A stretch of 64,000 nucleotides of DNA. Source: Phallusia mammillata. Lineage: Eukaryota. The position numbers and the translations under genes are program-made. The stretch spans positions 2,170,001 to 2,234,000 of the forward strand of contig OZ281498.1 in the NCBI GenBank assembly GCA_965637545.1, given 5' to 3'. Below, piece after piece: positions 1-64,000 of this stretch. The notes below the pieces were generated by a model. That model ran no database searches and had not been told where the DNA came from. It was given only the letters and a program-made list of their open reading frames with translations. Each line of letters starts with the position of its first letter. Position 1 is the first letter of the stretch.

Positions 1-863
1 CTAGATTGTGTAAAACTGTTGACGGTGATTGGGGTGATATTTTATAACAAAAATGACAATAAACCCAGTTTATAAACATTTAGTTCCAAACCCTATCCTT
101 GTCTCACTGTTAATTTGAATAACTTTGCTAAAACGCCATTTATCGGTATTTAGTAGGCCTTTTATGTTGTGAGTTCCTATGTTCGTAACTGTCGTGTAGT
201 CTTACGGTTGTACGCAACAAATTAATACACATCTCATGCAGGGGTAATTAAGACGAAATTTAGACAAAAATTTCCAAACCTAACTTGTACCCAGCCTAAC
301 TTAAAACTCTGAACTGGTGATGTGCATTAGACAAGGTGGATCAACTTGTTTGTTGTGATTACTCGCTTATCACAAGCTGCAAAAACATCAACAGATCATC
401 GAAATTATGATTGCGGCCGAACAAATGCCAAAATCGGCAAAGTTTGTTTGTTTTTGTTGCTTTAACGAGCCTTCTCGAAAGATGGATTCATTCCAACCAA
501 ATTTTGCAAACTGTTTGCAGACAAATCGAACCCAAATAATCATGTCCTAAAATCTTGCAAGAATTGGGTTTGTTAAAATTTGCTTAACTGATCATGAAAA
601 TTAGTGACAAACTATACAAAGTTTCAAATACATGCGAGTCCTGTAATTTTAATGTGTTGATATGTTAGTTATTAGTTGTATGTTTTATAAATATGGATGG
701 TAATCAATTCTTTAATATTGTATTTGACTAAGGAATAAGACAGACTGCGCACATAAAAAAGTGCCATACAAATGTAAGTACTGTATCTACATTAACAAAC
801 GAACTGGAGACGGAAACAAAATTATGTTCATTATTAAACACATTTACTACCTTTGTGGATTGT

Positions 864-940
864 TGAGTTTATTTCACTTGGTGAAAGCACACACATAGCG
901 ACACAATTGCACTAAAACAATCACCAAGCTGTAAATAACG
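864..940 (+). repeat. Dispersed repeat fragment (copies near 9095-9165 and 30786-30880)
   Basis: Shared ACATAGCGAC.CAATTGCACTAAAACAATCACCAAG core. Confidence 0.7.
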
Positions 941-2187
941 TTGATTAAAACTTTACAACTTTCCTCTTGCAACACCTTTAAGCAAAGAGCCCCGTTGTCT
1001 AGTTTGTTATTAAACATCAGTTATGAATTGTTTGGTGAACTTTCAACTTCATTCAGTCTGTTCGATCGACATTCAATTCTCGTTCCACCAGCGGTGGCGA
1101 ATTTGAACGATGACGTGTCCTCCTGGTTTCCGACTCAAGCACTGCGGCAAAACACACGAAACACAATCGCCCGTTTGTGCGCCGCTACGTTCATTCACTC
1201 AGCATTATGTTGGCAATAAACTTACATATTTGGGTGTTGTGTGGGTGGTTGTTAAGCGAGTTTTGTGAGGTTATAACCATGACACTTGGATTGAAGTTAT
1301 GCAATAATGCCAACACATAGAAATATAACGCCTGTCGCATGTTGTCTTATTGCGTGCTTATCTTGTACTACTTTGCTCAACCTTTCTGTCCCAGTCCAAA
1401 GTTGTTCTTTAGACTAAGTTTATCCTTCATATGTGCCTTTGCTTAAACCGCTAAAATTTAATGTGCACTCGATAATACGTAGATCTATTGACCTAGATAC
1501 TGCAGTACCATGATTGCTTTGTTTTATTATGAGGAGAGTTTATAGAAGCTTCTCAAACAAATGCTTTGGTCAAAACAACGTCCATTCGTCTTAATAACGG
1601 CGGTCGGTCAGTGTTGTTTTAAATGAGCCTTTCATTTCCCCACAAACCTTACGATCCATTGTGCAGATGCCAATAAATGTCCCTGGATCATAAACAACCG
1701 GTTTCGCGAGCGTTTGATGTCGGAAATATGCTTAGCAGCATGGCACGCGAATCCTTTTCGATTTTTTTATGGCGGAAATTGGACGTTTTAAAATCGCAGG
1801 TTTGCGAGAAGTAATGCGAGTCCACCAGTACTATACCACGATACGTTTTTCTAAACCTTTCGATTCATACATTTAATTTCGGCTAAACTAGATGTTCTCA
1901 ACTTTTCGTTTTCACGCTGGCCGATTTCAAAGACTGACTCCCGTATTTCTAATACACCGATCCCAAAAAATAATAAAATTCCTAGACTTACTTACATTGG
2001 CCCCCAAACTATGTTAAATTTCTACAGGTTGGTAAATATAAGACAATTACCCTGTAGAAAACCTCATATTTAAACTAGCAACATCACATGGAGCGGTGTT
2101 ATACAAGTGTAAATTTTGTGTGTTATACTACTGCTTTGTGTTTGAAGATATGCCATTATACTGATGAAGGCGTCTCGTATGTCCTAT

Positions 2188-2248
2188 ACGCCGTTTGTTT
2201 ATAATAAACTGCTAGAAACGCCGTTTGTTTATAATAAAACTGCTAGAA
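2188..2248 (+). repeat. 30-bp tandem duplication
   Basis: ACGCCGTTTGTTTATAATAAA(A)CTGCTAGAA twice in a row. Confidence 0.85.
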
Positions 2249-2799
2249 GAGCAATTGTTTATTGTATAAGTATGTAAGTAATGTTTTCATGGTTGGTTTA
2301 ATTTTTTTCCCACTTGTTTAATGCCAAACTCTACTTAAATATTCGGTTTGGTAAACTCTGCTAAATTTGACTTGCAGCACGCAACTGACAAAAATTTGGG
2401 CGCTGTTCTTGGGATTCGATCCCTTGACCACTGGAACTTAAATATCCCAGTTAAAACTGAAGCTATACACTTGCGAAATAGGGTTTAAGTGTTTGAACTC
2501 CTAAGTCATGTTTTCACTTTTTTGTGCCAATATAAATTGTGACGTCACACTAGCTGGACTATTCATCAGGAAACCAGTGAATAAGGAAACGTTTCTAAAA
2601 AAAACATTGTTTGTTAATCATCAATTACCAGCTTATGACGTCATCAACCCTGTTCCCCGATCCTTTAAGGGTTCGGACAAAGTACACGAGAAAGTTCATC
2701 GCTACCCTATGTCTGCCTCGAAGCAATGTTCTCAATACCAAATACTACAAACTGATGATTAAAGTAGTGTTAAACCTCATGTCTATATATAGTGCTAAA

Positions 2800-3263
2800 T
2801 AGTGATGGGACGAGTACCCGGTACTCGGTACTCGGTACTCGGTACTCGGTATCGATGGTATCGAACGATTTCAGTGGTATCGATACTCGTACTCGGTATC
2901 GAAATATTTTGTCTCAGTTTTCGATACCAACGTGCGAGTACCGAAGGCCGATTTACACCATAAGAATACGGGCAACTTTATGCCAATATTTACTTCGGAC
3001 AGCACAAAAGTGGAAAAAAGTTCCGCCAGTTTACGTATATCTTTTTCGCTATCACATGGAGATTACAATTTTCGGCATGTGTGTGTGCACGCCTGTATCC
3101 CGACCATATGGCAGATAAATTAGCCAGTGATATACAACTAAGTACAACACTACACTTAAGTACTCGATAATCGTACTCGGTACTCGGTATCGAAGGTATA
3201 TACATGTGGTACTCGTACTCGGTATCGGTGCTCGCTTCAAAACCTGGTATCGACCCATCACTA
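2800..3263. mobile_element. hAT-type MITE with GTACTCG/GTATCG subterminal repeats
   Basis: TIR TAGTGATGGG...CCCATCACTA; 8-bp TSD gtgctaaa (2792-2799) / gtgctgaa (3264-3271), 7 of 8 identical. Confidence 0.85.
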
Positions 3264-3678
3264 GTGCTGAATCATACAAGGCTAGTACCAGATTCCAGTG
3301 CTATAGTATGATTGCGCTTTATTGTTTCAGAATCACAAATGGACCTTAAAGTTGGACCCAAAAGCTGTAATCTTGGCCAATCTAAATTTATTTTCCACGG
3401 GGTTCGAACCCAGGACACTCCCGGGGACGAATCCCAATCAGGGTTTTTAAAAGCCCGAATTACCTTTTTTGCCATTTATTAACAAGGAAGAAAAACATAC
3501 GCAATGGGAAGGGTAAAAAAAACATACGCAATGGGATGGTTATAGATAAGTAGCGACGAAAAATTAAAGACCTGCCCATTTTGCTTTATATATGGGAAGG
3601 TTCTTGCTATTTAAAGCCGCAATGTATTCAGATTTCTTGACTGATTTCACAGTGTGGAGGAACAGCGAGAGTTTATTC

Positions 3679-4202
3679 CAGGGGTCTCAAACTCAAACTG
3701 CTTTGAGGGCCAAAAACAAACTTTTAAGTAAGCCGAGGGCCGCACTTTCGAAACATTTGTTACAGACTGTAACCTACAGTGTAGCATGACAATAAACATA
3801 TTGCGTGATTAAAAAGAGAAATGTTCATTATTCCTATTATCTTTATTATAAAACAATATTGTAGTAAATAACAAACAAATATACAGTGTAGCAAAGTGAA
3901 AGAGCCTGCTGTGTTTTATTGCTTTGGTGTGGAAACAATGGCATACAGTGACACAACAATGAAAAAAATGACGCAACAATCGCAATTGCTGATTCTAAAG
4001 ATGAACTATTTCGATCATGCCATTTAAACGTTGCAAATACCACTATCAAAGAATGATTAGGTCTATATCATGTAAACTCATTGGTTTTACAGGGTCTTCC
4101 GCCCTCGTAAAACACATATCTTCTAAAAGTTCCTTTCGCGGGCCGCACAAAAACCCTTGGAGGGCCGCATGTGGCCCGCAGGCCGCGTGTTTGAGACCCT
4201 TG
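3679..4202. mobile_element. Charlie-like hAT non-autonomous element
   Basis: Termini CAGGGGTCTCAAAC...GTTTGAGACCCTTG with GGCCCGC subterminal motifs; no clear TSD. Confidence 0.75.
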
Positions 4203-5464
4203 GTCTGGGAAGTGTTTTCGCGTAGCCCGAGTTACTGAATCCAGGGCAAGTATGATGTTAGTCGTGCGGCATATAATGGACACTGTTTGGAAGTTTAGGA
4301 TGGCAACTTGGCCCCTGATATAATAACAACCTTCCGATGTAAGATGTTTCGACCTCGCCCTCGCAAAACTGGAAACGCCCTTGAGCCTGATAATGTGAGT
4401 GGATTTCCACTCGAGAAGTTGTTGGTTAAAGTCTGGGCAATGTTGACTTAAACGGAATTTTTACTTGAATTTAGCCTATGTGTTGAGTTTCAAACGTTCC
4501 TAAAAACACTTTCGGCCAACTTGGTCGATCTTATGGTGACGAATGTATACCTTGAACCATAAAACCGCCGTTTTCTGTAATTACAAGATAACTGTGACAG
4601 TTTAACGCAAACCGGTTTAAATCTATGTAGATAAGTTCATGTGTGGGACCATGGAAATGCTTGGGAGACCGGCATGATTCGGTGTAACGCCGGTAATAGG
4701 TCTGCGTTCTTTGATGCCTAAATTTCTTGATTGGTTTAATTGTTCAAAAGGGCTGGATTTTGACTTTTGGACAAGTCAAAAAACGAGCTTTGGTGTGGGC
4801 CGTTGTGGTCCGCTAGGTTTGAAACTTATCCAAACAAACACAGTGAAATTATCTTGAAATTTAGATTGATACACAACTTGAGTTGATACTACCGTAAATA
4901 TGGTAATAACCAAGAGTTCTAACCGAAAAACATTTCTGAAGTTCTACTGTTAAAAATCGTTGCAAACCTTGAAGTTTATTTTTAGTGCATTTTGTCCCAA
5001 TTTTGGGTCCGCACAAAAGATTGTCCTAATTTTATCATCTACCGGGCTCAGTTTAAACATCTATACATCAAACGTTGTTGAAGCCTGTCTAACTTTTATC
5101 GAGTTAACCCAGATAAAGTTTTTTTGCTTCTACCGGAGCGATCGCGTCCAGCCTGTGTGACGTCACTATGCTTTACAGCGTCCGCCGCCTTTTATGTTTC
5201 TGCGCCGGTCAGCAACGTTGGGACAATAATGTGCCGAGACTTTAACAGCAGGCGAGTTCGGTCGCCCTTCAAATATTAACTTTTCCCGCAAACAAAGCGA
5301 ATAGAACGTGCCCGACGCGATTTTAAAACTTCACATCGGTTCATGTAGGAGATTGCAAGTAGCATAGTTCTGCTCGCACGGGGACTGCACACATTTTGCC
5401 CCAATATATTGCTTGGCAAAAAAAGTGCAAAGCTTATAAAGTCATAGACTGAGAAAGCGCTATG

Positions 5465-5695
5465 TTCGATTGCATTAAGCTCGTTGGAAAACCCGCTAAA
5501 CGCTTGCAAAGTCGTGCATAAAGCAAGCGCTATGGTTCACTGCAAGAAGCTCGTTGGGGAACCCGCTTTGAGCTTGCAGAGTCGTGCATGTAACAAGCGC
5601 CATGATTGACTGCACAAAGCTCGTTGGGGAACCCGCTTTAAGCTTGCAAAGTCTTGCATATAACAAGCGCTTTAGTTGACTGCACGAAGCTTTTA
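5465..5695 (+). repeat. Tandem array of a 70-bp unit (consensus core TTGACTGCACGAAGCTCGTTGGGGAACCCGCTTT..GCTTGCAAAGTCGTGCAT.TAACAAGCGC.ATG)
   Basis: Units start at about 5465, 5535, 5605 and 5675 (last one partial); a further copy lies near 5803-5880. Confidence 0.85.
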
Positions 5696-8014
5696 CTGAC
5701 GATAAGTAACAACCGACATGGTGAATTAGCTCGAAACCTATATAAACGTTTTTTGTCGTGTCTGCAAACAAGCCTGTGAAACATCATTAGAAAAACGTGT
5801 ACAAAGTCGTGCACGAAAGAGCGATTTGGTTGATTGCACGAAGCTGGTTACTAAACCCGCTTCAAGTCGTGCATGTGAAAACACCAGTTCTTGCAACAAT
5901 ATGTTTTCGGGCTTAAACCATTTCAACTTTTGTTGGTTTAACATTTTCCTGCCGTCCGTCAACCAAATCCCCGGTATCCGGTATCTTAAATTGTAAAAGT
6001 TACGTCATAATTGTTGATTGACGAATCACAGTGGGTCACGGTCGGTTGATTTGCGAACAGAGCCAGCGTGTGTTTTTTTGTTTCCAATCTCAACCCTGTG
6101 ATTTTTCTGCGGTCAAAACTCAGTCCAATGTGATTTATCAACACCGAGGCGCGAAGTTTAGCGTGGGAACGCACTTGCAGACTTTATACGAGCTCGTAGA
6201 AGGCAAATTATGACGTCATGCCAAGTTTGTTCTGTGTCTCGTGTCGGGACAGCCGGAAAACCATTTTCTGACTCATATTTTTTCAAGCGCCCAAAACGTC
6301 AGTAAAAATGGGAAGTAAGAATAAAATGATTATTATGCCAAATAATGTTTGAAACAATAAAAAAGCGGCGCAGAAAATCCTACGCCAAACAGAATCAACT
6401 GCCATACGCAATTTTCGTACATATATTTAACCAAAGGTGTTTAGGCATCTTCAGTTTCTTATTTAAATGGATTAAAAGTTAAAGCGAAGTACACTCGACT
6501 TACACAATTTGTTTTTATACGACGCCTGGAAACAGGATTAAAACTACTTCGTTCAGTCCACTCAGTCAAAATCTCACTTAAGACTTCCATGGACCAAGTC
6601 ATACATCTGCCTGCAACCTATCCTGACAATAACACACTTCATTGCAGTAAGCTGGTTGCTTAACCCGCTTCATATGCGACATACTCTGCGATTAAATACA
6701 CGAAGCTAGTTTGTTGCAACATTTTTCAGAACCTTTTAGTTAAATTACATTTTTTTCTACTCCGATGGCATCAAAGTGGTGAAATCACATCAACGTTGCC
6801 ATAACTTACCTACTAAAAGCCAAAATGGCTGGGCTTAGGATTTAACTATACATGAAACTATGGTTTTAAATCCATACTTGTTTTGTTCAAATACTTTTTT
6901 GGTTAAATTACACTGTGTGTAGATGAAGTCATTGTAGTGACATCACACTAACGTTGTCAAATATTATTTGATAAAAGCAACCTTAACGATTTTTATAACT
7001 TTGATGTTGACTGACGAGTTTGGAAATTTTCGCGAAAGGAACGAAACCAAATAAACAAAGTTGGGTCGGTTGAAAAACGCCGCCAAATCTTGACACATCT
7101 TGCTCGTATCAGACGAAACAAATTTTCACCTTTCAATATCAAAGTCGACTATGATGTCATACACGAGTGGTTGTGATATAATATGCCCCTTTTTAACACC
7201 CCAGCACGTGTATATAAATCAACTGAAATTTTATCCGAATAATTTTAGATGTGTAGTGGGAAAGTCAGGTTCTGATTTTTATTATTGAAAGAGTTATTTA
7301 TTGATGCTAACTGTTGGTAATATTCGTTCTTATTATTCTTTCGTGTTTTTATTTTTCGTATTTCGGCTACAGTCAGCATCAAATTGAGCTCACTGCATAA
7401 AAAAGACATGTTGAAGAGCATGAAGCCAATAAATGATAAGCTGCAGAGAGTGCCCACTGTTTCGACCAATAAGCTTTTTAGTGCGGCTGGTGACATGACA
7501 TATTGAACCAAGTTTAATTGTGCAAGGTCAGCACATTTTGAATGCAGACCAAATTCCGAAACTTGCATTTTTGCGGCTATTCGTTTGATGTTGCTTTCTG
7601 GGGGTTCATTACCCCCTATTTGCTACTGTATGGGTTTAGGGGTGAGCCTTCCGCCCCGCCCCTGCTATTTCGGGGGTTTTAATTATCTTCAAGACACCCG
7701 TATCCGGGGGTCAAGCGAGACCCACTTAACCCAGCTACCCCACCCACCTTTTTCTCGCTGCATGAGCGGAAGGTATTTTGACGGAAATGTGGAACAATAT
7801 AATCTGTTTTGGGAAATCGGATTTTGATTTCAAACAGAACGATTTGTTTTCATATTGTAAATGGTATTGGGGGTAATAATTCAAAGTCTAATTTTAGGTA
7901 AAAATGCGCTAAATAGAATTCATATTTACCTTGATTTACATGCTGGGATTATTTCACAAGGGAGTTGTAATCGTAGTTTTAAGTCATTAATCTCAACATT
8001 ACCACCAATTCAGT

Positions 8015-8290
8015 TTGAACTGCACGAAGCTCGTTTAGAAAACCCGCTTTGGCATGCAAAGTCCTGTATGTATAACTCGCGTTATGGTTGTCCAGTAGAT
8101 CGATTTTGGTGTGCAAAACTGTACAAGTAACAAATGCACTATGGTTAACTGCACGAAGCTCGTTAAGAAACCCGCTTAGCATGCACAGACGTGTATGTAA
8201 CACGCACTGTATGATTGACAGCTCGAAACAGGACACTTGTTTGAAACGTGCAAAGCCGTGCACCAAAAATCACACCACGAAGCTCGTTGT
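8015..8290 (+). repeat. Degenerate copies of the same 70-bp unit
   Basis: CTGCACGAAGCTCGTT..GAAACCCGCTT cores near 8020 and 8149. Confidence 0.75.
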
Positions 8291-11200
8291 AAATCTTCCA
8301 CAGGATAACATGGGCATTCTAATTAAACCAGCATCAACCACACCTTGCAAAAAATCTCCACAAGCCGCTTTTGAAGTTGGATGTCATTGTCCGAATTTCC
8401 TTCCCGTATTTCCGACTGACAGAAGAGAACAAAGTTTGCTTTCCACAGTCGGTTTTGTTGAAGCAACGAAAGCTTCTGATCACAAACCGAGCGCGAACGG
8501 GTTTCCATCGAATCCTTTCATCTACTTTTGTTTGCCGGAGGTGGCCGCGATGTTGTTGTGATAATTATTACCCGCTACAGGACAGCGGGAAGGTGGTTTT
8601 GGAAGTTATTTCGCAAGCCGTTGTGCTGTCCTTCCTTAAAACGTCCCTTAACTGGTTTTACCTTTGAAAAATGACGGTTGTCCATCTTATCATTGACTCC
8701 TAACCTATTTGTAAGGACGAAACATTAATGTTAATTTATGTTTGCCTTTACTTAAATTACTCACTTTTTTATAAAAATGCATTTAATTAACCATCGTGCC
8801 TGCGCTTGGGAGTAGTTAAAGCGAAAATAATAACCACTGTTCCATAAGCATCGTGCCTATGAGAAGGTTAAAGTAAAATTAAATGTTTTCAATTGTGGGT
8901 AAAATGGGTTGAGTTTAAAAACATAGAAAAACAATTGCACTAAAACATTTAAGCACCAATGTGGAAATCGCAAGAAAAAAATGTAAGAAATTTCATGAAA
9001 GTGGAGGGATAAGTTAGTTGGTTGATCAAGTTTAAACGCGCCATACACCATATATTGCATTTTGTTGAAAAGTGGGTAGTTTAATCGACGAAAAAAACAT
9101 AGCGACACAATTTCAATCACTAACAAACACTAAGTCGGAGTAAGCTGCGCAACATTAAAACGTTATGACGTTTAATAAGGTGGAGGACTTTGGTAGGGTA
9201 GGCTAAGGTTATAATACGCTATCCGGTATTGTACCAATATCTACATACAAGTTAATGAAGCCATAATTAACAGCAATTATCTGAAATTAGTGATTAGTTT
9301 AAACCCCGGGCGGCTTCAGGAAAATCAACAAAACCTTACACGGGCAATTTGGCCAGAAAACAGCTCAGAACTTCGTTGGCCTAACGTTGTGGTTTCGTCA
9401 CAATCCCAGTGTACACGTAATAATCGTTGTTGTTGTCATTTGGAATGTGTGACAAGGTGAGTTGAATTAAATAAGTGACAAATTATTGGAAACAGTTGAA
9501 AGAATATTGTACTTGCCGGTTTTCGTTTCTAAATTGCCTCGCAAATAAGGTTAGCAATACAACGTATTAAACCATTTGTTTTAGCCCATTTTTAATTAAT
9601 AACTTAGTCAAAGGAGGAAAGAGTATGTCAAAAGGCCCATTTAAATTAAAACGAATCGTTGCTGAAAAACAACGGACAAACATTCCGCTATTGGAAATTC
9701 AATGAAATCAGCACAAATTAATAAAACTCAATATTAATACGTTACAATATCATGGTTGGAAATAGATAAAACTCCGATTTTAACAATCAGAAACAATACA
9801 AATTTCCAAATTATTTTATAGTAAACAAAGCACTAAATGTGAGTGTAAACGTTTAAACAACGCTGATATTATTCGAAACATGGTTTAGAGTTAATTTCAA
9901 TTGGGCAAAATCCCAACGCATGGCTAAATTCGAGCTGGACTCAATACGTGTGAATTTAAGGTGGTCGTAGTAAAAAGTTGAAACGGGCACAAAACGCCGG
10001 CCGGCCTGTGGGATGCGACGAGATAAGGAGAGAGAAAGGAAGAAAGGAAAAAGAGAGGAGTGCGTGAGAAGAAGGCAATCGTCCTCTGGCGAGAGTGGGA
10101 AAAACGCCGGCGAGTTTTTGGCTCGCAATTCTGCTCATGGTTTGATTTTGGTTTTTGTGTAAGTTTCAGGGCTTTCTAGTCAAATGTTGCAAACATTCAT
10201 GTTCGCTCAGGAATTGCGGATTGCATTGTATTGCTTTAAATGTTTGTGTGATTACTTGTTGTACCGACTGTCTTTTCTAAGTTCTTGAGCTTACTTAAGT
10301 ATTGTTTATTGGATAAGTTAGGTCTGTTAAAGTTAGGTGTAGTTGCCAGTTAAGCTTGTACTGATTAATACTTGCAGCAAACAGTTCATTTGAGCACACG
10401 ACTGATAGTTGAAAGTGTGATTTTTATCATTTAAAACTCGCAATGAAACATGTGGCTGTAGTAAGGTGTTGGATGGTTTGCACAAAACGCAGTTTTCTAA
10501 CAGCAGACAAGACAACTATTGATGCCGGGCGGTTTCAAATTGTTGCCGAAAATCGAGGTGCAATATCCCGCCAAAGCTTGAACTTAATTGTAAGGTGTCA
10601 TGGTGTAAGTCATGAAACGTATACATGTTGATGCAACTTCTAGTATAGTTGCCATAGGACAAATTGTTTTGCGCAAATTAAAAGATTAGGTTTAAAATAC
10701 AACACCATGCGACAAATGGGTAATTGAGCTGGGGGCGTTGGTAAAGAAATACCGGACACCGTAACATAAATACTTGCATAGATTGCACATTCTCAGCGCA
10801 TACAAAAATTTATGTTGCGCTTAATTTATTGTGTGCTCTCGCTAATATTGTATTGTTCGTAGTGGTTATCTGTTTGCTCAGGGAGATTGTGTATATGCCC
10901 AGACACGTGAAAATCTATGCTATGCATAAACTGGTGTATGGCCATAACGTGCACATCTAATGTTGCTCGCTGTGGTCCTCAGTGCAGTCAGGAGAGCGTG
11001 TGTATTCCCAGACACACGAACGGGACTTTGGTCCACAGAGTTCAACGTATCTCGTTCACCGTTTAACGGTCGTTTCCCAGTCAAGTTCAGCTTAAACAGA
11101 GTATTTGAGTTTAAGAGGTGGAATTAGGTCAATGAGGCTGCGAATTTTCCTGCCGTGCTTTGGTTTTTTGACAGCTGCCTTGAAACAATGGCGACTTGCC

Positions 11201-12939
11201 TTTGCCGTCGGAAAAACGAATCGCTCGTTTGTTTATCTTATTTGCGCGATTAATTATGACTTAACAAGTGAATGGCAGACAATAAATTAATGCATGACAG
11301 GTTTACGTTAGACGCTGTCTTTGGTGCCATTACCGTTGAAATACGATGAGCATTTTTGGTCAAAAAACGAGGCTTTTTCACCTAATTCAAGTGAACAAAG
11401 TTGACTTTGTATCAGAATAATAACAATGATACATTGTTACTGTGTTTGTTTTTAAATAAACGTTTCAATAATCGCTTTTGTTGTACTTGGTACAAATACA
11501 TTACAGTTTTTGATAATTTTTTACATTTTGCAAAAACGTTTTTAACTACCACTTCTGCAAACGTTTAAAACTACATCGTGTGTAGATTTCAAAGGCATAG
11601 TTTTGCCGCTTATTTGGCACAGAATCATGCTAAACTAAATGCTTGAATGCATACCTACTTCTTTATTTTGCCGTAGAAAAAAACTTTGAACCATAAAAAT
11701 GTATGTAATACACAAAAACATGAGAATTGCATTGGAGTTATTTATCACTTCTGAGAAACCCGTGTGAGTGATAGAGAGAAACATTGCAGAGTTGAAACTT
11801 TATGACTTGTTTGCTGTGATTGTTTTATACTGGGCGTTTATGAGAAATGCATTAAAACATGGCTCGTAAAATTGCTTCTCGGTTAAAAGTTGGCACGTTC
11901 GCTCTCGTGCTTATTATTATGCTTGCGTAATAACAACATAAATTTGAGTAACAATTTGTGTTTGCCAATCGCTATCTCTGTAGTTAGTATTGGGGAGTTA
12001 TTGCAACTTGTCTGTGTGTTGTTGTTATTATTCTTGTGGTCGAGAAAGGTTTTAATTGTGAACACAATTTCGTAAACATTAGAATCAGCACTGTTTTTGC
12101 ATAAGCTCCAATGTCATTAAACTTATGACTTGAAATTGACCAACGTTAACATCAGAAAGCTCTTCTTCAATGTTGCTGACAATTGCGTCAAGTTCAATAA
12201 ACTTCCGTCAAATGTAGTTGTCAATGTAGTTGCTTTTCAAACAACTAATACAATTCACAACTAGAAATGTAGTTGTCAAAAGTACGCCAGGCCTATTAAA
12301 GGGTTGTACCGAATCAACCGGTCACCAAGCATTCTCATATGGCTGGCACAGGCTAGAAAAATCTAGTTGTGAATTGCATTAGTTGTTTAGAATGCAAAGT
12401 TTTGAAAGCGTTTGTCAGCGCTATTCGTCCAACCGAGCAAGACTTACTCGGAAATTCTAATATTAGGCCTTAATGCTGTGACCAGTATGACTTAACAATG
12501 TAACGTCGTTTGTGTTTTGTTTCAGCCCGGGCCAGTTTGGTAGCAGAATAGAGTGGGATCGGCTGATATCGGTGACACCGGCCATTAGCGGAGCTGATAA
12601 GTCGAGTTTCTTGCTGAATTCACTCAATCGGGGATTACACTGACCACTGGCTGAGGAACAAGCACTTGAGTGTGTGTGATAATAAGTCCACTTAGGTGAT
12701 TACTTTTATTGCGGCTTGTCAACCTTATCTGGCAATGTGATAGAATGATAGAAATCACTTGGGTGCCTTGGAAGTGGGCAGTTTGTTTCGGACAACGACG
12801 TTCCTTTCATCCGACAGTGTAAAGGGATTTTATCAAGAGGATTCAGCAATTTTGTCTACAGACAAGGATTTTGATTAATTTTATTTTCCGCCGGAAGTGG
12901 AGTAGTATTTCCCGCAAGATTTTGAGCTGGACCTCGATC

Positions 12940-13156
12940 ATGCGCAAGACGCGGACACAGAGCATTGCGTCTGCCGCCCAATCGGCTCTTGTATTCGGAT
13001 TATTATGTTTATGTCAACATACAGTAACATTGCGCGCCACAAACGTAAAGGAAATCAGTCGGACGACGTCGAAGTTGGAAACCGAGGACCGCGTGGCGCC
13101 AAAACTGGACGCCCTGAAGTTTCAGGCGCCGAATGGAGGACAGTCCGTGTTAAAAG
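12940..13156 (+). CDS. ADAMTS9: Coding exon 1: signal peptide and start of prodomain ([27 protein letters not shown]...QSVLK)
   Basis: ATG at 12940, hydrophobic core [10 protein letters not shown], donor AAAG/GTAGGA in phase 1 matching exon 2. Confidence 0.75.
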
Positions 13157-16100
13157 GTAGGATTAAAGTGAATGCGATTCGTATCCCGGTGACGACGTAA
13201 GGATTAAATTCAGCTAATTTATGTCCCGCTCAGACTGTGAAGGGTGTGAATAAACCAAAGGTCCTCTTATGCAACGTTGACCGAAGAACCAATGACCCAA
13301 AGTTACCCTTGTTGCGTTTCAAACTTGACCTTTGAGCGCAACACACTATCTGAACATGTGATAATGTTCACTTTGACCCCTGCTTTCGGCTGCCTGACGT
13401 TACGTTTTCGTTAAGACGTCAACTTTTTATTCAGCTGAAAGAGAATTGCCCCAAAGGTCAAATTGGAACTGAAACATTCCCTTAATTTCACGTTTTATAG
13501 TATATTGCGTAGGGCTTCATACTAGATTTCAAATAAAAGCATAAACTCTGCAAAATGTCTTTGCTTGCTTGGACGCGCAAAACTCGCTTGAAAACCCAGT
13601 CCTTTCGCAAGGTTACGTGTGAACAAGCGGTCACAATCACGATCTCAGGAAGTTGTCGACGAAAGTCAATCCCTACTTACTACAAGCAGGTGGCAATTAT
13701 TCTTACTAGCTTGGGGCGAGAGGTGACCGGGCTCTCACTCAATCGCCGGGGTTGGAAATTAAATTTCAAGCACTGCCCGGCTAACAGGGAGGGTTCTTAC
13801 CTTGAAAACACGTCGATTGGCGGCTAGCACGGCGCGAATTTGCGGTGGCGCGCTCAAATTCACAGCACACGTAATAAATGACCTTGAATGTTGATGAACG
13901 AACTTGACCGAACTTAGACCTTCAGTCAACCCTAGATTACAACTATATTTGTGTTTTTGCCCCACACTGTATTATCTGTACACTATGCATTATGGCGTCA
14001 TAACGATAACGTCTTCAGTTTTTGTCATTCGTACTAAACAATCGACAATCGCGCAAACGATTCGTACGTTCTATAATATCTCTTTGGTGCTCAGAAAATC
14101 TCGCGCACGGTTTCCATGACAACCAACTCGTGGTCCCGATCCGTCTTCATCACGTGACCGGACACCCGGTCCACCACGGACGTCACTTCCGGAAGCGCGC
14201 CAACGAAGAACATCCGAAGCGCGAACGACGAAGAAAAAGAGAAATCAGCGACGAAGCATATAGCCATTATGACGTCACACGGCGCGCTATGTTTGACTTT
14301 ATTCCGGGACGATACCGGAACGATACGCGAAACGATGACGATATTATCGACCAGCAACATTTGGATCATAGATTCGCAAATTTTTCGCTCGATGCCTTCG
14401 GGGAAAGGTTCCATTTACATTTGACCCCCTACGACGGGTTCCTGGCTCCCAATTATACCCTCCACTACATGGGTAACGCTGAGAAAGAAGGGTTCAAGGG
14501 AGCGTATCTGGGTGTGCCACGTCATTGTTTCTACTCTGGTCACGTGAACGGAAACCCTGACCACAAGGCGGTTCTGTCCGTGTGCTCGGGATTGGTGAGT
14601 TACTTTGTTTATTTTGTTGCTGCATTTTGGAATTTTTTTGTCAGCAAAACCTACGCTTTGTAAAACTATCAAGCCGTAAGCATACACACGATGCACTTCA
14701 GCATCTGTGGGTTATGTCTCTGACCAAACTCGCGATATTTAAAAGTTATCAAGAAAAGCCCAAAGGTTTGCAGTTCGAATCCAACCGCAGACGTATGCCT
14801 AAAAAAGTTTTTTCCAATCTAGGCTATACTCGAAATTTCATTATTTGAAGTTTTCTTGTACAATTTCTAATTAAAATTACATCTTGGATAGAAAGAATTT
14901 ATTGTCAAAAACCTTAATGTCAAAGAAATAATCGCGTACACACCCAAAAGATTGAACCTTTTCGAAACAAATGCTGTTTTATTCTGTGTTCGGTGTGGCG
15001 TAACGCAGCGGCAACACTTGCAAACAGAAGATTCCATTCTTCTCAAACGCACGCGCATTCTTTATCCATTGTTTCTGCGTTCGATTTCCCGTAGCAACGT
15101 CCAATAAATTTCACCTTCCAATGTTGCGCTGCAGGTTTTGCAAATCTCTGTGCAAGTTTTACCCATTTTGTCTACGTTAGAAGAATACGGTATAATAAAG
15201 GAAGCCAAAACAATAGTCGAAATCTAAACAATTGTTTTTGGCTTTTATGGAAAACAGTGCGTATTCTCTTGTCATACAAAGTCGGTTTATATAAATTATG
15301 TGCACACAATCGGGTTTTTAATTAGTTTGCTACATTTGTTCTTTATGTTCATTGGCGTAGCTTATATCAAAATGCACCAATCTCGGCATTTAGAGAAGAT
15401 AAGTTTTAAGGTTGACTGCGCGAAGCTCATAAAGCAACCGGCAAACTTGCTTTGAAACAATTTCAAAATTATAAAGCAACGTATACATGTTGGGCGTGTC
15501 AATAAATTTTGCCACAAAAACCGAACCGGGAACCGCCCATGCACAATCCCCCCCTTTCTCTCCGCGACCCCGAAATGAACCTCACGCGTTCTAGAATTGA
15601 GCACGCGCCGATTGCAGAACAAACGCGCGAGAAAGAGCTCGTTCGAGTTGCCGTGTTTATTTATATCCGACCGGACGTGTTTTATTCTAACGAGGGCTGC
15701 ACATAGCCCCGGGGGCCGTACTTCTCTTCCGCTTCGACTTGTTGCAAAACGACGCGAGCTCCTGAGCATTGTGACGTCATCCTCGCGGTATGAGCATGCC
15801 GGGGATTTGTAGAACGTCCAGGTTGCACGCAAGTGTTGCGGATTAGCGACAGAAGTGGGCAGTGTTTCACATTGGGAATTTTTTGCTTGTACTGTGGGTG
15901 ATATTTCGAAAATTTGGAAACACTGCTGCAATAATAGAGGCTCAGTATGTTTTGCAACGTAAGGTTTAGGTATGATGTTGTACATACTGCATAAATATCG
16001 TTTGTTAAGAGATAGCCGTGCCCTTCATTGTTCAGCCTCCAATCTAAACATATCGCACCAGTAACGCACCAGTTTACAATGCACAAAAACGCGGTTTTAG

Positions 16101-19100
16101 GTACGTGCGTCCGAATGTAAAAGTTTAATTTTCGTCACAACCGTTGCTTAAGATAACTCCCAGAAAACCTTCAAAATCTTGCGTAAACATCACTTTACTT
16201 CAAACAATAAAACCATTCCAGTAGCAACATGACAAACCCACAAAACTGCCGCACACCTGATTGTGTAAATGCCAAAGTCGCGATTCGTTCCAAAGCATTG
16301 TTAAAAGGCTTCATGACGTCACAGTGTAACGCTATCGTTTTTGTTCTGAATGATATTTAGAATGAAATCGGTCGTCACTTTCGTCGATTGTCTAGTTAAG
16401 CAGGGGATTGTTACGTAATACGGCGCTGTAATAATGGTGTATTTGATCATGAATTTGGTTGTTTGTGTTTTCTTGTCATTTGTGACAATGGGTCAAAAAT
16501 AACGAACAATTGCCGATTGTTCAGAAGTAGAACTGTTAGACTGTTGAAACTGGTTGTTGACAATTGTCGAGTGTTAGTCACCTTTCAAATATAATTTGTC
16601 ACAATTTGTTCAAAACGAAAATTACCATTTTTACAATATTCTTTCATTGTCTACTGTAAGCAGAAAGAAAGTTACAAAAATAGATTTACGTTTGTTAGAC
16701 ACATTTCAATCCGTTATTTTCATACTTTTTCATTGGAAATATTACGTTCTTTGGGAAGTTAGCACAATATAAGTCAAATCCTTAACCAAATCCTCATTAC
16801 AGCATTTTACAATGTAACCTTGCCGCAAATTGCTCAGTTCCAAATCTCTCGCTAATCTTCTCATCGAGGTTTAGCAAATAATGAGAGCCTTCCGCAAAAA
16901 CTGGAGCCGTGTAAATTTGTAAATCCGCTAGCGTCACCGCAAAATCGCATGGTAACCGCTCGCATTCCAGTGGCGCGCTTGAAGCTTTGTCTCATTCAAA
17001 AACCGGCGTTTTTTTAAACTTCATGTTTGCTTTTGTCTGAGCTATCATATTGTTGTGGATATATGCGTACTATGCTAATCTGATCACGGATTTGTAAAAA
17101 TATCACGGTAACGAACGAATTTAGTGTATTTGAATACAGGATGCTTTAAGACTATTTGGTTCTTTACGTAAAACGTAACAATCATTCAAGTGTACAATTT
17201 GTTTTGTTTGTTTTTTGGAGCTGCTTAATTTGCCACTGGAAGTTATTTAGCTTAATCTCAACGGAAACGTAAATTTGTGAATATGGAAAAAAAATCATGA
17301 CTTTGGCAAACCTAAATTTTGTTACATAATATTTTATTGATTAAAGGCCTTTAAGATATAATAAACATTTGAGATAAAACATTGGGATGTAATAAATGAA
17401 CAAATTGCAAGTTTCAGCCACTGTCAGTTGGAGAAATCGCAGCATTTTTGTGGCGAGCTGTGCAGTTCAGGAGTGTTGAAGTTCATTGACACAAACCTCT
17501 TAAAAGCACTTAACGACGAAGTTTCAAGGCCAACACCTGGTCCAATCACCTGTTTTTTGCGTAAAAAAAATTGTCTGTCGCAACTGCGCCCAAATTCCAA
17601 GCACAATTTTCTGCAATACCTCATAGGTTCGACCTCTTTGAGTTTTTTGCTTGGTTTGAAAATCGTGCCTGCTTTACCCAAGAAACCTCTATGATCACAA
17701 CCTGTGACAGAAATAATCGAACTATCAGGCAGAATTGTCGTTGGTCACATCAAAGTGGATTTAAATTGCACATTTCGCCAAATTATTTCGAAATGGCGGC
17801 ACCGTCTTTGTTGTTAAGTCGTAGATTCTATTTGAATAAGAATTTTGTAGTTTTGGTATAAACTTGTTGTGAGCCGCATTTAAAGCTGTTTAAACGAGAT
17901 TTTAGAAACTTTGATAGCAATCTATTGTTGGTGACACTGCCTTTGTTGTAAAATCATGTGTTTCATTGTATTCGAATAAGATTTGTGTCAACTAATATAA
18001 ACTTGTCGTGAATAGTATTAAAAGCGTTTTTTGGAGATTTTGAAGGCATTAATATCAAATATCAAAGACAAAAGTAACATCTTTAAGCGGGTTATGGTCC
18101 GGCTTTGTAAATCTTCAATGGCAAAACTGCCTTTGTACAAAGGTGTGATATATTCTATTTGAAAAAGGGTGCAATTTCTAAGAAGTAATATTTAACCTGC
18201 TACAACGTGTAAGTAACTTTTAAAGTGGGTTTTAGTGAGTTGGAGAAATTGCCAAAGACAGAGACTTTTGTTTTGACTTCACTTTGTTATCTACTCGAAT
18301 CTTGCGGCAGTAAAAGTGCCTCACACTCTCCACGCTCAATGAATCGCGCACAAACCCTCCGTAATCCATTTAAACGATGACAATTGGCAATTTTAGGTTG
18401 ACCGCGGTGTTCGATGTCGTAAAACAGGTGGCAGAAAGATTCTAGAATCATTTTCCGAACTCTCAAAGTTGCCCAGTGGCGCATTCTTGCTCGGGTCCAT
18501 TTGAAACCGTCACGCTCTTGCAAAGCTAGTTATGAAGACACAATGAGGGCATTGTGACAGAACAAGGCCCTACGACAAGGGGCACAAACGTAAATAAAAA
18601 CAATTCACTTTTTCACGCAAACTAGGGGTTGTGTTTCAAGATAAGAGAGATTTGCTTTGGAGTTTTTTCGCATGTGAAGGTCACATGTCTCGTGGAATTT
18701 GACACTAAATCATTTTAAGACGTAACTCCTTAAATCTACATATTTTTTTTACAATGTTGAAACTAAAGATTTTTCCCGCTGTTTTGCGCAAGATTTTACA
18801 GTACAATGAGTTTATTCTCTTGTTCATTGTTTTTGTTTCAAACCAGTGTTGCCGGTGTCGCTTTCGAATTGTTGTCGGTTGAATTTAGAACGGAAACGCG
18901 AAAGTGGAAACGAACTTGTTATGCTCTGCTGCTTTCGAACGTTTTGATTGATCATCGACAATGCCGTCACAAAGGACACATTGTAACTTGACAATAGCTG
19001 GTCCCAAAGTGGGATTACTGGGGTTTTGGGGTAATAATCCACCTGGACCTGGTGCTGTCAATTATAGAGGCAACATTTTGGGTGATTTAGGGGTAAAGGA

Positions 19101-22100
19101 AACAGCGAATTGCCCCCAAACTATCTGATTTCACCTCAATGCCGTGCACCCTTTGTTACGTAACCGCGATTCACGTATTCGAGAACGATATATTTGTTTG
19201 CAGTTTGGCGCGTTCCGCACCGGAACCTCAGACTTCCTTATCCAACCGCAGCAAGCCGAGAAGTATGACGTCAACAATGAAGATGACGTCACGGGTGATG
19301 ACGACAGCGAAGAGGGGACGAAGCCGCACCGAATTTTCAAACGCAGTTCGCGAACTTCGGCTGATAAAGGTCGTGAACTCTGCGCGTTCAAAGGTACGTC
19401 GTAAGGGTAAACCCTGTTTTACGTATCAACGAGTGTTTTACGCATTAAACGATACAAAATTGTCGGGGTAATATTAAAGATACAGTTCTGTAATCAGACC
19501 AGGTTCCTTTACAACTATTGCATAGTTCACCGAGTGCACCAACGGTACCAAACACTTCGCCACTTAACGTCAATTGCAGATATATAGCGTCGTACCGAAT
19601 GCATGTAATGTCGAATAGTTATTGCAACCTTTGTATGTATGCTGTCAAGCGTGACCGCCACGTGACTTTGTAACTTGCATCGTGGCCAACGCCAATTGAC
19701 CTCTACTAATTATACATGACAGACACACGCGTTAGTGACATCACAATGAAAACATTATGGCGTCGTGTCTGCAGCTGCATTCGCGCCGTTTCAGACAACA
19801 TTGTGTCGCCATTGTGACATCTGTAATGAGATTGTTACCATCTGTGTGACAGACAATAGCTGTCGTGTTCATTAGGTTTTGATCATAAAACGTCCATTGC
19901 TTACGGTTCCGAATTATTATTTAGCAATTATGACGTCACACGTACGTAAATAGGTTGTTGTTACGTCACTTTGTAATGGGGATATTTGTACCCGGTAAAT
20001 ATAACTGATAGCCGGGTCTATGAATTGAACTGACATTTGCTTAAAGACCGGGCGTCTGCCAATATGTTACATTGATAACATTCCTACTCAACTAACATGT
20101 TGTAGCTGATGGGTGTATGTAGGTTCGTATCTAAGTAAACACTCACCTATCAATGTACACAAATGAACTGAGACGTGGTACCGGAGATACACCAAACTTT
20201 ATAGAGACTTTTTACACGCAATACCTTCGTAGAGCTATTTTTAACCGCTATAAAAATCAAAGAATTTTAGGTGTTGAATTTTTACAACACAACAAAACAA
20301 CACAAATTCTGTAACGGGTTTGTTAAAAACCATCGAACATTGAAGCATGTGGGGTGTCATGGAATATAGTTTAAATCACAAGTAGCGTTTACCAAAAACT
20401 TTGCTTCAAGCTTAAAACTGTTTTTTTTTGTATGACTTTCAAAGCTTCCACACACTGTAAATTATTTCTGCACATCATTACTTTGATTGACTGCACAAGG
20501 CTTGTTCGTCAAACCATTTTAGTTCTTTAACGTTGCTTCTCGTAAAAACAAATTGCAAATAACTTTGTATTTTAAACCGCACATACTTGTCCGCATTAAT
20601 TATATTGCTAAAAACACGCGGTTGGCTGCACGAAGCTGGCTGGGAACCCGCTTTAAGTAGGTGAAGCGAGTTTAGGCGAACAAAACACAACAAGGACTAT
20701 CTTTGTGCTCATTTCCTTATTCGTCACGATCAGAATGGGATAATTATCGATTTGCTGACGACCGGGTGTGTAACGTTTCCTCCTGTAAATTACCATGTAT
20801 TAAGTGGGAAAGTTCAGCACTGCAAGAACCTGTTTCTCACGTGTATTTGATCTGAATGAGGGACTTCTGGATCATTTAGACTTTGCACCACAATTTTGAT
20901 GAACTGCAGTTTTATTAGTTTTCTCTTCATTACTTTATTTGGACCGATTCGAATTTGGGAATTCGTCAGGGCGAAAAGAATGTAGAATATTTTTGCTGGT
21001 TAAAGTTTGTTCGAAATTCCATTAAAGATATAGGCCAAATTTCAAATATACCTTTTGAAATACTCTTCGCAATAAACACAAGCAATTGTTGAGTGTAAAA
21101 ATGTTAATAGTTGAGTAATTGATTGCAAAAGTGTGTTAAGTGTTTAATTGAATAGGCCTTTCGATTTTCAGAAAATTTCATAATAGCAACAAAATCAGAA
21201 TACAAAGCAACTACTCCAAATGTAACATTAGCACTGTTTAATGCATAAACATACGCTTATTAAACCGACAAGTTTTTGCTTGAAACAACCATTGAGTTTT
21301 TGTATCAGCCTCGTCCAGTGAGTAGGGCCTGGGGGTTGAAGTGTTGGACAGCGTCAGATATTCACCGATTCCTTCATTGGTTTCCGTTGCACTTGAAAAC
21401 CTGAGCAGATGTCCTTGCTCTCAAGTTGAACCGTCAACAAATCGATGACGTCATTCTCTTTGTGACCACGAGGAGACTTGATCGTTACGCTTGAGTGCCC
21501 GACCGTAGCGTCTACTTCAAATGTCCACCGCTCATTTTAAGTAAACAATAATGAAACTTGCTACCTTTCCAAAACTCTTCATCATTATTGTATTAAAATG
21601 GTTGCCTGTCTACTTTGGAATACACGGATCTGTTCTGAAGCTTACTCACTGGTAATGACATAAGCCTTTGCCGAAACGTTTAAAGAATAATGCATTTTGC
21701 TTTTTACTTCTATTTGGGTCGTTATGTTCGTACGTAATGAAACGTTGTATGATAATCTTGTTGTTTGGAAATAAGTCCTTTTTGGTCATATTTGGCTTTT
21801 TAAGATCGCCACGGATGGTTGCACAAAGCTTGCTTGCAACCCACTGCGTGGAAAGCAACGATTTCTAACTTATACGCATATATTCTGCCGTCTTCGATGC
21901 CACCAAAGAAGTCAACGCGTAAAAGGGTCATTATCTTTCACCTGATACCTGTAATAGCTTTCTTATACTTATTCTGGCTTTAGATGTGCCAAAAGTGTCA
22001 GGTCTATTTCATCTCCAAGTTCAAGGTCTTGATCCAACTTAATCCCTAAGATATTTTAGACCTTCAAGGTCATTTCACACTGAAACTACGACACCCTTGT

Positions 22101-25100
22101 ATATTTGACCTTGACCTATTTAAGCAGGTTTTCCAACGAGGTTCGTTTTGTCGATCGTGTGTATTCTTTTATAGTTGTTATACCGAGATGAAGATAGACT
22201 TATACAACAGAACTGTTTTTCACAATATTTTAAATTGCATATTCAGTGTATTTTGCAACTTATTTTTGCAGTTAACTTTAACGAAACTCGCTGGGTAATC
22301 TGCTTTGAAGGTACTTTGGCGATTGTTTGAAAATTTGTCAAAAAAGTGAACTTGTAAAAGTATCAGTAAATTACAAGTGGGTTTCGTGAAAGTTTCTATC
22401 CTTCAAATGCATTTAGACTTTCTCAAATAGATATAATAATTTGTTTATCAAACTGATCGCTCGACGCATCCATCATTATTTGGTCACAATTAAACTTATT
22501 GTTCCAACATCATAGTTGACTTCGTTTATTTATCCCCTTCTTTCTCATCAATCAAAAACTATGTTTCCGGAACATTCACTAAAATCGAATAAATGATTGT
22601 TCTCTCATTATTACGCCGCCCACTGAGCAGTGTTAGCAAACAATCGTCGTTTGTCGTACACAAAGGAATTGTGGAATGTTTCTTCTGTTCTGTGTTGGGT
22701 CGCCACTTACCACCACTTGTTCGGTTTCAACCGACAAGACAGATCAGTTGACCGGTTACCATACACTCTCCAGCCCTGACGACCACCCATGAACATTGTT
22801 CGTCAGTTTGTGGTTCTTTGTGGCAGTTTGTGGTTAAAATGTCAGCTTCGAAGGTCGATTGATCCATAATCACGCATTTCAGGGTTTGGTTGTAGACTTT
22901 CTTTGGCTCTTTCCTGCCCAAATCCACATTCAAGCGTTCAATTTACCTAAAAGATCATTTACTTCTTTCCTAACATTCCATATACCGTAAATTTTGAAAG
23001 AAACTAATTAAAATGATAAAGGTAAAGCGTTCCTAAAATACAACTGCATAAATTTATCCTGAAAAGGGCCAAAAACGTTCAGTTTGTGAAGTTGATTAAA
23101 CACTGCATGGAAACAAATTATATTTACAAAGTTTGGCACATAGGACTTCAAATGTGCTGCAGATCCAAAAACTGTTAATCTAAGTGTAAAATATAAAGTT
23201 TGGATTTCTGAAATGTGCAGTGGATTTACAAATCTTGAAGGTTTCAAACTTGTACAAAGTTGTTCGCCAAGTCAGAAACACAAGCGTACAAAGTGTCCTT
23301 AGCGTCAGAAGAAGCAAACAAACAAAGTGGTCGACTTTCTCTTCAAGTAGTTCCACTCAAGTAGCATGGAAGAAATCTCAACCTGTTGCTTCCAGCTATC
23401 AGGCTTGGTTAACTTGCCATTTGTTTACATTGCAGTTGCAAGCGGTCTTTCATCTTTCAGGCTTAACATAATTCACCCCTTTGAAGTTCCCCGTCTGACT
23501 GGGGCCGCTCTACGGGTAAAAAACGCGGCCTTAAGTGGGTAAATGGGGCCATGGGGCGAATACAATGCGGTAATGGGGGTAACTGATGGCCCAGTTGGGT
23601 GAATGTCCTCAAGTCGTTCAAGTTGATGTACAGTTGTAAAATTTTATTTTTATGTATTTTTTCGGTATATAGGGTTGAACCTTTTAATAATCACTTACTT
23701 CAAACATTTTTTAAACCTCATTACTAAATCATGTTGCGCAAAACGTTGTTAAATACCAAGTTTTACGACTTTAACACTTTCACAGTTGGAGTTTGAACTC
23801 TTGTCGTTAAATCAGTTCCCATGAAATTACATCAGTGCTAAAGTTAATCATGCGTGCTCAAATACGCGCCAAACTAATCTATTTGAACTATTGGCACGCA
23901 ATAAAGTCCATTGTTTGTCTTTTCCGGTTACAATTGCCTTCTTTATTGCGTCATAAAACTTTGTATTGTCGAATCAAGTTGTTTGTTGAAGTTAAATATT
24001 TCGTTCAGATGTTAACGTCACACCACAGATTGTTACGTCACATATATTATTTCACTGCGTTCTAAACCTACAAACATTGGTTTGTTAAGTCATAATTTCG
24101 CATTGCTACGTCATAAACATAATTCTTTGAACGGAGTTTTGCAAGGAGAAAAGCTTTTTAACAACTTTTTTAGCAAACGTTTTACTTAAATAACTGAAAT
24201 AAAGTTTTTTTACGACTATTTTTAATATTGTGTCCAAAAAAGCTCATCTCATAAACGCAGAAAGTTTTCCCACAATTCCTGTCGCGCCGAGTCACGCCTC
24301 CCTGCTTTTACAAGTGGTCGTGGTCGTGCGCAGTGAGGCATGAAAGAACCTCCTCATTCTATTTCATTTCGTGGGTTCTTGTTCCCGCAAAAAATGAAAC
24401 CAAACCACATCGGTCACAATGCATCTAAAAGTTGTTGTGAGGTTAAGAAACAACAAGTTATTACGCAACAATGGCTATTATTCCCGAATAAAACACTTTA
24501 CACTCGCCGACTATAGCTTAAAATCACAAGACTTAACTTAAAGCATTCAACTTAATTTTTTTGTTTCTTAGATCCCGCACCCGAAGAGTTCGGGGAATCC
24601 CCACCGTCTAGTAACTTTGACGACGAAATCATTCACAAAATGCGGAGAAAATCCGAATCGGCGCGAAAACTGTCGTATCCGTGGCAACAAGCTCGGCTCC
24701 TTGCCAACGAGCGACGCTCACGTGACCGGATGACGTCACGGACGCGCGACAGGCTCGTTTCTATGGCAACCGGATCTAGAGAGCGCCCTCTGCTGCTCAG
24801 GAGACTCGCTAACCTCAAAATTCCGCGGGTCCGGCGTTCGATTGTGACGTCACAAGGTCATGGTGACGTAACAAGCGATGACGTGGAGAGATCGCGACGG
24901 AAGAGATACTTGTCTTATCCTCGCAATGTTGAAGTGATGGTGACTGCGGATAATATGATGGTTCATTCACATGATGATGTCGAACACTACGTTCTCACTC
25001 TTATGGCGATCGTAAGTTTGTTTTTCGTTTACTTTGTAATCCTATCTATCAAAGATAAATTCTTACAAGGTTTTGCTGCTTAACCATTATACTGATGACA

Positions 25101-28100
25101 ACAATTGGTAAAATATTTGTAATAGAATGCACTCGTAATCCATACGAGCTAACAAAATACATGCAGCAAGTCATTTTTTGCCAAACTAAGTCCGTGTCTA
25201 ATGTCTCTGTTAGTTACTTCGTGTGACAAATGTGGTTTAGTCGTATATGTTTAATAGATAAACAATGCAAGGAGAAAAAATATATGCAAACTGTTTATGA
25301 GTAAAAAAAGTTTAAATGATTAAAAAAGCAGAAATATGGACCGTCCTTACAATTGACTTTTAACCTTGTAGTGATTGTTTTCTTCAAAACATGTGGTTCC
25401 GGAAGGTTGAATCACTTCGATTCAATGTTAACCACGTGACACATGTAAAACATCGACAATCGCTTGTTTAACATTTCTATGTTTCCTGTGTCCTATGACG
25501 TGATATAATGTAGAACATCTCATCACAAATCTTTAAACAGGAAGATGTTTTTCAAGTCTTTCATTAGCTTACGTGATAAAAAAGAATGCTGCCTTGTTTT
25601 TGTGATATTGACAGACAAACCAAGCTAGTTATAAATTTTATCAGCTTAATTTACTTATTCAAATAGAACCGCTACGCTTTGATCGAGTTTGGTGTGGCTA
25701 GTTATACTTTTTTGTGACTTTTGGTAGGGTTATGAACTTTGGTGGTTCAGGAGTTTTTATTTTTCAATAGTTCTTTAGATTTAAAACCATTAATAGTGTT
25801 GATGTGTTTGTGAAAAACATCAAATGCACATGTTAAAACTATTGCGATTTGGTTGTTTTGGTTAACTTGGTGCGTTGTACATTTATGTTGCACTAACACA
25901 GCCGCAGACATGGTGTTCACCAATGGTTTGGAAAATTCGTTCCGAGCACAACACAACCACCCTTTGTTCGATTCATATCCATCTCCGGTGCTATAAAGCT
26001 GTAGTTCGCCTAATTTCGTGATCGAAAATCCCGCAAACTCCCATTAATTTCCTCGAAGCCTTCGCACCGCCGGCGCACAGAGGTTACTATTGTGAGGTGT
26101 AGCCTGCCAGTCAGCTGTTGTGGTCAACTTTGGTGTTTCTTATCTTTCCATGTTGTCGGTTGCTAACTGTGCCTGGTTCTCATCAAACGAACAATGTCAC
26201 TTTAATTCCTTCCCAAGGTCAAGTTTGCTTTAATCATGTGGGAATTAACAAGTGCTTAAAAGCATTTTTATACGATTTGTTTAAATTCACCCTTTCTATA
26301 GCAATAAGAAACACAGGAACCGCGTTTTATGCGTCTAACCAATATCAGTTCAGTTCTTTCTCAAAGTCAAGTTTGCTTTGATCATGTGGGAATTGACAAG
26401 AACATTTCAATACGAAATCGTTGTTTCATAAAACTACCCTTTTCATAGCATTAAGAAACAGAGGAACAGCGTTTTATGCGTCTATATTAGTAGTGGGCGT
26501 TAAAGATGAATGCGTAAAGCATGGTATAAAACCCGCTTTTAGCCTCAAGTCGTAAATGTTGAATTAGTGTTACGACCGCTATAAGCTGATGAAGCTCTCC
26601 GATCACGCAACAACATTTCGCTTCGTAGCTGAGTTAGTGTTTAATATAACATCATGGCAACCTTTTATGTTTTGATTGACGTTTATTTACCTGCCTGCGC
26701 CGTCAAGTCGAAATGTTTCCACCCAGTCATGACCTTTGAACCGTGTTTAATGCCGTTGCTCAGAATTGCGGGATAAGCTTTGTCACGTCACAGACACATG
26801 GTGAAAACAGCGAGCAAATAATTTTTCTCAGATTGTTTAAACTAGTGTTTTGGAAATATTTTTTCTGTACCCCATAATAAATAGGCATGAAATGCAACTT
26901 TTAACAGAAAAAACAGCAAACAATTTTATGTTTGTCTATGGGTTTCATGTCAAAAGTACCTATTATGGGAACATTTGACCAAATGCGGATTTCGAAAAAG
27001 GTCACTTTGCATTTGAAACCGGATTTTTGTTTCTCATTTTTCTAATATTCGCAATGTTTACCCCAAAACAATAAACCGTAATTTAAAGTCTTTTAGGAGC
27101 GGAAGACGATCTTAAATTTGAGACGAAAACACGCAATCCCCTATTTCCTATCTACCACGTCACTTGAAGTTGTCTCTTAACTTAGTTTTAACCAAATATG
27201 AGAGTACCACTTAACAATCACCACATTCTAGTAGAAGTACTTGTGATTATTACGTCACGGAGCTAGCTCACTTAGCATTCCAAAGCGGCACCACAAGGTG
27301 AACTGCAGATTACGTCATTGCCTTTTCGGCGCATTTCAGAGGAAATGTTGCGTTTGGACAAAGTACTAGAAACTAGAGAGGCGCAAATTTCATTGTTTTA
27401 CCTGAACTTTTGTTACGACATAAGTTACGTAATGTTTTGTGTTCTCGTATGATTGTTGAGTAAACAATGGTTGCGGATGGTAATTGGGACAGTTGTGTAG
27501 AAGTGATGGAGAATGGAACTTTGTTGTAGAAGTAAAGCTACGTTTCTCAAACAGTTTTGGGGGCTTGAACTATTTTGCCACAGTATAACCACTGGCAGAC
27601 TTCATTTAAATGTAAATAATGAAAACAACAATGAGTTGACAATCAATTGTATATCATGAGGTGGTCACGGAAAATATTTGACCGACTCACCAAAATCTTT
27701 CACAGATTTAGGGTTAAAAGTCGTCTTAAATTGCTCTGATTGCGAGCTCTCAACAAGACTATTTCATCAGAAACAAATACATATGATATACACGTGTCAG
27801 TTGGTAACACAGAGCATCATTCATTCACACAATTCTGCGGTTAATGGCTCAACAGTTCGACGGCTTGCGGTTAGACAGCTGCACGGATTATCAGCACATA
27901 TCAGCATTGTGGCGCAGTGTATTACAATACGACGGTTTGGAACTGATAGGCACGTAAGAGGCAAAGTCGTATTAGCTGTTTTCATGTTAGAATCATTATG
28001 TATTATATATGTTTTTTCATACAACAAACTTTTGAGACAAACAAAACAATACAATGACTTGTTTTGGCGGAATCGTGTACGATAAAGGTATCTGTCGTTG

Positions 28101-31100
28101 CGAAGGGGCCATTGGTAAGACATTAAATAACTCAAAAATGAATTTGGAAATATAGGCAACGTTGGAGGACATTTGGCTAAAAAGGTTGCATGTTCAGTGA
28201 ACAAATATTCATTGCACGAACTTTAAAGCAATAACAGATGCGCACGTTTCATTTACAAAACCCGGAACATAACCATAGAAATCATAGTAACCCACCGCTG
28301 AAACCCCAACTTAATATCCCTTACCCCATTTACCCCCAAACCCACCCAATTTCCTCACCAGGATGGCAACCAGTGAACCGTGTAGCGTGTTTAGTGAGGC
28401 GTGGCACAATGGTTGTAGTGGGAAATTGTCGAATTCGAACGTTTCGATTGTTCTCAATCAGAAGCGTACATCCGGTGTAACTTACTCTACTTTTTACCTC
28501 GTTACCTTTGACTTCCTACAGAAACAGCTGTGTTCGATGGTCGTTGTTGTTTTAGGTAGTGTGTTGTTTAGTTAAAAAGACTGTTTTTGTAATGCTACAT
28601 TATTTTGATTTGTTTTGACCGATAAAATATGATAATTTAGGGATATAAAAAGATTCAGTTTCCACTTTTAGCATATTTTTCAATTTAAATTGGATCTTGC
28701 CTGTATTGCAAAGGGCTACTAACTGTTTTGTTCACAATCCAGGAATTCTTTCATACTACATCACATATTATCGAGCACAACCAACTATTTAATATGAAAA
28801 CGTCTAACCTCGGTTTACGTGTAGTCAATGAATTATGTGATACACAACATATTCTGTCATGAAAAACACATTTAATGGTGGTGGAATAGCTTTGTTAGGA
28901 GTGAACAGATTCAATGTGAGATCTTAAAAGGTCGTTATAAAAGCTGTTTTAAATTTGTTGTAACTCGTAACAACCTCGTTTTTTGGTTTCTTACCACAGG
29001 CGTATGTTAAATGATAATTCTCAATGTCCAAAACGTAAATAAACAATAAAAGTTCATTAAAGTTCTACTAACGTAACATTGTGGACAACAATACTATTGC
29101 AACAGCAGAAAGTTTCTTTATCTGTTTTGTTGTTAACTGATTGTCTGCAGATGTGAATAGTTGTGGACATAATCATCCCAGAAACAAGCTAATTTGCATA
29201 GATGTTTAAATGTCGCTTGTTTCGCAAAGTTCATCGTGTTGTTTTTTGCTCAGATTTTTCGCAACTTTAATTTCCGTCGGAATGCAAAGAATCTTCGCAA
29301 CAATATAATTGACTGCATAAGGTTGCGGCAAAAAGACGAGAAAATTAAGCCACATCCAAAGTATCTGCGGGTTTCCTTGTAACTCTAAAAAAATACCGGT
29401 TTAGGGCTTATTTTATCAATTTAAATGTAGTCTTGAACACTGTACACGGACTTGTTTAAAGGTCTGATCAGGAATATTACCGCCCACATAGACCTTAAGT
29501 TCAAGTTTATTTGCATTAAAATTTAAACGAAGATAGGTGATGGTAACACAAAGTCATGCTATATTATTCATATGTTTCGGCAAATGCTTATGCCATCACC
29601 AGCGATTCGAGGTTTTGCCATATACATCCGTTTATTGACACTTGACTCGCATCAATCGATTGATACTATTTTGCGCATAGATGTTTTCCACGATAAAGCT
29701 AGGTTGTGGCAAATAATAAGGATTTCCAATTCTCCAATAGTTTAACGCTACCGCCTACGTAAAAACCTGGTTTAGGCGTTTTAGTGCCGAAATACCTCTC
29801 GTTTTCTGCGGTTCAATTTGACATTTATCATTACCGACACAAGAATTTGTAAACCTGTCATTGTTTTTGTCTGAAACAAATCTGATGATTAAGTGGGATA
29901 AAAATTCTTCCGAAAAAATAAAATGTTTAGTCATGAAGAATCAAATCGTGTAATCGATCCGAAATTTACCGAGCGTATCCGACATTTGCCGAACATTTGT
30001 CAGCTGATTCACGTTTGCATTGTGACGGCACAAAGGAAGTTATTCAATGTCAAGTGTTTGTGGCGTTGCTTTGAATGGAATTACTCGATTGTGTTGGGAA
30101 AGGCGGGAAAACAGGAAGTCGGAAATTTGAGAAACCGAATCCGATTCCCGCGTTTCCCTCACTTCCTTTGTTCTGTTTCAACTTTATTTCCGCGAATTAA
30201 AGAAATCGGATTTTGTAAACAAATCAAGTTACTTTCCCAAGAGCACATTGGCTAAAGCGTTTTGCGTCTATTTGGACAAGTACACTCCCATTAGACATAG
30301 GTTGAATATGAAAAACCGTTCAAAAGAAATGTTTTAGGACGTATTTCACTTATTACTTTTAATTAACTACTTTAATTGGATTGTTATATTGCTCATTGTT
30401 CAGGTGAATCACGTGTATCGGGATCCGAGCATTGAGAATCTGATCAACATCGTTCTTGTCAAGTTGGTTGTGATTGGTGATTCTCAAGTTGAGGTAAGAA
30501 AAACAAATTCTTTGTTCCACAAAACTTTTTTCAAAATTTACACTTCCCTGCTTGTTTATGCGCTTTATGAACTGAATTTCTGAGTCAAAAGTGCTGATGC
30601 CACGTGGCCGTAACCCTTCCCACGGTGTTCGGTCACTTGGACGAGGAAATAAAATATTTGTTACTTGAGTCACTGGTGGAGTGTGCTTGCGCTCTTAGCA
30701 GCCCAAGCAAGCTAACCTTCTCTCCCAGGGTTTTGAATCAATGGTCGATTGCACAGACATAGTTTCTTCGTTCTATGTCTTGAGTTGAGTTTATTTCGCT
30801 TTGTGAAAGAACACATAGCGACGCAATTGCACTAAAACAATCACCAAGTCGGAAATAGCTGCGTAACGTTGAAACGTAGAACAGAGAAGGGCGCAATTGG
30901 TGGATAATGGCTGAACATGCTGCAGCTACACCGCATTGTAAACCTTCATGTTTGAATTAATGAAACTGGTTGGTTTCCCAAGTTTACTAAATACTGCCAA
31001 TAAAACGAGACAAGTGCCTGATTCAAATTAAATTCGCATAAATCGGTTTGGTGCAAATAAAAGCAACTCTATTGCAGAAAATTTGCAGACACCAAACTCG

Positions 31101-34100
31101 TAAATTCGAGGACTTCATGTCTGCCAGACGAAACAAAATCTCCCATTTTTCAAGCTTATTCCTCTCACATATCAGCTTTAGACCGAAAGCTCTCGAGTCT
31201 TATTTACACAGCCCTATTATTAGGATTACCACTCTCACAAGAAAAGTGGGGTAAAATTGTCACTTGAATCTTCTTAACCCCTTAAATAGCGAGCCCCAGG
31301 TGAACTAGCAGTCACCCACATCGACCCAATGTGGGGTAAAATAGGTTTAGTTGGTTGTGTGAATTTTTTTCCTTTTTTGGTACCCAAACCATCTGAAATG
31401 TCTAATTTTACACTCAAAACCAATCACAGAATTGATGGTGCCAATTCCGTCGTTCTTGTTTGACCTTTGTGTATGAGTTTAATCCAATTCCAATGTTTAC
31501 AAAAAGACTTCCCTTTGTGAAAGCAGACCACACAAGAACATTGTTTAACTTAGTCATCCAACCACCAACTTTGTCGCCCAAAACACAGATTTGTGACAAC
31601 ACTAGGTGACAAACACCAGATTATAAACAACCGTAAACAAAGTATGACGTGATTTTTCTTGTTGGGGGGTCGAAACAACCCCCTGTTTTTATAACTCTTG
31701 ATGCAAATACCGGTTAATGTCAAAGTATGGGGCAAGAAATCAAGTAAATTTGTTGAATCTTCTGTATATTAAACCTGCAATGTCAAAAATAACAGGGAAA
31801 TGTTGAAATAAGTTCAACTCAATACTAAACCACATTTGGTTTACTCTGTATCGTGTTCGATGGTTGATAAAATTAGCATGTGGGTCACATGTCTGACAAA
31901 CATGGGCAGTAAAGATTAGTGATGTATCGAATCAGTTAATTAGGGTTTAGCTCAAAAGCAAATATTCAGTAGTTTGACGAACAACCTGAATCACTTGTGA
32001 CGAATTTGTATGCTACGTTTTAACATAAATTTAATTTGCAGGCAACAGTAGTTTAAAAACAATAAGTTGCATTTCAACTGTCCCCAACCCCCTTTAAACG
32101 ACCCCCACTCGCCCACTTCAGATAAACGCTTCGTTCGAAATTTAAACAAACGCATTATAGCGTGAGAACCCTAAGCCAGAATGCGAATAACAAAACTTGA
32201 AATAAAATCCCAATAAATCTTTTAAACCTCAGTGCTTGGCTTTGTTTGATGGGATTTTGTTAAATCCGGTCTGCAAACATTAAACAGAGACTAAAGCGCC
32301 ACCCTGTAGATTATTCGAACAAAGTGATTGTTTCGTCATCAATCCCGCATACGTGATGCCTTATGTCGTCACAATGCTGTTTGTGAAAAACATTATAGTT
32401 CCAGATTAAAAAAAATCACGCAATTTTATTTGAATTGCTCTTATCACTTCACAATGGAATTAGCGAGGCATGTCATGAGAATTACCGAACATCGCCATTC
32501 ACATGAGCATTGTGATGTCACAGTAACGCGACATTCCTTAAATCTCTTCTCACGCAACACTGCCCATTGTGATGTTAAAAATTCAAACTTCAAGTGGCTG
32601 AAAAATAATTTGCAAAAAATTTGAGGAAAAACCTGTTCATATTTGAAGCAATTATTTCTATGAAAAATATACATAAAAAATAAGGTTTGAGGCCGTTATG
32701 TTTCATGTTCTAAAATTAGCAAAGCGTACTTTGAATCCAATCTTTGGAACGGCATCTATTTGCCTGTATATCTCGTTGGAGCAAAAGGCAGAAATTCGAT
32801 TACAAATGCGCTAAAGTTTGATTGTTCGCCTTAAACTAAAAGCATATTTTCCTTTTTTTCATCCCAACCCTGTAAGGTACCGTTTGTGACACAACAAAGC
32901 GGATTAAAAGAGAAAATAAGCAACAAAACAACAACGTGTTTTGATTTCATGTACTTACTGACTGATAAATTATGCCTAAAACGGCCGGATTAGTTAATAG
33001 TTATCAACAATAATTGCTCTTGTAACATGAAACACTTCCTTCTGTAATTATGTTGATTTACAAGCTGGATTGGGATATTATTGTCATCTCCAACTTGTTA
33101 CAAGGAAAACGATTTTGTTTCATAATTGCAAATCAATTTGGTTTATTGCGGCCGTTTTGGTGATCTGCCACATTGCCGCGAGGTTAATGGTTCAATTCCC
33201 GGGTTGCCTTCAGGGTCCTTTTCAGCATGGTTCTTGATTGCCGTTTAAAAAATTAATAGCGTTTAACTAATGGAGAAAAAACTGCTTTAAAAACATGAAA
33301 ACATCTTGGGACAAATTAATTAGAGGTTTTGCAACGATGTGGATTTGTTGTAATGCCCAAATAGATTTGAAATAAATTAAACAACATTCGTATGCTTTAG
33401 TCATTCTTTGAAATGTGTTTTACCTGAGAATTATATCATAACTTGATCCAAAACAAAATTACTAAAGAGCTTGTGTAAAGTTAGTATTTTTTGGAAATGT
33501 AATCAGTACTGCAGATTTAAGATCTTGGGTAGTTTTTGACTCAAGTTACTTTCAATTCTGTGTGTAGTCTGTCTTTCTGAATGATATAACAAGTAAAATT
33601 TGGAACACGATATACAGATCAGTTCATAAGTTTAATGGTGAAAATGACGTATCACTGATGATAGCATGAGCATTTGCCGAAGCTATTGAAATATAAAGCA
33701 TGTCGCTTTTTACTTCTATTTGGGCTGTTATTTTCATCATTAAGTAACTTTCTCGTGGACTTTCATTACTTCAAGACACTTTTTACCTTAGCTATGCAAA
33801 TTTAGCATTTTTGTTACCAGTCGTTTTTGACATTAATCTTAATGTTTTGTTTCAACAGAACGGCCCCAAGGTGGCGCGCAACGCTCACATTTGCTTGAGG
33901 AACTTCTGTGAGTGGCAATACAACCAAAACGACCCGGATGATTCGCGTCCAGACCACCACGATACCTCGGTCCTCATCACGGGGTGAGATATTTGAATTA
34001 ATTGTTTTGAACAGTAACGGATGTTGAGAGTAAAAAACTACTTGGATCAGAACAGATTTGTAATAATTTATGTGAGAATATTTTTACGCAACTGCATCTT

Positions 34101-37100
34101 ACGCGTTCATACGGTTCAACAATAGTTTTGCAAAATGTTTAGCTTTGTTATGGATAAAAAAGTGCTTTGGGACAAAGGCAAAAAACTAGTTGTATTTTAT
34201 CAACATTCTAAATTAGTAGTCTTGTATTAAACTCCTACCCAGAAGTAAATCAATTGTTTAAATCTAAACCTGGTCCTAATATATTATTTTGATAAAAACG
34301 GATCATAACTTGACAAAACTGTTTACGTGGTAGTTAAGGTCAATCACCATATTAATTGGTCATAAACTTAGCGCTATTACAACATCGTGTGAAAAAAATC
34401 TGACAACCTAATTTGGATAAATTGAACCCGGTTGTTATTCAAATTAATGGCTTCATCAGTAAAATTGTCGAACAGATGGAAATAATTATAATAATCCCAC
34501 CCTCCTTTAATTTGTAATATCAGTTACAAATAAAACTTAAATTTGTTTTATCTCGTTTTGCTAACTTTAGAATTCAATTGCTTCGCGATTACGAACGGTT
34601 TTAAAACATTACAAATGGAAATTTAAACCTATTTTAAGAAACTTCTAGATTGTTACATGAGATTGCCATTAACAATGGATTAGAACGTATTTGTAATGAT
34701 GAAGTAATATAATGGATGTAAGATACTAACGACAATCAAACCAGCCGTTGTAGTAAAGGTCTGCAAAAATATAAGCAATACTGCAAGAATAATATAATAC
34801 GGTGTGAAATTGGTGCCAATATGATGTCAAGATATATTAAACTCACATCAAATTGTACATAGGATCACTTACTCAAGTGCGACACCATAAATGAGATTTT
34901 CTCGGGTGTGGGATTAAAATTACTTTGAAGTCGCCTTTCTTTGCTCACGTCCAATTTCATGTTCAACGTCATGTTATTAATCTAATTTATCACCGAGGCG
35001 TCGCGTTCGTCGCGTTCCACATCGAAACAAAAAGCGTTTTCGTGTTCACCGGCGCGCGCGCGTACCACCTATTATGACGTCACAAATGAAATCGAACATT
35101 CGCACGAAATTGAAGTTTTGTGTCGCAGAACAAGCGGAATTGTTCTGCATAAAATACTTGCATACATCAGGTTTAATGAAAATTATCTTTGCAAACCATC
35201 TAATGAATTGTTTGCTTAACTTGATAAATCAATGGAGAAGCACTGGTGTAGATTATCTTGAAGAAAAAAAAACTTCATCAAATGTGTTACAACAAATGCA
35301 TTGAGTCATTCAATTTGCGAATCCAAATAAAACATGGCGTACCTTAATAGCAAAATTAATATGGTACACTTGAACACTGCGCCGTACGTACCCAATACAT
35401 TGCCCGATTGTGTTACCTTGCCAAATGAATAAAGTCTCATATGTTACTGTGTAAACATACGATGGATTAAGCAGTAGTGAACCCGTGTTGCCATTCAGCC
35501 AATTTGTTGACATTATATGAATACGAACAGGGCAATACCGCGTTGAACAAGCCAAACTGGGATCAAGATTTCACTTGTATTCCCTCAATAGATCAATATC
35601 GACTCTTGAAACCTGTTTGATTCGCCGCTAGATAGGCCGAACGGAGGGTCGTTGGTTTTCTGCGGGCTGTGAGGCGTATTGTTGTGGTCGCGTTGGGATT
35701 TGTGTCGTCTTTCGCTTGTCGCGTTGTGTTGATCCCAGGGATTTTATTATTACTTTGCATATTCGGTGTTAAACAAACTTTCACAGTGCCGAAAGAAGTA
35801 CGCATTGCGACTGTTAAGTTGCTCAAGATACCTGTTACTTGCTGTTTGTTTAAGACTATTTTAAACTGTTTTATACCTAATATTTAACTTAACAATAACC
35901 GACAGAGTATATACCTTAAATCAAATATTGTAGTTTGTACGAGATTTATGCTGGTTATAGGCAACTTCACGCCGGTAAACAGGTCAATTATTAGAGGAAA
36001 TGCTTTAGAAAACTGATCATTGACTTTTCCTAAAGAATTTGTTTTCGCTATTTATCGCTTATGGAGAAAGTTTGAATGGGACGCCTCAACCTTTGTGGAC
36101 CTTCCAATTATCGCGCGTGGGGTAATCTTAAGTAAAAGGGAGTTTAAAGTATCGTTTTAAGCGCCCTAATCCCAACCCCTCGTGCCTGGTAACATAATCA
36201 TTTGATCGTCAGTTAAACCTGACATAACTGCACGGTTTTGCGGCATCCCGTCCCAGTTGTTTCTCGTAGAATTTTACCGGGTCCAACGCACTCAGTTTTG
36301 AGTTTTAATGCCGGAATATTTGAAGCCTGTTTCTGCTATGTATTTCCACTTTTTGCCTTCGGTTTATCGTTCATTTCTAAGTTATATACTGTAACAATAC
36401 TCCTTTATGCAAGTAGTACCGTTTTAACATTAGTAAAGCAACCGTTGTAGCATTAACATTTTGTTCACTATCTTACCCATGTAGACAAGCATAGGATAGT
36501 GTACAAATCAATTTGTTGCGAAATCAGTGACATTTGTAAAACAACAACATAAGAAACACGATGGCTGATTGCCATAAAAGTGTTTACCTCGTTATTTCTG
36601 CAAACATAAATTTATGACAGTAAAACCAGTTACCAGAAGTATGTTAACACGTTTGATTTACGACTAGAAAACAACGAAATGATAAAGGCATCTACCACAA
36701 CAGTGTTTACACCTGTATTTTTTACAACTTCCCATTTGCATCGTAAAAATATCCGACAGGAATTCAAATACCCGACGAAATAACCGCGATAAGCCTCGAT
36801 CCGACAATGGGTTTAAACCCCTATTATTGAACATTCCTAAAGTTATGAGAAAGTCGAATTTGTAGGTCGCGCGCAACTTAATTTGCCTTGTTACGTAAAC
36901 AATGCTTTGTTCTATAGAAACGCGCCATTGTTTCGAATGTCAGATGAGTTAAGATAAAAATTTATCATTACTTTAATCTTCGGAGCGAATCGCCGCAGAA
37001 AAACAATATAGAAAGTCGAGTCTTTGATTTTATCTCGAGTTCAAGACATTTTTACCCGATCTTTACATTAGGGATCTTGATATTTATTTTTATAGTTTGT

Positions 37101-40100
37101 GTTACAACCGGTTTGTTTCTGTAAAACCTCGATTTGGGGTACAACACCGTCAATACTTCAAGTTGTTACATATTTTGCAGACGACTAAGTCCTATATTCG
37201 ACAGGTTTTGGAAAATATTGTATGACAATATATACATAGTGTTCCAAGATATTTAAGTGTATGTCTTAAAAACGAGTTTTTTTCTTGATTTCTTCCTTAT
37301 TTCCGAACTACACCACTAAAACGAAGCACAATGCTTCGAAATAACGCGATGTAAAAGCAATCAGCATTTCAAAAATGTAGTTTAATACAACGACCACGTT
37401 GAGCCAACCCAGCAAACTAAGACTGTTAAGTCAAAAATAATTTTCCGAATATGAAGAGCCTTCGACAATTTAAACCCTTCACCACAATTTCACTGCAAAC
37501 ATTCTTGAAATAAGCAACTTGCTTCTGTTTATTGTGAGCAAACAATCCACTCTATCTGTGACGGAACACGTTCGAATAATTGTGACGTCGCAAAGCAATG
37601 TTTGTGATGTCACGCCCATGTCCAGCCCCTCGCTGTTTCGTTACTATGGCAACCTTTATTGTGGAATCCGACGTCACGATTTACAATGTTGACGCAAAAA
37701 TTACAGCCGAGGTCAAAAGTCTCTTTGGCGCATCCAGTGGCGTAAATATAAATATTTCGGTGACATTTATGATTAGATGCAACAAAGAATTAATTAAGAT
37801 GTTGATTAAATTTAGCGTGTTTTGGTAAAATTATAAGCTTCCTTGTAAATCTAGCGAACCTTGAAATTAGATTTATAAACAATAATCAAGGTCCATAGAA
37901 ATCATATTTACATATATCCGTTTTCAGTCTCCAGAATTTCATCCGACAGAAAACTTTGCAATTAGATTTCCCCATTTCTACAACTCACATATTGACATTG
38001 ATTTTTGTATTTTCAGACAAGACATTTGTCGGTCAAGCACAGCATGCGACACTTTAGGTAAGTTTGTTCAAATTTCGATCAAAATATTTCTGACAAGTGC
38101 TTTCAAAGCAAAACCGGCGCTTAAGAATTTTGAAGCACTTCTTGTTTTTGCAAATTCTATTTTTTAATTCTAGTTCGTTTCAAACCGTGTGAGAATAAGA
38201 GATGTGTCCGTCCGAATTGGCGGGTTTCGTTCACCTTCAAAGGTGTGCAAGGTCAAATCGCGACAGGACGCCCGGTGTTGTCGGTTTCTAATTATCACAC
38301 AACAATGGTTGGTTGTGACGTCACATACAGGAAATTGTGCGTTGTCTGAACTCAATTGTGACGTTTTGGCGAAGCGGCGATGCCTGTATTAGTGGAAAGC
38401 GAGCGCCGCTAAGTTTATGTTTGCTTCTCGAATTGTTTTCCTGTCTCGTGTTTACTGGGAAACGCTAATTTGGCTGTCTTCAAAGTCGTTGTGAGCTAAC
38501 AATGGCACTATAATCACTTCGTTCGATAATTTGACGTAACAATCAACATTCATTTACAATCCGAATAAGGTTAAACGTCTTCTAAATTACCACGAAATTA
38601 CGAAATACTTACTTTAGTTGGTTAAAAGTACAAAAAGTCCGGTAACTAGTATTTGCTAAAAATATTACATCACTGACTTCATCACAGGTAATTGCTAATA
38701 GACTGTTATGATACAATTTGACCTTCAGCATTTTACAAGGTCACTGATGACGGGTAATAGCCTCTGTGCAGCCTTTTATCTTTTTTTTTTTCGCTTCAAT
38801 GTTTCGGGATGTTCAACAAACCAATTTGTCTGGAACTAAGTTTTGAGCTTCATCATTTTTTTGTTAAAACTCTTTCACTTCACTGCATAGCCTATTATTA
38901 TACGTCTTGACTTCGAATGGAAAGCATACAATTCTGACTTTAAAAACTGTTAATACTGACCTCAAAACGGCTTCCGTTATTTAACATTAGGTTTTTGCAC
39001 TGAAGCGGTTATGCAGCTGCAAATTTGATTTGCCTGTTATTGCTGTCAACTCCAGCAGACTAAACTGGGTGATAAATTAGATTTGCGCGCCCCAGTTTCA
39101 GTCGACCAAACATCGCTTGGGGGTGATTTGGGGGTCAGCTTTCAACCCCAGCTTTAACCTAATCCTTTGTCAACATGATCTGTCGCTTTATGATGTCACG
39201 ATGCCAGTTAGCGACTCGTGAATACTGGATAAAATGATCGAGTTTTCGCTTTTGTCCTAACGTCACGAATTTTATTTTTACAAGTTTGAAATAAAACTTT
39301 TTATGATTTTTGTGCATCATGATATTTGGTTAACGTTGTTAAAAACTTTTGAAATGAAACCATACATTGTGCACCTGTGAAGCTTATATGTGTTTCGTGG
39401 CTTCCTTGCCGAAAGACAACTAGTTGCTTGCGGTTTTTAGACTTAATGTGAAAATCTATTTCCGTCTTTGCTTGTCCACTTCACGGTTTACAGTTGAAAT
39501 TTTCTCCGTCTAACCCGTTTAATACTTCCTTACCACAGCGGGACAATGTCATTGTTCGAATCCTTCCACCAGCGAACAAAGAAAATTCCATTATATTGTT
39601 GGTTTGCATTGTTATTTGACACGTGACGAGACGCGTCAAGTTTCTTCTTTCTTTTGTTCTCGATTGCAAAAGGCCAAAGGTCAAATTTCTGTCTCATTTT
39701 TTGTCTGATTTTTCTTCTGGTTTGCTAGAAGTTGGCCACTAAACCCTCCATATCGTTTTGAACAACGTTAAACTTGTCTTTGAAGCCGAGTACATGACTA
39801 TGATAGCCTAGCATCTGCTCGAATTGTTTTTCCAAATAAACTAAAAGATATTTAGCCTCAAAACAGACACTTGACCTTATTTCAAGATTTTCGCGCCTTC
39901 TTGCAGTTGACCTTCAGTAACCTTTGCTCATTGTCTTGACACAATGTACACCAAAGCCTATATTTAGAACATCTTGAGATAATTGGATTAAAAAACGTCT
40001 CAATGTAAGCCTTTAGCGGAAAAAAACCTGAAAGGTTTCTTTCTCGGTTTGTTTCTTTTGGTCAGTTTCATGAATAGACAACCACATTTTTTTCAGGTCA

Positions 40101-43100
40101 TAAAAAGTTTGTCGTATAAAGAGCTAATTGGTCACGTACCTAATAGATAATAGAACAAAGTCAAACCTAACCTGATATTTTTGCATCACAGGTTTGGCAG
40201 AGTTGGGGACGATGTGCGACCTCAAGAGGAGCTGTTCCATCAACGAGGACAACGGACTGAGCACAGCTTTCACAATCGCTCACGAAATCGGACACGAGTA
40301 AGTCGTTGTGTCGTCATAATGCATGACTATGACGTCACGGTGCAGCATAACATCTAAAGTTTGGGTTTCTAAACTAACTTTCCTCCAATAAGGTTATCAG
40401 TTTTGCTTTATCCAATATTTACTAGCAAGGCTTCGACATACCCAATAATCTAAACGTGCATCAGTAACAAATGCCGGCGATTTACAACAAGACGCTCGTT
40501 GGTAAATCCGCTTTTAGTACAGACAATAACATACATAGCATATTCGTCACATAAACTAACCTTCATATAACAACTACAACATGTAAGTGTTGCGCATGAC
40601 TTGTTTTCCACTGTCACGTGCATGATTTCTAACCGCATGATCGACTTCAGGTTCGGCATGGTGCATGATGGTGACGTCAAGTGCAATGTGACGTCACAGA
40701 GGTGAGACAATGTGATGTATTATGAGATCATACTTAAAATGTGAAATGTGGTCATTGAGTGTGTAAGCTGGTTTTCGTTTACTCCGATACCGTGTTAACT
40801 ATTTTATTGCAAACTAAGCATTTGTTTGTATTTCCCTTTCTTATTAAACTCAAAAACACATTGGATAGAAACATTTTTAAATACTTTACTTCACTAAAAA
40901 CTTTTCTTTAAATGGACATCTTAAGACAGTGTTACTCAACCTGGGGGTCGCCAAGCACTTTTGAGGGGGTCGCGAAAACGCAACCCAACTCGGAATGATT
41001 TTATCCGTATCAAAGAAACTTTCCCTGTGACTTCTGTTTAGCATAGTAACTCACACAACCGTTTGATTTAGAACGAGCGCAACAATATTTGCGATGGTAT
41101 ACTTGTATAATTGCGGTTTTTGGCTTTTCTTAACATAAAAAAAACATGAAATAGAGAAATGGTTAGTGAAAATGAGCCACAAACACCATTTAAGGGTTTT
41201 CTGGAGCACAGCAAAACGCCGAACTATTGCAGCCACGTTAGATTGCAAATGTGTGATGAACACAATCAACACACTCTGGTAGTTAAACTTCTTGTGTGCG
41301 TATGCAAAGAGGTCGCGTGGTGTTAGAAAACCTCTAAAGGAGGTCGCAGAGTAAATAAGGTTGAGAACCGCTGTCTTAGGAGGTTTTTCAAGCGATTTTC
41401 AATGACTTTAAACGAAAATTATGTAGACCCGAATTTTGATGCAAATTACTTATTTAGGTTCAACGCTCCACATGACAACAATGAAAAGTGTTTGGACGCT
41501 AGAGGGCGTGCAGTGGAGCTTAACGTGATGTCACCAACATTGGATCATAACGCTCATCCTTGGTCGTGGTCGAAATGCAGCGCTAAATATATCACAAGCT
41601 TCTTGGAGTAAGTTTGCAACTTCTGTATTCTCACTTAACCGTTCATTTGGTTTTGACTGCTTTCATAAAACTCCTTCCACATTATTTTGAGGATTGTTTT
41701 GGGTTAAACTCTATTTTGGCAGTAAATAAAGTTTATTCATGACAACAACTTTTGATGAATTCACCCAATAAGTTCAATTCGATTGTTATGTTATGTGACA
41801 ACTGAATATTTTCGAGTCTGCCTCACTAAGGGCGCGGTCCACAAATGTCTTAAGGTTACGTCATTGTCATAATAATTACGTCATCTGTACAGTGGTTTTC
41901 GCGAAGCTAACGTAGCGCGCGATAAGAGGTTACGCCATTCTCATAATAATGACGTCATCGGTTCTTCACGTCACTTTAACAAAACAACGTATTGTTTAAC
42001 TACAGTAAAAAAACGTTAAATTTTTGTTTCAAATTGAATGCAATTGTAGCATAGTTGATGCAGCAGTTCGGCAACACTGCAAGCTGTGCTTCAAACGCAT
42101 GCAAAAGGGGGTGCAAAAGAGGGGTGCAGACCCCCGGGATTAACATTCCTTCCTTTGATCAGTCCATGAGCTTTCATTCATCTCCTTTTGCTTCTGCTGA
42201 TTATTTAACCGTTTCCGCATGACCGCTTAGCCGGAATGCGTTGCCTGGCAACTAGGGATTATCACCAGAGCACGTGCTTTCGATGCCGGGAAGGAACTTT
42301 TCTGCAGCGAGAACAAATCCTTTAATCCTAAGCAAATTTTAGGGTCAAGACAATTTGTGTATATTTTGGGTTTTATTTCAACACGATTGTTGTTGAATAT
42401 TTGACCGGATTTATGTACTTGACCTTCTTTGCTGAGTAATGTTCATCTTCTGCAAAATGCAAGAAAATAGTGTAAAAGTTTCATGTTTACCTGCCACATT
42501 CCATTGCAAAGCTTTAAATCACTTAAAATGGCCGTTTAAACTGTGACTGATTTCTCCGGCTTTCACCACGTGCTAAAAAGGTCACATCAAAGTCACAGGC
42601 ATCAGCCAATGTCGATCAATCTCAACCCTTTTGATCCGGGCATCGAAAATTGAGCAAAACCCAAACGAGGCGATGATTTAAGTTTTATTTTCGTTGGTGG
42701 CAGGTAGTTGCCAGTGGCAGGGGTCACGGCGGCTGACAGCCAGGCATGCGTGACATGTTTTTCTTTGCATGCCACATTCCTCACACTGCAAGTGGTGCCG
42801 AATGGCCGGAGTAAAGTAAATAAACAGCCTCAGTGAGTTGCAACTTAAGTATAAGCGAGCGCCGCCAACAACTTGACTGATTGACTTGCTGACGCCATCC
42901 AAGATCTGTTGTTCATTCTAAGTCCACAGGCTTAGCACTTTTGCCAAGTAAAAAAGATTTTTTAAACCTGTTCTATTTCATGCTACAAAATTTACCGATT
43001 AGAAAACAAGAAACAGACAAGACATTATATTTGTAAAAAGCATTGTGTATCGAAAACCCATTTGTCATTTTCACACGAAATTTTTTATTTTAATCCATGT

Positions 43101-46100
43101 ATTTTACAGATAATGACAATATTTATCGAAATATTCGAATTGCAAGATACCTATATGTTCTACGCGACTTTAAAGGCAGTTTTTGTTCATTGTCCTCTAT
43201 TATATCCTGAAATATTTCATATTACATTTTAAAATCATTTTAGTTATGATTTTAAACAGGTTTTTCACAGACATCGTCTTTACGGCGGCAACTGAATATT
43301 GCTTACATAGTTACATTTTACAACTATTTGACTTATCTTTACTTAACTGATATAAATCTGTCACTTTCAGCAACGGCAACGGGCAATGTTTGTTGGATGA
43401 ACCACCACAACGAGTTCTGCATCTTCCCAGTGAAGAACCAGGCGAAGTTTTCAACGCAAACGACCAATGTAGCTTCGTGTACGGGAAAGGAGTGACCTAT
43501 TGTAACTTCATGGTGAGAAAAAAAGAATATCGTTGAAAATTCAATTGTGTATGGGCTATAGTGGATATAATATATTGCACACATTTCAACAATTGCTATT
43601 GTAGTCTTGAACTTTGTCGTTTTTGTGTTTGATCAAGCTGTTTTGTTTCTATGTTTTGACTAAACGTTTCTTGTTCTTTAGTTCTTTCAGTTACAAGGAC
43701 TGTTTTTGAGTAAAATAGACGCCTTTACATGTGCAATGCGTACTGTACAAACTTGACGCCTAGGAGTTAAAATTTAAGGAGAAACGATTCCGATAACCCA
43801 GTGTTAAAATATGGCAATTTTTCACCATTACAACAAGCTGTAATTTTACCGCAAACAACAGCTGGACAAACACAACTTAAAGTCACATCCAATTTTGGTG
43901 TGTTTACGATCCAGGCGAATCGCAAGTGTTCACAATATAAATTGCAGGTTTCCCAAATTGCAGAATCTTGACCTTAGATTCGAATCTTCGTCTGCTGATT
44001 TCGCTGATAACATTGTACTGCGCGGTCTGCGGAAAAAAGTTTATTGTTTTTTCGCGACGACTCGGTGACTGACTTCGGAACGCGAGCTATTATATTGTGA
44101 CGCAACAAAGAAAACTCGACATAGAAGTTTTTTGCAATAACATTTAGAAAAATTGTGTTATCAATCTTTTCCTTTTTACACTCACCACCTGCAAAAATAT
44201 AATAATGACGTAATCGCGATGTTCGATTATGACATAGCATTATGTCGTCACAACAACAAAACGAAAATCTATCATCGGTGTTTCCATTAGCGTGCGGATT
44301 CATAACGTTCGGCGCGAAACCTCTGATGTTTCGCATCGGTGCGTGTGAATTATATCATGCCAATAAGACAGGAAACAAATCGAAGTTTTTGGAAGTCGCG
44401 CGTTTTCCTAAGGTTTCGAACGCGCGTCTCGCTCTGTTTCGCTTGTAATGGAATATTGAGCGTCTTGTTGTGATCACAAAGTTGGAAGGTAATAACTTAC
44501 CAGGGAGGGGGTGTTCTGACAATACTGTACAACTCAATTTGTGTTGCGCCAACCCAAATCACCGACTGTTGTTTCTACCGCAGATTGGTTACTTACACCA
44601 AAATTTACGAGCAAAGCGGGTTTGCGAATAACTTTTTAACCTAGAGTGAATTTGGAAACAAGATTTTAGATTCAACAACCAAAATTAACCATAATGTTTA
44701 TTGACTGCACGAAACTTCTCAGGAAATCCTCTTTGAGCTTACAAAGTCATGTATCTAACAAGAGCCATAGTTGACTGCACGAAGCTCGTTAGAAACCCCG
44801 TTTTACGCTTGCAAAGTCGTATGTGTAACAAGTGTTATGGATGATTATTAAATGTAACGGCGCTTTGCAAGCTTCACCAAACGAACTACTCCGCTTGTTA
44901 TCTTTGACAGACATTTTGTGGATTAAAGTATTCGGTTACTTGGCTCTGATTAGCAGAATCGGATTCGGTTCCTTTAGACCGGGTTGTGAAACCGGAACCG
45001 GTTGCTAATCCGATAATTTTGTTGACGTCTCGTCTCTCTAAAAATCTGAACCGGGACGAAACATATTTTTTACTTACTGCTTGTCAGGATTTGTCTGGAT
45101 AATCGGGCTGCTTCGAGTCTAATAATCTCCACCAACCGTCTGGTCCTGGGAACTTGTAATGCAGTTTTAGGAAAGGGTTCAGATTTCACAGTAAATTAGT
45201 TATGGTTTTTTCATGTGTTAGTCTAACACAGTTGTCGTCAACTTTTTTTGCACTGCGGACCGGTTTGAAACTAAAATTTTATCACGTTTTATGCGACCCG
45301 GTAAAAAACCCTCACAAAACCGGCACCGGGCCGCGGAGCGGTGGTTGCCGACCACTGGTCTAACACACTTACTTTGCATGTGTAAGTTTCAGGATTTGAA
45401 TCCACAAATTTTTATCAAAATTTTCGCCAACTCTTTCAAACTTTCAGTTTCAGAACTCTTGCGCCCGCTTGTGGTGTGTGAGTCAGAACATCAGCCATGG
45501 ATGCAGGACTCCTCATGTTCCATGGGCTGATGGGACGAGATGCGGAGACAGGAGCAAAAGGATGGTGAGATTAAAAAAACGCTTTTCTATTCGAATAAGA
45601 AAAATGATTTGAAAACTTCGCAATAAGATTGCCTGTTTTAGTAAATGTTTGTTATGTGCATTACACTAATCAGGACATCTTTATCAAGGTAAAGCACGTT
45701 ATGAAAGTTACTGGGTATACAGAACAACAATATTCTGGGTAATCACTTGATAATTGTCCTGTTTAACAGTCTTATGCTTCAGGTTTAATCAAAGTTGCTT
45801 TTGTGTTATCACCATGCGTGATGCTATAGGAACGATTGTGTTGGTTAGTATGTCATGGCCCTAATAAGGACGCCTCGAAAAGGACGTTTAAACTTCAGAT
45901 AACTAAAATACAATAGTGTAGGTTTTGTTTCTGTCAATATCATGTTTTTGCAACTTGACACTTTGTATATTTCAACAGTGGTGTCAACAAGGTCATTGCG
46001 TTCCCGAAAACCGTCAACGAGTTCCGGTGGACGGAAGTTGGGGAGAGTGGAGCCGGTTCGGAGATTGTTCTAGAACCTGCGGAGGTGGAATAAAGAGCGC

Positions 46101-49100
46101 CACCCGAACCTGCAGCAACCCTAAGTAAGTTGACGTCAAACTTGACAGTTTTTTTCGTTAAAAATCAAACTGTTTACTAATGTGTTGGCGTGATGGAAGT
46201 TTAATTTGACAAACCCTAATTTAATCCATACACTAGTCATCGGCCATTTATGTTTTATCTGATTATATGTCAACCAAAACACTTCAATCTCACACAAAAG
46301 TTTAATCCATGGTACTGAAAACGTCGAACCATTTTTACATTCTGATAACTCCGTTTTCCTGTGGCAAGTGACCACAAGCAAACAGGTGCTTTAACCCACG
46401 CACTCACTCTAACGTTGAGAACTCACACCTGTCCGGAAATATAGCGATTTCCGGATAAATAGGGCGCACTCATTCAACGTCGCCCTCGAACTTATCAATA
46501 TTTCACACCGACCACCCACAAACCACCGCCATTCGAATTCCCTTTCATCTCGCCCGCGATGACAAGTGTTACGTCACAAATAACAATCGCGCACTTTTTA
46601 TTGTGACGTCACAGTGAAGAGCGCGATTAATGACGCGAGAAATCGTTTTGTGGTTTTCCGCTAAAACTTGATCCGTTTAACCGCGAGTGCTTGAAATGTA
46701 AGGTGGGATTCGATTTCTTTCAAGTGGATGCGATTAAGTTTTCGTTCTGTTTGGAAATTAAATCAGGTAATTAGGAAATTTCACTTTGCTTTTTTTCGTT
46801 TCCAGGCCTCAGTACGGAGGGAGATATTGCACTGGAAAGCGCAAGAAATTTCGACCTTGTAACTTCCAGGTAGGAGGAACACGTGTTCATGTATTTCAAA
46901 CTACAAACTCATAACGGCTTGGCGAGCGAGTTTTGTGCAGTCAATCATGGCAAAATTTCTACTCCGCCTTTAACCGATTTGCCTTACTTTCTTGTAAATT
47001 TATACACAGTATAAAAACTGAATGATAAATCGCTGACCTTTCTCTTTTGTTTCTCGGTTAAACGTAATCTTTTATTTGTCATTTAATTTAGGATTGTCCA
47101 GACGATGGAGACTTTCGCGCCGAGCAGTGCGCTGCTTACAACAATTGGTCGCGACACCATAGACATCGTATACGAGGGGTTGCCCCCAATGCGAGATGGA
47201 TCCCGAAATACGATGGAATATTACTGCAGGTAAATTATTAGGGATTTGTTTTCGACTTCTCTTGTAAACAATATGGGTGGTAAGCAAAAGATTGAAAACA
47301 TAAAAAAATCGGAGGGGTGCCATGTACCATGTCAACCCAACTCCTTGTATCTAAAGCTCGCTAAAAACGCATTTTCGCTAAATTAATTTGTTTAGTCATA
47401 AAAGTGAATGTAGCCAGTCAGTACTTAAACATATATACTCAATCGTTACGACTGGTGATAACTTACTACAAATACTTTATCTACCACAGACATAGAATTT
47501 TTCACCCAAAACAATGTAATACACTTCATCTATATTATCTCCTATCTGCACTTGGATTCGAACCCAGTTCTTTTGTTCACCATTTGATATTTACAGGATC
47601 GATGCAAGTTAATCTGCCAGGTAAAATCGGAGGACCAGTATGCAGTTCCGTGGTACGTCCTTAAACCGAAAGTTATCAACGGAACTCCTTGTGGGCCTGA
47701 TACTACTGATATCTGTGTGGAAGGAATTTGCAAGGTTTGAGATTTGATATTACTTTTAGTTTACGACTTTGGCATGTTGATACGATCAGCGTGAAAACCA
47801 ATAAAGGGTTAATCTGTACTATGATTGTCCCATTGCAACTAGCAATATTCTAATGGATACAATCAGGGTTTTTTTAAGGTTTGGTTTGGGTGACCGCTAA
47901 GTAGTTTTAAGACCGTTTCGGTCCCCCAAAACACCTTTAAAAAAACACTGGCATACAATTCGATTTAACTGAATAATGTTTTATTGTTGCTAAAGTGTTT
48001 CTGTAATCCATCGATGGGAAGTGGGGTTTTGTCACGAACTGTAATCATCATATTAGCTACCATTATTTCGTACATTTTTTTCATAATTTTTAACCAAGAA
48101 GCGTCTTTGGGCCCCAAATTTTTATTTCACCGTATTTGTTTCATCTTTTTCCCGCAGAGAGCTGGCTGTGATCACGTTCTCAACTCGCGTACTACAGTTG
48201 ATGATTGTGGAATTTGCAACGGAGACAACAGCGGGTGTAGAACAGTACAGGGAAGCTACAACGCAGGTTACAACATCGGGTACAACCAGGTCGTCGTTAT
48301 ACCAGCTGGAGCGAATAACATCATCATCACACAAAGATCATATACAGGAGACCCGGACGATTATAATTATTTGGGTAAGTTTGAAACAATAAAGAAAACT
48401 CTTTTTTGTGATGTTATAGTTCTTACATGGCTGGTCCTTTTGCGTTGTAACTCACGTTGTGCGGTGTATACTTGTATTATATTTGAGAAACAATGTACAC
48501 AGACTTAAGTGTAGGTTAACAAACAACGTGAAGGCCATTGTGCAACATCATCCTCATAAACATGCATTATATCATTATGTATGACAATAGTATAGATTGA
48601 ACATGGACACAAAATTCAACGAAAACAAATATGGTGGGAATTTTAACCAGTGGCTCTGGCAACCACACAGGAAACCAAGTAATGCATGAGCAAAAAACAC
48701 AAAAACAATACGAGTGGAATGAAAGTTTTATACATGTGGTGTCAATACAAAATTTTCGCATTTTTGCTAAATATGGCATTGGTATTTTTCTTAACTAACT
48801 ACATTATCATTTATAGCGTTGCGGGACGCACATGGTAATTACTTGCTGAACGGAAACCGAAGTGTGATGAAAAATAAACACAGAATTCACCAGCGATCCT
48901 GGAGTGCAGCAAGAAAATATATTTATCTCTGTGACTACAGTGGTACGGATCAAGTGGTTGAGACAGTAAACTGCACAAATGCTATTGGACTCGACATTAT
49001 TGTTGAGGTAGGTGATCTGAACTTTGTGGGTTCGAATCCCACACACAGCGGTATATGTTTTATAATTTTGAGTGCAACGGCAAAGCTGATCTTTAGATTG

Positions 49101-52100
49101 CATTTTTGTTGAGTTTTCGGTTTCAAACCAACAAAACGTAATCACTAAAATAGTAAATAATTGGCTATGACCAACGTTTTTACAATTTGATCAAACAAAA
49201 GTGTATTTTGTGCCTCTTTATGTTTGTGATTTTAAACACAGCAGAAAATTAATTTTCGTTGGGTAGCTATGGGATAAAATAAACGTTTCTGCATCCATAG
49301 GCACTTGGGTATTTCAGCATAAGAGAGACCTTTCAAAGTCAGCACCAATCAACCCTATTTAAACATTGTTCAAACTTTTCGTACATTTTCCTAAATATGT
49401 TTCAACAAAACCGGAAGTTTCACGTTATTTACCTAACTACTGACTTATGTTTCAGGTACTATCAGCGGGCGACTTAATGCCTCCGCACATCAGCTACAAG
49501 TACAACGTCCCAATCACAGATCGACTCACATATAGATGGGACCCGAACGGCCCATGGAGTCCATGCAGCCGAGTTTGTAACGGAAAAACAAAGGCAAAGG
49601 TATGCTTTTCGAAACAGCGTGACAAATTTGTAGATTTGTTTTTAAGAAAAGTTGAATATAGTTCGCTCAGAAATAATACAATTTTGTTTGAATGTAAAGG
49701 AGAATCAGATACACTTTCATGTCTCTTACGTATAATTTTAAAATCCACCATATAAGTATGTTTTGACTTTCTATTAGGTTTCATGCACTTGATCTAAAAC
49801 TTTGAGTAAACTTTAACTAGTCTGCGTTTTCCACTGGCCAATGCAGTAATAGTTTCGCCGTGATAAATGCCACCCTTAGTTCTCATTTGAATCATGTATT
49901 TTTAAGTGCTTTATACTTGCGCATTTTAAACATGATACTTGCTTACATACTTTTCTTGTCTTCTCTTTAGATTCTTTGCGTAAGATCTGATCAACAAATT
50001 GTATCCGACAGAAGATGCCAACACATCGCAAAACCCAGCTCAGTTATTCGGTCATGCAACGCAAGATGCCAACTAAAGTAAGTTCATAAACCGGTTTATA
50101 TTGTGTACATTTGCATTGATCAACGAGCTTTGTTCAGTTTAAAACCTAGACATTTTAATCATTTCGACAAAATCTTCATCACCAATATATTGAAGTTGGA
50201 TCTAATTTATTTTCAGCTGGCATCCAAAACCATCTGATTGTTCAGTCCGATGCGGAACAGGGACAAGAAACTTACAATTTGAATGCAGAAAAGTAAGTGT
50301 GCTGTTTCCTTCCAATCATAAATATTTGGTTTTCAACATAATCTTTTGAACAGGCAATGCGACCTAAATACGTTATGCTTTAAATAAAAAAGAGCTTAAA
50401 ATTTCGTTTTCTGATTGATCAATTTTGGAGTTTTACCGAAAAAATTTTAGCTTGTTTCTTACATTCTTATAATTTCAGGTTTCCAATGTTCCCACGGGAA
50501 CCGGAAGTAAGACATTCAGCCGCAAGGTGGAAGTAGTGAGCGACTCGATGTGCAACCAACCGAAACCGGGCGGTGTGGGGGTGTGTCAGGGGGAGTGTCT
50601 CGAAACCGCATGGCAGTACGGGGAGTGGAGTCGGGTAAGTGGAACAGCCTGAAATTTTCACTCCCTGGCGTTGATTTTGTTTTAAAATCACAAAAAACGT
50701 TTCAAATTCACAGTGTTCACGAACTTGCGGAGGTGGAACTCAGACCCGCACAGCCAGTTGCCATGACAGCAAAGACCGCCCCCTCGCGGCATCGGAATGC
50801 GACGAACGCGAACGAAGCTCATCCCGAACTTGCAACAACCTCCCCTGCCCGCAGTGGGTTGCGTCGGCCTTTTCACCTGTAAGTTTGGTGTCGTGAGTTC
50901 AAATCCCATCTCGTAAATTTACATAAAAAAAACTTAATGAAAAAGAAGATTTTAAGCTAACTGAAACAATACGTATATTTTCCAAAAGTGGTTTAGGTCA
51001 AATGAGATTACCAAGTTTAAAATCAAATGCAAAAAATTCTAAATGACAATCCGTTTTATTGCATACTAAATTCCCTCCAGAGAAAATTATGAGAAAATAT
51101 TTCCTGTAATACACATTACCGGTAATTGCAAGAAAATCCTTTCGAGGTCTTTCGAGATGACAGTTTCGAGTTATCCAGAACGCTTTCCATTTGGCAAGAC
51201 TGAACAATAGTTGCCTCATAACAACCAACGCTTATACTCAGTCATTTAAACTCTTACATTAATTATCCCACAGTGCATGGTCACGTGCGGAACTGGGATA
51301 CGTCAGAGGAGGGTGTGGTGCAGTGCGAGGGGCGTGGTTCGACCCGACTCAGACTGCAACAGACGTAGGAGACCTGCGAGCACAACAATATGCCGGGAAA
51401 GAGCCTGTGCAAGCTGGAAGTATGAAAACTGGGGACCTGTAAGTGTTGTGGAAATGTGTATGAGAGCTAATGTTAGTTTATTCCTATGGTGCCAAAAATG
51501 GTTCTAAGACTCTCTTTTTGGATAAGTTTAGATTCTGGATCAGAAAACAACTATATCTTTTCTCCATAACTATCTTATGAACAGCTATAACAAGAGTGAT
51601 CTAGTCCTAGGTTTTGTGTGGTAAAGTACAAGTTTTGTTAATTGCAGCATTCGTTTTATGTTTGCGTTAACTCGACGACAGGATGCATTTGTGAAAATAA
51701 ACTTAATTTTGCTCTGGGTTTCAAAAGCAGCCTCCGCGTTACAATGTAGTTGCAAACACAATCTCTTTTACATTTTTTTTGCCTTTTAAGCCTTCAAGTG
51801 CGGCGTGAATAAAAATGTAAATGATTATAGTGTGTTGCAAATAAAAAAAGTCTGTGAAACACTGGTCGGGTCCTGAACTAACTAACCTAGCAGCCGAAAT
51901 GATTGGGGAACACTGCTTAAGTCCTGAGCTAACCTTGCCATTTTATTTCCAGTGTTCAGTTACGTGCGGAACCGGAACCTCAGTTCGTCTTTACAACTGT
52001 GTCGACCCCAGTGGGCGACGCGTCGACGACGATCGTTGCGTCACAGCTCTATTACGTCACGACACACGACCCTGTGTGATGTCACAAGCGTGTGAAGAGA

Positions 52101-55100
52101 GAGGAGGTATTTCTCGAAGCTTCGATGATGACGGCAGCCCACTGGTGGTGATGCGAGGGCTTGGAGAGGAAAGAGATCTTTACACGTCAACCACTAGTGG
52201 TGAGTAGTGAAGCGAGTTTATTTGTTGAAACTGGGGACATTTAAAAATTGTGGTTAGAACCATCGGAACGTTGTAAATATTCCCACCTTGACGAAAAAAA
52301 CACGAATGTTTGGGAAATAAACAAACACAATCTGTTTTTAATTCTTCGATCTTTTCTTTTGAGCTGCCTCCCTCAATTTTACTAGCCATATTTGCGTGCA
52401 GAACCCACAACAACAACCACCATAGCAACCACCACTACCATGGCAACCACAACAACGCCCGTTCCCACGACAACCAGCACCACAACCACTACTACCATGG
52501 CAACCACCACTTCGCGTCGCCTCCGAACCGATTACCGTGGCAACCGATACGACAATGGAGTGATGGTGGTGAACAGACACCGCATGAGGGCGGCATGGAG
52601 GACTGGATCGTGGACACAGGTTGGTAACTTTGCGTTGCGGGTTCGAATCACAACAAACTAAATTTCCATCGTTGAAGATGAAACAGACTTTTTTCTGTAT
52701 AACTTCTGAAACAGTTACAGAGCAGCCAAAAAGTTCGATTTTTGAGGCTTTTTAAGATGATGTTATACTTTTGTTACACCAAGTCAAAATCGAAACCCAT
52801 TTAAAGTGTCTGAAACTGAGACAAGAATAAGACCTGCTGTCAATTTTTTAGTTTGATTATTGAGGTTTTCGAAAACTATGTTATACTTTAATTATACACT
52901 AAGTTATAATTAAAACCATTTGAAAGTCGATCAATGAATGTGAAATTTGTGAATGTTAACTAGAAAGCCTCCTTGCATGCTAGGTGATGGTTGTCTCAAA
53001 AGTCACAATTCCCATTTTCAAACTCCCTCTTTTTCTCAGTGCTCGGCATCCTGTGGAGTCGGATACAGGGAGCGTTACGTCAGCTGCAGGTTTCTACGCG
53101 GATTCGGTGAAGCTGATCCGGATATTTGTGGACACAGAGACAGCAAACCCGCTTCAAGGGAAACTTGTGAAACTAGATCCTGTTTCGGAATCTGGAGAAC
53201 CGGATCCTGGACTAAAGTGAGTGATGTGTTGGATTTTCGGTTTTCGCTGGAATATTGCTAGCTTTAAACGACTTTAACCAGTTTTTTCTGCTCATGATCT
53301 GCCACATACCGATTTAAAATGAATTTCAAAGCAAATAATTTAGGTTTTTACTCCAAACAAGCATTCGAAAGCTTACCACCCTTGTATACAGTGCACACTG
53401 TTTTGATCTATAAGTCTCATCAGTGCAGCTGGTGACGAGAAATGGCTTAATGCTTTTACATTGTTATCACCACTATTTCTTTCAAACTCTATTTTCTTCT
53501 TTCAGTGTTCCGAAACTTGTGGGGAGGGGACCCGTACACGTCACGTGAGATGTGCTTACGAAGGTCGTTACTATGACCACGCAGATTATTGTCCGAACGA
53601 ACCGCGTCCACTGAAATGGGAAGTTTGTCGAATCCGACCATGTCCTACAACAACAACAACAGCAACTACTACAACAGAAGAACCTACTACAACCAGTACT
53701 GCTACCACCACAACTAGAATCACTACCACAGCTCCGACAACTACAACTACTGCTACAACCACCACTCCGGCGCCTACCACAACATCTACAGCCACAACAA
53801 CTACAGTTTCAACTACAACTTTAGCTTCGACAACTACCACAGCTGCCACAACAGAATCTACAGTTCCAACTACGCCAGCAACGGTAAAAACAACATTGTG
53901 GCATAAAATTTATGCTTTAACCAGCAACAAAGCTTAAACATAGTTTCCCACGTGCTTGCGTTTAATTCTTTTTTCTTTGTTTATCGTGCACTGTACTAGT
54001 CGCATTCAGTGTTATTTACTCTGGTAAAGGCGACTTGTATAGGACGCCGAAACGTCAGAATAAAATACTTTTGCCAGAAGACCTCTAATTTGGTTGTGGC
54101 ATCTAAGCTCTCCGTAACTGTTAATTGTCCAGGGTAAACTGCTTGGAAAAATTCATAACTTCCATAATTTATTTTCTCGTAGACCAAAGCTCCAGTTCAT
54201 GTTGACGTCATCCATCCGCGTCAGTCCAATGACGTCAGTAATGACGTGAGTAGGGCAAGATACAATGGCAGGTGGAGAATGGGTACATGGTCACATGTAA
54301 GTTGAAGTTATTATTTGATGGAACTTATAAAAAGTGTTTTTAAATATTGACAATATTTAACTAGTTTTCGGGACAAAATGGGATTTTTGTAATTGTGTTT
54401 GACTGCTTCGCTTTTAAAAACGGACACACCTGAGTATTAAGTTAGTGTTTGTTGTAAGATGTTGCCATTTACAAGTCTGATACATGGAGATTTTCGTTAG
54501 TAACAAACCTATTTCTTTGCCACTGATTTAATTTGTTCATTTCTGTCCTTCTCACACGTACCCATGTTTGCAGTGTTCGTCAACATGTGGCGGAGGTACA
54601 AGGAAGCGGGTGGTCGTGTGTCGATCGTTGTCAACTCGAAACGCAAGTTGCGACGAAGGGGAAAAACCAGTGAGCATCGAACCGTGCGAATCCGGAACTT
54701 GCCCGAGATGGAAAGTCACCAATTGGTCGGAGGTACGTCACCACTGATGATGTCATCACTTATTACTTTATGCCATGCTTTTTTATTCAAGTACCTCTTA
54801 CTATGATTAAATTTGATTCTGATAACAAATATACGTAAACAGCTCTAATGTGGTTCACCATACTAAAGCTGACGTCATAATTACAGTGTTCGAAATCCTG
54901 TTCCGATGGAGTGAGAAGGAGATACGTTTATTGCGTCATGTCCGACAACAGAAGAACCTACAATCACCGTTGTGACGTCATAATGAAACCTGTTGACGTG
55001 GAAGTTTGCAACAAAAGGCCGTGCGCAGATCAACACCGGTGGCGCAAGGGAGCATGGGGATCGGTACGAGCTTTGCGCTGATCGTGAATCAGCAAATTTG

Positions 55101-58100
55101 CGCGTAGCATGAGTTAGCGGGATAAGGTCACGTGACCTGCGGTATAAGGTCACGTGAGTAGTGACGTCACTAAGTTGGAAGGGTGCGGAGTTGCGAAGGA
55201 AACGGGTTCGAATACCGCCAAAGCTGATGATAATTATTTTTGTCCAATATTTTTGTGAAGAACTTTTATCAAATTTATCGTAATTGCACAATTATACACA
55301 TGTATACCCAACATTCCAAACCATTAAATTTACGTTTTTATTGTACTTACTTGTAATTTTGCAAGCGCGTGTGCACATCAAATGGAAGTATTTTTGCATA
55401 AATACATGCTTCTCATAATTTCTGATTTTTTTTACCATAAAACAATACATTTGTATCTTTGCGATCATTTTTTTTACGTCGAACACCCAAGTATAAATGA
55501 AAAAAATGCCTTACTTCTACAGATTTAAATACGTAGATTGACAAGTCATAGCATTTTCAGTAACAATTTATTTCGATACAAAACATAGACATGAAAAACT
55601 TTTCACGCAACTACACACATTTTTGTACACAAAGTACACAACACAAATACTGTAGTAAAACGGCGACATCGTAATTAAAAGTGCGTTAACGTCCCAATAT
55701 TGTCGAAGTTACAAATAATACGGACACAAATAACGTGTTTCATGCTTTTGCAACAAATAGCTTCAAAAATAAATTGATCATCACCTAAAAAATATAAGTG
55801 TACCATAGTATGCTCCATAATAATATAATTTTATAAAATTGTCATGTCTTGTTTTATGTTTTTTTTGTATTTTTATAACCTTTCCCTCTTTTCGGCATGT
55901 TTTGTATTTATAACATCTATTATTACATCACAGTGCTCAGTGACGTGTGGTCGTGGAACGAAAAGAAGGCAAGTCGACTGTACCGACCCGGATGGAAATC
56001 CCGTGGCTGATGCACGCTGCGCCAACTTGCGGCAAAACAAACCACGAGAGGTTCGACGTTGTGTGAAGCAGAGAAGATGTCCTCGGTGGAGATTCAGCAA
56101 ATGGAGCAAGGTCAGATATTTGACCTCAAGGTCACCGGTTTCCACAACCTGTCAAGGACTTTGTCACCTTCAAAAATTACGCAGCTTTTGTATTGATTTA
56201 AATAATTGTTTAACATTTAAAATGATCTATCAGCATTATTTCCTTTGTATTTCATCAGTTGATTTTCATTTTAAAAATTATATCCGAACTTTTCCGATAT
56301 TTTCCGAATTAATCCGAACAAATCCGTTTTTTCCGACAGTGCTCTTCGAGTTGCGGCGAAGGCGTGCAACGTCGTCGGGTCAAGTGCAGATACAAGCGAA
56401 AAACCGTCAACCAACAGCTTTGTGACGTCACCAAGAAACCTGTTGACGTCATAAAGTGCAACGTCACGGAGTGTCCGACTTTCAAATGGAAACTTGAGGA
56501 TTGGGAAAGGGTACGTCATTTTCCTTCAATTATGACTAAGTTTGTTGGGTTCAAATTGTGAATTGGTAACGTTTGTGAAAAACAATTTAACATTTAAGTT
56601 TAACTCAAGTCATGTTCAGACAAGTAAGAAACACTTCACAGCGACTTGAATAAAAAACAGCCGTAATCGTAATTAGGTTATTGCTCGCTTTGATTTCTTT
56701 GTTCCACCTAACGTTGTAAGTCGGGTTTGGGTATAAATGTGAATGAAATGGGTTTTATTCGGGCCAGACTTCACACTCGATATTATTTGTGCCGCAATTT
56801 TACGTTAGTTTGTTTTGGCCTAAACATAGGGCCCGCCTACAACTCCTCCACACCACAAAACAGTTGCCAGTTTATTGCGACGTGAAGACAAAACAAAACA
56901 ATTTAATTGGAAACATAAACACAATTGTTGCTTCGAACGCTTTTAATCCTGATTATGACGTCATACAGTGTTCTCGATCGTGCGGAGAAGGAACAGTGAC
57001 GAGGAGAGTCACGTGTCGAAGAATTCCCGACTTGCGATTGGTTGATTCGCGACGCTGTGGCCCCGCCCTCATTCCTCAACCAATCACGAGACGAGCTTGC
57101 AACCGTGGTCCGTGTTCAGCCAGGTGGAACGTCGGCCCGTGGTCCGAGGTAAACACCAGATGGCGTTGTTTACAACTACATAGAAACCATACATAGAAAT
57201 AAAGTAATTCCTCGAAAAAATGATCAAAATCTTTAAAAATTGAGGCATAACAATTAGTACAAATGTGCTAAAGTGACATGTGAAATTTATTTTTAAGGTT
57301 TAAAGGACATTTTTTCCTATTTTAAAATTAAGTGTTCGAAAATCTTTCATCAATTTACAATCGTCAAACAAACAATGATTTCCATTGTCTCAGTGTTCGA
57401 AATCGTGCGGTGCCGGAATGCAGCGACGAAATGTCACGTGTTTGTTCGTTGATCCAATCACGTACAAGCACGTGGAAGCAGTGAGCTGTGACGATGGCGG
57501 GAAACCTTACGGAGTCCGAGATTGTGACAGAGGAAATTGCGGGTCTCATGTTTTGTGGAGAATCGGCTCATGGTCACAGGTGCTTGTCGCAATAGCCTGT
57601 GAAACAAATCAAATAAATCGTAACTTGTCTAGTTTAAGGCCTTGGAACCCAGATTGCTTTTGTCCGTTTGTTTCGTTTATTTCGTTTTTTGATGTATAAC
57701 GCAATTTGTTTGGAACCAAGTATCAATTCTTGGCTGAGTTGTCTCTAAAGTAAATTAAAACGACAAAAGAGGTAGATTTAAGTAATACAAACCCGTTTAT
57801 AAGGCAAGAAACGTAAAATGACTTTAGCATGTTTATGCAATAGTTGTAGCCAGTGACTTAAACCCTGGTTTGAATTTAAATCAGTTTTGCAACTTTTAGT
57901 TTAAACAATGACTTTCTTACAGTGCTCAGCCACATGCGGCAGAGGGACTTTGGTGCGCAGTGTAGTTTGCACAGATCGTGCCACACGCTCGCCACTAGCT
58001 GACGCTGTTTGCGAGGCGATTCCCTCCTTTCCACCAGAACGAACGAGACCTTGTGAAATTGGACCATGTCTTCCTACGTCATGCCGACACTTGAAGGCGC

Positions 58101-61100
58101 AGCAGAGCATAGACAAGGATGGGGAATATTACTTGAAGATTGGAGACGAGATGAAAAAGGTTGAAATTACATTTTATTCTATTTCTTTTGTATTTGTTAG
58201 CTTCTTGCTGTTACAGCTTCTTGTAGTGTAAAGCCACACAAAAACAACCAATTTTATTTTTTCTTCCCCTCATTTTATATACATTTCTCCGCAGATTTAC
58301 TGCAAAAATATGCGAACCTCTCATCCGACCGAGTACCTTACACTTGCCGCAGGAGCGCTAGAAAACTTCTCTGAAATTTATGGATACAGGTAACGCTATT
58401 TACGACTAAAATAGTCTTTGCATCTGAAATTTCCACGCTCCGTCGCTCAATTTCCACGCCAGTTTTTAATTAAAATGCCAACTTTTCCAACAACTATTAC
58501 CTGATGTATTTTATGACTTACCGTCCATTTAACTTCCGATGTGGGCGCTTTCACTCAGTTCTTGGAACAATAGTCAACAACATTTATCAATACCAGTAAA
58601 TAATGTAAGCTGTACCACTTTAACATCCTGAACAAACGTTTCGTCCCCCAGGTTACATGTTTAGGTAAGTTTTTGTCCGTCAGGTGTAAAGTTCGACGAA
58701 ATAAGTAAAGAACTTATGATTATAGAACTTGTAATTTTGCTAACATTTTGCCAACCAGCACGATGTGCATCATCATAGCTTTATTGTATAACTCTAATCA
58801 GTTGAACGAAAAACTTTGTCAAACCACTTTCAGATACAACATTTATCAACATTTACCTTTTCAAACGTGATCCTACAAACATTGCCCAACCTCATCACTT
58901 TCGTTGCAGACTCATCAACGCCGACACTTGCCCCAACAACGGGTCACGTGACGATACGTGCGCATGTCATCATGACAGACCGGACGCTGGTAAAACGGAA
59001 TTCAGCAAAGTGCGGTTTGACGTCGACACAATGAGAATTATTGGTGAGTTGTGAAATGAAATGTCAAACGAAAGTGGGTTAACAAACAAGTTTTGTGCAA
59101 CTAACCGAATTTATTACAAAGGTACATGCAGCTTACAGTTCAACTCCGTAATGTTTTGCTTTGACAGTTTCCCTCATAACATATTTTTTTACCTTACTTA
59201 GACTTCTGGTTGAAAACTTGCTTTGTATTTCAATAAACATTTCTGCTGCAAAACAACGGCTTTTTCTGGCGGTAGCATTACATAGGAATGTCTAAGAACT
59301 CACAAAATCACGATGTATTCAATACTAAATATAACTTAAACTTCATTTAGTATCAAGAAACGATTTCGTTGTTCTGTTATCAGACTCTAAACTTTGTACA
59401 GTCAATATCAAATCAAAATCTCAACTTTTTACAATCAAACTCTAAAACCTTAAACTCAAATTTTAAAAGTTGATGTTGATCAATTGTTTCAGTTTCATAG
59501 CTCTCACACAAGAAATACCCGAACTTTCCTTACTCACTAAGTTCTATCCTGTCAAATTGTCCCGACGCCTAAACTACATCCAGCAGTTAGTACCGCATTA
59601 CAAGGGTGTTACTTCTAACGACCTAAATCCGAACTGAATTAAGTTGTCATGACCCGGATTAAACAGCCCTGTTGACCTGGATTATGTGATTAACATCGTT
59701 GACAGCTTATAACTGTTTGTTGCTGTTTATCAAATCACTTAACTGGCGTCATTAGTTGGGTTTATACCGATCACTTTAACCAACGTAATAAATGTCCTAA
59801 AGTTATTAGTGTGAAGTATAAAAATTAATATAGACGTAAACAACATATGCTTTGTCCTGAAAAGTTTCGGTAAATGCCTATGTCATAATCAATAACCTAC
59901 TGTTATATTCCTGATCAGACTTATAAATGTAAGTATATGTATGTTGGTCCAAAGTTTGTAGGCAATTAATGAAGATTTCCAAGTGAATCTTATAGAACGA
60001 TTTTTTTAATTAAACTTGTCTTGTATTGTTGCATGCATATCGTGTTTGACAAAGGATGTTGTGATTAGCACGAAACAAATGTCACAACATAACAGTTAAG
60101 TACAATTGATGCATTATTGGCTGAATGGCGGCAACGCCCTGAAAGTGGGATATCCTAAAATTTCTGACTTTACTTCTTTGCGCTTCAATAGTTCCGCTAA
60201 TTTTAAAAATCTGTTTTGCAGCCAACGACTTTTCCTTTGCATCAACTGTTTACGGTCTTAACGTTGCTTACGGAGTTGCCGGGGATTGCTACAGCAGAGT
60301 GAATTGTCCGCAGGTAATGCAACACTTTGATCATGGTTGTTTTTTATTTTGCTTCACGTCAGTAGTTCTGAAAGCGCTCACTTATTAACGTTTGTTACTG
60401 GTTGCTGGCATTAAAAAATTTGTTGTCAGTTAGAGTAAATACAGGAACATGGGAAATTCGTTTTTTTTAACTTAAGCCTACACAGTCAGTTTGAAGTACT
60501 TTTGACATGAACATTAATACAGATAAACAAAGTTGGCTGTACAATTAGTTTGTTTGTAAAGCCCTGTTAACGGACTGTACTGAAAAAAAAACTTTATAAA
60601 AACTGTTTTCCACCGAGTGTTATTTAACACATATCTCACTTATTCATTTCCATGTCCGTATATTAACATTAAAATTATTTCAAAACTTTTTGCTGATGTT
60701 AAGTCAAAATAATTGTTTACAAAAGTCCGTTACCTTTCGTTTTTGTTTTAGGGCAAATTCCGGGTCAACTTGGAAGGAACTGGGTTCGTCGTCAGTCCGT
60801 ACACTACGTGGCGCTCTTACGGCCGTCAGTCTGTGAGGAGAACGCACAAAAGCCACGTGAGTGTTGCTGTAGGGATTTGAAAACCAATAGTTACCTTTTT
60901 GTTTGGCTGGTCTTCTGTTAAAATCGCAAGACTTGCGATATATTCCAAATGTTGCGTTTGTTATCCTAAAAATTCTTAGAGAACAGCAAACATTTACATG
61001 CGATCTGAACACAAACCGTATCTTTTTGCAATTTAAACACAAACACATAGACCCGAATGAAGATGTGATGTTTTTTCCAAACGTTTATTGAACGAAGTAT

Positions 61101-61313
61101 ATAGCTTTTGAGATCTACATAAGCCAGAAAACAAATGACACTTTACGTATTTGTTGTCATTGAGCCAGTGTAAACTACTTAACCAATAAACGTGTTTTAA
61201 CGGACTTGTTTCCTCAACAGAGCGGAGATTCGGTGACCGGTTTATGTGGAGGTTACTGCAGTAGTTGCCAACCTGATCCCAACTACGGATTTTTACTTGC
61301 GCACGCCACCTAG
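12940..61313 (+). CDS. ADAMTS9: ADAMTS9/20 (GON-1)-like secreted zinc metalloprotease, spliced CDS of 40 exons, about 2252 aa
   Basis: Exons joined by hand through GT-AG sites give one open frame of 6759 nt ending in TAG. It contains the furin site [19 protein letters not shown], zinc motif HEIGHEFNAPHD with Asn at motif position 8 (as in ADAMTS9/20), Met-turn VMSP, 15 TSRs and a GON domain (..[10 protein letters not shown]). This architecture is diagnostic of the ADAMTS9/20/GON-1 clade. Which vertebrate paralogue is closer cannot be resolved; it is probably a pro-orthologue. Confidence 0.95.
14095..14594 (+). CDS. ADAMTS9: Coding exon 2: prodomain (LVVPIRL...[23 protein letters not shown]...[10 protein letters not shown]...AVLSVCSGL)
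   Basis: Typical ADAMTS propeptide motifs; acceptor gctcag/AA, donor TTG/GTGAGT. Confidence 0.95.
19204..19393 (+). CDS. ADAMTS9: Coding exon 3: prodomain ([15 protein letters not shown]...KPHRIFKR...ELCAFK)
   Basis: G-x-F...F-x-I-x-P and PH-x-I motifs plus prodomain Cys; acceptor tttgcag/, donor AAAG/GTACGT; phases 0 and 1 fit. Confidence 0.92.
24572..25011 (+). CDS. ADAMTS9: Coding exon 4: Arg-rich end of prodomain, furin site RRKR, start of catalytic domain ([15 protein letters not shown]...HYVLTLMAI)
   Basis: Acceptor tttcttag/AT, donor ATC/GTAAGT; matches the ADAMTS9 mature N-terminus pattern FLSYPRFVEV. Confidence 0.95.
26215..26483 (+). repeat. Local tandem duplication, about 150 bp period
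   Basis: GTCAAGTTTGCTTT.ATCATGTGGGAATT.ACAAG...GCGTTTTATGCGTCTA occurs twice. Confidence 0.8.
30404..30493 (+). CDS. ADAMTS9: Coding exon 5: catalytic domain ([30 protein letters not shown])
   Basis: Conserved YxDPSIxNxINIVxVK motif; ttcag/ acceptor, GAG/GTAAGA donor. Confidence 0.95.
33859..33983 (+). CDS. ADAMTS9: Coding exon 6: catalytic domain ([20 protein letters not shown]...[10 protein letters not shown])
   Basis: NAxxxLxNFCxWQ and HHDTxVLIT motifs; caacag/ acceptor, GG/GTGAGA donor. Confidence 0.95.
38017..38057 (+). CDS. ADAMTS9: Coding exon 7: catalytic domain ([13 protein letters not shown])
   Basis: DICxxxxxCDTLG motif; ttttcag/ acceptor, TAG/GTAAGT donor. Confidence 0.95.
40192..40297 (+). 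CDS. ADAMTS9: Coding exon 8: catalytic domain with first two zinc ligands ([35 protein letters not shown])
   Basis: Canonical HExGH motif; atcacag/ acceptor, GA/GTAAGT donor in phase 2. Confidence 0.97.
40651..40701 (+). CDS. ADAMTS9: Candidate alternative 51-nt exon encoding a second third-zinc-ligand segment ([18 protein letters not shown])
   Basis: Branch-like CTAAC at 40629-40633, acceptor acttcag/G, donor AG/GTGAGA, phase 2 at both ends. Joined to exon 8 it reads HEIGHEFGMVHDG. No transcript evidence. Confidence 0.7.
40927..41373. mobile_element. Charlie-like hAT MITE between the candidate alternative exon and exon 9
   Basis: TIR CAGTGTTACTCAACCT / AGGTTGAGAACCGCTG; TSD tcttaaga / tcttagga (7 of 8); GGGGTCGC subterminal motifs. 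Confidence 0.85.
41458..41607 (+). CDS. ADAMTS9: Coding exon 9: third zinc His and Met-turn ([11 protein letters not shown]...NVMSPTLD...[16 protein letters not shown])
   Basis: Completes HEIGHEFNAPHD; VMSP Met-turn; WSxCS motif; tatttag/ acceptor, GA/GTAAGT donor. Confidence 0.97.
43371..43512 (+). CDS. ADAMTS9: Coding exon 10: end of catalytic and start of disintegrin-like domain ([11 protein letters not shown]...[25 protein letters not shown])
   Basis: GxGxCLLDxP and PG..F.A..QC motifs; good splice sites. Confidence 0.95.
44701..44838 (+). repeat. Two copies of the same 70-bp unit
   Basis: TTGACTGCACGAA at 44701 and 44771, exactly 70 bp apart. Confidence 0.8.
45229..45357. mobile_element. 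129-bp hAT-type MITE
   Basis: Perfect 8-bp TSD GTCTAACA (45221-45228 and 45358-45365); imperfect TIR CAGTTGTCGTCAAC / GTTGCCGACCACTG. Confidence 0.85.
45454..45564 (+). CDS. ADAMTS9: Coding exon 11: disintegrin-like domain (NSCARLWC...[16 protein letters not shown])
   Basis: CxxLWC and PWADGTxCG motifs; tandem acceptors ending at 45447 and 45453. Confidence 0.93.
45979..46124 (+). CDS. ADAMTS9: Coding exon 12: TSR1 first part (WCQQGHCV...[21 protein letters not shown])
   Basis: Classic [20 protein letters not shown]. Confidence 0.97.
46806..46869 (+). CDS. ADAMTS9: Coding exon 13: TSR1 second part ([21 protein letters not shown])
   Basis: PxYGGxYCxGxRxxxRxCN motif; phases 2 and 0 fit. Confidence 0.95.
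47092..47229 (+). CDS. ADAMTS9: Coding exon 14: Cys-rich domain ([17 protein letters not shown]...[11 protein letters not shown])
   Basis: DFRxEQC and WxPKY motifs. Confidence 0.95.
47597..47734 (+). CDS. ADAMTS9: Coding exon 15: Cys-rich domain (DRCKLICQ...[22 protein letters not shown])
   Basis: DRCKLxC and GTPCGPDxxDICVxGxC motifs. Confidence 0.95.
47864..47950. mobile_element. 87-bp miniature inverted-repeat element
   Basis: Ends CAGGGTTTTTTTAAGGT / ACCTTTAAAAAAACACTG; flanks ggatacaat / gcatacaat (8 of 9). Confidence 0.6.
48158..48374 (+). CDS. ADAMTS9: Coding exon 16: end of Cys-rich domain and start of spacer ([10 protein letters not shown]...[13 protein letters not shown]...IPAGANNI...NYL)
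   Basis: AGCDHxLxS, DxCGxCxGDNSxC, IPAGA motifs. Confidence 0.96.
48817..49007 (+). CDS. ADAMTS9: Coding exon 17: spacer ([14 protein letters not shown]...[15 protein letters not shown]...IIVE)
   Basis: GxYLLNG and YSG motifs; phases 1 and 0 fit. Confidence 0.93.
49456..49599 (+). CDS. ADAMTS9: Coding exon 18: spacer end and TSR2 start ([19 protein letters not shown]...[17 protein letters not shown])
   Basis: VLSxGxLxxPxIxYxxNxP motif; donor AAG/GTATGC. Confidence 0.92.
49971..50077 (+). CDS. ADAMTS9: Coding exon 19: TSR2 ([22 protein letters not shown]...CNARCQL)
   Basis: TSR cysteine pattern; ctctttag/ acceptor, AA/GTAAGT donor. Confidence 0.9.
50217..50292 (+). CDS. ADAMTS9: Coding exon 20: TSR3 first part ([25 protein letters not shown])
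   Basis: CSxxCGxGxR motif; phases 2 and 0 fit. Confidence 0.9.
50479..50634 (+). CDS. ADAMTS9: Coding exon 21: TSR3 second part (VSNVP...SMCNQPKP...[17 protein letters not shown])
   Basis: CxGxC and WxYGxWS motifs; good splice sites. Confidence 0.9.
50714..50878 (+). CDS. ADAMTS9: Coding exon 22: TSR4 ([12 protein letters not shown]...CNNLPCPQW)
   Basis: 165-nt phase 0-0 TSR exon. Confidence 0.95.
51274..51438 (+). CDS. ADAMTS9: Coding exon 23: TSR5 ([16 protein letters not shown]...WKYENWGP)
   Basis: 165-nt phase 0-0 TSR exon. Confidence 0.95.
51953..52199 (+). CDS. ADAMTS9: Coding exon 24: TSR6 and start of linker 1 ([12 protein letters not shown]...DLYTSTTS)
   Basis: TSR pattern; donor G/GTGAGT in phase 1. 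Confidence 0.92.
52402..52619 (+). CDS. ADAMTS9: Coding exon 25: Thr-rich mucin-like linker 1 ([15 protein letters not shown]...AWRTGSWTQ)
   Basis: Acceptor gtgcag/AA fits phase 1; ends in WRTGSW leading into TSR7. Confidence 0.9.
53040..53216 (+). CDS. ADAMTS9: Coding exon 26: TSR7 ([16 protein letters not shown]...WRTGSWTK)
   Basis: 177-nt phase 0-0 TSR exon. Confidence 0.95.
53506..53883 (+). CDS. ADAMTS9: Coding exon 27: TSR8 plus Thr-rich mucin-like linker 2
   Basis: [12 protein letters not shown]...CP followed by about 80 Thr-dominated residues; donor ACG/GTAAAA. Confidence 0.92.
54183..54296 (+). CDS. ADAMTS9: Coding exon 28: end of linker 2 ([38 protein letters not shown])
   Basis: ctcgtag/ acceptor, CAT/GTAAGT donor, WRxGxWS motif. 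Confidence 0.9.
54574..54732 (+). CDS. ADAMTS9: Coding exon 29: TSR9 ([12 protein letters not shown]...WKVTNWSE)
   Basis: Phase 0-0 TSR exon. Confidence 0.94.
54887..55063 (+). CDS. ADAMTS9: Coding exon 30: TSR10 ([12 protein letters not shown]...WRKGAWGS)
   Basis: Phase 0-0 TSR exon. Confidence 0.94.
55125..55172. promoter_or_regulatory. Intronic cluster of palindromic bHLH and bZIP motifs
   Basis: AGGTCACGTGACCT (55125-55138), a second GGTCACGTGA (55148-55157), TAGTGACGTCACTA (55159-55172). Function is inferred only. Confidence 0.45.
55934..56110 (+). CDS. ADAMTS9: Coding exon 31: TSR11 ([12 protein letters not shown]...WRFSKWSK)
   Basis: Phase 0-0 TSR exon. Confidence 0.94.
56340..56510 (+). 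CDS. ADAMTS9: Coding exon 32: TSR12 ([12 protein letters not shown]...WKLEDWER)
   Basis: Phase 0-0 TSR exon. Confidence 0.94.
56969..57148 (+). CDS. ADAMTS9: Coding exon 33: TSR13 ([12 protein letters not shown]...WNVGPWSE)
   Basis: Phase 0-0 TSR exon. Confidence 0.94.
57394..57579 (+). CDS. ADAMTS9: Coding exon 34: TSR14 ([12 protein letters not shown]...WRIGSWSQ)
   Basis: Phase 0-0 TSR exon. Confidence 0.94.
57923..58159 (+). CDS. ADAMTS9: Coding exon 35: TSR15 and GON domain start (CSATCGRG...LPTSCRHLK...DGEYYLKI)
   Basis: PxSC...DGEYxLxI is the GON-domain start pattern. Confidence 0.94.
58295..58389 (+). CDS. ADAMTS9: Coding exon 36: GON domain ([17 protein letters not shown]...[10 protein letters not shown])
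   Basis: IYCxxMxxxxPxEYLTL and ENFSExYGxR motifs. Confidence 0.96.
58910..59043 (+). CDS. ADAMTS9: Coding exon 37: GON domain ([13 protein letters not shown]...[12 protein letters not shown]...RII)
   Basis: CPxNGSR and AGxTxFSKVR motifs. Confidence 0.96.
60222..60313 (+). CDS. ADAMTS9: Coding exon 38: GON domain (NDFSFAST...[15 protein letters not shown])
   Basis: AGDCYSxxxCPQ motif. Confidence 0.96.
60752..60856 (+). CDS. ADAMTS9: Coding exon 39: GON domain ([24 protein letters not shown]...)
   Basis: GxFxxNLxGTG motif. Confidence 0.95.
61221..61313 (+). CDS. ADAMTS9: Coding exon 40: GON domain end and stop ([30 protein letters not shown])
   Basis: VxGxCGGYCxxCxP motif, TAG at 61311-61313. 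Confidence 0.96.
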   Translation, partial: SGDSVTGLCGGYCSSCQPDPNYGFLLAHAT

Positions 61314-61322
61314 TGGAGTCAG

Positions 61323-61474
61323 GTATGTACGATTTCTATATTTCTCCAATCCTTTTATTACTATTAAAAGGTCGATAGATACCAAGTGCAAACCAACAAA
61401 CTGTTTAACTTTTTGACAGCATTGACAATCATTTTGTGAATTTTAAAAACTAACTTTTATATTTTTTTCTGCAG
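61323..61474 (+). other. Candidate intron in the 3' UTR
   Basis: Donor CAG/GTATGT 9 nt after the stop codon; CTAAC at 61450-61454; long U tract and tgcag/ acceptor. Confidence 0.6.
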
Positions 61475-63570
61475 ATATCTCCAATGATTTTCTGTCTACC
61501 TCAAACTTACAAAAAGTTTCTCAATTCTTTATTTTTTTTTCTTTTAATATTAATATTATTATCATTGTTTGTTTTAGTTTCATTATTTTTTGATCAACTG
61601 TTTATTATGTGTTATTTAAATTTTTGCCGCCTTTTTTACTTTTGTTCCAAACAATCGCCAGATGTCGCTGTGCACAATCGTTTTCCCGCCACTTTTATTG
61701 TCGAGTATTGCGTCACGGACCAAAAGCGGTTCTACTGTATGACGTCACAATAGGAAATTGTCACGTAGAAAATGTTTTGCAAAGCAGTATTTTTCGAACA
61801 TTTCTGCCTCAAAATGTCCAAAATTTTGATTCGCATAGTACGTCATAATGAAATATTGCTGACGTAACAGAACAACATTGTTTAAATATTTAAGTTGTAT
61901 TCGTTTAGCATTGTGCCTACGCGTTTCAGTATAGTCTTCGTTTTACTGTTTGTTAAACGGGCGATAACGCGAAAACATAACTTGTCTTGTGATTGTCTTC
62001 AGCGCCGGAGGTTTATTGTTTTGTCACAACTTGCCACGAATGAACCAAGCCCAATTGGACATAATACCTGATTTCGGATTTTGGACACCTAATCTTTGCT
62101 CTTCGACAATAACTACAAAAAAATAGAATCCATAGTTACCATAAAAAAGCAAAAACGACGTTTTTCTGTCTTATGGTCCCCACTGCCCCCCGAACAAACT
62201 TTCGAACCAGTAGAAAACCCGAATTCCTCATAACTTCTCCTCCTTGCCATGTTGCCAGTCGTGCCAAGCTGTCTGTTGCCTGCCAAAAGTGCTTCGTATG
62301 TTTACGCAACCGTACACGTTTGAATCCAACCACCCAGTCCTTGTAATGGTACTCAACTTAAACGTTTGAAGCTGGTTCGCGGGAGAGCTTTGCGCAGTAT
62401 AACGTAAAGTAAATAAAGCTATAAAATAGTACATTTACGGATCCAATAGAATATTTTAGGTGATTTATTGTCATGTTTCGCTTTGCTTCATAAACATAAT
62501 CTACTTCATTTCAAGTAAAGGGAAATAAATTCTTCGATATTGTCATGCGATTTTTTGAAAACTAATTTTCTCGGTTGATTTAAGGAATCTTGTTGGGAAC
62601 ACCCGTTTTAGAAGTTTAGGTTGAAAAAGATTCCGGCCATTTTTACGGTTTAATCCGTATTTTTTTCCTCCCGACCGTTCGCGTTGTTAATCAGCATAAG
62701 TGTCCCGCCCACCTCACACCCCTCGCCACTTTCCTATCTCTCGGTTCTTATTTGCCAGTCGATACACCGGCTTTTTACCGTGCGCTCATTCGCTTGTTAC
62801 ATATACATATATATCGTTTATTAAGGGCAGGTCCCCTCGCTCATCCGATGATGCGCTGTTCCATGTTGCTCGCCTTACTCCCTGTTTGACTGTTTTTGCC
62901 TCCCTTATTACGTCACAAAGCCTATACGGCCCAAGCACACTTTGGACAATTAGAAAAAACTGCCACATTATGATGTAGAATTGTGACAACATAAAAGTAA
63001 TTTTTATGACGAAACAACTAAAGGCGAAACGAAAGTTTGTTTAAAAGAAGCGAACTGTGGCTGTGACGTATTCTGGGCGAATTTTGTTTGTTAATTTATT
63101 TATCGCCATTTGAAGTTTCTGTGAAGATTATTGCACATCTTTATGTCGATTTGTAATAAAGAAAACAAACCCGTAATTGCTTTTTGCTTCTCAGCACAGT
63201 TTACAGCTTCAAAATGCCAGTAGTGTTATGGCAGTGAGGCTGCAGGTGTGCTCATTACAGTGTTGCGCCAAATCGTGTTCAAATTGACAAAACGGTTTGC
63301 GACGAATTAACAAAAATACCATATCTTCGACTTTTGCATGGGATTTAAACCCATGAACTTTGGGAGAACGAACCCCGGTCAGGTTTTAAACATCTCTATG
63401 TAGGACAGTCATCTTGGATTATTCTGTCCAGTATCTTGCCCAAACAACATGCTTTCGCAATCAAGAATGATACGTAAGAACCAAGCTCTGGAAATGTACA
63501 AAAAAACAAACAAAGAACGGACCAAAAAATTAATTCAAATTCAGGTTTTGATATGAGTTTAAAACAGTTG

Positions 63571-64000
63571 GGAGGTTCGGCAGCAGGCAGAAACCGGTCC
63601 CAACCGGTTTGAAACTGGAATATTCCCGCGAAAACCCACCGAAAACCGGATTTTTCTTCGATTTTTTGACCCCCCAAAATCGAAAAAACGGAAAGGCTAT
63701 AGCCTTAGGTTTTTTTCAAAAATCGGGTCAAAATTTTCGATTTTGAAAACCGGTTTGGAGGTTCGGTAAGAGACAGAAACCGGCTAAACCAGTTTGAAAC
63801 TGGAGTATTCCGGCGAAACCCCACCGAAAACCGGATTTTTCTTTAATTTTTTGACCACCCAAAATCGAAAAAACGGAAAGGATCTCAGGATTTTTTCGAA
63901 AATCGGGTCAAAATTTTCGATTTTGAAAACCGGTTTGGAGGTTCGGTAGGAGGCAGAAACCGGTCATAACCGGTTTGAAACTGGAATATTCCGGCGAAAA
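63571..64000. repeat. Tandem satellite-like repeat, 180-186 bp unit, running off the window edge
   Basis: GGAGGTTCGG anchors at 63571, 63757 and 63937; lines starting 63721 and 63901 are identical for 46 nt. Confidence 0.9.

Follow-up and report, generated by a model that had tools for sequence, protein, structure and literature searches.

The window analysed here, a stretch of 64,000 nucleotides from Phallusia mammillata (contig OZ281498.1), is collinear in tblastn with the ADAMTS9 protein deposited for this species (P0110, CAB3220003.1, 2254 aa). No runs of N interrupt it. Pfam matches on the exon open reading frames comprise propeptide, reprolysin, ADAMTS_CR_2, TSP1, spacer, TSP1_ADAMTS and GON, and these matches, taken with the collinearity, reproduce the domain order of the ADAMTS9/20/GON-1 subfamily, i.e., propeptide, reprolysin catalytic, disintegrin-like, central TSP1, Cys-rich and spacer domains followed by many C-terminal TSP1 domains, with the GON domain present at the C-terminus (PF08685, E = 1.5e-13, window 58806-59051). 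The zinc motif of the constitutive form, HEIGHEFNAPHD, follows the pattern HExxHxxNxxHD with an Asn at the Gly position, the corresponding motif of vertebrate ADAMTS9/20 being HELGHVFNMPHDD. An earlier note on this DNA had given such an Asn as a trait of ADAMTS9/20; it is found in all vertebrate ADAMTS9/20 matches, and also in the crystal chains of ADAMTS-1 and ADAMTS-4. The gene and the features around its zinc motif are the following:

12940..61310, + strand: complete ADAMTS9 gene (GON-1 type) of Phallusia mammillata, from start to stop codon, with about 39 coding exons, delimited by tblastn of P0110
40192..40297, + strand: coding exon 8, ending in HEIGH plus GA (...CAC GA), phase 2, donor GTAAGT
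40298..40650, + strand: intron 8a, 353 nt, spliced out on cassette inclusion; junction 40297>40651 with GT..AG ends in RNA run X1
40594..40667, + strand: cluster of five GCATG motifs of the Rbfox-type (U)GCAUG, beginning in intron 8a and extending into the cassette
40629..40639, + strand: CTAACCGCATG block, combining a branch-point consensus with GCAUG, unchanged in Ciona by alignment
40651..40701, + strand: alternative cassette exon ("exon 8a"), 51 nt, encoding 16 residues between the split-codon E and R and holding two TGACGTCA motifs
40702..41457, + strand: intron 8b, 756 nt; junction 40701>41458 in RNA run X1
40916..41384, no strand given: MITE-like insertion in intron 8b with 27-nt terminal inverted repeats, outside the exon
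41458..41607, + strand: coding exon 9, 150 nt, with the constitutive third-His loop, the Met-turn NVMSP and the WSKCS cysteine; aligns to the ADAMTS-4 and ADAMTS-1 crystal chains

The segment at 40651-40701, which is absent from the deposited Phallusia protein record, had been proposed in the earlier note as a hidden exon. The splice features described for it are all in place, namely a length of 51 nt, an AG/GTGAGA donor, phase 2 at both ends, a CTAAC about 20 nt upstream (at 40629-40633) and a ttcag|G acceptor at 40650/40651; the exon at 40192-40297 is likewise the eighth coding exon of the gene, as numbered there, and the translation of exon 8 joined to the segment is the one given there. 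The cassette preserves the frame, is free of stops and has the same phase at both ends in Phallusia and Ciona alike, and with intron 8b unspliced its frame runs into a TGA inside the donor GTGAGA.

The earlier note had proposed counting three junctions around this segment, and transcriptome contigs of four runs (X1, X2, X3 and X5) bear on them. Both inclusion junctions, 40297>40651 and 40701>41458, occur with GT..AG ends and zero mismatches in one of the four runs, X1, which also carries the skipping junction 40297>41458. The latter is present in all four runs, as is the junction 38055/7>40190/2; inclusion junctions were undetected in runs X2, X3 and X5, which display skipping only. The depths in run X1 are 2.9-3.9 for the inclusion contigs versus 5.8 for the skipping contig, and inclusion amounts very roughly to a third of transcripts in this one Phallusia sample, the support consisting of short, low-depth contigs from a single run. 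This run has no recorded tissue or RNA status, and spliced transcripts are clearly present in it; a further contig (40674-40768) extends from the cassette into intron 8b. The high-depth, mismatched RNA contigs on the MITE-like insertion come from copies elsewhere. With both of its junctions found in spliced Phallusia RNA, 40651-40701 is confirmed as a genuine alternative exon of Phallusia ADAMTS9. Its mode of splicing is that of a cassette placed before the whole of exon 9, such that inclusion adds 17 aa and a second third-zinc-ligand loop in tandem.

In Ciona intestinalis, two RefSeq isoforms, XP_078494152.1 (X1) and XP_078494159.1 (X2), have as their sole difference a 17-residue insertion, FSMLHDDDVICNVTCER, at the same codon as in Phallusia. 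The Ciona exon is a machine annotation, and no paper on it was found in the literature; its genomic copy was located, with the ends cag|A...CG|gtgagg. Isoform X1 agrees with the Phallusia form in the site (after HEIGHE), length (51 nt, 17 aa) and phase of the cassette and in the cassette mode, with the whole of exon 9 following, and both species have CTAACCGCATG upstream, a GGTGAG donor and the GCAUG cluster. The two cassettes are identical at 40 of 51 nt and 11 of 17 residues (39/48 nt and 10/16 aa when compared over 48 nt and 16 aa), and the introns around them are otherwise unalignable. The residues in common are F, M, H, D, D, V, C, N-V-T and R, the junction Arg being encoded by unlike codons (AG|G in Phallusia versus CG|A in Ciona). 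The N-V-T sequon that the earlier note saw gained with the cassette is kept in Ciona, and the canonical Gly that it ascribed to the alternative loop is not, being replaced there by Ser. Ciona further differs in a second Cys (NVTCE versus NVTSQ of Phallusia), the added cysteines thus numbering one in Phallusia and two in Ciona, in having one TGACGTCA as opposed to two, and in an intron 8b of 58 nt, the 756-nt length in Phallusia being due to the MITE-like insertion. By this sequence comparison the cassette predates the Ciona/Phallusia split, about 285 My ago.

Elsewhere, the same intron lacks the cassette in Clavelina and in one teleost, and the insertion is absent from the Ciona savignyi proteins on record. 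No further protein with the cassette emerged from a word search of protein sequences centred on it, exon 9 used alone as the query gave no match, and a degenerate cassette DNA pattern had 0 matches among JGI metagenome contigs. The best ascidian fragment, P0001, lies on a 1.6-kb contig, far from the cassette site.

From its likeness to exon 9, the cassette is most likely a partial duplicate of the 5' end of that exon. The register claimed earlier, in which the cassette F, H, D, K and C align with exon 9 positions, was recovered, as was the DNA identity of 17/34 nt in Phallusia; in Ciona the identity to exon 9 rises to 23/34 nt, and the register of F, H, D and C holds in both species, so that the partial exon duplication put forward in the earlier note has gained in plausibility. 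Among 70,713 stop-free 11-mers in all six frames of the window, the cassette is the top ungapped match to the 11-residue loop of exon 9 (score 30; next 25), and such matches directly after an AG in the cassette-bearing intron are expected about 2e-4 times by chance; BLAST alone is too weak to flag the likeness (E = 6.8 in the window). For the rest of exon 9, protein and DNA alignments with the region downstream of the cassette do not rise above shuffled controls, and therefore the recognisable duplication is confined to the first ~11 codons. This origin may be compared to that of exons 5a and 5b of the sodium-channel SCN-alpha genes, tandem duplications giving mutually exclusive exons, with which the cassette has in common local exon duplication, long conservation and nearby (U)GCAUG; the SCN-alpha exons carry TGCATG elements, and the paper on them also reports a partial exon duplication in Ciona (bioRxiv 10.1101/2025.08.16.670673). 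Unlike in the SCN-alpha pairs, only the first third of the exon has been copied in ADAMTS9 (51 vs 150 nt) and both copies lie in one mRNA, the outcome being a tandem repeat of a protein motif as opposed to the choice of one.

The Ciona and Phallusia cassettes also allow the type of constraint to be assessed. Identical residues of degenerate codons use the same codon in 9/9 cases in the cassette versus 30/72 in the flanking exons (Fisher p = 8e-4), and pS is 0.28 versus 0.92, with the pN of the cassette about 3.5x that of the flanks. Differences between the species are distributed 3:3:3 over the codon positions, with zero synonymous-only changes, a pattern that points to RNA-level constraint as is typical of regulated exons. 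The constraint on the cassette thus appears to act at least partly at the RNA level, and the protein-level selection invoked in the earlier note is not cleanly demonstrated beyond it. A candidate for the underlying signal is the GCATG cluster, (U)GCAUG being the Rbfox motif (PMC12435732, PMC11874969). Across the 64 kb it is the sole site with at least four GCATG in 80 nt, and Ciona has four GCATG in 54 nt at the equivalent place; one motif lies within the conserved CTAACCGCATG block, and conserved (U)GCAUG motifs near the exon, as in this cluster, are characteristic of Rbfox-regulated exons. These motifs suggest that the cassette may be under Rbfox control. Additionally, the HD codons of the cassette overlap GCATGA motifs, and those for D-V and V-T-S overlap TGACGTCA motifs, which are locally abundant; TGACGTCA is the most over-represented 8-mer of the genome region, and a literature search on a genome-wide excess of it found nothing relevant.

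With regard to the protein, the metzincin/adamalysin site has the form HExxHxxGxxHD, and its Met-turn follows 12-24 residues later (PMC4885070). The short isoform conforms to it throughout: the Gly position is taken by Asn, as it is in ADAMTS-1 and ADAMTS-4 (structures 3q2g and 2rjp) and in ADAMTS-9, and the Met lies 19 residues past the exon 9 His. The cassette itself provides xx(G/S)xxHD in the matching register and, after it, a Cys at the conserved distance, the cassette His occupying the canonical HExxHxxxxxH register in both Phallusia and Ciona. The long isoform thereby holds two tandem modules, and either zinc-binding His would break one family spacing rule: past the cassette His the Met comes after 36 residues, versus the reported 12-24. 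The segment preceding the Met-turn also differs in length between the ADAMTS-1 and ADAMTS-4 crystal chains. AlphaFold models of the Ciona catalytic domain, one including the cassette and one lacking it, built on 48-sequence alignments, had mean pLDDT values of 45 and 44, too poor to use, and the effect of the cassette on the protein is one that we infer from its residues.

The explanation that we favour, and hold to be somewhat probable, is that of an ancient, regulated and frame-preserving cassette of partial duplication origin, under Rbfox-type control, by which the third-ligand loop is functionally replaced. The cassette would have come from a tandem duplication of only part of exon 9, its first ~35-50 nt with the acceptor context ag|RTTC, and an Rbfox-type factor acting on the conserved GCAUG cluster spanning the 3' splice site would control its inclusion; the frozen synonymous sites would then be the result of this overlapping splicing code. 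As the 17 added residues directly follow HEIGHE, the F-(G/S)-M-x-H-D of the cassette would come into the HExxHxxGxxHD register and supply the third zinc ligand, the Asp and the following Cys, and the original FNAPHD...C module would be displaced into a surface loop toward the Met-turn. The outcome would be a functionally replaced zinc-ligand loop together with a pre-Met-turn loop longer by 17 residues and bearing the conserved N-V-T sequon, and from these two changes an altered activity or specificity could follow. A more specific proposition is that one ascidian gene makes two active ADAMTS9 proteases with unlike third-zinc-ligand loops, the mini-exon placing an F-x-M-x-H-D...C module in the catalytic register and the old module lying in an enlarged, glycosylated loop near S1', as a means of tissue-specific retuning of substrate or inhibitor specificity; this we regard as tentative, and on balance doubtful.

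The strongest rival, though an improbable one in our judgement, is that the cassette serves as a conserved off-switch: inclusion would spoil the catalytic site, through the His spacing or Met-turn distance or an odd cysteine, and yield a non-proteolytic or poorly secreted ADAMTS9 that tunes the active dose or acts as a protease-dead scaffold. The departure of either third His from a family norm, in its spacing or in a Met-turn at 36 as against 12-24 residues (PMC4885070), is in line with this, as are the unconserved count of added cysteines and a constraint on amino acids that is below that of neighbouring exons while that on nucleotides is strong. A stable altered protein is also plausible, and since the cassette preserves the frame the transcript is not a target of NMD. 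However, such a switch has no need to preserve the exact register of F, H, D and C for 285 My, even if this could be a by-product of frozen nucleotides, and the retention of the junction Arg through unlike codons and of the N-V-T sequon likewise weighs against it.

Less likely still is a primarily regulatory role for the segment, as an RNA or DNA element of intron 8 made up of GCAUG and CRE-like TGACGTCA motifs that happens to have usable splice sites, its inclusion being a tolerated by-product with no role in the protein. Such an element would accord with the even spread of differences over codon positions and the lack of synonymous-only changes, with the density of motifs (five GCATG and two TGACGTCA), with the place of TGACGTCA at the top of the over-represented 8-mers of the genome region, and with inclusion being seen in one run of four. 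It sits poorly with an open frame of exactly 51 nt in both species, the conserved acceptor, donor and branch point, and the in-register resemblance to exon 9 in both; moreover, inclusion at a depth of 2.9-3.9 next to 5.8 for skipping is not trace noise, and the Ciona annotation pipeline built the isoform too.

A true mutually exclusive swap of the zinc loop, as the earlier note envisaged, in which the cassette takes the place either of exon 9 as a whole or, by way of an internal acceptor near 41502, of its beginning, is very improbable. An in-phase AG does exist at 41501-41502, in an Arg codon AGA that is AGA in Ciona too, and its use would give a 16-for-14 residue exchange. Yet the sole cassette-to-downstream junction in the Phallusia RNA has its other end at 41458, where exon 9 normally starts, and Ciona isoform X1 has the cassette with the full exon 9, so that both homologous exons share one mRNA where a mutually exclusive pair would place one in each. 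An internal exon 9 acceptor variant was considered, and no such junction is found in the RNA contigs. Further, a 51-for-150 nt swap would lose the Met-turn, which is located in exon 9, along with the paired Cys, and lengths of 51 and 150 nt with a likeness limited to the first 11 residues are not the similar lengths and full-length homology of such a pair. Finally, a chance pseudo-exon, or splicing noise that resembles the zinc loop by coincidence, to which the weak BLAST E-value of 6.8 in the window and the overlap of the HD, D-V and V-T-S codons with locally abundant GCATGA and TGACGTCA motifs would lend some colour, is effectively refuted by the Ciona orthologue, identical at 40/51 nt amid unalignable introns, and by the chance expectation of ~2e-4 for such matches after an AG.

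The matrix protease ADAMTS9/GON-1 is essential and has been highly conserved. Splice variants have been described for ADAMTS2, 4, 6, 7, 9, 13 and 17, and the cassette resembles them in that splicing makes isoforms with potentially different activity (PMC8275829). The events in ADAMTS4 and ADAMTS17 detailed in the same source concern the spacer or the C-terminus, whereas the cassette lies inside the catalytic zinc-binding consensus. The described ADAMTS9/GON-1 variants alter ancillary domains and not the catalytic centre; the cassette, judged from its residues, brings second copies of the third zinc ligand, the family Asp and the disulfide Cys into HExxHxxxxxHD. Work on Ciona and Phallusia embryos makes routine use of morpholinos, CRISPR and electroporated minigenes. 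An active long form would mean that a metal site is remodelled in nature under the control of splicing; with an inactive one, the cassette would be a conserved route to an ADAMTS9 devoid of protease activity, a matter of interest for the non-catalytic roles debated for the protein. The cassette is, further, a clear example of exon birth by partial duplication with a conserved cluster of Rbfox-like motifs.

The window encodes, along its + strand, the Pfam domains propeptide, reprolysin, ADAMTS_CR_2, TSP1, spacer, TSP1_ADAMTS and GON. A representative search with exon 4 as query retrieved Ciona savignyi ADAMTS9, and a follow-up search the deposited Phallusia mammillata ADAMTS9 protein (CAB3220003.1), which is collinear with positions 12940-61310; hence the window, judged by sequence, is the Phallusia ADAMTS9 locus, and what the earlier note had numbered exon 8 is indeed coding exon 8. 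Identity between this protein and the window exons is 85-100% and reaches at least 96% in about half of the blocks; the lowest values owe something to overhang of the matches into introns. Several residue differences, in exon 4 (24572-25011) and others, are consistent with high allelic polymorphism; the tblastn match over exon 4 is about 90% identical and overhangs the exon ends. Thr/Pro-rich, mucin-like stretches lie between the C-terminal TSP1 repeats (52386-52560 and 53640-53900); the orthologues from Ciona and Clavelina have them too, unlike the vertebrate ADAMTS9 proteins fetched.

Inspection of the intron following exon 8 recovers every feature described for the proposed hidden exon, namely its splice sites, the CTAAC, the 51-nt length and phase 2 at both ends.

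Exons and signals around the cassette (window coordinates)
40192-40297, + strand: coding exon 8, ending ...CAC GA with donor GTAAGT; reads HEIGH plus two bases
40629-40633, + strand: CTAAC upstream of the cassette
40651-40701, + strand: cassette, 51 nt, acceptor ttcag/G, donor AG/GTGAGA, phase 2 at both ends
41458-41607, + strand: exon 9, 150 nt, including WSKCS

If the cassette donor is left unused, an immediate in-frame stop follows (AGG TGA). The flanking introns, 8a upstream and 8b downstream of the cassette, have features of their own. Just past the exon 8 donor, 27 nt repeat the core of the cassette in direct orientation (40311-40344 versus 40653-40699, 78% identical) and read VVIMHDYDV in one frame; additionally, an 18-nt stretch after this donor is 83% complementary to the 3' end of the cassette, a pairing that could loop out intron 8a and whose conservation in Ciona is not obvious. 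Intron 8b contains an ATTAAA near 40843 and a MITE-like element (40916-41384) with 27-nt terminal inverted repeats that are 81% complementary; deep, mismatch-rich RNA contigs map to the element, indicating that copies elsewhere in the genome are transcribed.

Four sequencing runs with the Phallusia species label, whose RNA status was a guess, were mapped on 37900-43800 and kept as contigs. The junctions 38055/7>40190/2, 40297>41458 (skipping the cassette) and 41607>43371 are present in all four, which identifies the runs as transcriptomes. Both inclusion junctions were found in run X1 with GT..AG ends, so that the three junctions the earlier note had singled out for checking all occur in this one run: 40297>40651 at depth 3.9 with zero mismatches, in a 79-nt contig made of 26 nt of exon 8, the 51-nt cassette and 2 nt more, and 40701>41458 at depth 2.9. 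Set against a depth of 5.8 for the skipping contig, these put inclusion in X1 at very roughly one third. In X2 (gene depth 46), X5 and X3 skipping alone was seen, in contigs that drop rare variants. A further X1 contig (40674-40768, depth 3) crosses the cassette donor into intron 8b, with intron 8a upstream uncovered; it may represent either an incompletely spliced intermediate or a transcript whose reading terminates with ...NVTSQR-stop.

Among the contigs of the four runs no junction leads from the cassette to an internal exon 9 acceptor or to exon 10. The cassette is joined only to the normal start of exon 9 and is therefore a cassette exon preceding the whole of it, adding 17 residues in frame; the proposal that splicing swaps one zinc-binding loop for another thus gives way to an addition. 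Exon 9 can be aligned from end to end with the crystal chains of ADAMTS-4 and ADAMTS-1 (2rjp, 3q2g), and hence supplies the Met-turn and the WSxCS cysteine as well as the third His, the Asp and the conserved Cys; a 51-nt cassette in place of the whole exon would lose the Met-turn. The deposited Phallusia protein carries the short form, HEIGHEFNAPHD, and lacks the cassette.

The Ciona intestinalis protein cluster contains two RefSeq isoforms, the 2245-aa X1 and the 2228-aa X2, whose sole difference is 17 residues at the same codon as the Phallusia cassette. In the Ciona genome these are encoded by cag/A TTC AGC ATG CTG CAT GAT GAT GAC GTC ATA TGC AAT GTG ACG TGT GAA CG/gtgagg, between introns 8a of 295 nt and 8b of 58 nt. 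Length and phase are alike in the two species, the two cassettes agree at 11 of their 17 amino-acid positions (F, M, H, D, D, V, C, N, V, T, R), and the DNA is identical at 40/51 nt by hand count over the whole exon, or at 39/48 nt as computed over the 16 whole codons. The junction Arg is retained via different codons (AG/G versus CG/A), the donor GGTGAG is shared, and a block upstream, CTAACCGCATG, is identical; the remaining intron sequence around the cassette does not align. The conservation check thus found the reading frame and HD kept in the orthologous intron; of the H-D-x-x-x-K-C pattern, H, D and C are identical, but K is not among the identical residues. No insertion occurs at this site in about 120 vertebrate ADAMTS9/20 proteins or in the C. 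savignyi models. The ADAMTS9 gene of one teleost has an intron of the same position and phase (576 nt) with nothing cassette-like, and in Clavelina lepadiformis the intron at this position is only about 137 nt, with no cassette inside. The split of Ciona from Phallusia is dated to 285 ± 37 My ago, and Ciona is perhaps more closely related to the aplousobranchs than it is to Phallusia, although support for this is weak (PMC5899321); hence the absence in Clavelina may be a loss. We are nearly certain that the cassette is a genuine conserved alternative exon.

The cassette boundary falls immediately after HEIGHE, which places its F-(G/S)-M-x-H-D in exact HExxHxxGxxHD register, and its Cys is at the conserved spacing. 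The original exon 9 module would then be pushed 17 residues downstream into the pre-Met-turn segment, whose length already differs between ADAMTS-1 and ADAMTS-4. Inclusion would thus most likely amount to functional replacement of the third-ligand loop, together with an enlarged loop bearing a conserved N-V-T sequon; all three residues of this sequon, to which the earlier note had pointed, are identical in Ciona. Against loop replacement, the distance from the ligand to the Met-turn would be 36 residues, compared with a family range of 12-24 (PMC4885070), Ciona has Ser in place of the cassette's Gly, the cassette adds one cysteine in Phallusia but two in Ciona, and AlphaFold models of the cassette-bearing and cassette-free forms are equally poor (pLDDT 45 and 44). 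The main rival is that the cassette-including isoform is a protease-dead "off" form; the full explanation, loop replacement included, retains a slight preference.

The next rival is that the cassette is purely an RNA-level element.

Phallusia-Ciona codon comparison, cassette versus exons 8+9
Identical degenerate residues with the same codon: 9/9 versus 30/72 (Fisher p = 8e-4)
Differences at codon positions 1:2:3: 3:3:3 versus 6:4:46
pS: 0.28 versus 0.92 (saturated)
pN: 0.167 versus 0.048

The cassette is hence strongly constrained at every position, a pattern that marks regulated alternative exons with an overlapping RNA code, while its amino acids are freer to vary than those of exons 8+9. 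Of the claimed protein-level selection, strong constraint stands, but its protein-level nature is not clear from the 3:3:3 differences and the higher pN; such selection is neither shown nor excluded.

Five GCATG copies lie within 40594-40667, the sole spot in the 64 kb with at least four in 80 nt; at the background of 0.9 per kb, a Poisson model expects about 1e-5 such clusters per counting window. At the corresponding place Ciona has four within 54 nt, one inside the conserved upstream block. Among vertebrate targets of Rbfox, sites that lie upstream of an exon or inside it usually repress that exon, which would fit cassette inclusion in only some samples. As Rbfox proteins bind the element (U)GCAUG (PMC12435732, PMC11874969), the cluster suggests Rbfox-type control. 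The two in-exon GCAUG copies translate as (G/S)-M and (V/L)-H-D, so that the zinc-ligand-mimicking HD is entangled with the putative splicing code.

A second motif, TGACGTCA, is the most over-represented 8-mer of the window (30 copies versus 0.8 expected, e.g., at 14270, 19266, 24845, 40672, 40689, 54973 and 56423), frequently as WTTRTGACGTCAC. Coding exons, 10.7% of the window, hold 12 of the 30 copies, and another four are no more than 40 nt away from the end of an exon; an exon-definition signal and a DNA-level CRE are possibilities. The orthologous Ciona locus has only four copies in 33 kb, one of them in the cassette. A 1.6-kb Logan contig of SRR25569784, from another ascidian, carries an exon 4 orthologue (56% identical) and is rich in DVTS/HVTS peptides, so that the habit may reach beyond Phallusia.

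As to origin, cassette and exon 9 share 17 of their first 34 nt in Phallusia and 23 in Ciona, where both open with ag/ATTCA, and F, H, D and C stand in register from the acceptor in either species; as the earlier note suggested, this is consistent with a tandem duplication that copied part of exon 9, its 5' end including the acceptor, after which the cassette would have frozen while exon 9 synonymous sites drifted. Chance or exonisation seemed favoured at first, the surroundings being built of recurring GCATGA and TGACGTCA motifs that encode H-D, D-V and V-T-S, but the cassette is the top ungapped match to the exon 9 11-mer (score 30, runner-up 25, among 70,713 stop-free 11-mers in six frames), and the exact score distribution gives 3e-6 per position, corresponding to about 0.0035 matches expected in an intron, or about 2e-4 when the match must directly follow an AG. 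By BLAST with exon 9 against the window it reaches only E = 6.8, and past the first 11 residues there is no similarity by DNA or protein; the pattern F...HD...KC occurs exactly twice in 64 kb, in the cassette and exon 9.

The interpretation of the earlier note thus finds partial support: its exon is real, conserved and duplication-derived, but it is inserted instead of swapped, and the constraint on it is not clearly at protein level. A review lists splice variants of ADAMTS2, 4, 6, 7, 9, 13 and 17, and those detailed, of ADAMTS4 and ADAMTS17, concern instead the spacer or C-terminus (PMC8275829). Our literature search found no paper that describes, for any ADAMTS, a cassette in the active site, nor one on the cassette-bearing Ciona isoform, which already exists as an automatic RefSeq model. 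We class the Phallusia/Ciona event as an alternative cassette exon that duplicates the metal-ligand module.
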